Below, piece by piece: positions 1 to 64,000 of a stretch of 64,000 nt of DNA. The notes below the pieces were generated by a model. The model saw only the letters and a program-made list of their open reading frames with translations. It ran no database searches and was not told the DNA's origin. Position 1 is the stretch's first letter. Every line of letters begins with the position of its first letter. A program made the position numbers and the translations under genes. This DNA is from Alphaproteobacteria bacterium (GTDB lineage: Bacteria > Pseudomonadota > Alphaproteobacteria > SHVR01), in contig SHVR01000004.1 in NCBI GenBank assembly GCA_009694185.1, forward strand, positions 1,933-65,932, read 5' to 3'.

Positions 1-783
1 GCGGCGCCCAACCTCCGCTACCGCCTCGACCGGCCGCTCACCAAACCGGATGTCGCCACCAGCTACAATAATTTCTACGAGTTCGGCTCCCACAAAAGCA
101 TCGTCAAGGCGGCCCAGGCGCTGCCGATCCGGCCCTGGACCGTCACCATCGACGGCATGGTCGAGAAGCCCCAGACGCTCGATTTCGACGCGCTCATCCG
201 CCAGGTCAAGCTGGAGGAGCGCACATATCGGCTGCGCTGTGTCGAGGCCTGGGCCATGGCGGTGCCGTGGACCGGGTTCCCCATGGCCGAACTGGTCAAG
301 CTGGCGGAGCCCCAGGTGGGCGCCAAATTTGTCCGCTTCGAGACCTTCAAGAAGCCCGAGGTCGCTTCGGGCCAGAAACAATTCTGGTATCCCTGGCCCT
401 ATGTGGAGGGCGTGACACTCGCGGAGGCCAGTAACGAACTCGCCTTCATCGCGACGGGCCTTTATGGCAAGCCGATGCCGAAGCAGAACGGCGCACCCTT
501 GCGCGTCGTGCTGCCCTGGAAATATGGCTTCAAGTCGATCAAGTCCATCGTCCGCGCGACCTTCACCGACGAGAAGCCGAAGACCTTCTGGGAAACGGTG
601 CAAGGTTCGGAATACGGCTTCTTCGCCAACGTCAACCCGGCCGTGCCCCATACCCGCTGGAGCCAGGCGGAAGAGCGCATCATCGGCACCGAAGATAAGC
701 GGCCGACCCAGATCTACAATGGCTATGGCGAATTCGTCGCCGGCCTCTATGACGGCATGGATGCCAAGATCCTATTCCGCTGA
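1..783 (+). CDS. msrP: Protein-methionine-sulfoxide reductase catalytic subunit MsrP (YedY), 5'-truncated by window edge
   Basis: Frame 1 is open from nt 1 (..SYNNFYEFGSHK..) and continues into the ORF 157..783 (RLRCVEAWAM, PLRVVLPWKYGFKSIK). These are typical of molybdopterin oxidoreductase YedY/MsrP. Confidence 0.9.
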   Translation, partial: AAPNLRYRLDRPLTKPDVATSYNNFYEFGSHKSIVKAAQALPIRPWTVTIDGMVEKPQTLDFDALIRQVKLEERTYRLRCVEAWAMAVPWTGFPMAELVKLAEPQVGAKFVRFETFKKPEVASGQKQFWYPWPYVEGVTLAEASNELAFIATGLYGKPMPKQNGAPLRVVLPWKYGFKSIKSIVRATFTDEKPKTFWETVQGSEYGFFANVNPAVPHTRWSQAEERIIGTEDKRPTQIYNGYGEFVAGLYDGMDAKILFR

Positions 784-842
784 CTCGCGGGGCGCCCATC
801 GCTTCGCTATAGTCGCGGCCAATCGACCGCGGAGCGAGACCG

Positions 843-1979
843 ATGAAAATGAAAGCCGCCGTGCTGACCGTTTGCGGCGCACCCCAACCCTGGGCGCTGA
901 GCCAGCCGATCAAGATACAAGAGGTCGACCTCGACCCGCCCGGCGAAGGCGAAGTGTTGGTCAAGGTGGGGGGCGCCGGCCTCTGTCATTCCGATCTCTC
1001 GCTGGTCAATGGCGACCGGCCGCGCCCGGTGCCCCTGGTGCTCGGCCATGAAGGGGCCGGCGAGATCGTCGAAGTCGGCCGGGCCGTGCATGACGTGAAG
1101 GTGGGCGACCACATTTGCTTCACCTTCAATGTGAGCTGCGGGCGGTGCCGGCGCTGTCTCGAGGGCAAGCCCTATATCTGCGAACGCTCGGTCGTGCCAC
1201 GCGCCGCCGGGGAATTGCTCGCGGGCGGCAAGCGCTTGAGCAAGGATGGCCAGCCCATCGGCCACCAGTCGGGTGTCTCCTGCTACGCCGAATATGCGGT
1301 CGTCGACCGGGGTTCGGTCGTCGTCATCGACCGGAGCCTGCCGCTCGATATAGCGGCCCTCTTCGGCTGCGCGGTGGTGACGGGCGTGGGTGCGGTGGTC
1401 AACACCGGCCAGATCCGGCCGGGCAGCACCGTCGCGATCGTGGGCCTCGGCGGTGTCGGCCTCTCGGGCCTCCTGGGCGCCAAGCTCGGTGGCGCCGGGC
1501 GCATCATCGCCATCGATCTTTCGGACGAGAAGCTTGGCCTCGCCCGCCAGTTGGGCGCCACCGACACGGTCAATGCCCGCGAGGCCAACCATGTGGCCGA
1601 AGTGCGCGACATGACCGATGGCGGCGTCGATTATTCCTTCGACCTGGCGGGAACCATCAAGTCCATGGAAACGGCCTATGCGGTGATCCGCGCCGGCGGC
1701 ACGGTGGTCACGGCCGGCCTCTCGCCCACCGGCGCCAAGTTCGCCTTCCCCCAGGCCGAACTGGTCTCGGAGGAAAAGACCATCAAGGGAAGTTACATGG
1801 GTAGTTGCGTGCCGGTGCGCGACATCCCGCGCTATATCGGCCTCTACCAGCAAGGCCGGTTGCCGGTCGACCGCATGGTCAGCCAGCGCATCGGCCTTAA
1901 CGAGGTCAACGAAGGCTTCGACCGCCTGCAATCAGTCTCCACCGTCCGCCAGCTCCTGGTGCCGCACGGGGTGCGTTGA
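843..1979 (+). CDS. Zn-dependent alcohol dehydrogenase family oxidoreductase
   Basis: GLCHSDLS and GHEGAGEIVEVG zinc-ligand motifs, and a Rossmann GLGGVG motif. 378 aa, high GC3. Confidence 0.85.
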   Translation: MKMKAAVLTVCGAPQPWALSQPIKIQEVDLDPPGEGEVLVKVGGAGLCHSDLSLVNGDRPRPVPLVLGHEGAGEIVEVGRAVHDVKVGDHICFTFNVSCGRCRRCLEGKPYICERSVVPRAAGELLAGGKRLSKDGQPIGHQSGVSCYAEYAVVDRGSVVVIDRSLPLDIAALFGCAVVTGVGAVVNTGQIRPGSTVAIVGLGGVGLSGLLGAKLGGAGRIIAIDLSDEKLGLARQLGATDTVNAREANHVAEVRDMTDGGVDYSFDLAGTIKSMETAYAVIRAGGTVVTAGLSPTGAKFAFPQAELVSEEKTIKGSYMGSCVPVRDIPRYIGLYQQGRLPVDRMVSQRIGLNEVNEGFDRLQSVSTVRQLLVPHGVR

Positions 1980-1992
1980 GGCAGGGCGGCCC

Positions 1993-2490
1993 TCAGGACT
2001 TGTCGCGGATCGCGGCCTCGAATAGATCGAGAGCGGCGAGCGCGAAGGCCCACATATTGGCGTCGCGATCGGCGCTCGCGGTTTCTAGCGTGATCACCCG
2101 TTCGGCGACGCCGGCCACCGCCATGCAGCTATGGCCGGCGGCATCGCCATAGCGATTACCGGTCGGACCCGCCGCACCCGTTTCGCTCAAGCCCCAGCTC
2201 GTGGCGAGGCGCCCGCGTACGGTACGGGCGAGGAGTTGGGCATAGGGCTCGGAGCTGGAGCGGATGCCGGTCATCTGGTCGAGGGAAATTCCGACCAGTC
2301 CCTGGCGCGCGGCGGCGGTGTAGACGACGCCACCGCCCATGAAATAGACCGAGGCGCCGGGAACGGCCAAGAGCGCCGCCGAAATGAGGCCGCCGGCCGA
2401 GCTTTCGGCGACGGCCACGGTCTCGCGGCGGTCCTTCAGGCGTCCGCCGATACGCGTGGCGGATGCGACAAGATCGGTCCAACCCGGCAT
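1993..2490 (-). CDS. CinA-family (PncC-like nicotinamide-nucleotide amidohydrolase domain) protein
   Basis: VAESSAGGL...Y.A motif typical of the CinA C-terminal domain. I chose the ATG at 2490 because a GGGGAGG Shine-Dalgarno lies 5 nt upstream. The track ORF begins at a TTG at 2505. Confidence 0.8.
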   Translation of the reverse strand: MPGWTDLVASATRIGGRLKDRRETVAVAESSAGGLISAALLAVPGASVYFMGGGVVYTAAARQGLVGISLDQMTGIRSSSEPYAQLLARTVRGRLATSWGLSETGAAGPTGNRYGDAAGHSCMAVAGVAERVITLETASADRDANMWAFALAALDLFEAAIRDKS

Positions 2491-2512
2491 GACAACCTCC
2501 CCCAATCCCGTA

Positions 2513-3559
2513 TCAATGGCGACCGGCGACGACGTCGCGCATGGCCCGGACGACCCGTTCGATATCGGCGCGGCTCACATCCAGGTGCGTGACGGCGCGC
2601 ATGCGATGGCCGTCGCCCGAACCGACGCGAATACCCTTGGCGAGCAGACGTTCGTAAACTTGCTCGGAGGTGAGGCCCGTGCCCGTCACATCGAAGAACA
2701 CCAGATTGGTCGCGATCTCGGCCGGGTCCAGTACGATGCCCGGAATCTGCGCCAAGCCCTGGGCGAGGAGGCGGGCATTGGCGTGGTCCTCGGCCAGACG
2801 CTCGATATTGTGGTCGAGGGCGTAGACCCCGGCGGCCGCGATGATGCCGGCCTGGCGCATGGCGCCGCCGAACTGGTGCTTCCAGCGCCAGGCGTCCTCG
2901 ATGAAGTCGGCCGAGCCGCAGAGCACGGCACCCACCGGGCAGCCAAGCCCCTTGCTGAGGTCAAGCCAGGCGGAATCGCAGGGGCTCGCATAATCCTTGG
3001 CCGAGACGCCGGTCGCGATCACCGCGTTCATCAGGCGCGCGCCATCCATATGCACCTTGAGTTCGTTTTTGTGAGCGGTGTCGCAAACCTCGCGCAGCGT
3101 CTCCAGGGGCCAGATCGTGCCGCCGCCGAAATTCGAGGTCTGCTCGAGCGACACCAGGCGCGCCCTGGGCCGGTTGCGCCGATAGGGCCGAATCGACGCC
3201 TGCAATTGCTCGGCGGTGAAGATGCCGCTCTTGCCGTCGACCGGGCAGAGCATGACGCCCGACAGCGCCGCCGGACCGCCGGCCTCGGCATGGATGGGGT
3301 GGGCCGTCTTGTCGAGGATCACCTCGTCGCCCTGGCGGCAATAGACCCGGTAGGAGATGGCGTTGCACATGGTGCCGGACGGCACGAAGACGCCCGCCTC
3401 GTGACCCAGCAATTCCGCCACCCGCTCGCAGAGCTTGTTGACGGTCGGGTCTTCATTCGCCTGCTCGTTACCAACTTCCGCTTCAGCCATGGCCTTACGC
3501 ATGGCGGGCGAGGGACGGGTCAAGGTATCGCTGTAGAGGTCGACCTGAATGGCGGCCAT
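2513..3559 (-). CDS. ltaE: Low-specificity L-threonine aldolase (beta-eliminating lyase family)
   Basis: N-terminus VDLYSDTLTRPSPAMRKAMAEAEVGNEQ, plus GTMCN and a PLP-fold pattern. Start taken at ATG 3559 (MAAIQVDLYSDT). Confidence 0.8.
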   Translation of the reverse strand: MAAIQVDLYSDTLTRPSPAMRKAMAEAEVGNEQANEDPTVNKLCERVAELLGHEAGVFVPSGTMCNAISYRVYCRQGDEVILDKTAHPIHAEAGGPAALSGVMLCPVDGKSGIFTAEQLQASIRPYRRNRPRARLVSLEQTSNFGGGTIWPLETLREVCDTAHKNELKVHMDGARLMNAVIATGVSAKDYASPCDSAWLDLSKGLGCPVGAVLCGSADFIEDAWRWKHQFGGAMRQAGIIAAAGVYALDHNIERLAEDHANARLLAQGLAQIPGIVLDPAEIATNLVFFDVTGTGLTSEQVYERLLAKGIRVGSGDGHRMRAVTHLDVSRADIERVVRAMRDVVAGRH

Positions 3560-3646
3560 GGCATTGCTCCGGGGTGTCGGGGGTCGGGTATCAGGATAGA
3601 ACAAAATGCGGACGAGGTTGACTTGAATCATCACTCCTGACGTCGG

Positions 3647-5200
3647 TTACTCCGCCGCCTGGGGTGGAGCGGTTGGCCGCCAGCGCAGCACCGGCTGTCG
3701 AGCGGCACGCGTCTCGTCGAGGCGGCGGCGGGGAGCGAGGCGCGGCGCCTCGTGAAAGAACGCGGCATCGCCCGCCTTGGCGCGGCTGGCCAGCGCCCGC
3801 ATCGTTTCGACGAACCGGTCAAGCGAGTCCTTGCTCTCGCTCTCGGTCGGCTCAATCAGCATGGCGCCGTGTACGACCAGCGGGAAATACACCGTCATCG
3901 GATGATAGCCCTCGTCGATCATCGCCTTGGCAAAATCGAGAGTGGTGACACCTGTGTCCTTGAGGAAGCGGTCGTCGAACAAGCACTCATGCATGCAGGG
4001 GCCGGGATAGGGCGCGCTCATCACGTCCGACAGCCGCGCCAGCACATAATTGGCGGCCAGCACCGCGTCGCTCGATGCCTGCAACAGCCCGTCGCCGCCA
4101 TGGCTCAGCATATAGGCGAGTGCCCGCACGAACATGCCCATCTGGCCATGGAATCCCTTGAGGCGCCCGAACGGCTTGGCATCGCCTTCGCCCGTTTCCA
4201 CCAGTCGGAAGCCCTTGTCCCCGTGCACCACCCAGGGCACCGGCGCGAAGGGTGCCAAGGCCGCCGAGAGTACCACCGGGCCGCTGCCCGGCCCACCGCC
4301 GCCGTGCGGCGTCGAGAAGGTCTTGTGCAGATTGATGTGCATGGCGTCGATGCCGAGATCGCCGGGCCGCACCCGGCCGACGATGGCGTTGAAATTGGCG
4401 CCGTCGCAATAGAAGAAGGCGCCCGCCGCATGGACGCGCCGCGCGATCTCGACGATGTCGTTCTCGAACACGCCACAGGTGTTGGGATTGGTCAGCATGA
4501 TCGCCGCGACATCGGGACCGAGCTTGGCCGTCAGTGCCGCGAGGTCGACCCGGCCGCGCGCGTCCGCCGGCAACTCGTCCACCGTATAGCCGATGGCGGC
4601 GGCGGTCGCCGGATTGGTGCCGTGGGCCGACGCCGGAACAAGAACGCGCCGGCGCGCGTCGCCCCGGTCCTCAAGCGCCGCCCGGATCGCCACCATGCCG
4701 CACAGCTCGCCATGGGCGCCAGCGCCAGGCGAGAGCGCCACCGCCGGCATGCCGGTCAGGACCTTGAGCCAGTGGGCCACCATGTCGATCAGCTCCAGCG
4801 CGCCCTGAGTGGTGCCGGTCGGCTGCATCGGGTGCAAATCGGCGAAACCGGGCAAGCGCGCCAGGCGCTCATTGAGGCGGGGATTATGCTTCATGGTGCA
4901 GGAGCCGAGCGGATAGAGCCCGGCGTCGATGGCGTAGTTCTTCTGCGAGAGGCGGGTGTAGTGGCGCACCACCTGGGGCTCGGCGAGGCCCGGCAGGCCG
5001 ATCGGCCCCTGGCGGGCGAGTGCCCCCAGGCGCGAAGCCACGGGGGGCGGTGCTGGCAGGTCCACGCCCGTTCGCCCGGGCGCGTCGAGCTCGAAGATAA
5101 GCGGCTGTTCCATCGCCAAGCCGCGATGGCCGCTGACCGTGGCCGTGGCCGACGCGCTCGGCGTCGCGGGCCGCGTCGGGCGGCCTTCCATGCCGGTCAT
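3647..5200 (-). CDS. gcvPB: Glycine dehydrogenase (aminomethyl-transferring) subunit 2
   Basis: Conserved GcvPB sequence ([26 protein letters not shown]). The ATG at 5200 overlaps the gcvPA stop (ATGA). Confidence 0.9.
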
Positions 5201-6543
5201 CGCAGCACCTCCTCGAGGGCGGTGGCGAAGGCCGCCATCTCCGTCGGCGTGTTGACTTCGGTCGCTGCCACCAGCAGCAGATGGCCAAGCTCCGGCCGCT
5301 CGGGCCAAAGGCGCCTGGCCGGCACACCACCCAGGATGCGCCGCTCGGCCAGCGCGTCGACGACGGCCGCCGCGGGTTTCGGAAGACGCAGGGTAAATTC
5401 ATTGAAGAATTGATCGCTGACCAAGCTGACGCCGGGCACGCGCGCCAGCCTTTCGGCAAGCGTGACGGCGGCCGCGTGGTTCAGCGCCGCCAATTGCCGG
5501 AGGCCCGCCTCGCCCAGCAAGCTCAGATGGATCGTGAAAGCCAGCGCGCAGAGCCCCGAATTCGTGCAGATGTTGCTGGTCGCCTTCTCGCGCCGGATAT
5601 GTTGCTCGCGGGTCGAGAGGGTGAGCACGAAGCCGCGCCGGCCTTCGGCATCGACCGTCTGGCCGCAGAGGCGCCCCGGCATTTGGCGCACGAACTTCTC
5701 GCGCGTGGCAAAGAGGCCGAGATAGGGGCCGCCGAAATTGAGGCCGTTGCCGAGCGCCTGGCCCTCGGCCGCCACGATGTCGGCGCCCATGTCGCCCGGC
5801 GCCCGGATGGCGCCGAGGCTTACGATCTCGGTCACGGCCACGATCAGGAGCGCGCCTTTGGCATGACAAGCCTGGGCGAGACCGGTGAGATCGCGAATAT
5901 GGCCGAAGACCGCCGGATATTGCACCACGACGCAGGCGGTCTCGCCGTCGATGCGGGTCGCGAGATCCTCGGCTCCGGTCGGATCGGGTGCCGCCATATC
6001 GAGCTCGAAGCCCGTATAGCGGGCAAGCGTCGCCGCCACATCTCGGTAATGCGGGTGCAAGCCGCCCGACAGCACGGCCTTCTTTCGCTTGGTCAAGCGG
6101 ATCGCCATCATCACCGCTTCGACACAAGCGGTGGCGCCGTCATACATCGAGGCGTTTGCCACCTCCATGCCGGTCAAGAGCGCCACCTGGGTCTGGAACT
6201 CGAAGAGATATTGCAGCGTTCCCTGGCTGATCTCCGGCTGATAGGGCGTGTAGGACGTGAGAAACTCGCCGCGCTGTATGAGATGGTCGACGGCGGCCGG
6301 CACATGATGACGATAGGCGCCGGCGCCAAGGAAACTCGGCACCGCGCTCGCCGGCAGATTGCGGGCCGCGAGTTCGCTAAGCGCCCGCTCCACGGCGAGC
6401 TCGCCCTGATGGTCCGGGAGAGCGAGGGGCCGCTTGAGGCGCGCCGATTCCGGCACATCCTGATAGAGGTTATCCATCGACGGCACGCCGATCGCCGCCA
6501 GCATGCCTCGCCGGTCCACCTCGGTCAGCGGCAGATAGCGCAT
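5197..6543 (-). CDS. gcvPA: Glycine dehydrogenase subunit 1
   Basis: MRYLPLTE.. N-terminus and [15 protein letters not shown] motif. Confidence 0.92.
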
Positions 6544-6920
6544 CAGGACAGCTCCTCGACATAGGTTCGATAGGCGTCCTCATCCATGAGGTCGTCGAGT
6601 TCCGCCGGATCGGACAACTGGATCTGGAAGAACCAGCCCTCGCCGGTCGGGTCGGCGTTCACCACATTGGGCTGCTCGGTCAGAGTCTCGTTGACCGCGA
6701 TCACCTCGCCGCTCACCGGCGCATAGATGTCGCTCGCGGCCTTGACCGATTCGACGACGGCAATTTCCGTCAGCTTGACGACCTTGCTGCCGACCGCCGG
6801 CAGTTCCACATAGACCACGTCGCCCAGTTGGTCCTGTGCATAGTCGCTGATGCCGCAAACGGCGACGTCGCCCTCGACGCGGACCCATTCATGTTCTTCG
6901 GTGAATTTGAGGTCGCTCAT
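6543..6920 (-). CDS. gcvH: Glycine cleavage system H protein
   Basis: [13 protein letters not shown] and the lipoyl-lysine context [12 protein letters not shown] 6920 is preceded by GGAGG. Confidence 0.92.
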
Positions 6921-6955
6921 TGTCCCCTCCTTGCCCGATTTGCCGCCGGCCCCGC

Positions 6956-8068
6956 TCACGTCGCCCGGTAGTAACGCGTCGCCACGAAGGGCAGCGCCAC
7001 CACAACCCCCGGGCGCGGCGTGCCACGCACGGCAAGCCGAACCGGCGTGCCCACCTTCGCTTGGTCCGCCGCCACATAGCCCATGGCCACGGGCCCACCG
7101 ACCGTCGGGCCGAAGCCGCCGCTGGTGATGGTGCCGATCGCGACCCCGGCACTGTCCAGGATCGCCGTGCCCTCGCGGGTAACGACCCGCCCCTCCGGCC
7201 GGATGCCCACGCGCCGGCGCGCCGGCCCGTTAGCAAGCTGCTCAAGAATGACGGCGGCGCCGGGAAAGCCACCCGCCACCCGGCGGCGTTTGGCGATGGT
7301 CCAAGCGAGGCCCGCTTCGATGGGCGACGTGGTCCGATCGATGTCATGGCCGTAGAGGCAGAGCCCGGCTTCAAGCCGGAGCGAATCGCGGGCACCGAGG
7401 CCCGCCGGCTTCACGCCGGGTTCGCTCAGGAGCCGGCGGGCGAGGCGCTCCGCTTGGTCGCCCGCGAGCGATATTTCGAAGCCATCCTCGCCCGTATAGC
7501 CGGAGCGGCTGACGAAGCAGGGAATGCCGGCCACATCCATTGCCGCCGCGGCGAGGAAGGCGAGCGCGCCCGAGCCCGGCGCCAGTCGCCGGAGTACGCC
7601 GGCCGCCGCCGGTCCCTGGAGCGCCAGCAGGGCGCGCTCGGGCAAGAGCGTCACGCCGGCCCGACCCGCGAGACCGCTCTGCATATGGCGAAAGTCGTCA
7701 ACCTTGCACCCGGCGTTGACGACCACGAAGAACTCCGCCTCGCCGAGACGCGTGATCATCAGATCATCCAGAATGCCGCCGGAAGCATCGGTGAAGAGGC
7801 TGTAGCGCATGCGGCCGGCGGCAAGACCCTGAATGTCGCCCGGCACCAGCGTTTCCAGGGCGACCGCGTCGCCGGCCACGCGGATTTGTCCCATATGGGA
7901 TACGTCGAACAGCGACGCGGATGTCCGCGTGTGGCTGTGTTCGTCGATGATGCCCGAATATTGCACCGGCATGTCGTAGCCCGCGAACGGCACCATCTTG
8001 CCGCCGAGCTCGAGGTGCAGCGCGTATAGCGGTGTTCGCTGACTGGGCGTATACGGACTCTCTGGCAT
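6956..8068 (-). CDS. gcvT: Glycine cleavage system aminomethyltransferase T
   Basis: TPLY..H...[13 protein letters not shown] and DVSHMG motifs. GGAGG Shine-Dalgarno upstream. Confidence 0.92.
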
Positions 8069-8116
8069 CGGTCCTCCATCGAACAGAGCCCGAACCCCGC
8101 TTGGCCAGCGGCATCC

Positions 8117-8330
8117 GGTCGAGCCCCCTCTGTCCTGGGACCTGAAAGATTCGCCGCCGGAACCAGAAAACCGGTCGGCTTACATCTTCGGTGAGGCGGG
8201 CCGCTCGCGCGAACCACGCCTACTTTCCAGAGTTGCCTTCCCCTACGGTCCTTTTGCCTGAGAGTTTCCGGGGCTCGTTGCTCCTTCGGCGCCGGGCGCG
8301 CGGCTGATCGCGACCAGTCTCTCCCGCAGG
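8117..8330 (-). promoter_or_regulatory. Tandem glycine riboswitch (two aptamers) in the gcvT leader
   Basis: The minus strand reads CGGGAGAGAC...CGCCGAAGGAGCAA...CUCAGGCAAAAGGAC, then CUCUGGAAAG...CACCGAAG...UUCAGGU..AGGACAG. This matches the conserved cores of aptamers 1 and 2. It lies directly upstream of gcvT. Confidence 0.85.
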
Positions 8331-8393
8331 GATCAGTGGCGGAGGCCGCTGCCTGCGGCCCATCCACTCACGCTAGCCGGTCGCGGTGGAATG

Positions 8394-8921
8394 TCAACGG
8401 CCGATCAAGCGGCGGTTATAGGCGAGCTCATCGGCGCTGAGCTGGAAGCCGACCAGGATCTGATAGCCGCCGAGATTACCATCGGGGATGATCGGGATGG
8501 TCTGGCGCAGCTCGTCGGCAAACTGGACGGCGGGCTGGCCTGCCTCGAAGGGGAGGTTGAGGGAAAACTCCTGCTTGGCGGCGACGGCACCGGCGGCGTC
8601 GACGATGGCAACGAAATATTGCACGGCCGCCCGGCTGTTGCGGAGCGCCGGTCCGGCGCTGGCGAGGAACCGCACCGTCGTGTCGCCCGTGACCTGCGCG
8701 CGCCGGTAGCTGCACGTGCCGGTCGCCTCCAGGATCTCCACCTCGAACAGGATGTCGGTCAAGTCGCGGCCGGGACCGGTGAATTTGACGACGCGGTTGG
8801 CGCTACCGATCACACCCGTCCTGGGGCAATCGCGGCCGGGCTCCTTGCGATCCATGAGACCGCAACCGGCAAGCAGCAACGCGCTCGCCGCAACGGCTGT
8901 GGCGCGCGCCCTCCGCCCCAT
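8394..8921 (-). CDS. Hypothetical lipoprotein
   Basis: Signal peptide with the lipobox LLAGC. High GC3. Sits 10 nt downstream of the CDGSH gene. Confidence 0.7.
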   Translation of the reverse strand: MGRRARATAVAASALLLAGCGLMDRKEPGRDCPRTGVIGSANRVVKFTGPGRDLTDILFEVEILEATGTCSYRRAQVTGDTTVRFLASAGPALRNSRAAVQYFVAIVDAAGAVAAKQEFSLNLPFEAGQPAVQFADELRQTIPIIPDGNLGGYQILVGFQLSADELAYNRRLIGR

Positions 8922-8930
8922 GGCGGCGGA

Positions 8931-9170
8931 TCAGAGCGCGTTGTGGGTGCCGTCGCAGAACGGCTTCTTGGCGGACTGCTTGCAACCGCAGAAGAACAGC
9001 TTCTTCGCTTCATTCGCCTCGAACGCCATGGGCGTCATACCCGTGTCCTTGTGCGAGCCGTCGCAGAAGGGTTGCTTCTGGCTGCGCCCGCAGGCGCACC
9101 AAAAATATTTCCGCCCCGTCACGACCTCGATCGCATAGGGCGCTTTTTGCGCGACAATCGGCTCGGCCAT
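8931..9170 (-). CDS. CDGSH-type iron-sulfur domain protein (two CDGSH-like motifs)
   Basis: CACGRS..PFCDGSH and CGCKQS..PFCDGTH motifs. Start at ATG 9170 (MAEPIV). Confidence 0.85.
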   Translation of the reverse strand: MAEPIVAQKAPYAIEVVTGRKYFWCACGRSQKQPFCDGSHKDTGMTPMAFEANEAKKLFFCGCKQSAKKPFCDGTHNAL

Positions 9171-9318
9171 CTGCCCCTTCCCTCTCAACTGGACCTGTAC
9201 TATTTGTAACGCCGTCCACCCGGACTTGCCGGCGCGGGCTGGCCCGGGCGCCGACGCACTCTAGTTGAACCGCCCTCGGGCGCACAAGCGCCGACTCGCG
9301 ACAGGCACAGGTAAGACC

Positions 9319-9460
9319 ATGGCTCGACGATCGCTGTTTATCTACCTGGCCGGACCGCGCCGGTCTTCGGCCGGCGTAGATCGCGCCATCCGGATCGTGG
9401 CAAAGGCGATCGAACGCCATGGCGCCCAGCGACGGGTCGATGCGGAGCACCGCCCGAGCG
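9319..9460 (+). pseudogene. ispH: Relic of the ispH (lytB) N-terminus
   Basis: Translation MARRSLFIYLAGPRRSSAGVDRAIRIVAKAIERHGA resembles the IspH N-terminus (..LANPRGFCAGVDRAI.IVE.AL...GAP). The Fe-S ligand Cys is lost. Only about 215 nt remain before thrB, so about 85 percent of the gene is missing. Confidence 0.5.
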
Positions 9461-9532
9461 TCGCAGCGACGCCAGCGCCCGCCAGGGCGCAACCCATGGG
9501 GCCGGGTCGACTTAGCCGGAATATGCTCTAAG

Positions 9533-10498
9533 GTGGCGGTCTACACGGAAGTCACCGACGACGAGGTGAGCGCCTTCGCCAACCTCTACGACATCGGCGG
9601 CGTGATGTCGTTCAAGGGCATCGCCGAAGGCGTCGAGAACTCCAACTACCTGCTGCAGACGACGACAGCGGTTTACATCCTCACCCTCTACGAGAAACGG
9701 GTGGCGCCGGCCGACCTGCCGTTCTTCCTCGGCCTGATGGAGCATCTGGCGGCCAAGGGCGTGCCATGCCCCACCCCCATCCAGGCGCTCGACGGCAAGA
9801 CGCTGCACGAGCTATCCGGCCGGCCGGCGGCGCTCATCTCGTTCCTCCCCGGCCTCTCGGTGAAGCGCAGTCAGCCGCACCATGCAGCCGGCGTGGGCGA
9901 GGCGCTGGCGCGCCTGCACATGGCGGGCGGCGATTTCGCCATGGTTCGGGCGAACAATTTGTCTGTCGCGGGCTGGCGCGGTTTGGCCGGGGCGACCGCT
10001 ACCCGCGCCGACGAGGTGCGACCCGGCCTCGCCGGCGAGATCGCGGCCGAGATCGCCGAAATCGCCGCCCACTGGCCGACCGCCCTGCCGCAAGGTGTTA
10101 TCCATGCCGATCTTTTTCCCGACAATGTGTTCTTCATCGGCGAGCGGCTCTCCGGTCTCATCGACTTCTATTTCGCATGCAACGACCTGTTCGCCTACGA
10201 CATCGCCATCTGCCTGAACGCCTGGTGCTTCGAGCGCGACAACAGCTTCAACGCGACCAAGGCACGCCAGTTGCTGTCGAGCTACCAGCGCGTCCGGCGG
10301 CTGGAGCCGGACGAGCTTGAAGCATTGCCGTTACTGGCCCGCGGCAGCGCGCTCCGCTTTCTCCTCACGCGGCTTTATGACTGGTTCAATCAACCGGCGG
10401 GCGCGCTCGTGACGCCCAAGGACCCCATCGAGTATCTAAACAAGCTCCGCTTTCACCGCACGGTCCGGAGTCCCGCCGCCTATGGGCTCGCCGGGTGA
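9533..10498 (+). CDS. thrB: Homoserine kinase (APH-fold type, ThrB2)
   Basis: [27 protein letters not shown] and [11 protein letters not shown] motifs. GTG start at 9533 chosen, so the start is uncertain. Confidence 0.85.
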
Positions 10499-10965
10499 TG
10501 GATCCAGCCTCCCGGCCGACCTCCGGGATCGTCGAGGCCTTCACGGATGGGGCCTGCAGCGGCAATCCGGGCCCGGGCGGCTGGGGCACGCTGCTGCGCT
10601 TCGGCGATCGGGAGCGCGAACTTTCCGGCGGCGAGGCGCACACCACCAACAACCGCATGGAAATGATGGCGGCGATCCAGGCCCTTGAGGCGTTGCAACG
10701 GCCGGCCCATGTCAGGCTCCACACCGACAGCCGCTATCTGCATGACGGAATTACCAAATGGATTCATCGTTGGCGGCGGAACGGCTGGCAGACGGCCGAC
10801 CGCAAGCCCGTGAAGAACGTCGACCTCTGGCAGCGGCTCGACGCGGCACTCGGCCACCACCAAGTCGAGTGGCGCTGGGTGCGGGGCCATGCCGGACACG
10901 CCGAGAACGAGCGGGCCGACCAGCTCGCCCGCCGCGCCATCAAGCAGCCGGCCGGCACTGAATAA
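10498..10965 (+). CDS. rnhA: Ribonuclease HI
   Basis: [25 protein letters not shown] and [12 protein letters not shown] motifs. The ATG overlaps the thrB stop. Confidence 0.9.
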
Positions 10966-10991
10966 CCCTCCCGCGGTCAGGCGGGAGGGTT
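10964..10991. terminator. Hairpin between convergent rnhA and peroxiredoxin genes
   Basis: AACCCTCCCGC-GGTCAG-GCGGGAGGGTT: an 11-bp perfect stem with a 6-nt loop, starting inside the rnhA stop codon (10963-10965). Confidence 0.55.
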
Positions 10992-11010
10992 ACGGGCAAA
11001 GGGGGGGTGC

Positions 11011-11493
11011 CTACAGTTCGCCCAGCACATTCTCGGCGGTCGATACCTCGAAGGCGCCCGGCTTCTCGACATAGAGCTTGGTCACGACGCCCTTGTCGAC
11101 GACCATGGCATAGCGCTGCGAGCGCTTGCCGAGGCCGTTGCGGCTGGCATCGAGCGGCAGGCCGATGGCATCCGCGAAGGCGGCATTGCCGTCGGCGATC
11201 ATCGCCACCTTGTCACCCACATTCTGGGCCTTGCCCCAGGCATCCATGACGAAGGCGTCATTGACGGAAATGCATGCGACCGTATCGACACCCTTGGCCT
11301 TGATGGCCCCGGCCTTGTCGACGAAGCCCGGCAGGTGCTTCGCCGAACAGGTGGGCGTAAAGGCCCCCGGCACGGCGAACAGCACAACCTTCTTGCCGGA
11401 AAAGAGTTCGTCCGTGCTGATGTCCTTGGGTCCATCGGCGGTCATGTGCCTGAGGGTGGTCGATGGGATCTTGTCTCCGACCTTGATGGTCAT
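11011..11493 (-). CDS. Peroxiredoxin (Prx5-type)
   Basis: VVLFAVPGAFTPTCS active-site motif. 160 aa. Confidence 0.9.
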   Translation of the reverse strand: MTIKVGDKIPSTTLRHMTADGPKDISTDELFSGKKVVLFAVPGAFTPTCSAKHLPGFVDKAGAIKAKGVDTVACISVNDAFVMDAWGKAQNVGDKVAMIADGNAAFADAIGLPLDASRNGLGKRSQRYAMVVDKGVVTKLYVEKPGAFEVSTAENVLGEL

Positions 11494-11650
11494 GGGGTGC
11501 CTCCATTGTCGTTCTGGCGCGAATCACGCCGAATGAAACGAACATAAGCACCCCTCGGGCAAAAATCAAAGGCCGGGACGCACGCAGTTTTGAACAGGCC
11601 CCAGCCGCGCCGCACTTGCACGATACCCGCCCCGAACTTACCTTACGCCG

Positions 11651-12226
11651 ATGGTAGAGAATCGCACCGCAGACGGGTTCATGACCGGCCAGCTTCTGGT
11701 GGCGATGCCTGGCATGCAGGACCCGCGTTTCATCAAGACCGTGATCTACATGTGTGCCCACAATGCCGACGGCGCCATGGGGCTCGTGATCAACCGGGCG
11801 CTCGGCTCGTTGACCTTCGCCGACCTTCTGGAGCAGCTCGGCGTCGAGCATGACAAGACCCAGGCGCCGGTAACCGTGCATTTCGGCGGGCCGGTGGAGA
11901 GCGGCCGGGGGTTCGTGCTGCACACGGCCGACTATGTCCGCGAGGGCACGCTGGTGGTGGATGGCGGCATCGCCTTGACCGCCACTGTGGATATCTTGCG
12001 GGCGATTGCCGGCGGCGATGGCCCGCGCGGGCGGCTGCTCGCCCTCGGTTATGCCGGCTGGGCGCCCGGCCAGCTCGAGAACGAGATGCGGAAAAATGGC
12101 TGGCTGATGGTCGATGCCGACGAGAAACTGGTATTCGACAGCAACCTGGACGCGAAATGGGAGCGGGCGCTCGGCAAGCTCGGCATCGATGTCCGCATGT
12201 TGTCGAGCGACGCCGGCCACGCTTGA
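11651..12226 (+). CDS. YqgE/AlgH family protein (UPF0301)
   Basis: LLVAMPGMQDPRF..TVIYMC.H...GAMGLVINR signature. Confidence 0.85.
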   Translation: MVENRTADGFMTGQLLVAMPGMQDPRFIKTVIYMCAHNADGAMGLVINRALGSLTFADLLEQLGVEHDKTQAPVTVHFGGPVESGRGFVLHTADYVREGTLVVDGGIALTATVDILRAIAGGDGPRGRLLALGYAGWAPGQLENEMRKNGWLMVDADEKLVFDSNLDAKWERALGKLGIDVRMLSSDAGHA

Positions 12227-12273
12227 ATCCGATCACCGCCGCCATCCGACACAATTGAGGGAAACCGACGCCC

Positions 12274-12894
12274 ATGAGCACGCTCACGATCTATGGCATT
12301 GCCGCCTCACGCACCCTGCGCTCACTGTGGATCGCCAAGGAACTCGGCCTCGACTATGAGCATAGGGCGGTCGATTTCGGTTCCGAGGAAATCGCGTCCG
12401 CAGCCTATCTGGCGCTGAATCCGAACGGCACCATACCGACCATCAAAGACGGCGACTTCCCACTCTGGGAATCGGCGGCCATCGGGCTCTATCTCGCCAA
12501 GAAATACGGCAAGGGTCTCTATCCGGAGACACTCGAGGGTGAGGCGAAGACCTGGCAATGGTCGTTCTTCGCCCATTCCGAGGTCGAGAAGCCCATCCTC
12601 GCCATCGCCTTCAACCGTTATATGAAACCCGAGGCGGAGCGCGTCGAGGCCCTCGCCAAGGAAGCCGAAGCGAACCTGGTGCGCCCGCTCGCCGTCCTCA
12701 ACCAGACCTTCGCCAAATCGGCCTATCTCTTGGGCGATAAGTTCATGGTCGCCGATCTGATCTTGGCCGGCTGTCTCTATACGGCCTATCGCTTCAAGTA
12801 CGGCCTCGCCGCCGCGCCCAAGGTGGCGGATTGGCTAGCCCGCTGTCTCGAGCGGCCCGCCGCCCAGGCCGCCCGGAAGCTGCGCGAGGGCTGA
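12274..12894 (+). CDS. Glutathione S-transferase family protein
   Basis: N-terminal thioredoxin-like GST pattern (S.R..W...ELGL, NPNGTIPT, ESAAI..YL). Confidence 0.85.
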   Translation: MSTLTIYGIAASRTLRSLWIAKELGLDYEHRAVDFGSEEIASAAYLALNPNGTIPTIKDGDFPLWESAAIGLYLAKKYGKGLYPETLEGEAKTWQWSFFAHSEVEKPILAIAFNRYMKPEAERVEALAKEAEANLVRPLAVLNQTFAKSAYLLGDKFMVADLILAGCLYTAYRFKYGLAAAPKVADWLARCLERPAAQAARKLREG

Positions 12895-12910
12895 CCGCCC
12901 CGCCGCCGCC

Positions 12911-14167
12911 CTACCGCAAGCGGGCGGCGATGGCCTCGATCGGCTCGATACCGCCGACCGGGCCAACGGCCGAAAAAGTGATCGTCGAGGCCGCGACCCG
13001 GCGCGCCACGCGCGAGACCGCCGCTGCGTCCACCGCGTCGATCTTGGCCACCAGCTCGCCCGGCGTGACGGGCCGGCCGAAGACCAGCATCTGTTGGGCG
13101 GTCTGCTCGGCGCGCGCACCCGTGCTCTCGCGCGCCATCAGGACGCTCGCCTTGAGCTGGGCCCGGGCGCGCGCCAATTCGTCGGCCTCGACCGATTGGC
13201 CGAGCGCCTTCAACTCATGGCAGGAAATGTCGATCACTTCCTGGGCCTGGGAGCCGCTGGTGCCGGCATAGATGCCGAAGATGCCGCCGTCGGTCATCGG
13301 CGAGGCGAAGGAATAGATCGAATAGACCAGGCCGCGCTTTTCGCGCACTTCCTGGAAGAGGCGCGACGACATGCCGCCGCCATAGAGGGTCGAGAGCACC
13401 TGGCCGGCATAATAGTCGGGATCGGCGTAACTCAGCCCCTCGAAGCCGAGCACCAGATGCGCCTGCTCGAGGTCGCTCTCTTCGCGAAAGTCGCCGCCGG
13501 TATAGCGGCCCGGCATCGGCGCCGGCATCGCGCCCGACACCAGCTTGTCGAAGTGACGGGCCGCCTGTTCCACGAACCAGTCATGCTCGATCTTGCCCGA
13601 GGCGGCGACCACCATGCGCGGCGCCAAATAGCCGGTCCGCATATAGTCGATGACGGCATCGCGCGAGATCGCGCGGATGACTTCCGGGCGGCCCAGAACG
13701 GGCCGGCCGACCGGCTGGTCGTGGTAGGCCGTCGACTGGAAATTGTCGAACACGCGCTCTTCCGGCTGGTCGTGCGACTGGCCGATTTCCTGAAGGACGA
13801 CCGCCCGTTCGCGCTCCAGCTCCTCCGGGTCGAAGACCGAGTTCTGTAGAATATCGGCGATGATGTCGAGGCCGAGCGCCGCGTCGTCTTTCAGCATCTT
13901 GGCGTAATAGGCGGTGTTCTCGCGCGAGGTATAGGCGTTCAAATGGCCGCCGACCGCGTCGATCTCCGAGGCGATGGCCTGGGCGGAGCGCCGGCCGGTG
14001 CCCTTGAAGGCCATATGCTCCAAGAGATGGGAGATGCCGTTCACCTCGGCCGCCTCGTGGCGGGTGCCGATGCCGACCCAGACGCCGAGGGAAACGGTTT
14101 CGACCGCCTCCATGCGGTCGGTGACGACACGGAGACCGCCGGGAAGCTCGCTTATTTTGACTGTCAT
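12911..14167 (-). CDS. M16 family (pitrilysin-like) zinc peptidase
   Basis: HLLEHMAFKGT inverted zinc motif. Start at ATG 14167 (MTVKISELPGG). Confidence 0.85.
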   Translation of the reverse strand: MTVKISELPGGLRVVTDRMEAVETVSLGVWVGIGTRHEAAEVNGISHLLEHMAFKGTGRRSAQAIASEIDAVGGHLNAYTSRENTAYYAKMLKDDAALGLDIIADILQNSVFDPEELERERAVVLQEIGQSHDQPEERVFDNFQSTAYHDQPVGRPVLGRPEVIRAISRDAVIDYMRTGYLAPRMVVAASGKIEHDWFVEQAARHFDKLVSGAMPAPMPGRYTGGDFREESDLEQAHLVLGFEGLSYADPDYYAGQVLSTLYGGGMSSRLFQEVREKRGLVYSIYSFASPMTDGGIFGIYAGTSGSQAQEVIDISCHELKALGQSVEADELARARAQLKASVLMARESTGARAEQTAQQMLVFGRPVTPGELVAKIDAVDAAAVSRVARRVAASTITFSAVGPVGGIEPIEAIAARLR

Positions 14168-14180
14168 TATGGCTCCAGGC

Positions 14181-15584
14181 TCACGGGTTGGCGATCCTGG
14201 CGTGCGCCCGCACGAAGGCTTGGACGGCGGCGAGATCGGGGGCAAGGGTGGCATAGCGTTCGGGGCGCCGGTCGAGATCGGCGAGATGGGCCGGCAGCGC
14301 CGGGCGGCACCCGGTTGCGCGTTCGACCGCGTCGGGAAATTTGGCGGGGTGGGCCGTCGCTAGCGCCACGGTGGGCAGCGCGCCGCTGTTGCGCTTGGCC
14401 ATGGCCGCCGCGATGCCGATGGCGGTGTGGGGATCGACCAGCTCGCCCGTGGCACCATGGACGCGCCGAATCTCGTCGAGTGTCCCCGCGTCGTCCAGGC
14501 GATGCCCGCAAAAGATCTCCCGCGCCGCTTGCCACCGGTTGGGCCCGAGAGCCAATCGCCCGCTCGCCCGGAAGCCCCGGAGCGCCTCCTCGACCGCCGC
14601 CCCGTCCCGGTCGAGGAGCTCGAACAGCAGGCGCTCGAAATTGCTCGATATTTGGATGTCCATACTGGGCGAAAGGGTGGGCACGACCGGCGCCATGCTC
14701 ATATCGCCCGTCTCGAAAAAGCGCGCCAATATGTCGTTCCGGTTGGATGCCACGATCAGCCGGTCGATGGGCACGCCCATCCGGCTGGCCACATAGCCCG
14801 CATAGACATTGCCGAAATTGCCGCTCGGCACCGCGAACCCGACCGCTCGATCGGGGGCACCCAGTTGCACGGCGGCGTAAACATAATAGACGAGCTGTGC
14901 CACGATCCGGGCCCAGTTGATGGAATTGACCGCCGAGAGGCGGAGCTGGTCTCGGAAAGCCACATCGCCAAACATGGCCTTCACGAGGTCCTGGCAGTCG
15001 TCGAACGTGCCTTCGATCGCCAGATTGTAGACGTTGTCGGCGTGGATCGTGGTCATCTGGCGGCGCTGGACATCCGAGACCCGGCCCTTCGGATGCAGCA
15101 TGAAGATATCGACGGCCGCCCGGTCGCGGCAGGCTTCGATGGCCGCCGAGCCGGTATCGCCGGACGTGGCGCCCACGATCGTCACCCGCTCCCCACGCTC
15201 ACCCAGCACATGGTCGAAGAGACGGCCGACAAGCTGTAGCGCCACGTCCTTGAACGCGAGCGTCGGCCCGTGGAAGAGCTCCATCAGCCAGAGATCGCTG
15301 TCGAGCTGGACGAGCGGCGCCACCGCCTGATGACGGAAGCCCGCATAGGCCTCGATCACCATGCGGCGGAAACTCGCGGCCGAGACGGTTTCCCCCATGA
15401 AGGGTGTCATGACCGCGACCGCCACGTCGGCATAGGGCCGGCCGCGCAAGGCCCGGAGCGCCTCGGCCGACAGGTTTGGCCAGGTCGCGGGTACATAAAG
15501 GCCGCCGTCGCGGGCGAGGCCCGCGAGCAAGACTCCGGCAAAATCGAGCGTCGGGGCGGCCCCCCGCGTGCTCACATAGTGCAA
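14181..15584 (-). CDS. thrC: Threonine synthase
   Basis: MHYVSTRG.., LFHGPTLAFKD PLP-lysine motif, 467 aa. Confidence 0.92.
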   Translation of the reverse strand: MHYVSTRGAAPTLDFAGVLLAGLARDGGLYVPATWPNLSAEALRALRGRPYADVAVAVMTPFMGETVSAASFRRMVIEAYAGFRHQAVAPLVQLDSDLWLMELFHGPTLAFKDVALQLVGRLFDHVLGERGERVTIVGATSGDTGSAAIEACRDRAAVDIFMLHPKGRVSDVQRRQMTTIHADNVYNLAIEGTFDDCQDLVKAMFGDVAFRDQLRLSAVNSINWARIVAQLVYYVYAAVQLGAPDRAVGFAVPSGNFGNVYAGYVASRMGVPIDRLIVASNRNDILARFFETGDMSMAPVVPTLSPSMDIQISSNFERLLFELLDRDGAAVEEALRGFRASGRLALGPNRWQAAREIFCGHRLDDAGTLDEIRRVHGATGELVDPHTAIGIAAAMAKRNSGALPTVALATAHPAKFPDAVERATGCRPALPAHLADLDRRPERYATLAPDLAAVQAFVRAHARIANP

Positions 15585-15611
15585 TCGAAACTCTCCCAGA
15601 TGAATTCTCGG

Positions 15612-17114
15612 CTACTCCGCGAGGTAGCGCCTTTCCAGATGGCGCCGGAAGACCGCCGGATCAAGCGGTCGGCCCGTCGCCCTCGCGATGAGGGCGCGGC
15701 TGTCCAGGCGGGCTCCCTGGGCGTGGACATTAGCACGCAACCAGCCGGTCAAGGGGCCGAAGTCGCCCCGGCCGATCGACCCCTCCAGCTCCGGCGCCGC
15801 CCGCTCGGCGGCTTCGAATAACTGGGCGGCACTCATGGCACCCAGCGTGTAGGTCGGGAAATAACCGAACCCGCCATCCGGCCAGTGGATGTCCTGAAGG
15901 CAGCCTTCCCGGTCGTTCGGCGGCCGGATGGCGAGTAGGCGAACCATACCCTCGTTCCAGGCGCCGGGTAGGTCCGGCGCCTGGAGATCCCCGAAAATCA
16001 TCGCTTTTTCAAGTTGATAGCGCAATATGACGTGGGCCGGATACGTCACCTCGTCGGCGTCGACCCGGATGTAGCCCGGCTCGACCTTTGTATAGAGGCG
16101 GTAGAGATTTTCCGCCCGCCAGGCCGGCCCCTCGCCGCCGAAAGTCCGTTGGGCGAGCGGGGCCAGGAAATCGACGAAGGCCCGGCCGCGGCAGGCCTGC
16201 ATCTCGACAATCAAAGATTGGCTTTCATGGGCCGTCATTCCGGCATGATTGCCGACCGGTTGATATCGCCACGCCGCGGGCAGGCCCCGCTCGTAGAGCG
16301 CGTGGCCGGTCTCGTGCAGCACCGCCATCAGGCCGGTGGTGAAATCGTCCTCGGCATAGCGGGTGGTGATACGTACATCCTCCGGCACGCCGCCGGTGAA
16401 GGGGTGCTGGCTCGAATCGAGGCGGCCATGGTGGAAATCAAAGCCGAGGGCGCGCATCAATTGTTCGCCGAGGGTGCGTTGCGCCGCCTCCCCAAAGCGG
16501 CCGGTCAGGCCAAGCGGCGGCGGCCGGCGCCTTTGACGCTCCATGACGCGCTGGAGCAAGTCCGGCAGGAAGGCTTCCAGGGTCGCGAATAGCCGGTCTA
16601 CCTCCTCGCTCCGCCGACCCGGATCATGCTGGTCGAGGAGCGCGTCATAGGGCGTGAGCCCAAGGGCGGCGCCCTTGGCGGCGGCGATCTCGCGCACCAG
16701 TCTGAGGACTTCCGCGAATGACGGCAGCAGCATGGCAAAATCGGCGTTCTGGCGGGCCGTGCGCCAGACCGCCTCGCAACCGGTGACGGCCCGGCTGAAG
16801 GCTTCCACCAGATCTCCCGGCACGGCGGCGGCGTGGCCATGGGCGCGGCGCATGAGCGCCAGATTGGCTGCCTGCCAATCATCGAGTTCGGGTGCCGCCG
16901 CGTCCGCCAGCAAGGCAGGCATGTCGGCGGCCGTCAGCAGCTCATGGATGATGCCTTGCAGGGTTGCAAGCTGTTCCGCCCGAGCCGCCACGCCACCCAG
17001 CGGCATCATCACCGACTGATCCCAGTGCAACACGCCGGCCGCGTCCCGCAGCTTAGCGATGCGCGCGAAACGGCGTTCGAGTTCCCTGTAGGCGGACAAG
17101 GCAGACCTCCTCAT
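15612..17114 (-). CDS. M32 family carboxypeptidase (Taq-like)
   Basis: HETGHALYE zinc motif and HESQS motif. ATG 17114 overlaps the SURF1 stop (ATGA). Confidence 0.85.
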   Translation of the reverse strand: MRRSALSAYRELERRFARIAKLRDAAGVLHWDQSVMMPLGGVAARAEQLATLQGIIHELLTAADMPALLADAAAPELDDWQAANLALMRRAHGHAAAVPGDLVEAFSRAVTGCEAVWRTARQNADFAMLLPSFAEVLRLVREIAAAKGAALGLTPYDALLDQHDPGRRSEEVDRLFATLEAFLPDLLQRVMERQRRRPPPLGLTGRFGEAAQRTLGEQLMRALGFDFHHGRLDSSQHPFTGGVPEDVRITTRYAEDDFTTGLMAVLHETGHALYERGLPAAWRYQPVGNHAGMTAHESQSLIVEMQACRGRAFVDFLAPLAQRTFGGEGPAWRAENLYRLYTKVEPGYIRVDADEVTYPAHVILRYQLEKAMIFGDLQAPDLPGAWNEGMVRLLAIRPPNDREGCLQDIHWPDGGFGYFPTYTLGAMSAAQLFEAAERAAPELEGSIGRGDFGPLTGWLRANVHAQGARLDSRALIARATGRPLDPAVFRRHLERRYLAE

Positions 17115-17905
17115 GGATGCCGTCGGCGGCGAACCAGCAGCCCCCAGATGATCGCGAGAATGAGGGCGAGGGCAAACCAGGTGAGCGCATATTGCAGATG
17201 ATTGTCGGTGAGTTCCGGTCGCGTCGCGGCACCCACCGGCAAGCCGCCTGGGTTGGCCGCCGGCCCGGCCACCACCACCAGGCCCAAGACCAGGGCCGGA
17301 CCGAGGCCCGCCTGGCGCCCCATCGCCTGGGGGTCCGGCCAAAACCACTCATTCCTTGCGGGCCGGTTGTCCGGCGTGAACCCACCGGGACGGGACGGCG
17401 AGCGGAGCGTGCCTTCGACGATGACAATGCCTTCGGGATTGCCGGTCGGCCGCGACGCCGGGTCGCGCCGGTCCATCGGGACCCAGCCCCGGTCGACCAG
17501 CACGGCGCCGCCATCATAACCGAGTGGTGTCACGATGCCGACGCCGACGCCACGCTTGCGCGCGCGACCCACCAGATGCATCTCGTGCTGGTGCAGGAAC
17601 CGCCCTTCGAGCCGGACGCGGCGGTAGTCGAGGCCGGCGGGTGCGGCGTCGAAGAGCCCGCCGCGCCCAGGCAAGATAGCCGCGCCGGACACTTCGTCGG
17701 CGCGCCGCGAACCGCCAAGATCCCCTTGGCCCAGAACCGGCGCCGCCAGGTTCCGCTCGATGCGGTCCAGCAACGCATGCTTCTCGGCTCGCCGCTCCAA
17801 TTGCCAGCCACCGAGGCCGAGGAGCGTCACGAAAGCCAGCAGACCGGCCAGCGTCAGCGGCAGCAGGCCCCGCCGCGCCCCCGAACCTGGGCTCAGCCGC
17901 CCCAC
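17111..17905 (-). CDS. SURF1 family cytochrome oxidase biogenesis protein
   Basis: Two-TM SURF1 pattern (GGWQLERRAEK.., ...NHLQYALTWF). The proposed GTG start at 17905 overlaps the end of ctaE. The start is uncertain. Confidence 0.75.
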   Translation of the reverse strand: MGRLSPGSGARRGLLPLTLAGLLAFVTLLGLGGWQLERRAEKHALLDRIERNLAAPVLGQGDLGGSRRADEVSGAAILPGRGGLFDAAPAGLDYRRVRLEGRFLHQHEMHLVGRARKRGVGVGIVTPLGYDGGAVLVDRGWVPMDRRDPASRPTGNPEGIVIVEGTLRSPSRPGGFTPDNRPARNEWFWPDPQAMGRQAGLGPALVLGLVVVAGPAANPGGLPVGAATRPELTDNHLQYALTWFALALILAIIWGLLVRRRRHP

Positions 17906-18702
17906 CAATAGACGACGCAGAACAGGAACAGCCACACCACGTCGACGAAATGCCAGTACCAGGCCGCCGCCTCGAATCCGAAATGATGATCGGGCGTGAA
18001 GTGGCCCTTGATGGCGCGGCCCAGGCAAACCGTCAGAAATATCGTCCCGATGATGACATGGAATCCGTGGAATCCCGTCGCCATGAAGAACGCGGAGGAA
18101 TAGACGTTCTGGGTGAACTTGAAGCCGGCATGGGCGTATTCGAAGGCTTGGAGCGACGTAAACGCCACGCCCAGCGCCACCGTGCAGGTCAGACCCTGGA
18201 TCAACTGCTTGCGGTCGCCATGCAGCAAGGCATGGTGGGCCCAGGTCACCGTGACGCCCGACAGCAGCAGGATCAAGGTGTTGAGGAAGGGCAGTTCGAA
18301 GGCTTTGAAAGGCACCACGTCGGCCGGCGGCCAGATGCCGCCGATCCCTTCCGTCGGAAACAGGCTCGCATTGAAGAACGCCCAGAAGAAGGCAACGAAG
18401 AACATCACCTCGGAGGTGATAAAGAGCGCCATGCCATAGCGCAGGCCGAAGACAACCACCGGGTTGTGATGGCCCTCATGCTCGGCCTCGCGCACGACGT
18501 CCCGCCACCAGGCAAACATGGTGGCCAGGACCGCGAGGAAGGCCAGGATCATCAACCACGGCGTACCGTAGTGCATGTAGAAAATGGCGCCGACCGCGAG
18601 GCAGCCGGCCGCGATCGCGCCCACGAGCGGCCACGGGCTCGGGTCGACCAGGTGGAAGGGATGCTTGTGCCCGCCATGCGGGGCTGCGTGCGCGTCAGCC
18701 AT
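17893..18702 (-). CDS. ctaE: Cytochrome c oxidase subunit III
   Basis: HPFHLVDPSPWP and GFHGFHV.IG motifs. Confidence 0.92.
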   Translation of the reverse strand: MADAHAAPHGGHKHPFHLVDPSPWPLVGAIAAGCLAVGAIFYMHYGTPWLMILAFLAVLATMFAWWRDVVREAEHEGHHNPVVVFGLRYGMALFITSEVMFFVAFFWAFFNASLFPTEGIGGIWPPADVVPFKAFELPFLNTLILLLSGVTVTWAHHALLHGDRKQLIQGLTCTVALGVAFTSLQAFEYAHAGFKFTQNVYSSAFFMATGFHGFHVIIGTIFLTVCLGRAIKGHFTPDHHFGFEAAAWYWHFVDVVWLFLFCVVYWWGG

Positions 18703-18761
18703 GATTGCTACCCTCGATCCTGCTGTGATCCTGCGTATCCCGAATTCTGCCTATCCGCTGC

Positions 18762-19355
18762 TCAGCGGGACGGCACCGCGAGCGCGCCGGTCACGGTCCG
18801 GCCCGCTGTCCCCTTGCCGTCGCCCGTCGCGGGGAAAAACGTATAGGAAAGCGTGATGATCTTGACATCCCCGGCATGCCGGTCCTTCACGATCTCGGGG
18901 TCGACGAAGAACAGCACCGGCATGTCCACGGTCTCGCCCGGCTCCAGGCGCTGCTCGGTGAAGCAGAAACACTGGATCTTGTTGAAGTAGCGGCCCGCTT
19001 TATCCGGTGTGACATTGAAGGTCGCGGTGCCGACCAGCGGCCCGGTACCAAGATTGGTCGCCCGATAGAAAGCCAAGCCTTCCTCGCCCACCTTGAGAGT
19101 GAGCGAGGGTTGCGCCGGCACGAACGACCAGGCGAGTTCGCGACTGATATTGGCGTCGAATCGAATAGTGATATCGCGGTCGACGACGCCCGCCGCCGGC
19201 GGGGCCACCGCCACCCGGGTCGTGCCGCCATAGCCGGTTACCTGGCAAAACAGGCGATAGAGCGGCACCGAGGCATAAGAGAGCATCGCCATGCCAGCCG
19301 CGATGGCGAGCAACGGCAGGGCAATCTTGCGGTGGCGGGCGTCAACCGTGGCCAT
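18762..19355 (-). CDS. ctaG: Cytochrome c oxidase assembly protein CtaG/Cox11
   Basis: Conserved FCQVTGYGG and CFCF copper motifs. Confidence 0.9.
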   Translation of the reverse strand: MATVDARHRKIALPLLAIAAGMAMLSYASVPLYRLFCQVTGYGGTTRVAVAPPAAGVVDRDITIRFDANISRELAWSFVPAQPSLTLKVGEEGLAFYRATNLGTGPLVGTATFNVTPDKAGRYFNKIQCFCFTEQRLEPGETVDMPVLFFVDPEIVKDRHAGDVKIITLSYTFFPATGDGKGTAGRTVTGALAVPSR

Positions 19356-19359
19356 GACT

Positions 19360-19503
19360 TTAGTGCCCCCCCATGCGCACGATGGTCAGCGCGTAGAAGA
19401 GCACCGTAAGGGCCACCAGCACCGCGCCGATCGCCCAGTTCCGGGCGCGCTGTTTGCGCGCGAATTCCGCCTTCCCGCTGTCCGTGCCAGGGCCATCCGT
19501 CAT
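19360..19503 (-). CDS. Small single-TM membrane protein between ctaB and ctaG (47 aa)
   Basis: MTDGPGTDSGKAEFARKQRARNWAIGAVLVALTVLFYALTIVRMGGH. ATG at 19503, 8 nt after the ctaB stop. One hydrophobic helix. Confidence 0.5.
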   Translation of the reverse strand: MTDGPGTDSGKAEFARKQRARNWAIGAVLVALTVLFYALTIVRMGGH

Positions 19504-19510
19504 GCGCGTC

Positions 19511-20440
19511 TCAGATCCCCCCGACGCCATCGACCAGCAACGCGCCGAATAACAGGAAGAGATAGAGAATCGAAAAAGCGAAAAGATGCCGGGCACTCCG
19601 CTCGCTTGCCTCGCGCCAGACGCGCCACGCGGCCAGCAGGAACAAGGCGCCGAGTACCAGCGCCACGGCGCCATAGGTCCAGCCCACCACATCCAACCAG
19701 ACGGGCACCAGTGTGAGCGGCACCAGCAACAGGCTGTAGATCAGGATCTGGCGGCGGGTTTCCGTGAGCCCGGCCACCACCGGCAGCATCGGCACCCCGG
19801 CGCGGGCATAGTCAGCCGAACGGTACAAGGCGAGCGCCCAGAAATGCGGCGGCGTCCACATGAAGATGATGGCGAACAGCGCCAGCGACTCCAGGCTAAC
19901 GTCGCCCGTGACGGCGGCCCAACCGATCATCGGCGGGAACGCGCCGGCGGCACCGCCAATGACGATGTTCTGGGGCGTGCGCCGCTTGAGCCACATGGTG
20001 TAAACGCCGACATAGAAGGCAATGGTGAGCAGGAGCAGCGCGGCGGCCGCCCAGTTGAGGGCGAGGCCCATCAGGGTGACGGACCCGACGGCCAGCGTCG
20101 TCCCGAAGCCGAGGGCTTCGGCGGCCGTCATCCGGCCGGCGGGAATCGGCCGATCGCGGGTGCGGGTCATCAGCGCGTCGATATCGCGGTCGTACCACAT
20201 GTTGATGGCACCCGACGCCCCCGCGCCGACCGCGATGCACAGCACGGCAATCACGGCCAACACGGGATGCAACGCACCCGGCGCCAGCAACAGGCCGGTG
20301 ATGCCGGTGAACACCACTAGCGACATGACCCGGGGCTTGAGCAACGCCACATAGTCTTCGACCGCGGCCCCGCCGGCGACCGGAACCAGTTCCGCCATGC
20401 CAAGCCCGGCCCCCGCCACGCGCGCGCCTCCTCGGTCCAT
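19511..20440 (-). CDS. ctaB: Heme o synthase (protoheme IX farnesyltransferase)
   Basis: UbiA-superfamily polytopic protein ([18 protein letters not shown]). The start could instead be ATG 20398. Confidence 0.9.
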
Positions 20441-20448
20441 CCGTCGGC

Positions 20449-22107
<1,659 letters not shown>

Positions 22108-22932
22108 TCAGTTCGCCCGACCGGCATCGGCAAGTTGCCGGTCCGCGTCGGAACCGAACTCGGCCTTGGCCTTCTTGGCCCAGGCCTCGAATTTCTCCTT
22201 GGAGACCGCCTCGACGGCGATTGGCATATAGGCGTGGCCAACGCCGCAAAGCTCGGAGCACTGGCCGTAATAGACACCCTCTCGCGTGATGCGCACCCAG
22301 GTCTCGTTGATCCGCCCGGGCACCGTGTCGAGCTTGACGCCGAAGGCGGGCACCGCCCAGGCATGCAGCACGTCGGTCGCGGTCATCAACAGGCGGATAT
22401 TGGTATCGACGGGCAGCACGATGCGGTTGTCGACCTCCAACAGGCGATGCTGGCCCGGCTTGATATCCTTGTCCGGGATCATGACGCTGTCGAAGCTCAA
22501 ATTGCCGTGGTCGGGATATTCGTAGGACCAGTACCACTGGCTACCGATGATCTTCAGCGTCATCTCCGCCTCGGCCGTCCGGTCGGTGTAATAGAGCAGC
22601 CGGAAGGACGGAATTGCGATGCCGACCAGGATCACGATCGGCAGCACCGTCCACAGCACCTCGATCAGCGTGTGGTGGGTGGTCTTGGACGGCACCGGGT
22701 TCCGGCTCGCCCGGAAACGGACCATCACATAGAGCAGCAGGCCCATGACGAACAACGTGATCAAGACGGTAACGACGAGCAGCATGTTGTGGAACTGCTC
22801 GATGCGCTCCATGACCGGCGAGGCGGCCGGCTGGAAATTCATCTGCCAGGGCAACGGTACCGCGGCCTCGACCGAGGACGCGATCGCGATGAGGCCACCG
22901 GCCACGGCGAGGACATACTTGGCGAACTGCAT
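22108..22932 (-). CDS. ctaC: Cytochrome c oxidase subunit II
   Basis: CuA site CSELCGVGHAYM. Signal/TM N-terminus starting at ATG 22932 (MQFAKYVLA). Confidence 0.9.
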   Translation of the reverse strand: MQFAKYVLAVAGGLIAIASSVEAAVPLPWQMNFQPAASPVMERIEQFHNMLLVVTVLITLFVMGLLLYVMVRFRASRNPVPSKTTHHTLIEVLWTVLPIVILVGIAIPSFRLLYYTDRTAEAEMTLKIIGSQWYWSYEYPDHGNLSFDSVMIPDKDIKPGQHRLLEVDNRIVLPVDTNIRLLMTATDVLHAWAVPAFGVKLDTVPGRINETWVRITREGVYYGQCSELCGVGHAYMPIAVEAVSKEKFEAWAKKAKAEFGSDADRQLADAGRAN

Positions 22933-23054
22933 GGACGACCCACCATCGCTGTGAAACTGCGCGGATACACGGATACGGAGAGCCCGGACCCCCCAGCGGT
23001 ATGGCCCCTGCCCCTGAATACCCAACCGAATCAGCATACGGACGAGCGCCGGTG

Positions 23055-23711
23055 TCAAGGTGCGACCAGTTGTCGCGGCACACCCTGCCAGGTCACGCCC
23101 TCCAGGCGGGCCATGACCTCGACGGCGCAGCGTGCCCGGACCTCGATACCGGCCTGATCGGGCCGCCGAGTCGGATCGAGCAGCGCCGTCAGCATGAGGT
23201 CCCCGAGGAGCATGCGAAAATAGATCGCCGTCGCGGCATCGACCGCGGGGAAATCGACCAGGCCGCCCACCGATGCGGCACGGAAGAAGTCTCTGACAAT
23301 CGCAAGTGTGTAACCGGCGCCCGTGTCAAGAAGTGCCCGCCCCAGCGCCGGCACCGTGGCCGATTCGGCGATCGCCGCGCGATAAAGGCCGATCCGGTCG
23401 GCGCCGAGCATGGCTGTCAGAAAGGCCCCGCCAAACGCCTCGAGCATCTCGAAGAAGGCGGCCCGGGTGGTTGGCGCCGCCATCGTCAACGAGCGGGCCA
23501 TCTCCCGGACGCCATGGTCGATCATGGCCTCCAGCAGCCGGGCCTTGCTTGGAAACTCGCTATAGAGATCGCGTTTGGAGATGCCGGCCGCGCGCGCAAT
23601 GGCAAGCGTCGTCGTTGCCGTGAAACCCTTGTTCGAGAGCAGCCGGCTGGCGGCGGCCATGATCGCGCCACGCCGCGACCCACCTTTACGGGCATCGAGG
23701 GCGGCTGCCAT
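23055..23711 (-). CDS. TetR/AcrR family transcriptional regulator
   Basis: HTH region GFTATTTLAIARAAGISKRDLYSEFPSK. Start at ATG 23711. An alternative start is 23759. Confidence 0.8.
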   Translation of the reverse strand: MAAALDARKGGSRRGAIMAAASRLLSNKGFTATTTLAIARAAGISKRDLYSEFPSKARLLEAMIDHGVREMARSLTMAAPTTRAAFFEMLEAFGGAFLTAMLGADRIGLYRAAIAESATVPALGRALLDTGAGYTLAIVRDFFRAASVGGLVDFPAVDAATAIYFRMLLGDLMLTALLDPTRRPDQAGIEVRARCAVEVMARLEGVTWQGVPRQLVAP

Positions 23712-23741
23712 GTTGGCTGGATCTCCTTGACGGGCGAGATT

Positions 23742-23780
23742 GGTACTAGTAAGTACCATGCTGGTACCCAACAGTACCAG
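23742..23780. promoter_or_regulatory. Two GGTAC-N6-GTACC inverted repeats (candidate TetR operators)
   Basis: GGTACTAGTAAGTACC (23742-23757) and GGTACCCAACAGTACC (23763-23778, extended to CTGGTAC..GTACCAG 23761-23780). Centres are 21 bp apart. They lie in the tetR / membrane-protein divergent intergenic region. Confidence 0.45.
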
Positions 23781-23837
23781 CACCGGTGACCGGCGTCGAC
23801 AGCGACGGTCGGCCGGCAATCCGAAGGGAGGCATGCA

Positions 23838-24236
23838 ATGACCCTGGAACCCCTGGCGGCGGCTCCGTTCGTCGTCCAAAACCATGTGGCGGCGGCACTC
23901 GGCGCGTTCCTGGTGGGCGCCATCCAGCTTGCGGGCGGCAAGGGCACGACGCGCCACCGCATCCTCGGCTGGTCGTGGGTGGCGATGATAACCGTGGTCG
24001 CCCTCAGCTCATTCTGGATTCAGAGCATCAAGAACGTCGGCCCCTGGAGCGCCATTCATCTCTTGTCGATCGCCACCCTCGCCTTGGTTCCCTTGGCGGT
24101 GCTGGCGGCACGCCGGGGCAACGTCCGCCGGCACCAGTGTGCCATGATCAGCCTGTTCGCGGGGGCACTCGTCATCGCCGGATTGTTCACGCTGCTGCCC
24201 GGTCGGATCATGTCCAAGGTGGTGTTTGGCGCCTGA
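23838..24236 (+). CDS. Small polytopic membrane protein (DUF2306-like)
   Basis: Four predicted hydrophobic helices. Divergent from tetR. The family assignment is from memory only. Confidence 0.6.
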   Translation: MTLEPLAAAPFVVQNHVAAALGAFLVGAIQLAGGKGTTRHRILGWSWVAMITVVALSSFWIQSIKNVGPWSAIHLLSIATLALVPLAVLAARRGNVRRHQCAMISLFAGALVIAGLFTLLPGRIMSKVVFGA

Positions 24237-24291
24237 TCCGGTTGCGCCTATATTGACGGTCTGGCGGCCGTTGCCGCATCGGGAGAGTCGG

Positions 24292-25725
24292 ATGAGAACT
24301 CTTGGCGCCACGGATGCGCTATTCTTCGAGCAAGCGGGCCTCGACCGGAGCCGCGTCCAGAGCCGGGTGGACGAGGCGCTGCATGGCGCCGACGATGGCG
24401 AACTATTCCTGGAATATCGTGAATCGGAGAGCCTGGTTTTCGACGATGGCCGGCTGAAGAGCGCTAGCTACGATGTGACCCAGGGGTTCGGACTCCGGGC
24501 CGTCTCGGGCGAAGTGACCGGCTACGCCCACGCCTCCGACTTGTCGGACGCTGCCATCCAACGTGCCGTCGCCACGGTCAAGGCGGTGCGCGCCGGCCAT
24601 GGCGGCGGCATCGCCGCCGCGCCCGCCGCCACCAACCGCGGCCTCTACAGCGACCTCAACCCGCTACGCGGCCAGGAATTTGCCGAGAAGGTCAAGCTCC
24701 TGGAGGCTATCGACGCCTATGCCCGCGGCCGCGACCCGCGCGTGCGCCAGGTCTCGGCCTCGCTCTATGGCGAATGGCAGGCGGTGCAGATCCTGCGCGC
24801 CGGCGGCGAGCGCATGGGCGACGTGCGCCCGCTCGTGCGTGTCAACGTCCAGATTGTCGTCGCCGACGGCGACAAGATGGAAAGCGGCGGCCACGGCGCC
24901 GGTGGCAGGCGCGCCTTCGATATGTATCTCGACCCGGCCGCTTGGCGGGCGCAAGTGGACGAGGCGTTGCGCCAGGCCCTGGTCAAGCTCGCCGCGGTAC
25001 CGGCACCGGCCGGCGAGATGCAAGTGGTGCTCGGACCCGGCTGGCCCGGTGTCCTGTTGCACGAGGCGGTGGGTCATGGCCTCGAAGGCGATTTCAACCG
25101 CAAGAAGACCTCGGCTTTTTCAGGGCTCATGGGCCAGCGGATCGCGGCCCCGGGTGTGACGGTCGTCGATGACGGCACGCTCCCCGACCGGCGCGGCTCG
25201 CTCACCATCGACGATGAGGGCACGCCCTCGGGCCGCACCGTCTTGATCGAGGACGGCAGGCTGGTTGGCTTCATGCAGGATCGCCTGAACGCCCGGCTGA
25301 TGGGTGAGCGCGCGACCGGCAATGGCCGGCGGCAGAGCTTTGCTCACGCGCCCATGCCGCGCATGACCAACACCTACATGCTGAATGGCGGCCACGCGCC
25401 GGAAGAGCTGATCGCCGGGGTGAAGCGTGGGCTCTACGCGGTCAATTTCGGCGGTGGTCAGGTCGACATCACCAGCGGCAAATTCGTCTTCTCGGCCTCG
25501 GAAGCCTATCTGATCGAAGACGGCAAGGTGGGTGCCCCGGTCAAGGGCGCCACCCTGGTCGGCAATGGCGCCGACGCGCTGACCAAGGTGCGCATGATCG
25601 CCAACGACATGAAGCTCGACGACGGCATCGGCACCTGCGGCAAGGATGGCCAGAGCGTGCCCGTGGGCGTCGGCCAACCGAGCCTCTTGATCGACAATCT
25701 GACCGTCGGCGGCACGGCGGCCTGA
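24292..25725 (+). CDS. tldD: Metalloprotease TldD
   Basis: HEAVGHGLEGD motif, about 477 aa. ATG 24292 is preceded by GGGAGAG. Confidence 0.9.
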   Translation: MRTLGATDALFFEQAGLDRSRVQSRVDEALHGADDGELFLEYRESESLVFDDGRLKSASYDVTQGFGLRAVSGEVTGYAHASDLSDAAIQRAVATVKAVRAGHGGGIAAAPAATNRGLYSDLNPLRGQEFAEKVKLLEAIDAYARGRDPRVRQVSASLYGEWQAVQILRAGGERMGDVRPLVRVNVQIVVADGDKMESGGHGAGGRRAFDMYLDPAAWRAQVDEALRQALVKLAAVPAPAGEMQVVLGPGWPGVLLHEAVGHGLEGDFNRKKTSAFSGLMGQRIAAPGVTVVDDGTLPDRRGSLTIDDEGTPSGRTVLIEDGRLVGFMQDRLNARLMGERATGNGRRQSFAHAPMPRMTNTYMLNGGHAPEELIAGVKRGLYAVNFGGGQVDITSGKFVFSASEAYLIEDGKVGAPVKGATLVGNGADALTKVRMIANDMKLDDGIGTCGKDGQSVPVGVGQPSLLIDNLTVGGTAA

Positions 25726-26020
25726 GCGGCGGCACGGCGGCGGTATAGTTCGAAGCGGTGGAAGGCGAGCGGGACGTAGCCCTTTTGGGTTCCTAGAGGG
25801 CCAGCGCGTCCCTGGCCTCGCGCGGCTTGCGGGCAATCACTCGTAAATGCGCCACTGCCGGGGCTCGCGCTCGGGCCGATGCGGCCGCTGTCGTGGCCGG
25901 TCTCCAGCCCGCTACCGCCGGCGGCATTATACCGCCAAGGGCGTTTCGATGAGATACAAGGGGAGGACGATTCCAGCAAACGTGAAAGTGCGGTCCGCTG
26001 AAAGGCGCCTTTTTGTCTTT

Positions 26021-26110
26021 GCGAGGCGGCCGGCAGGCCGACGCGGCAATCCAGAAATCCAAAGATTCATGCCGTTTGCCTGGATCGCCACGGCTGCTTC
26101 GCAGCCTCGC
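26021..26110. repeat. Imperfect inverted repeat (REP/MITE-like) in a noncoding gap
   Basis: GCGAGGCGGCCGGCAGGCCGACGCGGCAATCCA (26021-26053) against the reverse complement of TGGATCGCCACGGCTGCTTCGCAGCCTCGC (26081-26110). The arms share GCGAGGC...ATCCA ends. Confidence 0.35.
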
Positions 26111-26185
26111 GATGATGATCAGGAGGGTTTTTCAGCAAACGGCTGGAACATGCGAGCCGCCGCGCCGTTTCGAGCAGGGCGTCGC

Positions 26186-26494
26186 TCAAGACGCGTTGAC
26201 GATCCGGCGGCGATGGTCGAAGCGATGGCGTACATGCGGGAAACGCGTCTCGCCGACCGCCTCCAACGCCTCGCGTACCTCTGTAACCAGACCGAACGTG
26301 ACGCTGGCGTCGACCGGCTTCCTGCTTTTCCTGTACCGTACTTCGATAAACAGGATCGGGTCGCCACAGTGATCCAGTCCGGGCTCCACGCGTACGCCCT
26401 TGATGTCGAACGGCCCTAGCCGGTCCTGGACGATCCGTTCGATCACCTGGACGGCTTCGTCGTCGGCTCGCTCGATTTTCGTCGCCAAATTCAT
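26186..26494 (-). CDS. Orphan hypothetical protein (102 aa)
   Basis: Good GC3 and balanced composition (MNLATKIERADDEAVQVIERIVQDRLGPFDIKGVRVEPGLDH..). No Shine-Dalgarno. AT-rich upstream region. I recognise no family. Confidence 0.5.
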   Translation of the reverse strand: MNLATKIERADDEAVQVIERIVQDRLGPFDIKGVRVEPGLDHCGDPILFIEVRYRKSRKPVDASVTFGLVTEVREALEAVGETRFPHVRHRFDHRRRIVNAS

Positions 26495-26564
26495 AGCAAG
26501 ATCATACTCAATTGGTTCTGGCTTGCGGACAAATATCCAATCGACAGCCTATTGGCGATTGCGT

Positions 26565-27035
26565 TCAAAGCGGTATCGCGAGCAGCGTGTCGATCAGCCC
26601 GTTGTCGAACACCACCAGCTTTTCGGCGAACAGCGGCGCCGGCCCGGCAAAGCTGATGCGGTCGATATAGAGCCCGGTGCTGAAGAGGCTGGCGCGGCCA
26701 TCCTGCATGATACGCACCACTTGATAGTTGGAGCGCGCGGTCGCCAGGCCGCCGTCGCCGGCCGCGATCAGGGTCGAGGTCACCAGATGGCGATAGCGGT
26801 GCGGCTCGAAGACATTGGCCTCGCGCAAGGCGGAGACCCGATCGCGCAACATGCCCTGGGAATCGGCATAGATGACGCCGATCGGCAGGCCACGGCCATA
26901 ATTCTCGGCCGAGACGATCTTGTAGACGCAAGGGTCGGTGAAAAAGCCGGGCCATTCCTCGAGCCGGTCGTCGTCGAGGGCATGGACATAGCGGGCAAGC
27001 AGGTTTTCGACCGCGAACTGGGTCGCGACATCCAC
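26565..27035 (-). CDS. Aromatic-ring-hydroxylating dioxygenase beta (small) subunit, NTF2-fold
   Basis: LLARYVHALDDDRLEEW..F..D..Y pattern. Immediately downstream of the Rieske alpha subunit. Confidence 0.8.
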   Translation of the reverse strand: MDVATQFAVENLLARYVHALDDDRLEEWPGFFTDPCVYKIVSAENYGRGLPIGVIYADSQGMLRDRVSALREANVFEPHRYRHLVTSTLIAAGDGGLATARSNYQVVRIMQDGRASLFSTGLYIDRISFAGPAPLFAEKLVVFDNGLIDTLLAIPL

Positions 27036-27037
27036 CC

Positions 27038-28279
27038 TCAGATTCCCATCGCTTGGCGATAGGCCCGCCAGAAGCCGCGCACCGAGGTCTCGGTCGCCCG
27101 TGTCGCCTGGCTCTCGACGCCACGGCCGCCCATCTCCAGGACCGACGCCTGGCCCGTGGCGCCGGCGATGGCACGCTGCACGAAGCCGCCGATGGCGCCA
27201 TCCTCGAGCGAGACATAGCCCGCCGGCCCCACCAGGTTCGACTGTTTCAGGCGGATCATGTCCATGGCGGCATCGTCGTCGGCGAAGCCGTAATAGGTCC
27301 AGATCAGTTCGGTTTGGCCGGTGCCCTTGGGCAGGATCTGGCGCACCGCCAGGCTGTTCTGCACCTGTTGCATGACGAAGGCCGGAAAGATCGAGAGGAT
27401 TTGCAGGCTGATGCCGTCGCCGAACTCGTCACGGCCGGCAACGAGCGAGGCATCGGCGAGGCGATAATCCTGCTTGGCGGACCGGATGGCAGCATCTTCA
27501 TAGGCGCGGTCGGTCTGCTCGCTCGCCATGATCGAGTAGCTGACATGGTGGCCGCCGCTCGCGTCGACGATGATGCCGCCCTTCTGGGAGAGGCGATTCA
27601 GGCGGAAGGTCGTGAAGAAGGTGTGCAACAGGCTTGCATGGTAGGAGTCCTTGTTGTTCTCCACATAGAGCTTCCAATTATTCGCCAGAAGCTGGCGGTT
27701 ATAACCCGTGACCTTGATCGGCCGCGGCAGCACGCGCTCGACCCTGGCCGCTATCTCGGGACCGAGATAGGCGTCGATGGCGGGTGCCGCGTCCGAGAAG
27801 CTCGCGAACACCAGGCCCGCATATTCCGCGACCCGGAGGCGCTTCAGCCCATGCGCCGACTTGGCGAACGAGTCCGGCATACCGCCTTGGCCGTTGATGC
27901 CCCTCTCGAAGGCGACCGAACGAAGGCCGCCCTTCAGGTCATAAACCCAGGAATGATAGGCGCAGGTAAGCATCCGGGCGTTGCCGCGCGCCTTGTAACA
28001 GACGAGCGCGCCCCGGTGCGCGCAGCGATTTTCGAGCGCGTTGATGGCGCCATCCAAATCGCGGACGACGATGACCGGGGTATCGCCAATGAAGGTCGTC
28101 TTGTAGTCGCCGGGCACCGGAATTTCCGCCGCCAGGCAGAGGAAGTTCCAGACCGGCCCGCGAAAGATACGCGCCTGCTCGCCCGCGTAGATGCTTGGAT
28201 CGGTGTAGAGGTCGTAGGGAACGCGGGCGAGGCCTTCACCCGGCCACACCACGCCATGACTGCCGTCCGCCGCCGCCAT
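27038..28279 (-). CDS. Rieske [2Fe-2S] aromatic-ring-hydroxylating oxygenase alpha subunit
   Basis: CAHRGALVC...(17)...CAYHSW Rieske motif. 413 aa. Confidence 0.85.
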   Translation of the reverse strand: MAAADGSHGVVWPGEGLARVPYDLYTDPSIYAGEQARIFRGPVWNFLCLAAEIPVPGDYKTTFIGDTPVIVVRDLDGAINALENRCAHRGALVCYKARGNARMLTCAYHSWVYDLKGGLRSVAFERGINGQGGMPDSFAKSAHGLKRLRVAEYAGLVFASFSDAAPAIDAYLGPEIAARVERVLPRPIKVTGYNRQLLANNWKLYVENNKDSYHASLLHTFFTTFRLNRLSQKGGIIVDASGGHHVSYSIMASEQTDRAYEDAAIRSAKQDYRLADASLVAGRDEFGDGISLQILSIFPAFVMQQVQNSLAVRQILPKGTGQTELIWTYYGFADDDAAMDMIRLKQSNLVGPAGYVSLEDGAIGGFVQRAIAGATGQASVLEMGGRGVESQATRATETSVRGFWRAYRQAMGI

Positions 28280-28306
28280 GCCCGTCCTCCCGTTCCGACG
28301 CTAGCC

Positions 28307-29674
28307 TCAGCGATACGCCTCCTCGGCGAAGATCGGGTCGACCGACTCGCGCCAGCGCCCGCGATAGGCGGCAAGCAGGCGGTCGGCATTGGTCTCGCCC
28401 GACTCGGCGATGACCTCGATAGGCGCCAAGTACGCGGTCTCGTCACTCTGGCCGCCATCCTGGCGCGCGCGCGCCTTGAGCCCGGCCCGGGCGATCGCCA
28501 GCACTCGGCCAGCCACGTCCCGCAACGGCCGTCCGCGGTGCGGCGCGCGCAGCCCCAAGCGCGGCACGTCCCGGCGCAGCACCGTCATTTCCTCGACGCT
28601 CCAATCCCGGATCAAGTCGTGGGCCGCGTCGAGTGCCGTCGTGTCGTAGAGGAGGCCAACCCAAAGGGCCGGCAGCGCGCACAACATGTCCAGGCCGCCC
28701 GCATCGGCGCCGCGCAATTCGAGGTAACGCTTCAGGCGCACTTCGGGAAACGCCGTCGTCACATGGTCGGCCCAGTCGGTGATGAGCGGCACCTGGCCCG
28801 GCATGGCCGAGAGGCGTCCCTGCATATAGTCGCGGAAGGATTCGCCGCTCGCGTCCAGATAATTGCCGTCGCGATAGACGAAGTACATGGGCACGTCCAA
28901 GAGATAGTCGACATAGCGCTCGAAGCCGAAGCCCGCATCGAAGACGAATCCCAGCATGCCGCAGCGGTCCGGATCGGTGTCGGTCCAGACATGGCTCCGA
29001 TAGCTCAAATAGCCGTTGGGCTTGCCCTCGGTGAAGGGCGAGTTGGCGAACAGCGCGGTCGCGAGTGGCTGGAGGGCGAGCGAGACCTGGAACTTTTTCA
29101 CCATGTCGGCTTCGCTCTGGAAATCCAGGTTCACCTGCACGGTCGCCGTGCGCAGCATCATGTCGAGGCCGAGCTTGCCCTTCTTGGGCATATATTCGCG
29201 CATGATCTTGTAGCGGCCCTTGGGCATCCAGCCGATATCGTCGCGCCGCCATTTCGGATCGAAGCCGAGGCCGTGCATGGCGATGCCAAGCTCGGGCATT
29301 ACCTGACGCAATTGGGCGAAATGCCGATCGAGCTCGTCGCGCGTCTCGTGCATGGTCTCGAGGGTGGCGCCCGACAGCTCGAACTGGCCACCGGGTTCCA
29401 GCGTGATGCTGGCCATGCCTTGGGTCAGCGCGACCGGGTTGCCCTTCTCGATGACCGGCTGCCAACCGAATTGCCGCATGGCCTCGAGCAGCGCGCGAAT
29501 GCCGCCCGGCCCCTCGTAGGGAACGCGGCGCCGATCGTCCCGCCGGAAGACGAACTTCTCATGTTCGGTGCCCATGCGCCAAGCCGGCGGCGGCTTGGAG
29601 CCGGCCGCCAGATAGTCGACAAGCTGCCGCTTGCTGGTCACCGGCTCGCCGGCCTTGGAGGGAACAGACATCAA
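28307..29674 (-). CDS. gshA: Glutamate--cysteine ligase (GCS2, plant/alphaproteobacterial type)
   Basis: 455 aa with GTEHEKF and PWMPKGRYKIMREYMP-like conserved blocks. Confidence 0.88.
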   Translation of the reverse strand: MMSVPSKAGEPVTSKRQLVDYLAAGSKPPPAWRMGTEHEKFVFRRDDRRRVPYEGPGGIRALLEAMRQFGWQPVIEKGNPVALTQGMASITLEPGGQFELSGATLETMHETRDELDRHFAQLRQVMPELGIAMHGLGFDPKWRRDDIGWMPKGRYKIMREYMPKKGKLGLDMMLRTATVQVNLDFQSEADMVKKFQVSLALQPLATALFANSPFTEGKPNGYLSYRSHVWTDTDPDRCGMLGFVFDAGFGFERYVDYLLDVPMYFVYRDGNYLDASGESFRDYMQGRLSAMPGQVPLITDWADHVTTAFPEVRLKRYLELRGADAGGLDMLCALPALWVGLLYDTTALDAAHDLIRDWSVEEMTVLRRDVPRLGLRAPHRGRPLRDVAGRVLAIARAGLKARARQDGGQSDETAYLAPIEVIAESGETNADRLLAAYRGRWRESVDPIFAEEAYR

Positions 29675-29711
29675 TTCGGCCCTGCTGATTTCGGCTTCGG
29701 ATCATATTCGG

Positions 29712-30464
29712 TCAGTTGCGCGGCGGGTCTCGCCAGTCGCCGAGCGAGGCCTGCCAGACGGCAAGCGCCGCCAACGCCGCCGTCTCGGCCCGCAGGAACC
29801 GTGGGCCGAGACGAACGGGCGTAACAGAAGGCAGTTTACCCAACCCGTCAAGCTCACGCGGCGTGAAGCCGCCCTCGGGACCGACCAGCAATGCCGCCGG
29901 CCCGGATGTGAGGCCGGCGAGCGCCTGGCCGATCGGCCGGACGGCCTCGCGCCCCTCGCCCGGCTCGACGCACGCAATCAATTGCCGCTCGCCCGGCCAT
30001 GTGCCGAGAACGGCATCCAGCGCCCGAAGCGGTGCCACATCCGGCACGTCCAGGCGTGCGCATTGTTCCGCCGCCTCGATCGCGATCAGCTTCAGGCGAT
30101 CCCCATTGACGCGACCCGCATTGGTCCGCTCGGTTCCGACCGGCACGAGCCGGCTGACACCCAGCTCGGTTGCCTTCTGGGCCAGAAGGTCGATGGCGTG
30201 ACGCTTGAGCGGCGCGAACAGCAACCAGAGATCGGGGCCCGGGGTTTGCGGGCGCCGCAAATCATCTGTGACGAGAGTGCAACGACCCTTGCGGGCGCTG
30301 GCGACCCGGGCTCGCCATTCGCCGTCGCGGCCGTTGAAGAGGAGCACGCCATCGCCGCCGGCGAGTCGGAGTACATGCAACAGATAATGGGCGCGCTCGG
30401 CGGCAAGCGCCACTGTCGCGCCCGCCGCCAGGTCCTGCTCGACATATAACCGGGCACCACTCAT
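29712..30464 (-). CDS. rsmE: 16S rRNA (uracil1498-N3)-methyltransferase RsmE
   Basis: RLYV....L......HYL.HVLRL, and the C-terminal GPEGGF...E......LGPR.LRAETAA motif. Start at ATG 30464. Confidence 0.85.
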   Translation of the reverse strand: MSGARLYVEQDLAAGATVALAAERAHYLLHVLRLAGGDGVLLFNGRDGEWRARVASARKGRCTLVTDDLRRPQTPGPDLWLLFAPLKRHAIDLLAQKATELGVSRLVPVGTERTNAGRVNGDRLKLIAIEAAEQCARLDVPDVAPLRALDAVLGTWPGERQLIACVEPGEGREAVRPIGQALAGLTSGPAALLVGPEGGFTPRELDGLGKLPSVTPVRLGPRFLRAETAALAALAVWQASLGDWRDPPRN

Positions 30465-30496
30465 GCGCGACTTTCCCGCTCCGCCATCGGATCGCC

Positions 30497-31450
30497 ATGA
30501 CCTATGATCGGTCCATGGCGATGAATGCAAGCGACATCGACAAGGAGGGCTGGGTCGACCGGTTTGTGCCGGCCGAATTCTTGCCCTATGCGCGGCTGGC
30601 CCGCCTCGACCGGCCGATCGGCACCTGGCTATTGCTGATCCCGTGCTGGTGGGGCCTCGGGCTCGCCTGGGCGAGCGAGGCATCGGTGTCGGTGCCGATC
30701 GTCCTCTGGTACGGGCTGCTGTTCGCCTTGGGTGCGCTCGCCATGCGCGGGGCTGGGTGCACCTATAACGACATTGTCGACCGCGATGTCGATGCCCGGG
30801 TGGCACGCACCGCCGAACGGCCGATCCCGAGCGGCGCCGTGACGGTCGCCAGCGCCTGGATCTTCGCGGCTCTCCTCGCGGCCGTCGGCGCGCTGGTGCT
30901 GTTCGCCTTGGCCTGGCCCGCCATCTTGATCGGTCTGGCCTCGCTCCCGCTGATCGCGCTCTACCCTTATATGAAGCGCATCACCTATTGGCCCCAGGCT
31001 TGGCTTGGCCTCACTTTCAATTGGGGCGCGCTGGTCGGCTGGGCGGCGGCCATGGACGGCCTCGGGCTGGCGCCGCTCATTCTCTATTTGGCGGGCATCG
31101 CCTGGACCCTCGGCTACGACACCATCTACGCCCACCAGGACAAGGAGGACGACGCGCTGATCGGTGTCCGCTCGACGGCACTGCTGTTTGGCGAGGCGAG
31201 CCCATTATGGCTGTGGCACTTTTACGGCTTGACGATCGTCTTGCTCGCCGCCGCCGGCTGGTGGGCGGGCGTTGCCTGGCCCTTCTACATCGCGCTGGCG
31301 GGCATGGCCCTGCAACTCGCTTGGCAAGCGCACGATTGGCAACTCGACGATCCGGCCGATTGCCTCGCCAAGTTCCGCTCCAACCGCTGGGCCGGCTGGG
31401 GCGTGGTCCTCGGCCTGTTTGTTGCCGGGATCGTCGAGCGTCTGGGGTGA
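30497..31450 (+). CDS. ubiA: 4-hydroxybenzoate polyprenyltransferase
   Basis: YARLARLDRPIGTWLLL and NDIVDRDVDARVARTAERP motifs. Confidence 0.9.
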   Translation: MTYDRSMAMNASDIDKEGWVDRFVPAEFLPYARLARLDRPIGTWLLLIPCWWGLGLAWASEASVSVPIVLWYGLLFALGALAMRGAGCTYNDIVDRDVDARVARTAERPIPSGAVTVASAWIFAALLAAVGALVLFALAWPAILIGLASLPLIALYPYMKRITYWPQAWLGLTFNWGALVGWAAAMDGLGLAPLILYLAGIAWTLGYDTIYAHQDKEDDALIGVRSTALLFGEASPLWLWHFYGLTIVLLAAAGWWAGVAWPFYIALAGMALQLAWQAHDWQLDDPADCLAKFRSNRWAGWGVVLGLFVAGIVERLG

Positions 31451-32103
31451 ACGACATCCCCGCTCCGGTTCTTCTCATAGAAGCCAACACGGTCATCGCC
31501 ACGCCGCCGCTCGTCCCGGAAATTCGCCTGCATCTCGCGACCGAAGTGACGCCGCTCTGGGAGGCGACCGAGCGGTTCTTGCGGGAAGCGCATCTACCGC
31601 CGCCCTTCTGGGCCTTCGCCTGGCCGGGCGGTCAGGCGCTCGCCCGTTTCGTCCTCGACAATCCCGCCTGGGTCGAGGGCCGTCGGGTGCTCGATGTGGG
31701 CGCCGGCAGCGGCCTCGTCGCCATCGCGGCGGCGCTCGCCGGCGCCAAGTACGTGATCGCCGCCGACATGGATGCCAACGCGCGCCGCGCCGTTCTCCTC
31801 AACGCGGCGCTCAACGGGGTCGACATCGAGATCGTAGCGGGCGACGCGACGGCCCAGGCACCCGCGCCTGTCGACACGGTGCTGGCGGGCGACATTTGCT
31901 ATGAGCGCGGCGCGGCGGCGCGTTTAAGCGAATGGCTCGCTGGCCTCACGGCCAGCGGCATGGTGGTACTGCTCGGCGATCCGGGTCGAACCTATCTTCC
32001 CAAGGACCGGCTGGAGGCGCTGGCAAACTACGACGTGCCGACCTCGCTCGAACTCGAGGATCGCGTCATGAAAGCGACCACCATCTGGCGCATGCGCGGC
32101 TGA
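31447..32103 (+). CDS. Class I SAM-dependent methyltransferase (protein-lysine/N-methylase-like)
   Basis: Motif I VLDVGAGSGLVAIAAALAGA. The GTG start overlaps the ubiA stop (GTGA). Confidence 0.7.
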   Translation: MNDIPAPVLLIEANTVIATPPLVPEIRLHLATEVTPLWEATERFLREAHLPPPFWAFAWPGGQALARFVLDNPAWVEGRRVLDVGAGSGLVAIAAALAGAKYVIAADMDANARRAVLLNAALNGVDIEIVAGDATAQAPAPVDTVLAGDICYERGAAARLSEWLAGLTASGMVVLLGDPGRTYLPKDRLEALANYDVPTSLELEDRVMKATTIWRMRG

Positions 32104-32165
32104 GCCGGCCTCGGGCGCGCCGGCGCCGACACTGCCGCTGGAGCCGAAGCGAGGCATGCGTTACC

Positions 32166-33128
32166 ATGCCACCCGGACGACCCAAAGGGGACCGATCGGT
32201 GACAGGAAGCCAACCATCAGGTGCCATGGCCGAGGTCGGATGGCCGGTCGCGTCCGACGCCGAGGCTGTCGCGGTCCTCGCCGAGGCGCGGAGCGAGAGC
32301 GAACAGTTGAAACGGGCCCTGATTGCCCAGCGCGAGACCCTCAATCGGCTGGAACAGGCCCGTGAGGAGGCGGTGCAGCTTGCAAGAGCCGCTGGCGAAG
32401 CCGAGATCCGGCAATTGCGCCAGACCATCCAGGCGATGCGTGACGAGATGGATGAGCGCCGTGGATTGCACGTCGACGCCGTGCAGGCCGCCAAGGTAGC
32501 GGGGCAGCACGAACTGCAACAGTTGCAGAACACGGTGCGGCAGATGCGCGACACGCTGGATCACCAGCGTCACGAAGCGCAACGGGCCTTGCAGGAGGCC
32601 ATCGCCGCCGGGCGCTCGGAGGCACAGCAGCTTCAGGGCACGGCTCAGGCGCTCCGCGACGAGCTGGACGAGAACCTGAGACTGCACGTCGAGGCTATGC
32701 GGGCGGCCAGGACGGAAGGGCAGCACGAACTGCAACAGTTGCAGAACACGGTGCGGCAGATGCGCGACGCGCTGGATCACCAGCGGCACGAAGCGCAACG
32801 GACCTTGCAGGAGGCCGTCGCCGCCGGGCGGGCGGAGGCACAGCAGCTCCAGGGTACGGCTCAGACACTCCGCAACGAACTGGACGATGCCCATCTCGAG
32901 CGGCACCGCCTCCTCCAGGCAGCCGCGCAAATCGCCGCCGCGGAAGCCGATCAACTGCGCGAGACGGCGCGTCGCCTGCGCGACGCCCTACAGGTCAAGG
33001 AAATCGAGCTTCCTGAGCAGGCCCAACGACAGGAGCGGCTGCGCCGCGACGAGGTGCGGCAACTGCAAGCAACGATCCACGTGTTGCGGGATCAGATGGA
33101 GAGCCAGCGTGACCGATCGATTGTCTGA
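32166..33128 (+). CDS. Coiled-coil repeat protein (36-residue periodicity), function unknown
   Basis: 7-8 units of about 36 aa (G..E..QL..T....RD.LD........A...A...). Alternative starts are GTG 32199 and ATG 32226. The 3' end overlaps the cyclase start. Confidence 0.65.
   Translation: MPPGRPKGDRSVTGSQPSGAMAEVGWPVASDAEAVAVLAEARSESEQLKRALIAQRETLNRLEQAREEAVQLARAAGEAEIRQLRQTIQAMRDEMDERRGLHVDAVQAAKVAGQHELQQLQNTVRQMRDTLDHQRHEAQRALQEAIAAGRSEAQQLQGTAQALRDELDENLRLHVEAMRAARTEGQHELQQLQNTVRQMRDALDHQRHEAQRTLQEAVAAGRAEAQQLQGTAQTLRNELDDAHLERHRLLQAAAQIAAAEADQLRETARRLRDALQVKEIELPEQAQRQERLRRDEVRQLQATIHVLRDQMESQRDRSIV
32468..32899. repeat. Tandem duplication, 2 x 216 bp, inside the coiled-coil gene
   Basis: Unit 1 is 32468-32683 and unit 2 is 32684-32899. 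An identical 51-mer (GGGCAGCACGAACTGCAACAGTTGCAGAACACGGTGCGGCAGATGCGCGAC) occurs at 32502 and 32718. Confidence 0.85.
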
Positions 33129-35466
33129 GCGGGCGGAACAGCCAAGGCGTCCCCTCGTGGCGCCGGTGGCGCCGGCCAAGCGCCGAGGGGCGGCCGCCGC
33201 GAAAAGTGCGCCGAGGGAAGAACTGCGCCGCGCGAAGGTGCTTTTGGATGTCGCGCGCCGCTGTGCGCTCGGCACCACCCTCGACAACGTGCTGCATACC
33301 ATCGTCGAAATCGCGACCCGCGAGCTTGGTTGCGAACGCGCGACCCTGTTCCTCGCCGATCTTGGGTCCGGCGAGCTCTACTCGCGCATGGCACTTGGCG
33401 ACCTCAACCGGGAAATTCGCATCCTGAATAACAGCGGCATCGCCGGGCATGTTTTTCAATCCGGGGAAGGCGCCATCGTCGACGACGTCTATACCGATGC
33501 CCGTTTCAACAGTCTGGTCGATCAGCAGACCGGGTTCGTCACCCGCTCCATCGCGTGCGTTCCGGTGCACACCGTGCGCGGCGAACTGATCGGCGTGATG
33601 CAGTGCCTGAACAAGATCGAAGGCCGCTTCACGCCGGACGATCTCTCGCTCGTGGCCGAAATGACGACGCAGGCGGCGGTGGCCTTGCAGAGCGTGCAAT
33701 TCGTCGAACGCCTGGCCGAGAACCGGGCCAAGGAGATGTCCTTTCTCGACCTGGTGGCGGACATCACCTCGGAATTCGACCTATCGAAACTATTGCAGCG
33801 GGTGATGACCGAGGCGACCCGCATGCTGGGCGCCGACCGCTCCACGCTTTTTCTCAACGACGAGAAAACAGCAACTCTGTTCGCGCGCGTCGCCCAGGGG
33901 TCGAAGATCGGCGAGATCCGTTTTCCCAATCATCTGGGGATCGCCGGCACCGTCTTTCAGACCGGCACCAGCGTCCACATTCCTTACGCCTATGCCGATC
34001 TGCGCTTCAATACACTGTTCGACAAGCAGACCGGCTACTTCACACGTTCCATTCTCTGTGTCCCCATCGTCAACAAGGCAGGCAAAGTGATCGGGGTCAC
34101 GCAAGTCCTTAACAAGGTGGCCGGGCCCTTCACCGACGAAGACGAGGCCCGCCTGAAGGCCTTCACCGCCCAGGTTGCCATCGCACTCGAGAATACCAAG
34201 CTGTTCGACGACGTTCAGCGGATGAAGAACTACAACGAAAGCATGCTCGAGAGCATGTCGAACGGCGTCATCACCATCGACGAATCGGGCAATGTGGTGA
34301 CCTGCAACAAGGCGGGGCTCAGGATCCTCGAGTTCGATTCGCGCGGCATCGTCGGGCATGCGATTGCAGACGTGTTCAAGGACGACAATGCCTGGGTGAT
34401 CGAACGGATCGCCAAGGTGAAGGAAGAGCAACAGAACAACGTGACCATGGACGCGCAACTGACGATCGGCGGCGAACCGACCTCGGTCAACATGACCGTT
34501 TTGCCGCTGCTGAGTGGCGAGGGCGAGGGCGAGGGCGAGGGCAAGCTCGGTTCCATGGTGATGTTCGAGGACATCAGCTCCGAGAAACGCATGAAATCGA
34601 CGATGTCCCGATACATGGACCCAACCATCGTCGAGCAGATGCTGGAAAGCCGCGGCTCGGAGATTATGGGGGGTGCCGCCGCCGAGGCGACGATCATGTT
34701 CACCGACATCCGCGGATTCACGACCATCACCGAGGAGTACGGGGCGCAGGGCACCGTTTCATTCTTGAACCAGTATTTCGAGCTGATGGTCGAGTGCATC
34801 TCCCGCGAGGGCGGCATGCTGGATAAGTTCATCGGCGACGCCATCATGGCTTGCTTCGGTTTGCCGGTGCCCAAGGACGACGACGCGGATCGCGCCGTGC
34901 GTGCCGGCATCTCCATGATCCGAGAGTTGTGGCGCTGGAACGACGAGCGCCGCCGCACCGGCCTGAAAACTGTTGACATGGGCGTCGGCATGAACACGGA
35001 CATCGTGGTTTCCGGCAACATCGGCTCGCCAAAGCGCATGGACTACACGCTGATCGGCGACGGCGTGAACCTGGCCTCGCGCCTGGAAAGCGCCTGCAAG
35101 GCTTACTCGGCGCGAATCCTCATCAGCGAGACGACTGTCGCCAAGCTGAAAGGCACCTACCGGATGCGCGACATCGATCTTGTCGTCGTCAAGGGAAAGA
35201 CCCAGCCGGTCGGCGTCTTCGAGATCCTCGACTATCATACCGAGGAGACATTTCCCAACCTGATGGACGTCGTGAACTACTTCAATGACGGCATTCGGCA
35301 CTACCGCTTGGGGAAATGGGCTCCGGCAATCGAGAAATTCACGCGCGCGCTCGACTTCAATCCCCACGACCAGCTTTCGCTGACTTATATCGACCGCTGT
35401 GGCCAACTACAGGCCGGGCCGCCGGACGGCCCATGGGACGGCGTGTGGCGGATGAAGGAGAAGTAA
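33109..35466 (+). CDS. GAF-GAF-PAS-class III adenylate cyclase with C-terminal TPR-like tail
   Basis: Two GAF-like blocks (..ATLFL.D....LYS.., ..STLFLNDE..). A PAS-like block (MLESMSNGVITIDESGNVV.CN). Cyclase motifs (IMFTDIRGFT, DKFIGDAIMACFG, GDGVNLASRLES). The GTG at 33109 has a GGAGAG Shine-Dalgarno. Confidence 0.85.
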   Translation: MTDRLSERAEQPRRPLVAPVAPAKRRGAAAAKSAPREELRRAKVLLDVARRCALGTTLDNVLHTIVEIATRELGCERATLFLADLGSGELYSRMALGDLNREIRILNNSGIAGHVFQSGEGAIVDDVYTDARFNSLVDQQTGFVTRSIACVPVHTVRGELIGVMQCLNKIEGRFTPDDLSLVAEMTTQAAVALQSVQFVERLAENRAKEMSFLDLVADITSEFDLSKLLQRVMTEATRMLGADRSTLFLNDEKTATLFARVAQGSKIGEIRFPNHLGIAGTVFQTGTSVHIPYAYADLRFNTLFDKQTGYFTRSILCVPIVNKAGKVIGVTQVLNKVAGPFTDEDEARLKAFTAQVAIALENTKLFDDVQRMKNYNESMLESMSNGVITIDESGNVVTCNKAGLRILEFDSRGIVGHAIADVFKDDNAWVIERIAKVKEEQQNNVTMDAQLTIGGEPTSVNMTVLPLLSGEGEGEGEGKLGSMVMFEDISSEKRMKSTMSRYMDPTIVEQMLESRGSEIMGGAAAEATIMFTDIRGFTTITEEYGAQGTVSFLNQYFELMVECISREGGMLDKFIGDAIMACFGLPVPKDDDADRAVRAGISMIRELWRWNDERRRTGLKTVDMGVGMNTDIVVSGNIGSPKRMDYTLIGDGVNLASRLESACKAYSARILISETTVAKLKGTYRMRDIDLVVVKGKTQPVGVFEILDYHTEETFPNLMDVVNYFNDGIRHYRLGKWAPAIEKFTRALDFNPHDQLSLTYIDRCGQLQAGPPDGPWDGVWRMKEK
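34516..34542 (+). repeat. (GGCGAG)4GGC microsatellite encoding GEGEGEGEG
   Basis: Direct reading of 34516-34542 inside the cyclase gene. Confidence 0.9.
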
Positions 35467-35494
35467 GCCGGCATGGCGTTACGGGGAGTTTCGG

Positions 35495-35563
35495 GTTTCG
35501 GGGACACAAAACTTAATTGACGTCGCGTGGCGCCACGTTAATTAAGTTTTGTGTCCCCGAAAC
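35495..35563. repeat. 24-bp perfect inverted repeat with 21-nt spacer (candidate bidirectional terminator or protein-binding palindrome)
   Basis: Left arm GTTTCGGGGACACAAAACTTAATT (35495-35518). Right arm AATTAAGTTTTGTGTCCCCGAAAC (35540-35563). The spacer contains the 12-bp palindrome CGTGGCGCCACG. Confidence 0.75.
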
Positions 35564-37443
35564 GCCGTCTCGCCCTTGGCCGCCTCCAGGGCCTCCTGGG
35601 CGGCAAGCCAGGCCGCTTCCGCCTCGGTGAGTGCGCGATCGAGCTCGGCCACGCGTTTCTGGATCGCCACGACCGCATCGCCGGCCTGTCGATAGAGGGC
35701 GGGGTCGGCAAGCTCGGCATGCGCCCGGCGCCGCTCCTGGATCAGCTTCTCGACTCGCCTCTCCGCTCGGCTCGCCGCATCCAGGAGCGGCCCCCGGGCG
35801 GCGCGCGCCTCGGCGCCCGCGCGCCGTGCCTCGCGCCGATTGCCCCGCGCGGCCGGTCGCTCGGCCCGCCCGTTGCCCCGCCGCTCCTCCAACAGCAGGC
35901 GCCGGTAATCCTCGATATCGCCGTCGAAGGGCCGGCAAGTGCCATTGGCCACGAGCCAGAGCCGCTCGGCGCAGAGTTCGATCAAATGCAGATCGTGGGT
36001 CACCAGGATGACCGCGCCCGTATATTCGTTGAGAGCGTCGATCAGCGCCTCGCGCGAAGCGAGGTCGAGATGGTTGGTCGGTTCGTCGAGCAGCAGCAAT
36101 TGCGGCTTGGCGCGCATGACGCTGGCGAGCAGCAGGCGAGCCTTCTCGCCGCCCGAGAGCGAGCCGATCGCCAAATCGGACTTCTCTTGGCCGAGCCCGA
36201 AGCGGCCGAGATGGGCGCGGACCGCCGTCTCGGTCACCTTGCCCATCAGCGCCGCCATGTGGGAGAGGGCGGTCCGGTCGAGATCGAAGACCTCGGTCTC
36301 CTCTTGCGCGAAATAGCCGACCCGGAGCCGGGGCGAGCGGAAAACATGCCCGCCTTCGGCCGCGAGCGCGCCCTGGAACAGCCGCAAGAGCGTCGTCTTA
36401 CCGTTGCCGTTGGCGCCCATGAGGGCGATGCGGTCTTCCATGTCGATGCGCAAGCCCAGCCCCCTGAGCACCGGCTGGCCGGGGCTGTAGCCGACGCTCG
36501 CATGGTCGAGCGTGATCATCGGCGGCGCCACGGCCTCGGGCGCCGGGAAATCGAAGCGCATGTCGGGGGCCGGTGGTGGTGGCGGTGCCGCGTCGAGACG
36601 CGCCAGCGCCTTTAGACGAGACTGGGCTTGGCGCGCCTTGCTCGCCTTGTAGCGGAACCGGTCGACAAAGGCCTGGATGTGCTTGCGTTGGGCTTCCTGG
36701 CTCGCATGGTGGGCGGCCTGGGTCTCGCGCTGGGCGGCATAGGTCGCCTCGAAACGGTCGTAGCCGCCGCTGTAAAGCGTGAGCTTGCCATGCTCGAGAT
36801 TGAGGATCGCGTCGACGGCGGTATTCAAGAGCGCCCGGTCATGGCTGACCAGCAGCATGGTGCCGGCATAGCTCGCCAAATGGCTTTCGAGCCAGAGGCG
36901 CGCCTCCAGGTCGAGATGGTTGCTGGGCTCGTCCAGCAGCAGCAAGTCGGAATCGAGGAAAAGCGTGGCGGCGAGCGCCACGCGCATGCGCCAGCCGCCC
37001 GAGAAGGAGTCGAGCGGGCGGCCCTGGGCCGCCGCGTCGAAACCCAGGCCGGCCAGCACCGACGCGGCCCGGGCGGGTGCCGCGGCGGCATCGATATCGG
37101 CCAGGCGCGCATGCAGTTCCGCCAGCCTGGCCCCGTCACTCGTCGCGTCCGACTCGGCGAGCAGGCGCGTCCGTTCCACGTCGCTCGCCAGCACGAAGTC
37201 GAGCGGCGATCGGCTGCCGCCGGGCATCGACTGGGCGACACTGGCGAGCCGGGTGCGCGAACCGCACGAGACGCTACCCCCATCCGGCGCGTACTCGCCG
37301 GTAATGAGGCGCAGCAGGGTGGACTTGCCGGTACCATTGCGCCCCACGAGGCCGACTTTGTGGCGGTCGGGAATCGTCACCGAGGCACCGCCGAACAAGA
37401 CGCGGCCGCCGATCCGGAAGATGAGGTCCTTGATTTGCAACAT
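35542..37443 (-). CDS. ABC-F family ATPase (two NBDs, no TMD)
   Basis: Two Walker A motifs (GRNGTGKST, GANGNGKTT), two LSGG signatures, and a coiled C-terminal arm. Start at ATG 37443 (MLQIKDL). Confidence 0.9.
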   Translation of the reverse strand: MLQIKDLIFRIGGRVLFGGASVTIPDRHKVGLVGRNGTGKSTLLRLITGEYAPDGGSVSCGSRTRLASVAQSMPGGSRSPLDFVLASDVERTRLLAESDATSDGARLAELHARLADIDAAAAPARAASVLAGLGFDAAAQGRPLDSFSGGWRMRVALAATLFLDSDLLLLDEPSNHLDLEARLWLESHLASYAGTMLLVSHDRALLNTAVDAILNLEHGKLTLYSGGYDRFEATYAAQRETQAAHHASQEAQRKHIQAFVDRFRYKASKARQAQSRLKALARLDAAPPPPPAPDMRFDFPAPEAVAPPMITLDHASVGYSPGQPVLRGLGLRIDMEDRIALMGANGNGKTTLLRLFQGALAAEGGHVFRSPRLRVGYFAQEETEVFDLDRTALSHMAALMGKVTETAVRAHLGRFGLGQEKSDLAIGSLSGGEKARLLLASVMRAKPQLLLLDEPTNHLDLASREALIDALNEYTGAVILVTHDLHLIELCAERLWLVANGTCRPFDGDIEDYRRLLLEERRGNGRAERPAARGNRREARRAGAEARAARGPLLDAASRAERRVEKLIQERRRAHAELADPALYRQAGDAVVAIQKRVAELDRALTEAEAAWLAAQEALEAAKGETAFRGHKT

Positions 37444-37521
37444 GGGGCGGACCCATAGCACGGCTTTGAGTGCCGAAGAACCCGTTCGCTCCGACGCAAA
37501 ACCGTTCGGGCAAGATTAGGA

Positions 37522-38404
37522 TTAATTCGGGCCCTCGATGGCCTGCCCGCAACGTGGGCATGCGGTCGGGTGGCAGGCGCGGCACCAAGCTTTGCCACAG
37601 GACGGGCACGGCGCCTGGCCGGCGGGGTCGGTGATGTGGAGACGATCGTCGCAAACGAGACGCGATCGCCCCAGACCCAGGCCCCACTCGCTCGCCGGCG
37701 GCTCCATAAGACGCACCGCCGCGTGCCAGTCGATTCGCATGAGCCTCTCACCCTTGCGGCGTTTGACCAACACATCGAAGCGTTGTACTGGAACAAGCAA
37801 CTCCAGCCCCTGCACCCACTCGACCGTCACGCGCAGCGCGTAATTGTGGCGCAGATCGTCGAGCTTGGCGGCGTATTCCCGCTCCACCGCGGCGATCCGC
37901 AATGTCTCGCGCTTGCGGTCGGCGTCCGCCTTTTCGCCCGCGGCGCCGGCAAGGGTGGCGAGCTTCTTTTGAGCCGTGAGCCGCTGGTCATTGTGGTAGG
38001 CATGGACTCGACTGCAATCGCGGTCGAGACGGCGTCGCATGGTGCGCAGAAACGGCGCCATTTCGAGCCGCACATGGTGTTCGAGCAGTGGCCGAACCCT
38101 CGCTTCAAGCCTTGGCGCGTCCCAGCCCGGTTCCCACTGGCGGCGGACGTCTTGGTCCGGCGCTTGCCATTGCGAGCCTCCCGCCAACGACCACCGCAGC
38201 CGCGCCAATACGTCGTCGATGACCGCGCCGGTTCCTTGGTTGAACCCGAGCCAGATGAGCCCTTCGCGCTTCTCGTCGGAGACGGCGGTGTAACGGAAAG
38301 CCAGCAGCAGACATCGCGCCCAGGCCGCCGAGACACCCTGCAAGCGCCATGTGGCATTGGGCAGGTCGAGGACGTGGTCGAGCAGGCGTTTCGGGATCCG
38401 TGGG
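37522..38404 (-). CDS. C-terminal (main) part of the helicase-associated protein. Central coiled coil plus a terminal triple-CxxC zinc-ribbon
   Basis: High-GC3 frame with protein-like composition from about 38404 downward. Ends ..CPSCGKAWCRACHPTACPRCGQAIEGPN. No credible own start or Shine-Dalgarno (see findings). Confidence 0.6.
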
Positions 38405-38683
38405 GCTGGGCAACGGGCCCGCGAGTACGACCTGGCGCGCGGCCCAACGACCTCGGTCACCGAGAAGGGTGCCGAAGCGATCAAGCCAGTCGCCTTCGAA
38501 TCCAACCGGTGTCGCGCCGCTCGGAAGCTCGGCCCCGAAGCCGAGCCGCGCCAGTTCCGGCCAACCCATGGCCAAGCGGAGCGCTTCGGGCGCGAGCACT
38601 TCCAGGCCGTCCGGCTCCACCGCCTCGACGGCCGACCCTTCGATCTCCAGCACGTCGGCGACGAAATCGCGCAGCGCCCCCAT
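38403..38683 (-). CDS. N-terminal part of the same helicase-associated protein (frame broken at the G4 run 38402-38405)
   Basis: The ATG at 38683 has a GAGGGAG Shine-Dalgarno 6 nt upstream, just after the helicase stop. Protein-like until ..RQVVLAGPLP. After that the frame degenerates into an R/P/A/G-rich, low-GC3 tail running to 38105. Confidence 0.5.
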
Positions 38684-38694
38684 CGCCAGCTCCC

Positions 38695-40341
38695 TCACGC
38701 CGTTTCGAAATCTTCGCCGAACAGTGCCTCATCGAGTGCCTTGGCACCCTCATGCTGCCGCCGCGCCTGGTCGAGCCGTCGGCCCAGCGCATCGAAGGCA
38801 TCGGCCCGACCGGTCTCGGTCGCTTCGAGCCAGGCATCGAGCGCGAGATCCGGGAAGTCGCGCTCCTCCTCCAGGCCGCCGAGGATCGCGCCGACCTCAC
38901 CGACGGCCAGCTCGAACATGGATATCTTCTCCTCGAGCAGCGCCAACATCCGCTCTTCCAGCGTGCCGCGCGTCACGAGGTTGAAAACGAAGACCTCCCG
39001 GTTCTGGCCGATACGGTCGATGCGGCCGATACGTTGCTCGATCGCCATGGGGTTCCAAGGCAGATCGAAGTTGATGAGCGTGTTGCAGAACTGAATGTTG
39101 CGGCCCTCGCCGCCGGATTCCGTGCAGAGCAGCACGGACGCTTGGTCTCGAAAGTCGGCAATCGCCGCATCCTTCAGCGGCCCGCTGAGACTGCCATCGA
39201 AGCTGGTGAAGGAGATTCCGGTGCGCGAGAGCAAATCACCCAGGCGCGCCAGCGTCGCGCGGGAATGGGCGAAGACCAGCTTCTTCTCGGCCGGGTTGCG
39301 CCGAAGCAGGTCGAGGAGCGCCCCTTCCTTGCCACCGGTTTCAATCGCGGCCCAGCGTTCGGCCAGACCCCGCCACTCCAGGTCGCCGGGACGGCGTGCC
39401 GCGAAACGCGCCACGGCCGCCGCCGTCGCGGTGGGCGACGATCCGGCCGCGCCGAGCAGGTGGTGCAGCGCCAGCTGGTGGCGGCCGGCCTCGGCCGCGA
39501 GGCGGCGCGCCGCCGCGGCCAGATCGGCATAGGCCTCGACCTCGCCCGGTCGGCCATCGACACTCATCGTCACCGCGTGGCGGCGCGGCAGCTTCAGGGC
39601 GACGACGGCGCGGGTGTTGCCGATCATCGCGCCCCGCAACAATTCGCGCAGGTGCTCGGGATTCGCCGGCTGTCTCGGCTTGCCGGGCGTCATACAGAGA
39701 GCGCGGAACTCCTTGAGCGTCTTGAAGATGCCGGGCTTCAAGAGCGTCATCAGATTGTATAATTCGACAAGGTCGTTCTGCACCGGCGTCGCCGAGAGCA
39801 GCAGGAGGAAACGCTTGTTGAGCGCGTCGACGAGCTTCCAACTTTGGCTCGACCGGTCGCGCAGATGATGCGCCTCGTCGATGATGACGAGGTCGAAGAT
39901 GCCCCCGAGCAGATGCTCGGCATGCTCGCGTCGGCGAGCCGCCGCGATCGACGCGACGATGCGCTTCTGTTGCCAGAACGCCCGCGGGTCGTCGCGGAGC
40001 AGCGGGTCGTGGGTGGTCGCGAAGGAAAGGCGGAATTTAGTCTCCAGTTCCTCCCGCCATTGCCCAACCAGTGAAGCCGGCGTCAGCACCAGCACGCGCT
40101 CCGCCATGCCGCGCAACGCATACTCCTTGAGGACCATTCCCGCCTCGATGGTCTTGCCGAGGCCGACCTCGTCGGCGAGCAACACACGGCCGCGGAACTG
40201 CTTCAACACCTTCCGCACGGTCTCGATCTGATGCCGGTGTGGTTCAACGCCGGTGAGGTGCGGCAGGCAGAGAAGCTCGTCGAAGCCTTGCGCCAGGCCG
40301 AGATGGGTGAAGCGCTCGCGCAAATCCCACCAGGGGCCCAC
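38695..40341 (-). CDS. SNF2/RapA-like helicase core
   Basis: Motif I LADEVGLGKT, motif II DEAHHL, motif III LLLSATP, motif VI QRIGRIDRIGQ. The C-terminal ..ERMLALLEEKISMFE.. is typical of RapA/HepA-type enzymes. There is no Shine-Dalgarno before the GTG at 40341. Confidence 0.85.
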   Translation of the reverse strand: MGPWWDLRERFTHLGLAQGFDELLCLPHLTGVEPHRHQIETVRKVLKQFRGRVLLADEVGLGKTIEAGMVLKEYALRGMAERVLVLTPASLVGQWREELETKFRLSFATTHDPLLRDDPRAFWQQKRIVASIAAARRREHAEHLLGGIFDLVIIDEAHHLRDRSSQSWKLVDALNKRFLLLLSATPVQNDLVELYNLMTLLKPGIFKTLKEFRALCMTPGKPRQPANPEHLRELLRGAMIGNTRAVVALKLPRRHAVTMSVDGRPGEVEAYADLAAAARRLAAEAGRHQLALHHLLGAAGSSPTATAAAVARFAARRPGDLEWRGLAERWAAIETGGKEGALLDLLRRNPAEKKLVFAHSRATLARLGDLLSRTGISFTSFDGSLSGPLKDAAIADFRDQASVLLCTESGGEGRNIQFCNTLINFDLPWNPMAIEQRIGRIDRIGQNREVFVFNLVTRGTLEERMLALLEEKISMFELAVGEVGAILGGLEEERDFPDLALDAWLEATETGRADAFDALGRRLDQARRQHEGAKALDEALFGEDFETA

Positions 40342-40988
40342 CGTTCGGGCGCACGCACAACGGCGTGCAGGAGGGGCGCAAGGTTAGCCTCGGCCGCAAA
40401 AGAGATATCGATGTCGATTCTCGGCAGTGGCCGTGGCGGGTCTGGCGCGATCTCGGCAACGGGCAACGCGGCCCCCCGCGGCGGACCGGCCGGGCGAGAA
40501 TCGGGGACAGGCTTGATTTTGCTTCTTGCGGCCACCGCGCGCCGCCGGGAGAACAGCGGGTCGCGGTCCATGACAGCGTCGAGCTGCGCCACCAGCCAGC
40601 GCACGCGTTGCCGTCCGCCTGGGAAGTATTGAAGCACCGCGCGCCACTCGGTCAAACCATGGCATTCAAGGAGCGACCGGGCCGCCGAGCGCGTTTTCTC
40701 CTGCGTCAGCACCAGTGCGTGCAGCAGGTGATCGGTCGGCGTCGCGGCGTACCGCTTGGCGAACCGCTTGAGGAATACGCGCGCCCGCTCGGGTCGCCCG
40801 TCCAAGAGCGCCGCCGTGGCGGCGAGCATGAGGACGATCGGATCGCCGGGGCAGGTAGCAACCGCCGACTCGCCAAGCACGAGGAATCCGGAGTCACGAT
40901 CCGCGTCGTCGAAAGCCAGCGACAGCCGCTCCTTCCACGCGTCGGCATCGCCCGGCGGTTCGAAAGGAAGGGGAAATTGGTTCGGCAA
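40338..40988 (-). CDS. Uncharacterised N-terminal module, probably originally fused to the SNF2 core
   Basis: The TTG at 40988 has a GGAGG Shine-Dalgarno 9 nt upstream. Helical domain, then a Pro-rich linker, then ..RIDIDISFAAEANLAPLLHAVVRAPER. The frame has no stop until 40203, and that tail looks out-of-frame. Confidence 0.5.
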
Positions 40989-41146
40989 GGCGGCACGCCT
41001 CCACGGGCCGCGGTGTCAACAAGGCTAGCAGGCTCCGGGTGGGATCCGCACGCCCGCCTCAACCCTTGACAATGTGCGGGCGGGCGGGTCGAAATGGCGC
41101 CAATCAAGCCAATAAGTCTCGAACCGGATTTTTTGGGAGGTTTCGC

Positions 41147-42460
41147 ATGATCTCGGACCGTCGCTATCGCCTCGGATCGGCCTTGCTGGCCGCGGCCTTG
41201 CTGGTTGGCGCGCCGTTCGCGGCCGACGCCCAGGAAAAGAAACTCAAGATTGGCGTGGTCTATGACTATACCGGCCCGATGGCCGGCGGTGGCTCGGAGC
41301 TGCAAGCGCTCGGCGCCAAGATCATGATCGACCACTTCATCAAGCAGGGCGGCGTCGAAGGCTACAAGATCGAAGCCATCTACGCCGACGCCCAGTCGAA
41401 GCCCGAGATCGCCATCAACGAGGCGGTCCGCCTGATCGAGCAGGAAAAGGTCGACATGGTGCTGGGCTTCTACTCCTCGGCCCATTGCGTGCCGGTGGCG
41501 GCCAGGGTCGAGCAGCTCAAGAAATTCATGTGGATCACCACCTGCATCTCCTCGGCGGTTCTGGAGAATCGCAACCTGAAATACGTCTTCCGCTCGCAGC
41601 CGAGCGGCCGCCAGTTCGGCCTGATGTCCGCGGACTTCGTCGCGCAGAACACCAAGGCGAAGTTCGGCAAGGAAGCCAAGGATTTGCGCGTTGCCATTAT
41701 CCATGAGGACGGGGCCTATGGCGCCGACGTCTCGCGCGGCAATGAGGAAGGCGCCAAGAAGGCGGGCTTCAACATCGTGCTCAAGGAAGGTTATTCCGCG
41801 TCCGCGCCCGATCTCTCGTCCATGGTCACCAAGCTGAAGCGGGGCAACCCGGATGTCATCTTCCATACGGGCTACAATCCGGACATCACCCTCTTCCTCC
41901 GCCAGGCGCGCGAGCTTGGCCTCCGGTTCAACGCCCTCATCGGCCATGGCGCCGGCTATGGCGTCTACGACAAGCTCAAGGAATCCCTGGGCACCGATGT
42001 GAACCATTTCTTCAATGTCGATCCGATCTCGATCTGGCTGACCAACCAGAAGGCGCTCAAGGCCGATCTGCCGGCGATGATCAAGTTGATCGGCGACGAA
42101 TATGAGAAGGCGCGCCCGGGCATTGGCATCAAGTCGGCGCATGTCGGCATGGCCGCGAGCAATACCTATGTCTTCATGACCGAGGTCCTGCCGCGCGCCA
42201 TCAAGAAGCATGGCGGCATCGACGCCGAGGCACTCCGCAAGGCGGCGCTCGAGGTCGACCTGCCCGAGGGCGGTACCATGCTCGGCTTCGGCGTCAAGTT
42301 CGAGGGCGAGGGCTCGGCGATGGCCGGCCAGAACGACCGGGCATTCCCGGTCATCGTGCAATATGTCGACGACAAGGCCCATGTGGTGTGGCCGAAGAGC
42401 CTGCAACTTCTAGATCCCATCATGCCGCTGCCCGCTGCCTCGCCCTATGCCAAGAAATAG
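41147..42460 (+). CDS. ABC transporter substrate-binding protein (LivJ/Peripla_BP_6-like)
   Basis: Signal peptide (..LLVGAPFAADA), KIGVVYDYTGP... pattern. GGGAGG Shine-Dalgarno before ATG 41147. Confidence 0.85.
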   Translation: MISDRRYRLGSALLAAALLVGAPFAADAQEKKLKIGVVYDYTGPMAGGGSELQALGAKIMIDHFIKQGGVEGYKIEAIYADAQSKPEIAINEAVRLIEQEKVDMVLGFYSSAHCVPVAARVEQLKKFMWITTCISSAVLENRNLKYVFRSQPSGRQFGLMSADFVAQNTKAKFGKEAKDLRVAIIHEDGAYGADVSRGNEEGAKKAGFNIVLKEGYSASAPDLSSMVTKLKRGNPDVIFHTGYNPDITLFLRQARELGLRFNALIGHGAGYGVYDKLKESLGTDVNHFFNVDPISIWLTNQKALKADLPAMIKLIGDEYEKARPGIGIKSAHVGMAASNTYVFMTEVLPRAIKKHGGIDAEALRKAALEVDLPEGGTMLGFGVKFEGEGSAMAGQNDRAFPVIVQYVDDKAHVVWPKSLQLLDPIMPLPAASPYAKK

Positions 42461-42493
42461 CCGGGACGGACGGCCGGCATAGGAGAGGGGCCC

Positions 42494-43246
42494 ATGCTGG
42501 CCGTCACCGATTTGTCGAAGCAGTTCGGCGGCTTCACCGCTGTCGATCGGGTGTCGTTCACGGTCGGGAAGGGCGAAATCCTGGGCCTCATTGGCCCGAA
42601 CGGGTCGGGCAAGAGCACCATCTTCAACATGATCTCCGGCACGCTGACGCCGAGCGGCGGGGCGATCGCCTTCGAGGGCAGGGAGATCGGCGGTCTGGCG
42701 CCGCACCGCGTCACCAATCGCGGCATCGGCCGCACCTTCCAGATCCCACGTCCCTTCCGGCGGCTCTCGATCCTCGACAATGTGATCCTCGCCGGCTTCT
42801 ACGGTCAGGGCCGGCACTCGAAGAAGGCGGCCCAGGCGGCGGCCGAACAGGCGCTCGACCTGGTGGGCCTGCCCCATGATCCGCATGCCAAGGTGGACGG
42901 TCTCGGCGCCGCCGGACTGAAGAAGCTCGAACTCGCAAAAGCACTGGCGACCGCGCCCAAGCTGCTCTTGGCCGACGAGAGCCTGGGCGGTCTCGACGAG
43001 CATGAGATGAACCAGGCGGCGGACATGCTGAAGCGCATCCGGCGCGAGACCGGCATCACCATCATCTGGGTGGAACACATCATGGGTGTGCTGATGCGCG
43101 TCGTCGACCGGGTGATGGTGTTGGATCATGGCGAGAAGATCGCCGAGGGTCCGCCGAGCCATGTCGCCAGGGATCCGCGCGTGATCGAAGTCTATTTGGG
43201 CACCGACACCCAGGCCGCCGACGCCGCCCAGACCCGGATCGCCTGA
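42494..43246 (+). CDS. ABC transporter ATP-binding protein (LivG-like)
   Basis: Walker A GPNGSGKST, LivG-type RTFQ motif, Walker B LLLADE. Confidence 0.88.
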   Translation: MLAVTDLSKQFGGFTAVDRVSFTVGKGEILGLIGPNGSGKSTIFNMISGTLTPSGGAIAFEGREIGGLAPHRVTNRGIGRTFQIPRPFRRLSILDNVILAGFYGQGRHSKKAAQAAAEQALDLVGLPHDPHAKVDGLGAAGLKKLELAKALATAPKLLLADESLGGLDEHEMNQAADMLKRIRRETGITIIWVEHIMGVLMRVVDRVMVLDHGEKIAEGPPSHVARDPRVIEVYLGTDTQAADAAQTRIA

Positions 43247-43293
43247 CCCGTCATGCCGCCCGCGCGCCCTCACCCCATGGCCACAACGCGCTC

Positions 43294-43998
43294 ATGCTCG
43301 AACTGAAATCCGTCGACGCCGGTTATGGCAGTTTCCAGGCGCTGTTCGGCGTCTCGCTCAACGTCAAGGCGGGCGAGGCCGTGGGCGTGATCGGCCCGAA
43401 CGGCGCCGGCAAGACCACCTTGATGCGCGTCATCTCCGGCCTGATCCGGCCGCGTGCCGGTTCGATCGCCATGGACGGCATCGACCTGGTGGCGACGCCC
43501 GCCCACGCGATCGTGGAATTGGGCATCGCGCACGCGCCCGAGAACCGGCGCCTCTTCCCGCGCATGACCGTCGAGGACAATCTGCGCATGGGCGCCTTCA
43601 TGAAGGCGGCCAGGCCCAAATTTGCCGAACGGATCGAATTCGTCTATGGCCTCTTTCCGCGCCTCAAGGAACGCCGGCGCCAAGTCGCCGGCACGCTTTC
43701 GGGCGGTGAGCAGCAGATGTGCGCCATCGGCCGGGCGCTGATGTCCGACCCCAAGCTGCTCTTGATGGACGAGCCCTCGGCGGGCCTGGCACCGGTGATC
43801 GTGCAACAGGTCTTCGAGCTGGTCGGCCGCATCCGCGCCAATGGGCTGACCGTCTTGATCGTCGAGCAGAATGTGCAGCAAGTGCTGCGGGTCGTCGACC
43901 GCGCCTATCTTCTCGAAGCCGGCAGCATTCGCGCCTCCGGCGCCGCGGCGACGTTGCTCGCCAGCGACGAAATCCGCCAAGCCTATCTCGGAATTTGA
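43294..43998 (+). CDS. ABC transporter ATP-binding protein (LivF-like)
   Basis: GPNGAGKTT, LSGGEQQM, LLLMDEPS. Confidence 0.88.
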   Translation: MLELKSVDAGYGSFQALFGVSLNVKAGEAVGVIGPNGAGKTTLMRVISGLIRPRAGSIAMDGIDLVATPAHAIVELGIAHAPENRRLFPRMTVEDNLRMGAFMKAARPKFAERIEFVYGLFPRLKERRRQVAGTLSGGEQQMCAIGRALMSDPKLLLMDEPSAGLAPVIVQQVFELVGRIRANGLTVLIVEQNVQQVLRVVDRAYLLEAGSIRASGAAATLLASDEIRQAYLGI

Positions 43999-44010
43999 GG
44001 ACCCCGACGG

Positions 44011-44883
44011 ATGGACTCCATCTTCGACATCTACCTGCTCGAGGCCCTCTTGAACGGCATCCTCCTGGGCGGCGTGCTGGCCTTGCTGGGGCTCGGCCTC
44101 AACCTGGTTTTCGGCGTCATCGACGTGGTCTGGATCTGCTATGCCGAGCTCATCATGCTCGGCATGTACGGCATGTATTATTTGCACAGCGTCTATCACC
44201 TGCCGCTCGTCGTGGCGGGGGCGCTCTCGATCGCGATCGTCGGCGCGCTTGGCGTCGTCCTGCATCTTGTGGTGATCCAGCCGCTCCTGGGCACCGCGCC
44301 GATCAACCAGCTTCTCGCCACCGGCGGCGTGCTGTTCTTCTTGCAGAGTGCCGCGACCGTGCTGTTCGGGATCGAGTTCAAGAATCTGGGCCTGCGCCTG
44401 CCGGTCATCGAACTCTCCGGCATGTTCGTCAGCTACGCGCGCCTGCTCGCCTTTGGCGCGGCCCTCATCGGCATGGTGCTGGTCTATCTATTCCTCGCCA
44501 AAACCTATACCGGGATCGCCATTCGCGCGATTGCCCAGGATCGCCAGATCATGGGGCTGATGGGGGTCGACACCCGCCGGATCTACCTCATCACCTCGGC
44601 CGTGGGCGGCGCTCTCGCCGGCCTCGCCGCCTGTCTCCTGGTGCTGCAATATGACGTGCATCCCTTCGTCGGCCTCTCGTTCGGGCCGATCATTTTCATG
44701 ATTTGCGTCCTCGGTGGGCTCGGCAACATCGTCGGCGGCTTCGTCGCGGCGTTCATCTTCGCCGAGATCATCACCGTCGGCGGGCTCTATCTCGACCTCG
44801 AATGGGGCTATGTGTTCGCCTTCGTCTTCTTCGTCGTCATGATGTTCATCAGGCCCGAGGGCCTGCTCGCGAGGCGGGCATGA
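44011..44883 (+). CDS. Branched-chain amino acid ABC permease (LivH-like)
   Basis: Polytopic membrane protein, 290 aa, in the transporter operon. Confidence 0.85.
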   Translation: MDSIFDIYLLEALLNGILLGGVLALLGLGLNLVFGVIDVVWICYAELIMLGMYGMYYLHSVYHLPLVVAGALSIAIVGALGVVLHLVVIQPLLGTAPINQLLATGGVLFFLQSAATVLFGIEFKNLGLRLPVIELSGMFVSYARLLAFGAALIGMVLVYLFLAKTYTGIAIRAIAQDRQIMGLMGVDTRRIYLITSAVGGALAGLAACLLVLQYDVHPFVGLSFGPIIFMICVLGGLGNIVGGFVAAFIFAEIITVGGLYLDLEWGYVFAFVFFVVMMFIRPEGLLARRA

Positions 44884-45875
44884 AGCGCTGGCTGCCCTGG
44901 ACCATCGCCGGCGCCCTCTTGGTGGCGCTGCCCTTCGTCTATAACGCGCCCTACCCGCTGCATATCATGGTGGTGATCCTGATCTGGTCGTTTGCCTACA
45001 CCTCCTGGTCGATCATGGGCCGCTTCGGCCTAGTCTCCCTCGGCCATGGCGGGTTCATGGGCATCGGCGCCTATGTGACGGCGCTGCTGTGGAATCATGC
45101 CGGCATGTCGCCCTGGCTCTCCATTCCCATGGCTCTCCTCGCATCCGCCACCATCGCCATCCTGGTGGCCTATCCCTGCTTCCGTTTTCGGATCACCGGG
45201 CATTATTTTGCCCTCGTCACCCTGGCGTTGAGCGGCATCGTCCTCCAAGTCATCACGGCGACCCGCGACCATACCGGCGGCTCGCTCGGCTACACGCCCG
45301 AGCGCCATCAAGGCGGCAGTTCGATCTATGCGCTGCAATTCATCGACAAGGAGACCTGGTATCTGATCGCGCTCGGTGTGTGGGCGGCGGGGATCGTCAT
45401 CTGGTACCGGGTGGAGCGCTCCATGATGCGCTACGCCCTCGAGGCCATTTCCGAGGACGAGGACGCGGCGGCGGCGGCCGGCGTCCATGTCACCTGGGAG
45501 AAGCTCAAGGTCACGGTGCTGAGCGCCATGATGACGGCGCTCGCGGGCGCCCTCTATTGCCAATATCAGATGTTCATTTCGCCCGACACGGTGAGCGGCA
45601 TCTCGATCTCGCTGCAAATGGTGTTCGCCGTCGTGGTCGGCGGCATCTATGTCTCGCTCGGGCCGACGATCGGCGCGATCATCACCATTCTGCTGGCCGA
45701 GGTGCTGCGCATTTCCTTCGGTACCGCCGCCGTCGGCTATGACAATCTGGTGTATGGCGTGTTGCTGGTCCTCTTCATCATCTTCTTGCCGAAAGGCATA
45801 TTGGGCGGTCTGATGGAAGCGCGCGCCCGACCCCAGGCGGCGACTGCCGCCCAACCAAAGGCGAGCCGGGCTTGA
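44880..45875 (+). CDS. Branched-chain amino acid ABC permease (LivM-like)
   Basis: The ATG at 44880 overlaps the upstream stop (ATGA). Polytopic membrane protein. Confidence 0.85.
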   Translation: MKRWLPWTIAGALLVALPFVYNAPYPLHIMVVILIWSFAYTSWSIMGRFGLVSLGHGGFMGIGAYVTALLWNHAGMSPWLSIPMALLASATIAILVAYPCFRFRITGHYFALVTLALSGIVLQVITATRDHTGGSLGYTPERHQGGSSIYALQFIDKETWYLIALGVWAAGIVIWYRVERSMMRYALEAISEDEDAAAAAGVHVTWEKLKVTVLSAMMTALAGALYCQYQMFISPDTVSGISISLQMVFAVVVGGIYVSLGPTIGAIITILLAEVLRISFGTAAVGYDNLVYGVLLVLFIIFLPKGILGGLMEARARPQAATAAQPKASRA

Positions 45876-46777
45876 GCGCCGCACCCGACACGATCCCACC
45901 CAGGCGGCCGGGCGGCCCGACCTCGCACACTTTTTTCTCCCAGCGCCTGCGCCTGCATTATGTCGATTGGGGCAACCATGGAGCACCACCCCTCTTGCTG
46001 CTGCATGGCGGGCGCGACCATTGCCGCAATTGGGATTGGGTGGCGGAGGCACTCCGGCACGACTATCACATCTTCGCGCCGGATCTGCGCGGCCATGGCG
46101 ATTCCGAGTGGATGCGGGGCGGCCTCTATGGCATGTCGGAATATACCTACGACCTGGCCCAGCTCCTGCACCAGACCGCGTTGACGCCGATCCGCATCCT
46201 GGCCCATTCCTTGGGCGGATCGATCACGCTCCGCTATGCCGGCATCTATCCCGAGAATGTCTACAAGCTGTTGGCGATCGAAGGGCTCGGCCAATCGCCG
46301 CGCATGATCGCGGAGCGGGCCAGTCTCGCGCCCCACGAACGCATGCAAGCCTGGATCGCCGAAATGCGCCGCCTCGCCGGCCGCGCGCCCAGGCGCTATG
46401 CCACACTGGCCGAGGCGGTCCAGCGCATGCGGGGGGAGAACCCGCATCTCTCCCATGCTCAGGCGCACCATCTCACCCTGCACGGCATGCACCAGAACGA
46501 GGACGGCACCTATAGCTGGAAGTTCGACAATAATGTCCGCGTCGATCGGCCATTCGGCATGGACGTCGCGGAAACCCAGGCACTCTGGGCGCGCATCACC
46601 TGTCCCACGCTCCTGGTCTATGGCAATGAGAGCCGGGCGAGCGATCCGGTCAAGGACGGCCGCGCCGCGCATTTTCGCAATGCCCGCATCCTGCGCATCG
46701 ACGGCGCCGGCCATTGGGTGCATCACGATCAGCTCGTGGCGTTCCTCGCGCACGCGCGGGCGTTCCTCGCCGAGTGA
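45872..46777 (+). CDS. Alpha/beta hydrolase
   Basis: HGGRDH oxyanion region, nucleophile elbow AHSLGG, C-terminal GHWVHHD. A TTG start overlapping the upstream stop is assumed. Confidence 0.8.
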   Translation: MSAAPDTIPPRRPGGPTSHTFFSQRLRLHYVDWGNHGAPPLLLLHGGRDHCRNWDWVAEALRHDYHIFAPDLRGHGDSEWMRGGLYGMSEYTYDLAQLLHQTALTPIRILAHSLGGSITLRYAGIYPENVYKLLAIEGLGQSPRMIAERASLAPHERMQAWIAEMRRLAGRAPRRYATLAEAVQRMRGENPHLSHAQAHHLTLHGMHQNEDGTYSWKFDNNVRVDRPFGMDVAETQALWARITCPTLLVYGNESRASDPVKDGRAAHFRNARILRIDGAGHWVHHDQLVAFLAHARAFLAE

Positions 46778-46878
46778 ACCGACCGGGACTCGTGCCCGCG
46801 GGATCCCCGATTCATCGGCTGGCGGGGCCGAACGATCCCCGGCACACAAGCCAAGACGTCCACGCCCTGGAGCCGTTC

Positions 46879-47198
46879 ATGGCCAACACCGAGACCCCTA
46901 CCCACGGAGCCCCCGCCGAACACGGCCCCGGCGACGATGTCTTCGCCGGCACCATCAATGGCGACGAGACGCTCAACGTCGAGGCGACCAAGGCGGCGGC
47001 GGCCTGATTGCCGTCGCCGATACCATCCGGCCGGAAGCTCGGGCGGTCGTCAAACACCTCCATGCCGCTGGCGTCGGGCGCATCGTCATGCTGACCGGCG
47101 ACAACCGGGTGACGGCGGAAGCGATCGCGCGCGAGGTCGGCGCCTCGCTGGTGGTGGTCGGCAACGGGCTCCGTTTGTTGCGCCATAACACTGGCTGA
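46879..47198 (+). pseudogene. Shredded relic of a heavy-metal P1B-type ATPase
   Basis: Frame a reads ..GPGDDVFAGTINGDETLNVEATK (actuator-domain motif), followed by a stop. Frame b reads GLIAVADTIRPEARAVVKHLHAAGVGRIVMLTGDNRVTAEAIAREVG, joined directly to the extreme C-terminal ASLVVVGNGLRLLR. Most of a 700-800 aa protein is missing. Confidence 0.7.
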
Positions 47199-47229
47199 TC
47201 GCGGCGGTCTTCGCCCACCCGGCTAGCCC

Positions 47230-47403
47230 TCAATGGCGGGCGAACACGGTGCGCCCATCGTTGCCGAACCGGATCGTCGCGTAGGGGTCTTTCCGGCCGC
47301 CTTGCTCCACCCCCGGCGCCGCGTACGCCCCGCCGGCAGCCATGACGGCAAGCGCGGCACCGGTGCTGAAAATCCGTCGGCGCGTCTCTCCACATCCACT
47401 CAT
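47230..47403 (-). CDS. Small Tat-signal protein (57 aa), below the ORF-track length cutoff
   Basis: MSGCGETRRRIFSTGAALAVMAAGGAYAAPGVEQGGRKDPYATIRFGNDGRTVFARH. The ATG overlaps the stop of the CusF-like gene (ATGA). High GC3. Confidence 0.45.
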   Translation of the reverse strand: MSGCGETRRRIFSTGAALAVMAAGGAYAAPGVEQGGRKDPYATIRFGNDGRTVFARH

Positions 47404-47684
47404 GGCTCGACCTCCAACGTCTGCAGCACGAAGGCGCCGCCCTCCTTGGCGACCGTAAAGCGCACCTTGTCGCCCTCCTTCACCTTGTCGAAGAAGGCCG
47501 GGTCTTTGGCCCGGAACAGCATGGTCATGGGCGGCATGTTCATGGCCTCGATCGGCCCGTGCCGGAGCGTGATTCGCCCAGCCGCCTTGTCGACCTTACG
47601 CACCTCGCCCGAGCCCGAGCCGGTCTCCTGGGCCACTGCCAAACCAGCCCACAACAACAGCGCCGCGAATAGGAGTTTTGTCAT
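47400..47684 (-). CDS. CusF-like periplasmic Cu(I)/Ag(I)-binding protein
   Basis: Signal peptide, then ..ITLRHGPIEAMNMPPMTMLF..V..GDKV.F. GGAGG Shine-Dalgarno before ATG 47684. Confidence 0.8.
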   Translation of the reverse strand: MTKLLFAALLLWAGLAVAQETGSGSGEVRKVDKAAGRITLRHGPIEAMNMPPMTMLFRAKDPAFFDKVKEGDKVRFTVAKEGGAFVLQTLEVEP

Positions 47685-47704
47685 CGAACCCCTCCTTGGG
47701 CCGT

Positions 47705-48187
47705 TCACCGCACGACGATCTTGCCGCGCATGCCGCCCTCGAAATGCCCGGGAACGAGGCAGCCGAATTCGAACTCGCCCGGCTTGGTGAACTTCCAGAC
47801 CAAGTTCCCGGCCTTGCTCGGCGGGACCGAGATACCGTTCGGGTCGTCATGCTCCATCTCGGGGTGCAGCAACATCACCTTGGCATGTTCGGTTAGCTCC
47901 TCGATGGTGCCGAGTTGCATCTCATGCTTGAGCTGGCCGGTGTTCTTCACGGTGAAGCGGACGGTCTCGCCGCGTTTCACCGCGATCCGCGCCGGGCTGA
48001 AGCGCATCTGGTCGGTCATGGTGACCTGAACCGTGCGATTGACCGATTTGGGGTTGCCGGGTTCGCCGAGCGCCGCCGCGTGGCCGTCATAGACGGCGTC
48101 ATTGTGCTTCTCGTCGCCATGCGCTTGGGCCGTCGACGCCACGGTCGTCAGCGCAATTGCCGCCGCTATCGAAAGAAAAAAACCCAT
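47705..48187 (-). CDS. Cupredoxin-fold (plastocyanin/azurin-like) copper protein
   Basis: Signal peptide, with type-1 Cu ligands in FGCLVPGHFEGGM. AAGGAG Shine-Dalgarno. Confidence 0.8.
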   Translation of the reverse strand: MGFFLSIAAAIALTTVASTAQAHGDEKHNDAVYDGHAAALGEPGNPKSVNRTVQVTMTDQMRFSPARIAVKRGETVRFTVKNTGQLKHEMQLGTIEELTEHAKVMLLHPEMEHDDPNGISVPPSKAGNLVWKFTKPGEFEFGCLVPGHFEGGMRGKIVVR

Positions 48188-48225
48188 CGTTCCCGCTCCT
48201 TGTCGTCGTCCGGTTCCAATCGGTC

Positions 48226-49515
48226 TCAGGCGCCCTTCCACTCATAAGCGACGGTACCGGGCGGGTGCTGGTACCAGCCCGGGTCGGTGTAATCGCCGCG
48301 GGCGATCCCGCGTCGTACCTTGAGGACGCTGAACATACCGCCCATCTCGATGGGGCCGAACGGGCCGGTGCCGGTCATCATGGGGAGCGTGTTCTCCGGC
48401 AAGGGCATCTCCATCTCGCCCATGTCCGCCATGCCGCGCTCGCCCATCACCATATAGTCGGGCACCAGCGACACGAGGCGCCCGGCAAGCCCGTGATGGT
48501 CGACGCCGATCATGGTCGGCACCTTGTGCCCCATGGCGTTCATGGTGTGGTGCGACTTGTGGCAATGGAAGGCCCAGTCGCCGGGCGTGTCGGCCGTGAA
48601 TTCGACCGCCCGCATGGAGCCGACGGGGATGTCCACGGTGACTTCGGGCCATTGAGCGCCCGGCGCCACCCAGCCGCCGTCGGTGCCCGTCACCCGGAAG
48701 TCATAGCCGTGCAGATGGATCGGGTGATTGGTCATGGTGAGATTGCCCATGCGGATGCGCACCCGGTCGCCCTGGCGCGCCACCAGATGGTCGATGCCGG
48801 GAAAGACCCGGCTGTTCCAGCTCCAGAGATTGAAGTCCAGCATGGTGGCGATCTTGGGCGTATAGCTGCCCGGATCGATGTCGTAGGCGTTGATGAGGAA
48901 GACGAAGTCGCGGTCGACGCGGTGCTGGCCCGGGTCGCGCGGATGGACGACGAAGAAGCCCATCATGCCCATGGCCATCTGCACCATCTCGTCGGCATGG
49001 GGGTGGTACATGAAGGTGCCGCTCTTCTTCATCTCGAACTCGTAGACATAGGTCTTGCCCGGGGGGATTTGCGGCTGGGTCAGGCCACCCACCCCGTCCA
49101 TGCCGCTCGGAAGCAGTATGCCGTGCCAATGGATGGTGGTGTGCTCGGGCAGCTTGTTGGTGACGAACATGCGAAGCTTGTCGCCTTCGACCGCCTCGAT
49201 GGTCGGCCCCGGGCTCTGGCCGTTATAGCCCCAGAGATGGGCCGTCATGCCGGGCGCGATCTCGCGCAAGACGGGCTCCGCCACCAGGTGGAATTCCTTC
49301 CAGCCGTTCTTCCACCGCCAGGGCGCCGACCAGCCGTTGAGGGTAACGACCGGGTTGTAAGCGCGCCCGCCGGTGGGCGGCGGCGGCACCTCGGTGGCAG
49401 GTCCCCGCGCCGGATAGGGCGCCTCGGGCACGGCCGCGAAGGCGCCACGGTTTGCCAGGCCGGCGCCGAGCAAGGCGGCACCGGCGAGTAGATTTCGGCG
49501 GCTGAATGTCGGCAT
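48226..49515 (-). CDS. Multicopper oxidase (Tat-exported)
   Basis: RRNLLAGAALLGAG Tat signal. Copper motifs HWHG, HPH, HLHG and HCHKSHHTMNAM. Confidence 0.88.
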   Translation of the reverse strand: MPTFSRRNLLAGAALLGAGLANRGAFAAVPEAPYPARGPATEVPPPPTGGRAYNPVVTLNGWSAPWRWKNGWKEFHLVAEPVLREIAPGMTAHLWGYNGQSPGPTIEAVEGDKLRMFVTNKLPEHTTIHWHGILLPSGMDGVGGLTQPQIPPGKTYVYEFEMKKSGTFMYHPHADEMVQMAMGMMGFFVVHPRDPGQHRVDRDFVFLINAYDIDPGSYTPKIATMLDFNLWSWNSRVFPGIDHLVARQGDRVRIRMGNLTMTNHPIHLHGYDFRVTGTDGGWVAPGAQWPEVTVDIPVGSMRAVEFTADTPGDWAFHCHKSHHTMNAMGHKVPTMIGVDHHGLAGRLVSLVPDYMVMGERGMADMGEMEMPLPENTLPMMTGTGPFGPIEMGGMFSVLKVRRGIARGDYTDPGWYQHPPGTVAYEWKGA

Positions 49516-49533
49516 GGGTTCCGGCTCCTCGAC

Positions 49534-50952
49534 TCAGTGGGCGGCGGGTTTGGCGGCGCCTGCATCAATGCGCATGGGTGGAGCGGCGCCCGTCTCGCCG
49601 ACATCGGCGATGGTGACGAATTGCAGGTCGGTCTCGGCGAGCCAAAAGTCGCGCTCGGCCTCGATGGCCGCCATGACACTCTGGATCTGGTCGCGCGCGT
49701 CGCTCAAAAGCTCGAAGACGCTGACTAGCATGCCGTTATAGCGCAGCAACATCTCGTCCGAGATGCGCTTGCGAGTCGGCACGATCTCTTGCCGGTAATG
49801 GCGGGCGATGTCGTAGGCGGTCCGATAGGTGGCATAGGCCTCGCGCACGGCGGAGCGGGCGTTGATCGCGGTCTCGGCCAGATTGTTGACCGACTGCATG
49901 TAGAGGCTCTCCGCCTTGGTGACCTTGGCGTCGCCGAAATCGAAGATCGGGATCTCGATGCCGATCTCATAGCCGGTTCGCCGCCCGAGGCCCTCCTCGC
50001 GGTTACGGATATAGCCGTACTCCAAGACGTTGACGAACCGGGTGGCGTGGGTCAGCCCCAAGGCGGTCGACATGCCATCCAGTTCGGCCCGGGCCATGCG
50101 GATGTCCAGCCGCTCCGTAATCGCCTTCGCCTCGATGCCCTCGGCCGTCAGGGTCGCGTCGGGAAGATCGGGGAGGCGCGCCGGCAGCGGGAAGGCGAGA
50201 TCCTTGCCCCAGAGGCCCATCAGCCGGGCCAGGCGCTCGCGCTCGGCACCCGCCCGGAGCCGCGCCTGGGCGAGCCGCGCCGTTGCCTCGCCATAGAACA
50301 CCTGCTCACGGGCATAATCCAGCACGCTGAGATTGCCCACCTGCTGGGCGCGGCGGCCAAGCTCCGCCTGGGCTTGCGTCGCATCGCGCACCTGGGCCGC
50401 ATAGTCGGCCATTTGCTGGGCAGCGACGGCGTTGAACCAGGCGCGCCGGGTTTGCGCCGCCACCGCCATCACTTGCTGCACCACTTGCAGCTTCGCCCGC
50501 TCGAAACGGCGCCCCTCGATCTCGGCCGCGATCGGCAGGGTCAACAGAGCCAAGACGTTCATCGAGAAGGTGCGCTCGATTTCCCGGTCATGGCCGTCGA
50601 TGCGGCTGTAGGTGAAGCCCGGATTGGGCGGCCGCCAGGATCGGGTAAGATCGGCGGCGGCGATGCCGAGTTCGGCGAACGAGCCTTGCAGGCGGCGATT
50701 GTTCAGAAGCGCCGCTTCGACGGCGCCGTCGGCGCCGAGCGGCGCCGCCAGCAGCCGGTCGAGCGCTTGGCGCACGTCTTTCGCATCTTCATCGGTCTTG
50801 ATCCAGCGCGGCGCCTGTCCCGTGCGTTCCTTGGCGGTGCCGGCCACCTCCGTGAAAGCGCGCTCGGCGACCGGCCCGGCGCAACCGGCCAGGAGCAGCG
50901 CCACCGCCAGCGCTAGCGCTAGCGCTGGCCGCCGTCTTCCCATGGCGACCAT
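49534..50952 (-). CDS. TolC-family outer membrane efflux lipoprotein
   Basis: Lipobox LLAGC. Two repeated alpha/beta halves typical of OMF proteins. 472 aa. Confidence 0.85.
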   Translation of the reverse strand: MVAMGRRRPALALALAVALLLAGCAGPVAERAFTEVAGTAKERTGQAPRWIKTDEDAKDVRQALDRLLAAPLGADGAVEAALLNNRRLQGSFAELGIAAADLTRSWRPPNPGFTYSRIDGHDREIERTFSMNVLALLTLPIAAEIEGRRFERAKLQVVQQVMAVAAQTRRAWFNAVAAQQMADYAAQVRDATQAQAELGRRAQQVGNLSVLDYAREQVFYGEATARLAQARLRAGAERERLARLMGLWGKDLAFPLPARLPDLPDATLTAEGIEAKAITERLDIRMARAELDGMSTALGLTHATRFVNVLEYGYIRNREEGLGRRTGYEIGIEIPIFDFGDAKVTKAESLYMQSVNNLAETAINARSAVREAYATYRTAYDIARHYRQEIVPTRKRISDEMLLRYNGMLVSVFELLSDARDQIQSVMAAIEAERDFWLAETDLQFVTIADVGETGAAPPMRIDAGAAKPAAH

Positions 50953-50954
50953 CG

Positions 50955-51251
50955 TCAGCGCCTCCCGTGGCTGGGATGGCCGTGACCCGCCGGCTCACTC
51001 GCCTTGCCGTCCTCCTGGAGGGCGCCGCCATGGCCGCCGACCGCGCGGACGCGCTCGTTCGACCGCACCCAGGGCTGGGGCGGCTCGGCCCGAAACGACT
51101 GGAAGCCCGTGAAAGGCGACTGGTAGGCGATCGCCGGTACCGGCTGAGCCGGATCGGCCGCCTCGGATAGCGCCGCCGGTTCGGCCATGAGAGCGGCCGG
51201 CGCCAGGGCCAGAATGCCGGCGCATAAACCCAGCAAACGTTTTGGGAACAT
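50955..51251 (-). CDS. Small secreted protein with His-rich C-terminus
   Basis: Signal peptide MFPKRLLGLCAGILALAPAALMA, and C-terminal GGHGG...GHGHPSHG. Sits 2 nt upstream of the TolC-like gene. Confidence 0.6.
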   Translation of the reverse strand: MFPKRLLGLCAGILALAPAALMAEPAALSEAADPAQPVPAIAYQSPFTGFQSFRAEPPQPWVRSNERVRAVGGHGGALQEDGKASEPAGHGHPSHGRR

Positions 51252-51305
51252 GCCACGCCTCGCGAGGTAGGGATTGCCGCAATCGACGGAGAGATCCGTT
51301 GAGGG

Positions 51306-51659
51306 CTAGGCGCGAGGCGGCTCGAAGGGAAGTGCGGGCCCCTGGGCCAGGACGGCGTCAGACCAAGCCACCAACCCCGGCCGGGACATGGTCCGCAACG
51401 GGTCGCCGGCTTCGGCGGCGCATATGGCGACACACATGGCGCAGGCAAGGCAAACGCCGCAAACCGGACGGGCGGTGTCGCCCTCTGCCCCACCCGCGCA
51501 ATGGCCGGCGCGATCGCCGGCAGGGGCCACCGCCGCCGGCTTGCCATCGAGCGAGCTGGCCATCGCCCTGCCGGAAGCCATGTGACCCAGGGCCGGCAAC
51601 AGGGCAAACCAGAGCGCGAGGGCGGTAAAAAGAAGCCGTCGTACCCCGCCCTTGGTCAT
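51306..51659 (-). CDS. DUF2946-like Cys-cluster protein
   Basis: Signal/TM segment (RRLLFTALALWFALLPALGH), then HC...CGVCLACAMCVAIC. Start at ATG 51659. The family assignment is from memory. Confidence 0.5.
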   Translation of the reverse strand: MTKGGVRRLLFTALALWFALLPALGHMASGRAMASSLDGKPAAVAPAGDRAGHCAGGAEGDTARPVCGVCLACAMCVAICAAEAGDPLRTMSRPGLVAWSDAVLAQGPALPFEPPRA

Positions 51660-51796
51660 GGTTTTGCGTGGTCCCAACATGAGCGCCTCTATACCACAGG
51701 CGAACTCGGCACCACAACCACATGCGCCGAACCCGGTTGCCAAGCCGGTGGCCCTGCGTTAGCTGATGCACCCAAGCCCCCAGGAGAAACCCAGCC

Positions 51797-52585
51797 ATGG
51801 ATTATACCGACATCCTGTTCGAGACGGCGGATAGCGTTGCCACCATCACCATCAACCGCGCCGACCGGCTCAACGCCTTTCGCGGCCGCACCATCGAAGA
51901 GCTGCTGCACGCCTTCAAGCGCTGCTGGGCCGACAAGAACGTCGCCGCGGTGGTCTTTACGGGCGTCGGCGAGCGCGCCTTCTGCGTCGGCGGCGACCAG
52001 AAGGAATTCGTCGAAACGGGCAGCTACGGCACCAGCGCCAACGGGCTCTGGGAAGTCGAGGCCCTGCATCGGGTGATCCGCGACGTGCCGAAGCCGGTGA
52101 TCGCCGCGGTCAACGGCTTTGCCATCGGCGGCGGCCATGTGCTGCATCTCCTGTGCGACGTCACCATCGCCGCCGAGCACGCGCAGTTCGGGCAAGTGGG
52201 GCCGCGCGTCGGTTCGTTCGATGCCGGCTGGGGTGCCGCTTACTTGACCCATCTCGTCGGCCAGAAGCGCGCCCGCGAGATCTGGATGTTCTGCCGCCGC
52301 TACACCGCCACGGAAATGGAGCGCTGGGGCCTGGTCAATAAGGTGGTGGCCAAGGAGAAGCTCTTGGAGGAAGCCCGGAGCTGGGGGCGCGAGGCGGCGA
52401 TCTTGAGCCCGACGGCGCTGCGTTTCCTGAAGGCCTCCTACAATGCGGGCTCGGCCTATGTGGATGGCCTGGCCCAAATGCACGACGCCGGCCTCTCGCT
52501 CTACACCCAGACCGACGAGGGCTGGGAGGGCCGGCGCGCGTTCGACGAGAAGCGGGCGCCGGACTTCACCAAGTTCCGCAAGTAG
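51797..52585 (+). CDS. Crotonase-fold enzyme, MenB/BadI-like
   Basis: FCVGGDQK, VNGFAIGGGHVL, GSFDAGWG, and the C-terminal AF.EKR.PDF..F. Confidence 0.8.
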   Translation: MDYTDILFETADSVATITINRADRLNAFRGRTIEELLHAFKRCWADKNVAAVVFTGVGERAFCVGGDQKEFVETGSYGTSANGLWEVEALHRVIRDVPKPVIAAVNGFAIGGGHVLHLLCDVTIAAEHAQFGQVGPRVGSFDAGWGAAYLTHLVGQKRAREIWMFCRRYTATEMERWGLVNKVVAKEKLLEEARSWGREAAILSPTALRFLKASYNAGSAYVDGLAQMHDAGLSLYTQTDEGWEGRRAFDEKRAPDFTKFRK

Positions 52586-52595
52586 CCCGGCGGCG

Positions 52596-53006
52596 TCACC
52601 CCTTGGGGTCGAGCTTGAGCGAAGCCGAGTTCATGCAATAGCGCAGCCCCGTCGGTTGCGGCCCATCCTCGAACACATGGCCGAGATGGGCGTCGCAGCG
52701 GCTGCATAGCACTTCGGTGCGGACCATGAACCAGCTCCGGTCTTGCTTGATGGCGACACTCTCGGGCGCCAGCGGGTCCCAGAAGCTCGGCCAGCCGGTG
52801 CCGGAGTCGAATTTGGTTTCGGAACTGAACAAGGCTTGGCCACAGCAGATGCAGACATAGGTGCCGGGCGTCTTGGCATTCCAGTAGGGGCCGGTGAAGG
52901 CGCGCTCGGTGCCATGGCGGCGGGTCACCGCATATTGCTCGGGCGTTAGTTGCGCCTTCCACTCGGCCTCGCTCTTGACCACCTTGTCGAGTTTGGTGTC
53001 GCTCAT
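52596..53006 (-). CDS. msrB: Peptide-methionine (R)-S-oxide reductase
   Basis: CICCG...F.S..KF.SGTGWPSF and CSRCDAHLGHVF..GP.PTG.RYC motifs. Confidence 0.92.
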   Translation of the reverse strand: MSDTKLDKVVKSEAEWKAQLTPEQYAVTRRHGTERAFTGPYWNAKTPGTYVCICCGQALFSSETKFDSGTGWPSFWDPLAPESVAIKQDRSWFMVRTEVLCSRCDAHLGHVFEDGPQPTGLRYCMNSASLKLDPKG

Positions 53007-53155
53007 GCTGCCTCTCCGCGCCGGACCCGCCCTGTCGGCGAATAGTACCGCCAACACCCGGCGAGTTGAAGGGCGCGCCGCGCGTTCGCTATGGGATTCG
53101 GGACGATAATCCGGCAGACTGGCCGCCTCCCATCCGAGGCCGGCAGGACAAGATC

Positions 53156-53815
53156 ATGTTTTATGACGATAAAAAGGCACACGGCCTGAAATTCAGCCCG
53201 TTCAAGGCGCTGGTCGCCCCCCGTCCGATCGCCTGGGTGAGCAGCATGGACGTGGCCGGCACCCTCAATCTGGCGCCCTTCAGCTTCTTCAACGCCATGG
53301 CGGAATCGCCGCCCACCATCGTCTTTGCGCCCAACAACCCACGCCCCAGCGGCGGCAGCAAGGACACCCTCGCCAACATCGAGCAGGTGGGCGAGTTCGT
53401 GGTCAATTTCTGCAATTGGAACCTGCGCGAGCAAATGAACCAGTCGTCCGCCCATGTCCCGCCGGACGTCGACGAGTTCAAGCTCGCGGGCCTCACACCC
53501 ATGGACTCGGTCAATATCCGGGTGCCGCGCGTTAGGGAAGCACCCGTGGCGCTGGAATGCACCTTCATGTTCCGAGTGCGGCTCCCGAGCAACAATCCGA
53601 AGATCGAGAACAACGCCGTCTTCGGCCGGGTGGTGGGCGTGCATATCGCCGACGAGCTGATCGTCGACGGGCGCATCGACATGCTGAAATACCGCCCGGT
53701 CGCGCGTCTTGGCTATATGGACTACACCGTGCTCGACAATGTGTTCACCATGGACCGGCCGGACGAGAGCCTGGAAGACTACGAAGCCAAGCGACGGAGC
53801 CGCGCCGCCGAATAG
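53156..53815 (+). CDS. Flavin reductase family protein (FMN-binding split barrel)
   Basis: F..LV.PRPIAWVSS.D..G..NLAPFSFFNA pattern. Confidence 0.82.
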   Translation: MFYDDKKAHGLKFSPFKALVAPRPIAWVSSMDVAGTLNLAPFSFFNAMAESPPTIVFAPNNPRPSGGSKDTLANIEQVGEFVVNFCNWNLREQMNQSSAHVPPDVDEFKLAGLTPMDSVNIRVPRVREAPVALECTFMFRVRLPSNNPKIENNAVFGRVVGVHIADELIVDGRIDMLKYRPVARLGYMDYTVLDNVFTMDRPDESLEDYEAKRRSRAAE

Positions 53816-53820
53816 GCCGC

Positions 53821-53955
53821 ATGTCGCAAGTCACCATACGGCCGTCGCGGCCGGCGGATGTGCCGGCAATCGCCGCCATCTATGCGGTCCATGTCCGCGA
53901 CGGTTTTGCCTCGTTCGAGATCGAGCCGCCCGATGCCGCCCACGGGGCGAGCTAA
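53821..53955 (+). pseudogene. N-terminal stub of a GNAT (phosphinothricin-acetyltransferase-like) gene
   Basis: MSQVTIRPSRPADVPAIAAIYAVHVRDGFASFEIEPPD.. then a stop after 44 codons. The acetyl-CoA-binding core is absent. Confidence 0.5.
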
Positions 53956-53985
53956 AATGACCAAACATATCCGAGGGGGAACGCC

Positions 53986-55569
53986 ATGACACCCGACGAC
54001 ATCCAGACCGCCCGGAAGTCCGGCCAGACCGAGGCCCCGATCGTCGAGACGGTTTCGGGCAAGGTGGGGGGTGCCACGACAGACGGCATCCATGGCTTCA
54101 AGGGCATCCCTTATGGCGCACCAACGAGCGGGGCGAACCGCTTCATGGCGCCGCGGCCACCGGCGGAGTGGGCGGGCGTGCGCGAGGCACTCAAGCTCGC
54201 CGGCCGCTCGCCCCAGGCGAAGTTCACGGCCCAGCGCCCGGAACTCGCGACCGTCTGGGGTCCCATCGACGAACTGCCGGTCGGCGAGGATTGCCTGACG
54301 CTGCACCTCTGGACACCCGGCCTCGAGCCCCAGGCCAATCGCCCGGTCATGGTCTGGCTGCATGGCGGCGCCTTCTCTTATGGCTCCGCCAACGTGCCGC
54401 GCTTCGATGGCGCCAACCTCGCCCGGCGCGGCGACGTGGTGGTGGTGGCGGTCAATCACCGGCTCAACATCTTCGGCCATCTGGATCTCTCCCAAATCGC
54501 CGGACCCGATTTCAAATCGTCGGGCAACGCGGGCGTGCTCGATCTGGTGGCCGCTCTCGAATGGGTGCGCGATAATGTCGCGGCCTTTGGTGGCGATCCG
54601 GCGTCCGTGACCGTATTCGGCCAGTCGGGCGGCGGCGGCAAGATCAGCACGCTCTTGGCCATGCCGGCGGCGGCGGGCCTTTTCCATCGCGCCATCATCC
54701 AGAGCGGGGCCACGATCCGGGTGCGCTCGGCCGAGCGCGCCCACATGCTGAGCGAGGCGATCCTCAAGGCGCTCGGCCTCGCCAAGGGCGATCTCGCCAA
54801 GTTGCAGACGCTTCCCATCGCCAAGTTGGTGGCGGCGATCGAGCCCGCCATTGCAACCCTGCCGAAGCCGGCCCATCCCCTCCTCGACCGTTATCCCTTC
54901 GGACCCGTGGTGGATGGCCATGACCTGCCCTGTCAGCCGTTCGATCCCGAAGCGCCGACGCTATCCGATCATGTGCCGATCCTCATTGGCGACACCAAGG
55001 ACGAAGCCGCCATCTTCCTCGCCCCCGACGACCGTATTTGGAGCCGGCAGCTAACCGAAGCGGAGCTACGGGCCGAGGTCGCCAAGGTGGCGGGGCCGGC
55101 GGCGGACGAGCTGATCGAGATCTATCGCCGCCGCGCGCCCAAGGCCGACCCGGCGGAACTCTTGATCGCCGCCTTGACCGGCAGCAATTTCTGGGTGCGC
55201 TCGATCCTCCTCGCCGAGCGCCAGGCGGCGCGCGGCAAGGCGCCGGTCTATATGTATAATTTCGCCTGGGAGACGCCCATTCACGGGCGCCGGCTGAAAG
55301 CCTCCCACTCGGTCGACACGGCCTTCGTCTTCGACACGGTGGGCGCCATCGGCGCCGCCACCAGCGGCCGGCTCGCCGCCGAACTCGCCGCCACCGTCTC
55401 CACCGCTTGGGCCAATTTCGCCCGCACCGGCGTGCCGGCGGCACCCAAGCTCTCGGTCTGGCCCGCCTACAGTGCCGCCGACCGCGCGGTCATGGTGCTC
55501 AACAGCGAGAGCCGGCTGGTGCGCGATCCCGACACCGAAGCCCGCAAGCTCCTTTGCGGCATCGCTTGA
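53986..55569 (+). CDS. Carboxylesterase/lipase family (type B) protein
   Basis: GIPYGAP...RF..P, VWLHGGAF, and the nucleophile elbow FGQSGGG. Confidence 0.88.
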   Translation: MTPDDIQTARKSGQTEAPIVETVSGKVGGATTDGIHGFKGIPYGAPTSGANRFMAPRPPAEWAGVREALKLAGRSPQAKFTAQRPELATVWGPIDELPVGEDCLTLHLWTPGLEPQANRPVMVWLHGGAFSYGSANVPRFDGANLARRGDVVVVAVNHRLNIFGHLDLSQIAGPDFKSSGNAGVLDLVAALEWVRDNVAAFGGDPASVTVFGQSGGGGKISTLLAMPAAAGLFHRAIIQSGATIRVRSAERAHMLSEAILKALGLAKGDLAKLQTLPIAKLVAAIEPAIATLPKPAHPLLDRYPFGPVVDGHDLPCQPFDPEAPTLSDHVPILIGDTKDEAAIFLAPDDRIWSRQLTEAELRAEVAKVAGPAADELIEIYRRRAPKADPAELLIAALTGSNFWVRSILLAERQAARGKAPVYMYNFAWETPIHGRRLKASHSVDTAFVFDTVGAIGAATSGRLAAELAATVSTAWANFARTGVPAAPKLSVWPAYSAADRAVMVLNSESRLVRDPDTEARKLLCGIA

Positions 55570-55581
55570 GGCGAGCGAGAC

Positions 55582-56478
55582 TCAGGCCGCTTCCACGGCC
55601 TCGCCGACGATCTGGGTGCGGTGCATCAGGCGCCGCCCCGTCTCGTCCAGGGAATCGCGCCGGTGCATGGCGCAACGATTGTCCCAGAGCATGAGGTCGC
55701 CGACGCGCCAGCGCTGATACCAGGCGAATTCGGGCTTGGCGGCATGCGCCCAGAGCCGGTCCAGGAGCGCTTCGCTGTCGGCGAGCGAGAGGCCGGGGAT
55801 ATAGGCGTTGGCGCGGCGGCCGAGGAAGAGGCATTGCCGCCGCGTCACCGGATGGAGCCGCACGATGGGGTGTACGGCACCCGGCGTTTGGCGCACATCG
55901 GTGATGGCCTGGAAGCCCAGCCGCCGCTCGCCCGCCGAATTCAGGCTTGCATCGTGAATGCAGTCGAGCCCCTGGATGCGCCGCTTCAGGTCCTCGGGCA
56001 GGGTCTCATAGGCCCGGTACATGTTGGTGAAGCCCGTATCGCCGCCCATTGCCGGACATTCGAGCGCGTAAAGGAGGCTCGCCCGGGGCGGGATCGGGTT
56101 GTAGGACATGTCGGTGTGCCAAGCGAGTTCATAAGAGCCGAGGCCGCCGATCGCCTTGCCCCCTACCTTGACGTTGGAAATGACCACCACCCAAGGCCGG
56201 GCATGCTCGGCGACGCCGTTATCCTTGCGCTCGAGGTCGCCGGTGCCGATCGGCACCCGGTCGAGCTCGCCAAAACGCCGGCTGAAGGCGATCAACCCAT
56301 CGTCATCGAGACGCTGACCGGAGAAGCGGAGCACCAGATGCGCCGACCAGGCGTCGGCGATCACCTTGAAGGCGGCCTCGTCCATGGGTGCGGCGAGATC
56401 GACGCCGTGCACGTCGGCGCCGCAAGCACCACCCGTCGGGCGAACCCAGATCGCCTCGGCATTATTTTCTTGGCGCAT
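55582..56478 (-). CDS. TauD/TfdA family Fe(II)/2-oxoglutarate dioxygenase
   Basis: WHTDMSY facial-triad region and C-terminal ..WDNR..MHRR. ATG 56478 has a GAGGAGA Shine-Dalgarno. Confidence 0.85.
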   Translation of the reverse strand: MRQENNAEAIWVRPTGGACGADVHGVDLAAPMDEAAFKVIADAWSAHLVLRFSGQRLDDDGLIAFSRRFGELDRVPIGTGDLERKDNGVAEHARPWVVVISNVKVGGKAIGGLGSYELAWHTDMSYNPIPPRASLLYALECPAMGGDTGFTNMYRAYETLPEDLKRRIQGLDCIHDASLNSAGERRLGFQAITDVRQTPGAVHPIVRLHPVTRRQCLFLGRRANAYIPGLSLADSEALLDRLWAHAAKPEFAWYQRWRVGDLMLWDNRCAMHRRDSLDETGRRLMHRTQIVGEAVEAA

Positions 56479-56500
56479 GGCTGTCTCCTCGGGCCGCCGG

Positions 56501-57463
56501 TCAATTGGCAAATATCTCTTGGGTCAGCTTGCGTTCCCGCTCGACACGCGCGACCATGGTGCTCGCGTCTTCGTACAGCACCTTCAAGCCGACATTCGCC
56601 ATCTTCGCGATGACGGCGGGATCGGCGGTGATGGCCTTCAAGGCCGCCTCCCATTGCGCGCGGATCGGCGCGGGCAGGCCCGGCGGGCCGGAAATGCCAA
56701 TCCAGAAGAGCACCTGCACCGAGGGGAAACCGGCCTCGCCGGTCGTCATCACGTCGGGCAGATTGGGCCAGCGCTCCGGCGAAGCCGACGCCAGGACGCG
56801 CAGCTTGCCGGCACTCAGCGGTGCCGCGATGGCACTGTAGGTGCCCACACCCATGGTCACATGGCCGCCGGCCGTCAGCGTCACCGCCTCGGCGCCGCCC
56901 TTGAGGGCGACGGCGCGGGTCTTCTTCACGTCGACGCCGGCCGCCAGGCAGAACATCCGGAACGCCATGTCCTGGAAGCCCGCGCCGCCGAGCGAGGTCC
57001 AACTGAAGGTCTCCGGATTGGCCTTGAGCGCCTGGGCCGCGTCGCCGAGCGACTTGAACGGCGAGTCCACATGCACGATGAATTTCAAGGGCGTATAGGC
57101 CATCACCCCGATGAAGGTCCGATCGGTCACCTTGAACGGCAGGTTCTTCACCACCGTATCCAGCATGGCGCTCTGGGGCGGGGCGTCCACGAGGAAAATG
57201 GTGCCGTCGGGCTTCGCGGTCATGACGTCGGTCACCGCCGGCACCGTGTTGCCGCCGGGCTTATTAATGATTTTGACCGGCACCCCCCAACGCGCCTCCA
57301 GCGCCTGCGCCACCACCCGGGCACCGGTGTCCGTCGAGGCGCCGGCGACGAACGGCACGATGAGTTCGATGGGCTTGGTTGGATATTTCTCCTGGGCACT
57401 CGCGGTCAACGCCGGCGCCACACCGGCTAACAGGCCGATCATGCCGATCCACAGCCGTATCAT
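56501..57463 (-). CDS. Tripartite tricarboxylate transporter substrate-binding protein (Bug/TctC family)
   Basis: Signal peptide, then YPTKPIELIVPFVAGASTD. Confidence 0.88.
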   Translation of the reverse strand: MIRLWIGMIGLLAGVAPALTASAQEKYPTKPIELIVPFVAGASTDTGARVVAQALEARWGVPVKIINKPGGNTVPAVTDVMTAKPDGTIFLVDAPPQSAMLDTVVKNLPFKVTDRTFIGVMAYTPLKFIVHVDSPFKSLGDAAQALKANPETFSWTSLGGAGFQDMAFRMFCLAAGVDVKKTRAVALKGGAEAVTLTAGGHVTMGVGTYSAIAAPLSAGKLRVLASASPERWPNLPDVMTTGEAGFPSVQVLFWIGISGPPGLPAPIRAQWEAALKAITADPAVIAKMANVGLKVLYEDASTMVARVERERKLTQEIFAN

Positions 57464-57524
57464 GGGTGCTTCCTCCGTCGTTGATCGCATTTGCCGGTCA
57501 GGCTTCCCCCTCCGTGGGCGAGGG

Positions 57525-59039
57525 TCAAGTCTCTTTCGTGCTCTCCTTGATGAGGGCGCCCACGGCGCTGGAGCGCCGCTTCAAGACCCAGGTCAGGGCG
57601 AGCACCAGGATCGCCGCCACAATGAGCGCCAGCGCGATCGGCCGTTGCAGGAAGATAAGCGGCGTGCCCGCGAGCGCGATCGACTGGCGGAGCGACTGCT
57701 CGAAGAGGGGCCCGAGCAGAAGCCCGAGCACCAGGGGTGCGAGCGGCAGCGAGAGACGGCGCATGGCATAGCCGATCAGGCCGAACAGGATTGCGATCCA
57801 GACATCGAACAGCGTGTTGCGCGGCGCGTAGGCGCCGACCAGGCAGATCGCGAGCACCACGGGCCCGAGCACCCCATAGGGCACCCGGCTGATGCGCGCC
57901 CAGAAGCCCACCAGCGGCAAATTGAGGACGAGGAGCGCGGTGTTGGCGGTCAGCATGCTGCCGATCACGGTCCAGGTCAGCACCGCCTGCTGCTGAAAGA
58001 GCATCGGGCCGGGTGTGAGCCCGTTGATCAGCAGCGTGCCAAGCAGGATGGCCAGCGCCGGGCTGGTCGGAATGCCGAGCGCCAACAGCGGAATGAAGCC
58101 CGCCATGGCGGTCGCGTTATTGGCGGCCTCGGGCGCCGCCACGCCCTCGATCATGCCGCTGCCGAAGCGTTCCGGCGTCTTCGACAGGCGCTTCTCCACG
58201 TCATAGGCGAGATAGGCGGTGAGCGCCGGCAGCATGCCCGGCAAGAGGCCGAGCACGAAGCCGAGCACGGTGCCGCGCACCGAGGCGGCAAGCCCGCGCG
58301 TCAATTCGACGCCGCGCGGAATCATGGCGTACCAGCGGCCGAGCTTGCCGCCATAGATCTGGTGCACATTCTCGCGCAAGCTCGTCAGCACCTCGGCGAT
58401 GCCGAAGACGCCGACCAGCACCGGCACGATATCGAAGCCGCGCATCAGCGTCATGGTGCCGAAATTCAGGCGTTGGGTCCCGGTCAGCGGATCGGTGCCG
58501 ACGCACGCCAGCCACATGCCGAACAGCGCGACCGCCACGCCCGCCAAGAGCGACGGACCGGCGAAGCTCACCAACGCCGTCATGCTGAACAACACCAGGG
58601 CGAAATATTCGGCCGGCCCGAAATGCAAGGCGAGGTCGGCAACCTTCGGGCCGATGACGGCGATCACCAGCGTGCCGAGGATACCCGCCATGAACGACCC
58701 GATCGCCGCGATGGCCAAGGCCTCGCCCGCGCGCCCCGCCTTGGTCATGGCGAAGCCGTCGACGGCCGTGATCACCGACGACACCTCGCCCGGCACGTTC
58801 ATGAGAATGGCGGTGGTGGAGCCGCCATACATGGCGCCGTAATAGATGCCCGCCATGATGATGATGGCGCCCTCGGGCGGCAGATAGAGGACCATGGGTA
58901 AGAGGATCGCCATGGCCGAGGCGGGCCCAAGTCCGGGCAGGATGCCAACCAGCGTGCCCAAGAGGCAGCCGATCAACGCAAAGCCGAGATTGGCAAGCGT
59001 CAGCGCATTGAGCAGGCCGCCGATGATGCCGGCATCCAT
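57525..59039 (-). CDS. Tripartite tricarboxylate transporter permease TctA family
   Basis: Large polytopic protein with the G.L.G.LPGLGP motif. Confidence 0.88.
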   Translation of the reverse strand: MDAGIIGGLLNALTLANLGFALIGCLLGTLVGILPGLGPASAMAILLPMVLYLPPEGAIIIMAGIYYGAMYGGSTTAILMNVPGEVSSVITAVDGFAMTKAGRAGEALAIAAIGSFMAGILGTLVIAVIGPKVADLALHFGPAEYFALVLFSMTALVSFAGPSLLAGVAVALFGMWLACVGTDPLTGTQRLNFGTMTLMRGFDIVPVLVGVFGIAEVLTSLRENVHQIYGGKLGRWYAMIPRGVELTRGLAASVRGTVLGFVLGLLPGMLPALTAYLAYDVEKRLSKTPERFGSGMIEGVAAPEAANNATAMAGFIPLLALGIPTSPALAILLGTLLINGLTPGPMLFQQQAVLTWTVIGSMLTANTALLVLNLPLVGFWARISRVPYGVLGPVVLAICLVGAYAPRNTLFDVWIAILFGLIGYAMRRLSLPLAPLVLGLLLGPLFEQSLRQSIALAGTPLIFLQRPIALALIVAAILVLALTWVLKRRSSAVGALIKESTKET

Positions 59040-59139
59040 GGGGCATTCCGTTTTCGGGAAACTCTGGGCAATATCGACGATTAGACCGGCGAGGGCTAGC
59101 GCGAACGCCGGGCGCGCCGGTGCAACCAAGGAAGCGGTC

Positions 59140-59595
59140 GTGGGTCAGCGGATTCTGGGTCTTGCATTGGCGCTACTGGGATTGCTCTCGGGCTGGGATA
59201 GCTGGCGGATCACACGCGACGCGCGCGAATCGGGCAATTTCGATGCCGTGGGACCGGATCGCTATCTGCTGCTGGTCGGTTGCCTGATGATCCTGACGGG
59301 CCTGGCGATGGCCATTTGGCCGCCGCCGGCGGCGCCCATGCAACGGTCCGGCCGGCTGTGGCCGCCATCGAAGCCGGCACTCGCGACCGGCGGCCTCGTT
59401 GGTGCCGTCATCCTGATGCCGCTGGCGGGCTTCACACTGGCTTGCCTGGCGTTTTTCCTGGCGCTCTACGCCACCCTCAACCGTTGGACATGGCAGGGCG
59501 TTGCGGCGAGCGCGCTTGTCACCACGGGAATTTTCTGGATCGTTTTCGTCTGGGTCGCCGATCTCTCCCTGCCGAAGGGTCCATTCGGCTTCTGA
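59140..59595 (+). CDS. TctB-family small membrane subunit
   Basis: Four hydrophobic helices, about 151 aa. The GTG at 59140 has an AAGGAAG Shine-Dalgarno. Divergent from tctA. Confidence 0.65.
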   Translation: MGQRILGLALALLGLLSGWDSWRITRDARESGNFDAVGPDRYLLLVGCLMILTGLAMAIWPPPAAPMQRSGRLWPPSKPALATGGLVGAVILMPLAGFTLACLAFFLALYATLNRWTWQGVAASALVTTGIFWIVFVWVADLSLPKGPFGF

Positions 59596-59603
59596 ATACG
59601 GCA

Positions 59604-61283
59604 ATGGAGGCAAAATTGCGCGGACGGCAAGTGTTGATGGAAAGCCTGCTGGCGCACGGCGCCGACGTCATCTTCGGCAATCCCGGCACCACGGAAAGCC
59701 CGTTTCTCGATAGCCTGCTCGACTATACGAATGTGCGCTACATCATGGCGCTGCATGAAGGTGTGGCGCTCGGCGCGGCAAGCTTCTACGCGCAAGCGAG
59801 CGGCCGGACGGCGATCGTCAATCTGCATGTCGCACCCGGCCTCGGCAACGCCATCGGCATGATCTACGGGGCACTCAAGGCCAATTCTCCCATGATCGTG
59901 ACGGCCGGCCAGCAGGACACGCGACTGCGTCTGCGCGAGCCGCTGCTCAGCCACGATCTCGTCGCCATGGCCAAGCCCGTCACCAAGTGGAGCGTGCAGG
60001 TGGAACGGGCCGATGAAATGGCGCCCATCATCCGCCGTGCCTTCAAGATCGCCAACGATCCGCCGGCGGGCCCGGTGTTCGTGGCGCTGCCCATCGACGT
60101 CATGGAGCAGGAGACCGACATCGGTGCCGTCGCCCCCGGCCGGATGTTCGGGGCGCCGAAGCCCGACCCGGCGGGTGTGGCGGCACTGGCCGAACGGCTC
60201 GTGGCCGCCAAGCGACCGCTGTTCGTTGCCGGCGACGATATCGCGCGCGGGGGTGCCATCCGGCCGTTTCTCGCCCTCGCCGAGGCGGTGGGCGCGTCGC
60301 TCTGGGTCGAGACCCTGCGCGGCCACCTGAGTGTGCCGACCCAGCACCCCAATCTCAGGGGCTCGCTGCCCTTCGATACCGCCTTGATGCGCAAGGCCTT
60401 TGCCGATCACGATGTCGTCCTCTTGATCGGTGGGCCGTTCTTCGAGGAAATCTGGTTCGCGCCGGGCTCGCCCTTCCCCGATGGTACGGTCGTCGCCCAG
60501 ATCGAAGCCAACCACCAGCAGCTCGCCTATAACTTCCCGCTGGCGCTCGGCGTCGTGGGCGACCTCGCTTTGACCCTCGACGCGACGCTGTCGGCGGTCC
60601 GGGCCGGCCTCACCCCAGAACAGGGCATCCAGGCCCAGGCGCGCAATCTCGCACTCCGCGCCCAGAAGGACGCCGACAGCGCGGCGCAAGCAGCGCGCAT
60701 CGCCAAGAGCGCCGAACGCGAGCCCATGTCCATGGCGCGGGCCATGGCGGAGATGGCCCGTGGCCTGCCCGATGGCGCCGTCGTCGTCGACGAGTCCATT
60801 ACCGCCAATCTGGACCTCGCCCGGAGCTTCGACCTCAAGCAGCCGGGCGATTATCTGAGTGGGCGCGGTGGCGGCATCGGCCAGGGCCTGGCCGGCGCGC
60901 TCGGCGCCCAAATTGCCTATCCCGGCCGACCGGTGCTCTGCATCTCGGGCGACGGCTCGGCCATGTACAGCATCCAGGCGCTCTGGACGGCCGCCCATCA
61001 CGATCTGCCCATCGTGTTCGTCATCATGGCGAACCGGGAATACCGGGTGCTCAAGCATAATCTCGATATCTATCGCCAGCGTTTCGGGGCACTTTCCAAC
61101 CAAGGTTATCCGCAGATGGATTTGGGTGGCCCGGTGCTCGGCTTCGTCGACATGGCGCGCGGCATGGGTGTCGGGGGCAGCCTGGTGACCAAGGCCGGCG
61201 CGCTCGCCGACGCCGTCCGGCGCGCCTTCGCCTCCGGCAAACCGCACCTGATCGAGGTCGTCATCGAGGGTAAGCAAGCCTGA
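59604..61283 (+). CDS. Thiamine diphosphate-dependent enzyme (benzoylformate decarboxylase/acetolactate synthase-like)
   Basis: N-terminal GNPGTTE, ThDP motif GDGSAMY...(N), 559 aa. Confidence 0.85.
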   Translation: MEAKLRGRQVLMESLLAHGADVIFGNPGTTESPFLDSLLDYTNVRYIMALHEGVALGAASFYAQASGRTAIVNLHVAPGLGNAIGMIYGALKANSPMIVTAGQQDTRLRLREPLLSHDLVAMAKPVTKWSVQVERADEMAPIIRRAFKIANDPPAGPVFVALPIDVMEQETDIGAVAPGRMFGAPKPDPAGVAALAERLVAAKRPLFVAGDDIARGGAIRPFLALAEAVGASLWVETLRGHLSVPTQHPNLRGSLPFDTALMRKAFADHDVVLLIGGPFFEEIWFAPGSPFPDGTVVAQIEANHQQLAYNFPLALGVVGDLALTLDATLSAVRAGLTPEQGIQAQARNLALRAQKDADSAAQAARIAKSAEREPMSMARAMAEMARGLPDGAVVVDESITANLDLARSFDLKQPGDYLSGRGGGIGQGLAGALGAQIAYPGRPVLCISGDGSAMYSIQALWTAAHHDLPIVFVIMANREYRVLKHNLDIYRQRFGALSNQGYPQMDLGGPVLGFVDMARGMGVGGSLVTKAGALADAVRRAFASGKPHLIEVVIEGKQA

Positions 61284-61347
61284 TGGCGGTCACGGTTGCC
61301 TTGGTCTATGGTGCGCCGGTTATTGGCTAGGTTTACCCCCACGGACC

Positions 61348-62028
61348 ATGGCGTCGATTAGCGAGCAGACGGTCATCCCGTCGCCTCTGGAAGAAGTCTG
61401 GCCGCTCTTGAGCGACCCGGGGCTGGTGGCGGCCTGTATTCCGGGCGCGGAACTCGCGGCCGAGCAAACGGACGGGCTATGGCGCGGCAGCATCCGGATC
61501 AAGTTCGGGCCGACCGTGGCGACCTTCCGTGGCGAGGTAACCCTCAGCTACGATCACGCGGCTAGGCGCTGCACCATCGAGGGGCGCGGCATCGACCAAC
61601 GGGGCGCCTCCCGGGCGCTTGCCTCCGGCAGTGTTACGGCCAGCGGGGCCGAGACGACGACGCTCGCCGTCGACGGCACTTACTCGGTCACGGGACCGCT
61701 CGAAATGTTCGCCAACACCGGCGGCGTGCATGTGGCGCGGGCACTCCTCGGCGAATTTTCGGCCAACATGGCGCGCATGGTCGAAGAGCGCCGCGCCGCC
61801 GAAGGATCCGGCGCGGCCAGTCTCTCGGGCGCGGCGGATCCTGCGGCGCCGCGCCGCGCCGCCGAAGCGCCAACGGACCTCGCGACCGAAAGTCCCCCAT
61901 CCGCCGCCGCGCCGGCCCCGACACCAAGCCCCGCGAGAGCAACCGAGCTCAGCGCCTTCAAACTATTGTGGCAGGCTTTCCTGTCATGGCTTCGCCACCA
62001 CATTCACAAGCAAGGAACACAGCGATGA
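61348..62028 (+). CDS. SRPBCC/CoxG-family protein with low-complexity C-terminal tail
   Basis: The CoxG-like N-terminal 150 aa, then an Ala/Pro-rich linker and an amphipathic end. Confidence 0.7.
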   Translation: MASISEQTVIPSPLEEVWPLLSDPGLVAACIPGAELAAEQTDGLWRGSIRIKFGPTVATFRGEVTLSYDHAARRCTIEGRGIDQRGASRALASGSVTASGAETTTLAVDGTYSVTGPLEMFANTGGVHVARALLGEFSANMARMVEERRAAEGSGAASLSGAADPAAPRRAAEAPTDLATESPPSAAAPAPTPSPARATELSAFKLLWQAFLSWLRHHIHKQGTQR

Positions 62029-63689
62029 GCAAGCTGCAAGTTTCGGACGTCCTCGCCCGCGCCTTCGTCGCCGAAGGGGTCGAGGTGCTGTTCACCCTGA
62101 TGGGCGACGCCAATATGTATTGGTCGGCGACCATGGCGGAAATGCCGGGTATGCGCGTGATCCATGCCCGGCATGAGCATTGCGCGGTTGCCATGGCCGA
62201 CGGCTATGCGCGCGCGACCGGCAAGGTCGGTGTCGCGTCCACGACCTGCGGGCCGGGCTTTACCCAGATCATGACGGCGCTCACCATCTCGGCCAGGGCC
62301 AACGTGCCGCTGGTGGTGTTCGCGGGCGACGCGCCAATGGGCTCCGCCTGGTATCTCCAGCAGATCGACATGGCGCCCTTGGCGCTCGGCACCGGCGCGC
62401 ATTACATCGCGGTGCGCCATGTGGACCGCCTCCTCGACAATGTGCGCGAAGCCTTCCTGATCGCCCAAGTGGAACGCCGGCCGGTGGTCTTGAGCGTGCC
62501 GATGGACCTCCAGAAACAGGTCTATCCACACATGCTCGACTACAGCCCGTCCGCCGACTTGGTGCCGGCGGCGCAGCGGCCGATGGCGGACCCGGCGATG
62601 GTCGATCGGGTGGCCGACATGATCGGCGAAGCCCAACGGCCGATCATCGTCGCCGGACGCGGCGCCGTCCGCTCCGGCGCGGGGCCGGCACTCGAGGCGC
62701 TGGCCGAGCGGTCGGGGGCACTTCTCGCAACCTCGCTGCTCGCCAAGGGTTTCTTCGATGGCAACCCCTATGCCCTCGACATCGCCGGCGCGTTCGCGAG
62801 CGACTTCTCCCGCGAGCGCTTCGCCGAGGCCGACCTCGTTATCGGCGTCGGCGCCGGCCTCGGCCACTATACGACCGAGGGCGGCTATCTCTATCCGGGC
62901 GCCAAGGTGGTGCAGATCGACGTCAACCCGCGCGGTCTCTGGCAGGGCTTGCGCACGGCCGACCTGCATGTGCGCGCCGACGCCAGAAGCGCCGCCGAGG
63001 CCATTGTCGCCAAGCTCGGCGAGCGCGGCGTCAAGCGCGCCGGCTTTCGCGGCGCCGAGATAGCCAAGCAGATCGCGGCCGACGTCCCCGACGCCAAGGA
63101 ATTTCCCGTCCAATCGAACACGGTCGATCCCCGGCATGCGATCATCGAACTCGACCGCGCCATCCCGAAGGACTGGGACATCGTGGTGGGCGGCGGCCAT
63201 TACTTCAGCATCGCCATGACCCATATGCGGGGCCGCGCGGCCGAGCGCTATCACGTCGTCAATGATTTCGGCGCCATCGGCTCGGGCCTGCCGGCGGCGA
63301 TCGGCGTCGCGACCGCGCGCGGCGACGGCAAGGTGGCGTTGATCGAGGGCGACGGCAGCTTGCTGATGCATGTCCAGGAACTGGAGACCATCCGCCGCCA
63401 GGGCATCAAGATGCTGCTGACCATCATCAACGATGGCGGCTATGGCGCCGAAGTGCACAAGTTCCGTGCCCGCGGCCTCGATGCCAAGGAAGCCATGCAT
63501 GGCCGCGGCGATTTGGCGGGTGTCGCCACCGGTTTCGGCCTCAAGGGATCGACGGTCTCCCAGCTTGGCCGCTTCGACAGCCTGTTCCAGGAGCATCAGT
63601 CGTCCAACATCGCCGGCCTCTGGGATGTGCATACCGACGATTTGATCCCCTCGCGGAGCTACCGGCGCACCCATTTCGGCGAGGCATGA
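62025..63689 (+). CDS. Thiamine diphosphate-dependent enzyme (acetolactate synthase large-subunit-like)
   Basis: The ATG overlaps the coxG-like stop (ATGA). ThDP motif EGDGSLLM...NDGGYG. Confidence 0.85.
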   Translation: MSKLQVSDVLARAFVAEGVEVLFTLMGDANMYWSATMAEMPGMRVIHARHEHCAVAMADGYARATGKVGVASTTCGPGFTQIMTALTISARANVPLVVFAGDAPMGSAWYLQQIDMAPLALGTGAHYIAVRHVDRLLDNVREAFLIAQVERRPVVLSVPMDLQKQVYPHMLDYSPSADLVPAAQRPMADPAMVDRVADMIGEAQRPIIVAGRGAVRSGAGPALEALAERSGALLATSLLAKGFFDGNPYALDIAGAFASDFSRERFAEADLVIGVGAGLGHYTTEGGYLYPGAKVVQIDVNPRGLWQGLRTADLHVRADARSAAEAIVAKLGERGVKRAGFRGAEIAKQIAADVPDAKEFPVQSNTVDPRHAIIELDRAIPKDWDIVVGGGHYFSIAMTHMRGRAAERYHVVNDFGAIGSGLPAAIGVATARGDGKVALIEGDGSLLMHVQELETIRRQGIKMLLTIINDGGYGAEVHKFRARGLDAKEAMHGRGDLAGVATGFGLKGSTVSQLGRFDSLFQEHQSSNIAGLWDVHTDDLIPSRSYRRTHFGEA

Positions 63690-63724
63690 GCGAACCGACT
63701 AACCATCCGAGGGGTGGAGGCATC

Positions 63725-64000
63725 ATGACCCGATGGGTCGCACTCTTGGCGGCGCTAGTCGCGGTCGCCCTGGCACTACCGGCTTCCGCCGACACTTGGC
63801 CGACCCGGCCGGTCCGCCTGGTGGTCCCCTATCCGCCGGGCGGGCCGACCGACCTGGTCGGCCGCCTCTACGCGGCAAAGCTCGGCGAGCTATGGGGCCA
63901 GCCGGTGGTGGTGGAAAACCGCTCGGGCGCCAACGGCAATATCGCCGCGCAACTGGTGGCCAAGTCGTCGGCGGATGGCGGCACCCTCTTGCTGCACGCC
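63725..64000 (+). CDS. Bug/TctC-family substrate-binding protein, 3'-truncated by window edge
   Basis: Signal peptide, then WPTRPVRLVVPYPPGGPTD. Confidence 0.85.
   Translation, partial: MTRWVALLAALVAVALALPASADTWPTRPVRLVVPYPPGGPTDLVGRLYAAKLGELWGQPVVVENRSGANGNIAAQLVAKSSADGGTLLLHA

Follow-up and report, generated by a model that had tools for sequence, protein, structure and literature searches.

What is a Swi2/Snf2 helicase with a cysteine-rich partner doing between the ABC-F and Liv importer genes of an alphaproteobacterium? The pair lies in the window studied here, a 64,000-nucleotide stretch of contig SHVR01000004.1. A first-pass annotation described it, and every part that it reported is present where it was placed. 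On balance, the locus is probably a horizontally acquired and now inactivated two-gene cassette, encoding a split, two-polypeptide Swi2/Snf2 remodeller of the RapA type that is likely to act in genetic conflict. The helicase half of the locus is arranged as follows.

37522 to 40988, minus strand: helicase and partner gene pair, from the open reading frames and translations of the window
40203 to 40988, minus strand: open reading frame of the helicase N-terminal module, in a different frame from that of the Snf2 core
40344 to 40988, minus strand: helicase N-terminal module, with a TTG start at 40988
38695 to 40341, minus strand: Swi2/Snf2 ATPase core, a 548-residue open reading frame with Pfam SNF2-rel_dom and Helicase_C

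After frame repair the helicase is 764 residues long and the partner 386, the lengths predicted by the first-pass annotation; intact homologues have 770-774 and 383-386 residues, respectively. The helicase consists of a TPR-like N-terminal module, a disordered linker and a complete ATPase core. Its N-terminal module comprises a TPR-like helical array (residues ~15-140), a disordered Pro/Ala/Lys linker (~140-195) and a conserved LPRIDIDISFAAE..LAPLL segment. The AlphaFold2 (AF2) model of this module (m710cc7288c1f) has pLDDT values of 95-98 across residues 20-140, falling below 66 in the linker. The module had been called unassignable, and no Pfam, NCBIfam or PADLOC family matches it, but its predicted structure is that of an ordinary TPR-like array: Foldseek returns generic TPR domains only (best E 0.03), and Pfam TPR_14 scores below threshold. 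A 'beta-like segment' noted earlier, RIDIDISF, is conserved as LPxIDIDIxF, but on its own AF2 does not give it a confident structure.

The ATPase core is complete, as first described, with motifs I, II, III and VI intact. Pfam detects SNF2-rel_dom (6.7e-32) and Helicase_C (6.7e-21), and the motifs DEVGLGKT, DEAHH, SAT and QRIGRIDRIGQ are legible in the translation. The best library models for the core are RapA, DrmD, BrxHI/BrxHII and DpdE. All score far under their curated cut-offs, and the matches stop at model positions ~640-690 of 930-1040. A conserved tail of ~100 residues follows Helicase_C, without the ~300-residue C-terminal domains of fused RapA-type helicases. The partner gene follows.

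38690 to 38696, minus strand: Shine-Dalgarno-like GAGGGAG, overlapping the helicase stop and 6 nt ahead of the partner ATG
38105 to 38698 and 37522 to 38505, minus strand: the two open reading frames into which the partner gene is split
38392 to 38683, minus strand: partner residues 1 to ~98, a small alpha/beta domain in the AF2 model of homologue P0001
37654 to 38388, minus strand: partner residues ~99 to 343, modelled as long beta-hairpins and two antiparallel helices of ~30-55 residues
37522 to 37653, minus strand: partner Cys/His zinc module (C344, H349, CPSC, CRAC, CPRC) and stop codon

The partner ATG at 38683, which sits 11 nt past the helicase TGA (38695-38697), and its GAGGGAG can be read directly from the sequence, just as the earlier description had them, and homologues begin MGALRDF at the equivalent ATG. 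In the AF2 model of P0001 (pLDDT 94.3, pTM 0.83), the N-terminal part runs H2-14, E18-22, E26-30, H33-39, E44-48, H66-74, E80-84, H97-104, and residues 1 to ~98 of the family alignment include neither an invariant acidic residue nor an invariant lysine. The middle part (E111-134, E138-148, H189-244, H250-280, E284-308, E311-320) carries the invariant motifs NAT.RL, YTA.SDEKREG, RRL.RD and RRKGER.

The C-terminal module probably supplies eight ligands for two zinc ions. Among 43 diverse members aligned, C344, H349, C367 and C370 are invariant, and C359, C362, C375 and C378 are kept in at least 90%; distant members have two further CxxC pairs. The three cysteine motifs of this tail had been recognized at the outset, but with a spacing of five residues where there are four (CPSC-x4-CRAC-x4-CPRC), and across the family they are preceded by the conserved C...H pair formed by C344 and H349. 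Pfam identifies neither zf-4CXXC_R1 nor any other zinc-finger family in the partner, and a profile search gives a weak match to the zinc finger of rabphilin-3A (E 0.046). Versions found on cyanobacterial plasmids carry neither the zinc module nor the TPR module.

That the two genes form a true unit, as had been suggested, is borne out by their distribution. In every locus long enough to judge, across ~45 species-level genomes, the helicase immediately precedes the partner. The order is kept at partner identities of 26% and 35%, with junctions that abut or overlap, and on three plasmids. The flank census of these ~45 genomes reveals no third gene common to the loci. The pair forms a genuine and deeply conserved operon. 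Thirteen of the 45 species-level copies (29%) are broken, a count in which some copies from nanopore MAGs may be assembly errors. A DUF3670-type Snf2 gene adjoins one decayed copy of the pair (locus L043).

The partner had appeared to be a novelty that fits no family, and indeed no Pfam, NCBIfam or PADLOC family contains it, but its predicted fold matches RapA. Searched against the PDB, the P0001 model finds RapA entries 8t0l_F (1.8e-5) and 6bog_A (4.8e-5), and the next match has an E value of 0.22. These Foldseek matches span ~320 columns with a probability of 1.0, at a low TM-score (0.27 by query length) and an rmsd of 12-14 A. At the sequence level there is no such link: hhalign gives a probability of 0.03, and a profile search of PDB sequences is empty. 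In RapA and BrxHII, the C-terminal module consists of a degenerate REase-like domain and a C-terminal domain (CTD) with a coiled-coil insert, both fused to the motor (PMC12839542), and the order of secondary structures in the partner fits this published module. [quoted passage not shown] Because the Foldseek output carries no residue ranges, the assignment rests on topology and on the published description. In these models the partner looks like a detached RapA tail plus a zinc module.

The genes of the window are interrupted by two single-base indels.

40342 to 40343, minus strand: frameshift 1, one G lost from a GGG run, from alignment to six intact homologues
38389 to 38391, minus strand: frameshift 2, one A gained (AA to AAA), from alignment to six intact homologues

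At the first site, homologues read CCCGAACGGGAGGGCC and the window CCCGAAC-GGTGGGCC (tblastn frame change 3>2); the window's version is recovered gap-free in Logan contig L063 from SRR8561391. At the second, homologues read CCCGAA-CGCCTG and the window CCCGAAACGCCTG (frame change 1>2), and two Logan contigs, L006 and L007 from SRR8561390 and SRR8561391, as well as two ENA contigs contain the insertion gap-free. The Logan assemblies of both runs are 99.9-100% identical to the window and gap-free across both indels. The first-pass annotation had treated the breaks as something to be corrected; they are instead real indels that inactivate this copy. Since they are reproduced by independent read-level assemblies and are not shared by homologues, the helicase and partner of the window are, judged by sequence, a pseudogene pair. 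Their inactivation is recent.

The window copy might still function if the indels were sequencing errors or programmed frameshifts, or if the separate open reading frames (a TPR protein, a 548-residue core from GTG 40341 and a 320-residue partner fragment) worked alone. Both indels do fall in short homopolymers, stop codons and other lesions have not accumulated, all ATPase motifs are intact, and a core-only helicase is viable, given that cyanobacterial versions naturally lack the TPR module. We nevertheless consider a functional copy very improbable. Errors are hard to reconcile with the recovery of both indels from two runs, and homologues read through both sites without a shift; a slippery site is thus not conserved. 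GTG 40341 has no preceding Shine-Dalgarno sequence, and the partner break drops the first ~98 residues, a domain found in every member of the family, including the minimal forms.

Comparison with the closest sampled relative (L147) defines the boundaries of the cassette.

37462 to 41050, minus strand: inserted cassette of 3.59 kb, from blastn of L147 against the window

Positions 6-1924 of L147 match window positions 42967-41051, and positions 1946-3847 match 37461-35563, so that 21 nt there replace 3,589 nt of the window. LivK and ABC-F are adjacent in this relative with nothing between them, an empty site. The inserted segment contains only the two genes and ~60 nt of further sequence at either end, and no notable direct or inverted repeat flanks it. 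The window flanks of the pair contain no tRNA; as noted at the outset, they are ABC-F and Liv genes without mobility genes, and neither side has an adjacent nuclease, methylase or PLD gene. The ABC-F protein is at most 80% identical (otherwise at most 65%) to anything sampled, while Hyphomicrobiales proteins share 82% identity with the partner. This phylogenetic incongruence indicates that the window copy was acquired horizontally. For the source genome the import is modest: because a recent insertion has already been inactivated, the appropriate annotation is a pair of pseudogenes, not of 'corrected' genes.

The empty site bears on whether the pair might be a housekeeping analogue of RapA, vertically inherited and engaged in recycling RNA polymerase or resolving transcription-replication conflicts. 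The partner's structural likeness to RapA would suit such a role, as would the ordinary metabolic flanks in the window and at several other loci (for example, L060) and the failure to find any defence or effector domain. However, the 45 genomes that carry the pair have no flank in common. One copy resides on a tRNA-Ser integrative mobilizable element with a P4-type integrase, MobA relaxase, AlpA and HigB, another adjoins tRNA-Arg, an integrase fragment and IS630, and plasmid copies adjoin parAB, RelE/ParE, Phd and IS elements. The family is also rare: a pattern scan of 185,579 species genomes yields at least 48 close relatives, and the family forms 766 clusters at 50% identity. The many broken copies, the death of both genes in the window and the incongruence between pair and ABC-F tell against vertical inheritance as well. 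A housekeeping pair is improbable and largely refuted, and the 'conserved chromosomal pair' of the first-pass annotation gives way to what appears, in its intact form, to be a two-gene module carried on mobile elements.

Within 5 kb of the copies, genes are mostly metabolic. Matches to HigB (3), integrase (3), transposase (2) and PIN (2) are few among 146 flank open reading frames, and PADLOC families are not enriched there, which weakens the case for a role in conflict. One sporadic DpdH-like match occurs among the same 146. The phage collections searched contain no copies.

How might a split remodeller of this type work? The helicase would supply an ATP-driven translocase core for double-stranded DNA. 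In the branch to which the window copy belongs, the core follows a TPR-like array that sits on a flexible linker and would bind proteins, in place of the RapA Tudor domains. The partner, translationally coupled to the helicase, would provide the Spacer and the CTD with its coiled-coil insert in trans, extended by the Cys/His zinc module, and could dock on the motor to restore a RapA-like architecture. In RapA, the Spacer wedges into the opened RNA polymerase cleft and contacts the β' zinc-binding domain (bioRxiv 10.1101/2024.09.28.614012, PMC8501970). Through the TPR and zinc modules, the complex may be recruited to a protein machine on DNA, with RNA polymerase the likeliest candidate, and would then pry that machine open or strip it from the DNA by ATP-driven translocation.

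The cassette is carried by plasmids and integrative mobilizable elements and also occurs as a naked insertion, so its role is likely to be genetic conflict rather than housekeeping, either in defence of a host or element or in interference with the transcription or replication of a competitor. Searches of Pfam, NCBIfam and PADLOC find no effector domain in either protein. A stricter reading makes the pair a stand-alone anti-phage or anti-plasmid system, in which motor and partner sense and block invading DNA with neither methyltransferase nor nuclease, by analogy to the RapA-like helicases of BREX type 3, DISARM, ARMADA, Dpd and ietHAS. Several validated defence systems have such helicases among their core components (PMC12839542, PMC12458937, PMC13069673), and the nearest library models are the defence helicases BrxHI/BrxHII and DrmD. 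The mobile, patchy and often decaying occurrence of the pair and its toxin-antitoxin neighbours are also in keeping with defence. This reading is possible but doubtful in view of the missing self/non-self module and effector, the lack of a PADLOC model for the partner and the unenriched flanks. It overlaps the conflict role, and the main difference is its firmer commitment to immunity.

The resemblance of the core to BrxHII and DrmD might alternatively mean that the pair is all that is left of a larger BREX, DISARM or ARMADA-type island, orphaned by the loss of its methyltransferase and other genes. Yet the ~45 genomes, three plasmids and distant relatives have in common just these two genes, and the segment inserted in the window holds nothing else; we give this origin almost no credence. 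A bolder and decidedly speculative extension of the conflict role is that the intact family constitutes a previously unrecognized, self-sufficient system whose split RapA-type motor evicts or jams the transcription or replication machinery of an invader. If so, immunity or element-versus-element interference could operate without a nuclease, methylase or toxin, and a detachable Spacer/CTD/zinc subunit and a TPR arm would recognize that machinery. The TPR arm and the zinc module, both missing in the minimal cyanobacterial plasmid form, would then be an exchangeable target-recognition pair.

RapA-type Snf2 motors serve both as a housekeeping recycler of RNA polymerase and as core components of BREX type 3, DISARM, ARMADA and Dpd. 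The present family would move the Spacer/CTD module onto a protein of its own, add a zinc module and spread as a minimal two-gene cassette. With the module split off and the cassette minimal, it offers a naturally simple system for asking what the module recognizes. The family also poses the questions of whether motor and module can be mixed and matched, and whether polymerase eviction alone suffices as a strategy in conflict.

Among defence systems, BrxHII (BREX type 3 and BREX-related systems), DrmD, ArmA (ARMADA), DpdE and IetH (ietHAS) share with the helicase a RapA-like Snf2 core and a mobile, patchy distribution. Unlike it, they are single proteins of ~900-1050 residues whose multi-gene operons also encode methyltransferases, PglZ/BrxC, YprA-type helicases or a protease/ATPase pair, and such genes are absent beside the pair in all loci examined. 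The best PADLOC matches of the helicase are BrxHI/BrxHII (1.4e-73) and DrmD (4.8e-68), and the former covers the core only, to model position 639 of 933. In contrast to BREX type 3 BrxHII, the helicase has no Tudor domain and leaves the C-terminal module to the partner protein; BrxC, BrxXI/PglX, PglZ, BrxA and BrxF are absent from the window flanks, the annotated homologous loci and the flank census.

The first-pass annotation saw no match to the layouts of DISARM or Zorya, and these, together with BREX and Dpd, fail by both score and context. DISARM DrmD scores 233.7 and 222.4 bits against cut-offs of 610 and 950 (NF038317 and NF038318), without DrmA, DrmB, DrmC or methyltransferase neighbours. 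Dpd DpdE (NF041062) scores 219.3 bits against 500, and the genes beside the window copy include none of a dpd 7-deazaguanine cluster. Zorya ZorD (NF041790) reaches 72.4 bits against 1500, and there is no Mrr-like nuclease domain and no ZorABC. As for Hna, neither of the two proteins has a nuclease domain, the system has two genes, and no Hna model is among the best 25 of 54 PADLOC matches.

A SWIM protein is a common partner of DUF3670-type Snf2 genes. These bacterial pairs are likewise two genes, an Snf2 protein plus a zinc protein, but by Pfam and alignment the present helicase lacks DUF3670 and the partner lacks the SWIM motif CxCxnCxH; its own cysteine pattern is C..H, CxxC, CxxC, CxxC. 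In eukaryotes, the CXXC-type zinc finger of CDCA7 targets HELLS to DNA. HELLS, an Snf2 ATPase, depends for its activation on CDCA7, a separate zinc-finger protein (PMC12885070). This is a functional analogy only, with no homology shown, between unrelated organisms and contexts.

The closest comparison is with E. coli RapA (HepA; PDB 6BOG, 8T0L). The helicase has a Swi2/Snf2 core of the same broad type with intact motifs, and the NCBIfam RapA model is its top match (NF003426, 238.3 bits against a cut-off of 576, in two stretches over the core only). The predicted domain order of the partner fits that of the RapA module after the motor, a degenerate REase-like Spacer followed by a CTD with two long helices. 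Unlike RapA, which fuses Spacer and CTD to the motor, the helicase ends ~100 residues past Helicase_C, and the predicted C-terminal module belongs to the partner, a protein of its own that is translationally coupled to the helicase and bears an added Cys/His zinc module. The autoinhibitory tandem Tudor N-terminal domain of RapA, which contacts the β' zinc-binding domain, is replaced by an all-alpha TPR-like array or by nothing. Finally, RapA is a core gene, whereas the helicase/partner pair is mobile and accessory.

Four overlapping open reading frame pieces on the minus strand at 37522-40988 of the window, which the first-pass annotation had read as a helicase gene followed by a partner gene, do resolve into these two genes. 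Searches by tblastn with intact homologues as queries show that each gene carries one frame change.

40203-40988, minus strand: N-module ORF piece, 261 aa
38695-40341, minus strand: Snf2 core ORF piece, 548 aa
38105-38698, minus strand: partner ORF piece, 197 aa
37522-38505, minus strand: partner ORF piece, 327 aa

Alignment with six intact homologues places the helicase lesion in a GGG run at about 40342/40343, which is short of one G, and the partner lesion in an AA run at 38389-38391, which has one extra A. Repair of both indels yields proteins of the lengths that had been predicted, 764 aa for the helicase and 386 aa for the partner; intact relatives have 770-774 aa and 383-386 aa. The partner ATG at 38683 lies 11 nt past the helicase TGA, with GAGGGAG in between. 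The final cysteines of the partner read CPSC-x4-CRAC-x4-CPRC, which corrects the x5 spacing reported earlier at both gaps. A 730-aa open frame antisense to the pair (37570-39762, plus strand) is without support as a gene and is a spurious ORF of the type expected at 67% G+C.

Both frameshifts are real and specific to the lineage of the window, and this copy of the pair is dead, a set of two pseudogenes. Two ENA contigs encode the frameshifted partner product, as do Logan contigs, which are independent read-level assemblies, from runs SRR8561390 and SRR8561391, and the frameshifted N-module ORF is present on a further Logan contig. These contigs are 99.9-100% identical to the window with zero gaps over both indel sites. 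An assembly artefact is ruled out as the source of the indels because Logan contigs of two runs are gapless across both. Programmed frameshifting is likewise ruled out, since homologues read straight through both positions and stay in frame. The inactivation is recent, because every ATPase motif survives intact without any build-up of stop codons. The partner break costs the whole N-terminal domain, which every family member retains, and the pair is therefore treated as pseudogenes. Short homologous proteins comprising only the N-module pass the window's frameshift site in frame; they are contig-end or error truncations. One homologous helicase fragment (P0274) enters the window's alternative frame just ahead of the core and is back in frame about 30 residues on, a double shift that probably reflects two assembly indels and not biology.

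Beyond the window, the two genes stay together as a deeply conserved unit. Clustering at 90% identity gives 1,505 matches to the partner family, and clustering at 50% identity gives 766 representatives. The 150 representatives listed are all at most 411 aa long, and full-length ones have about 370-400 aa. A search with an alignment of close relatives recovered at least 48 species-level genome loci, mostly Hyphomicrobiales MAGs together with Bradyrhizobium, Rhodoplanes, Vineibacter, Devosia and Rhizomicrobium. Wherever the contig extends far enough at these loci, the gene directly upstream of the partner encodes a helicase that has the same N-module. Even where the partner is only 26% or 35% identical, an Snf2 gene of 753-771 aa directly precedes it, and the two genes abut or overlap by 4 nt; the earlier proposal of a two-gene system is thus borne out. 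The flank census revealed no third gene common to the loci. Besides the pair, the commonest flanking families are generic, among them TctC, ABC transporters, cupins, oxidoreductases and an IS1595 transposase.

Reduced forms occur on two cyanobacterial plasmids, Nostoc sp. C057 p057_E and Chondrocystis NIES-4102 plasmid3, where the helicase (567-569 aa) is without the TPR arm and the partner (333-346 aa) is without the zinc module. The invariant core is therefore an Snf2 motor with a RapA-C-terminal-like partner. These two minimal examples hint that the TPR arm and zinc module are accessory parts that go together.

Decay is frequent, with at least one broken gene in 13 of the 45 evaluable species-level copies, large deletions included, although some of the breaks counted in nanopore MAGs may be errors. 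At locus L043 (3293-8536), a deletion has fused the helicase at residue ~235 with the partner at residue ~122; the neighbour of this decayed copy, encoded on the other strand, is an intact Snf2 helicase of the DUF3670 type. The Rhodovastum atsumiense plasmid RHOApc (L144, 7428-8996) carries an intact partner and an annotated 522-aa 'SNF2-related protein' with a damaged N-terminus. The Walker A motif of this protein is RKGLGKT, preceded by unrelated sequence, and it is probably a truncated copy.

A conserved chromosomal fixture acting on transcription or replication complexes had been rated at least as likely as an anti-phage role. The chromosomal reading fails, and a housekeeping role is contradicted, on three grounds: the site is empty in the closest sampled relative of the host, synteny is absent among the loci, and copies reside on plasmids and on a mobile element. 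In that relative (L147, whose ABC-F is 80% identical), genes for a LivK-like binding protein and ABC-F are adjacent and divergent, and a DNA-level comparison finds 37462-41050 of the window replaced by 21 nt. The insertion in the window therefore comprises the two genes and about 60 nt to either side. Its boundaries revealed no terminal inverted repeats, target-site duplication, promoter-like site or convincing terminator-like site, and no tRNA or recombinase is left there; the window itself is without a tRNA. No other locus of the pair shares the ABC-F/Liv flanks. Comparison with L147 also shows another insertion on the other side of ABC-F, at 32111-35562, which holds a GAF/PAS nucleotide-cyclase gene (ORF 32887-35466) next to an ORF of ~300 aa. 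This insertion parts ABC-F from the MTS-methyltransferase/UbiA genes that adjoin it in L147, and thus ABC-F is flanked by two lineage-specific insertions.

Horizontal transfer is indicated by the contrast between the relatives of ABC-F and those of the partner. Among 5.8 billion proteins, a single relative of the window ABC-F (35542-37443) reaches 80% identity and all other matches stay at 65% or less, and the named relatives of ABC-F are Rhodospirillales-type alphaproteobacteria, whereas the partner is 82% identical to Hyphomicrobiales proteins. A metagenome contig search with ABC-F returned only generic ABC-F genes of ~50% identity; judged by its relatives, the host lineage is poorly sampled. 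Elsewhere, three near-identical loci (L001, L002 and L017, about 2500-13300) contain an integrative mobilizable element at tRNA-Ser(TGA). Besides the intact pair, its genes include a P4-type integrase, a MobA/MobL relaxase, AlpA and HigB. A PD-Lambda-2_B-like ORF is also present in this element (L001, 2915-3292). Another copy of the pair is 160 nt from a tRNA-Arg and close to an integrase fragment and IS630, and the neighbours of plasmid copies include parAB, RelE/ParE, Phd and IS elements.

The helicase core is a generic Swi2/Snf2 ATPase. Its top library models are RapA, DrmD, BrxHI|BrxHII and DpdE, all with scores far under curated cut-offs, and the matches stop about 300 model positions short of the end of those longer proteins. 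A structure was modelled for the N-module part of the helicase. In this model, eight helices form a TPR-like array (pLDDT 95-98), and the chain continues through a disordered Pro/Ala/Lys linker into a short conserved segment, LPxIDIDIxF..DLAPLL. Foldseek matches this module to generic TPR domains and nothing else.

No family for the partner was found in Pfam, NCBIfam or PADLOC; it can be assigned by its predicted fold. For the model (pLDDT 94.3, built from a 43-sequence alignment), Foldseek returns two significant matches in the PDB, both to structures of E. coli RapA. Their E-values are 1.8e-5 and 4.8e-5, some 320 columns are aligned and the probability is 1.0; the next match has E 0.22. The Foldseek output is without residue ranges, and a different arrangement of the domains keeps the TM-scores low (0.27). 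By sequence, hhalign detected no link between the 43-member profile and E. coli RapA (probability 0.03), and the profile matched PDB sequences only marginally, at a rabphilin zinc finger. In the predicted partner structure, residues 1-105 form a small alpha/beta domain; long beta-hairpins follow, then a pair of helices, ~55 and ~30 residues in length, and further long strands. An active nuclease in the first domain is ruled out, since the family alignment has no conserved acidic or lysine residues there. Section 27 of PMC12839542, a comparative analysis from 2026, describes a degenerate, inactive REase-like alpha+beta domain, the RapA 'Spacer', and a CTD with a coiled-coil insert after the motor of RapA and BrxHII, and the partner's predicted domain order fits the post-motor module as described there. 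We conclude that the pair is a putative RapA-type remodeller, split into a motor and a C-terminal module.

In RapA, ATP-driven motion opens the RNA polymerase clamp, and the Spacer wedges into the polymerase cleft and touches the beta' zinc-binding domain (bioRxiv 10.1101/2024.09.28.614012, PMC8501970). By analogy, the partner would dock on the helicase motor to rebuild a RapA-like architecture. The TPR arm and zinc module may guide this complex to its target, a DNA-bound machine (RNA polymerase is the likeliest), which the complex would then open or strip off DNA.

The mobile, patchy and decay-prone distribution of the pair and its kinship with defence helicases point to a role in conflict. 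The case for immunity, strictly defined, is thin: no effector domain was found in the pair, there are zero matches in GenBank phages, IMG/VR or BFVD structures, and the 146 flanking ORFs in the first half of the flank set are mainly metabolic genes with no enrichment of known defence families.

No description of a split RapA or of an Snf2-plus-zinc two-gene system was found in the literature searched, nor was a split RapA-type pair found in PADLOC 2.0. The earlier interpretation is supported in part. The two-gene system is real, but the partner can be assigned by its fold, the pair is no conserved chromosomal fixture, and the window copy is dead, with both genes frameshifted. The family of intact pairs is of more interest than this inactivated locus. 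RapA is without a Cys/His cluster, whereas the partner ends in one, with 8 conserved ligands in the window's branch and as many as 12 among distant members.
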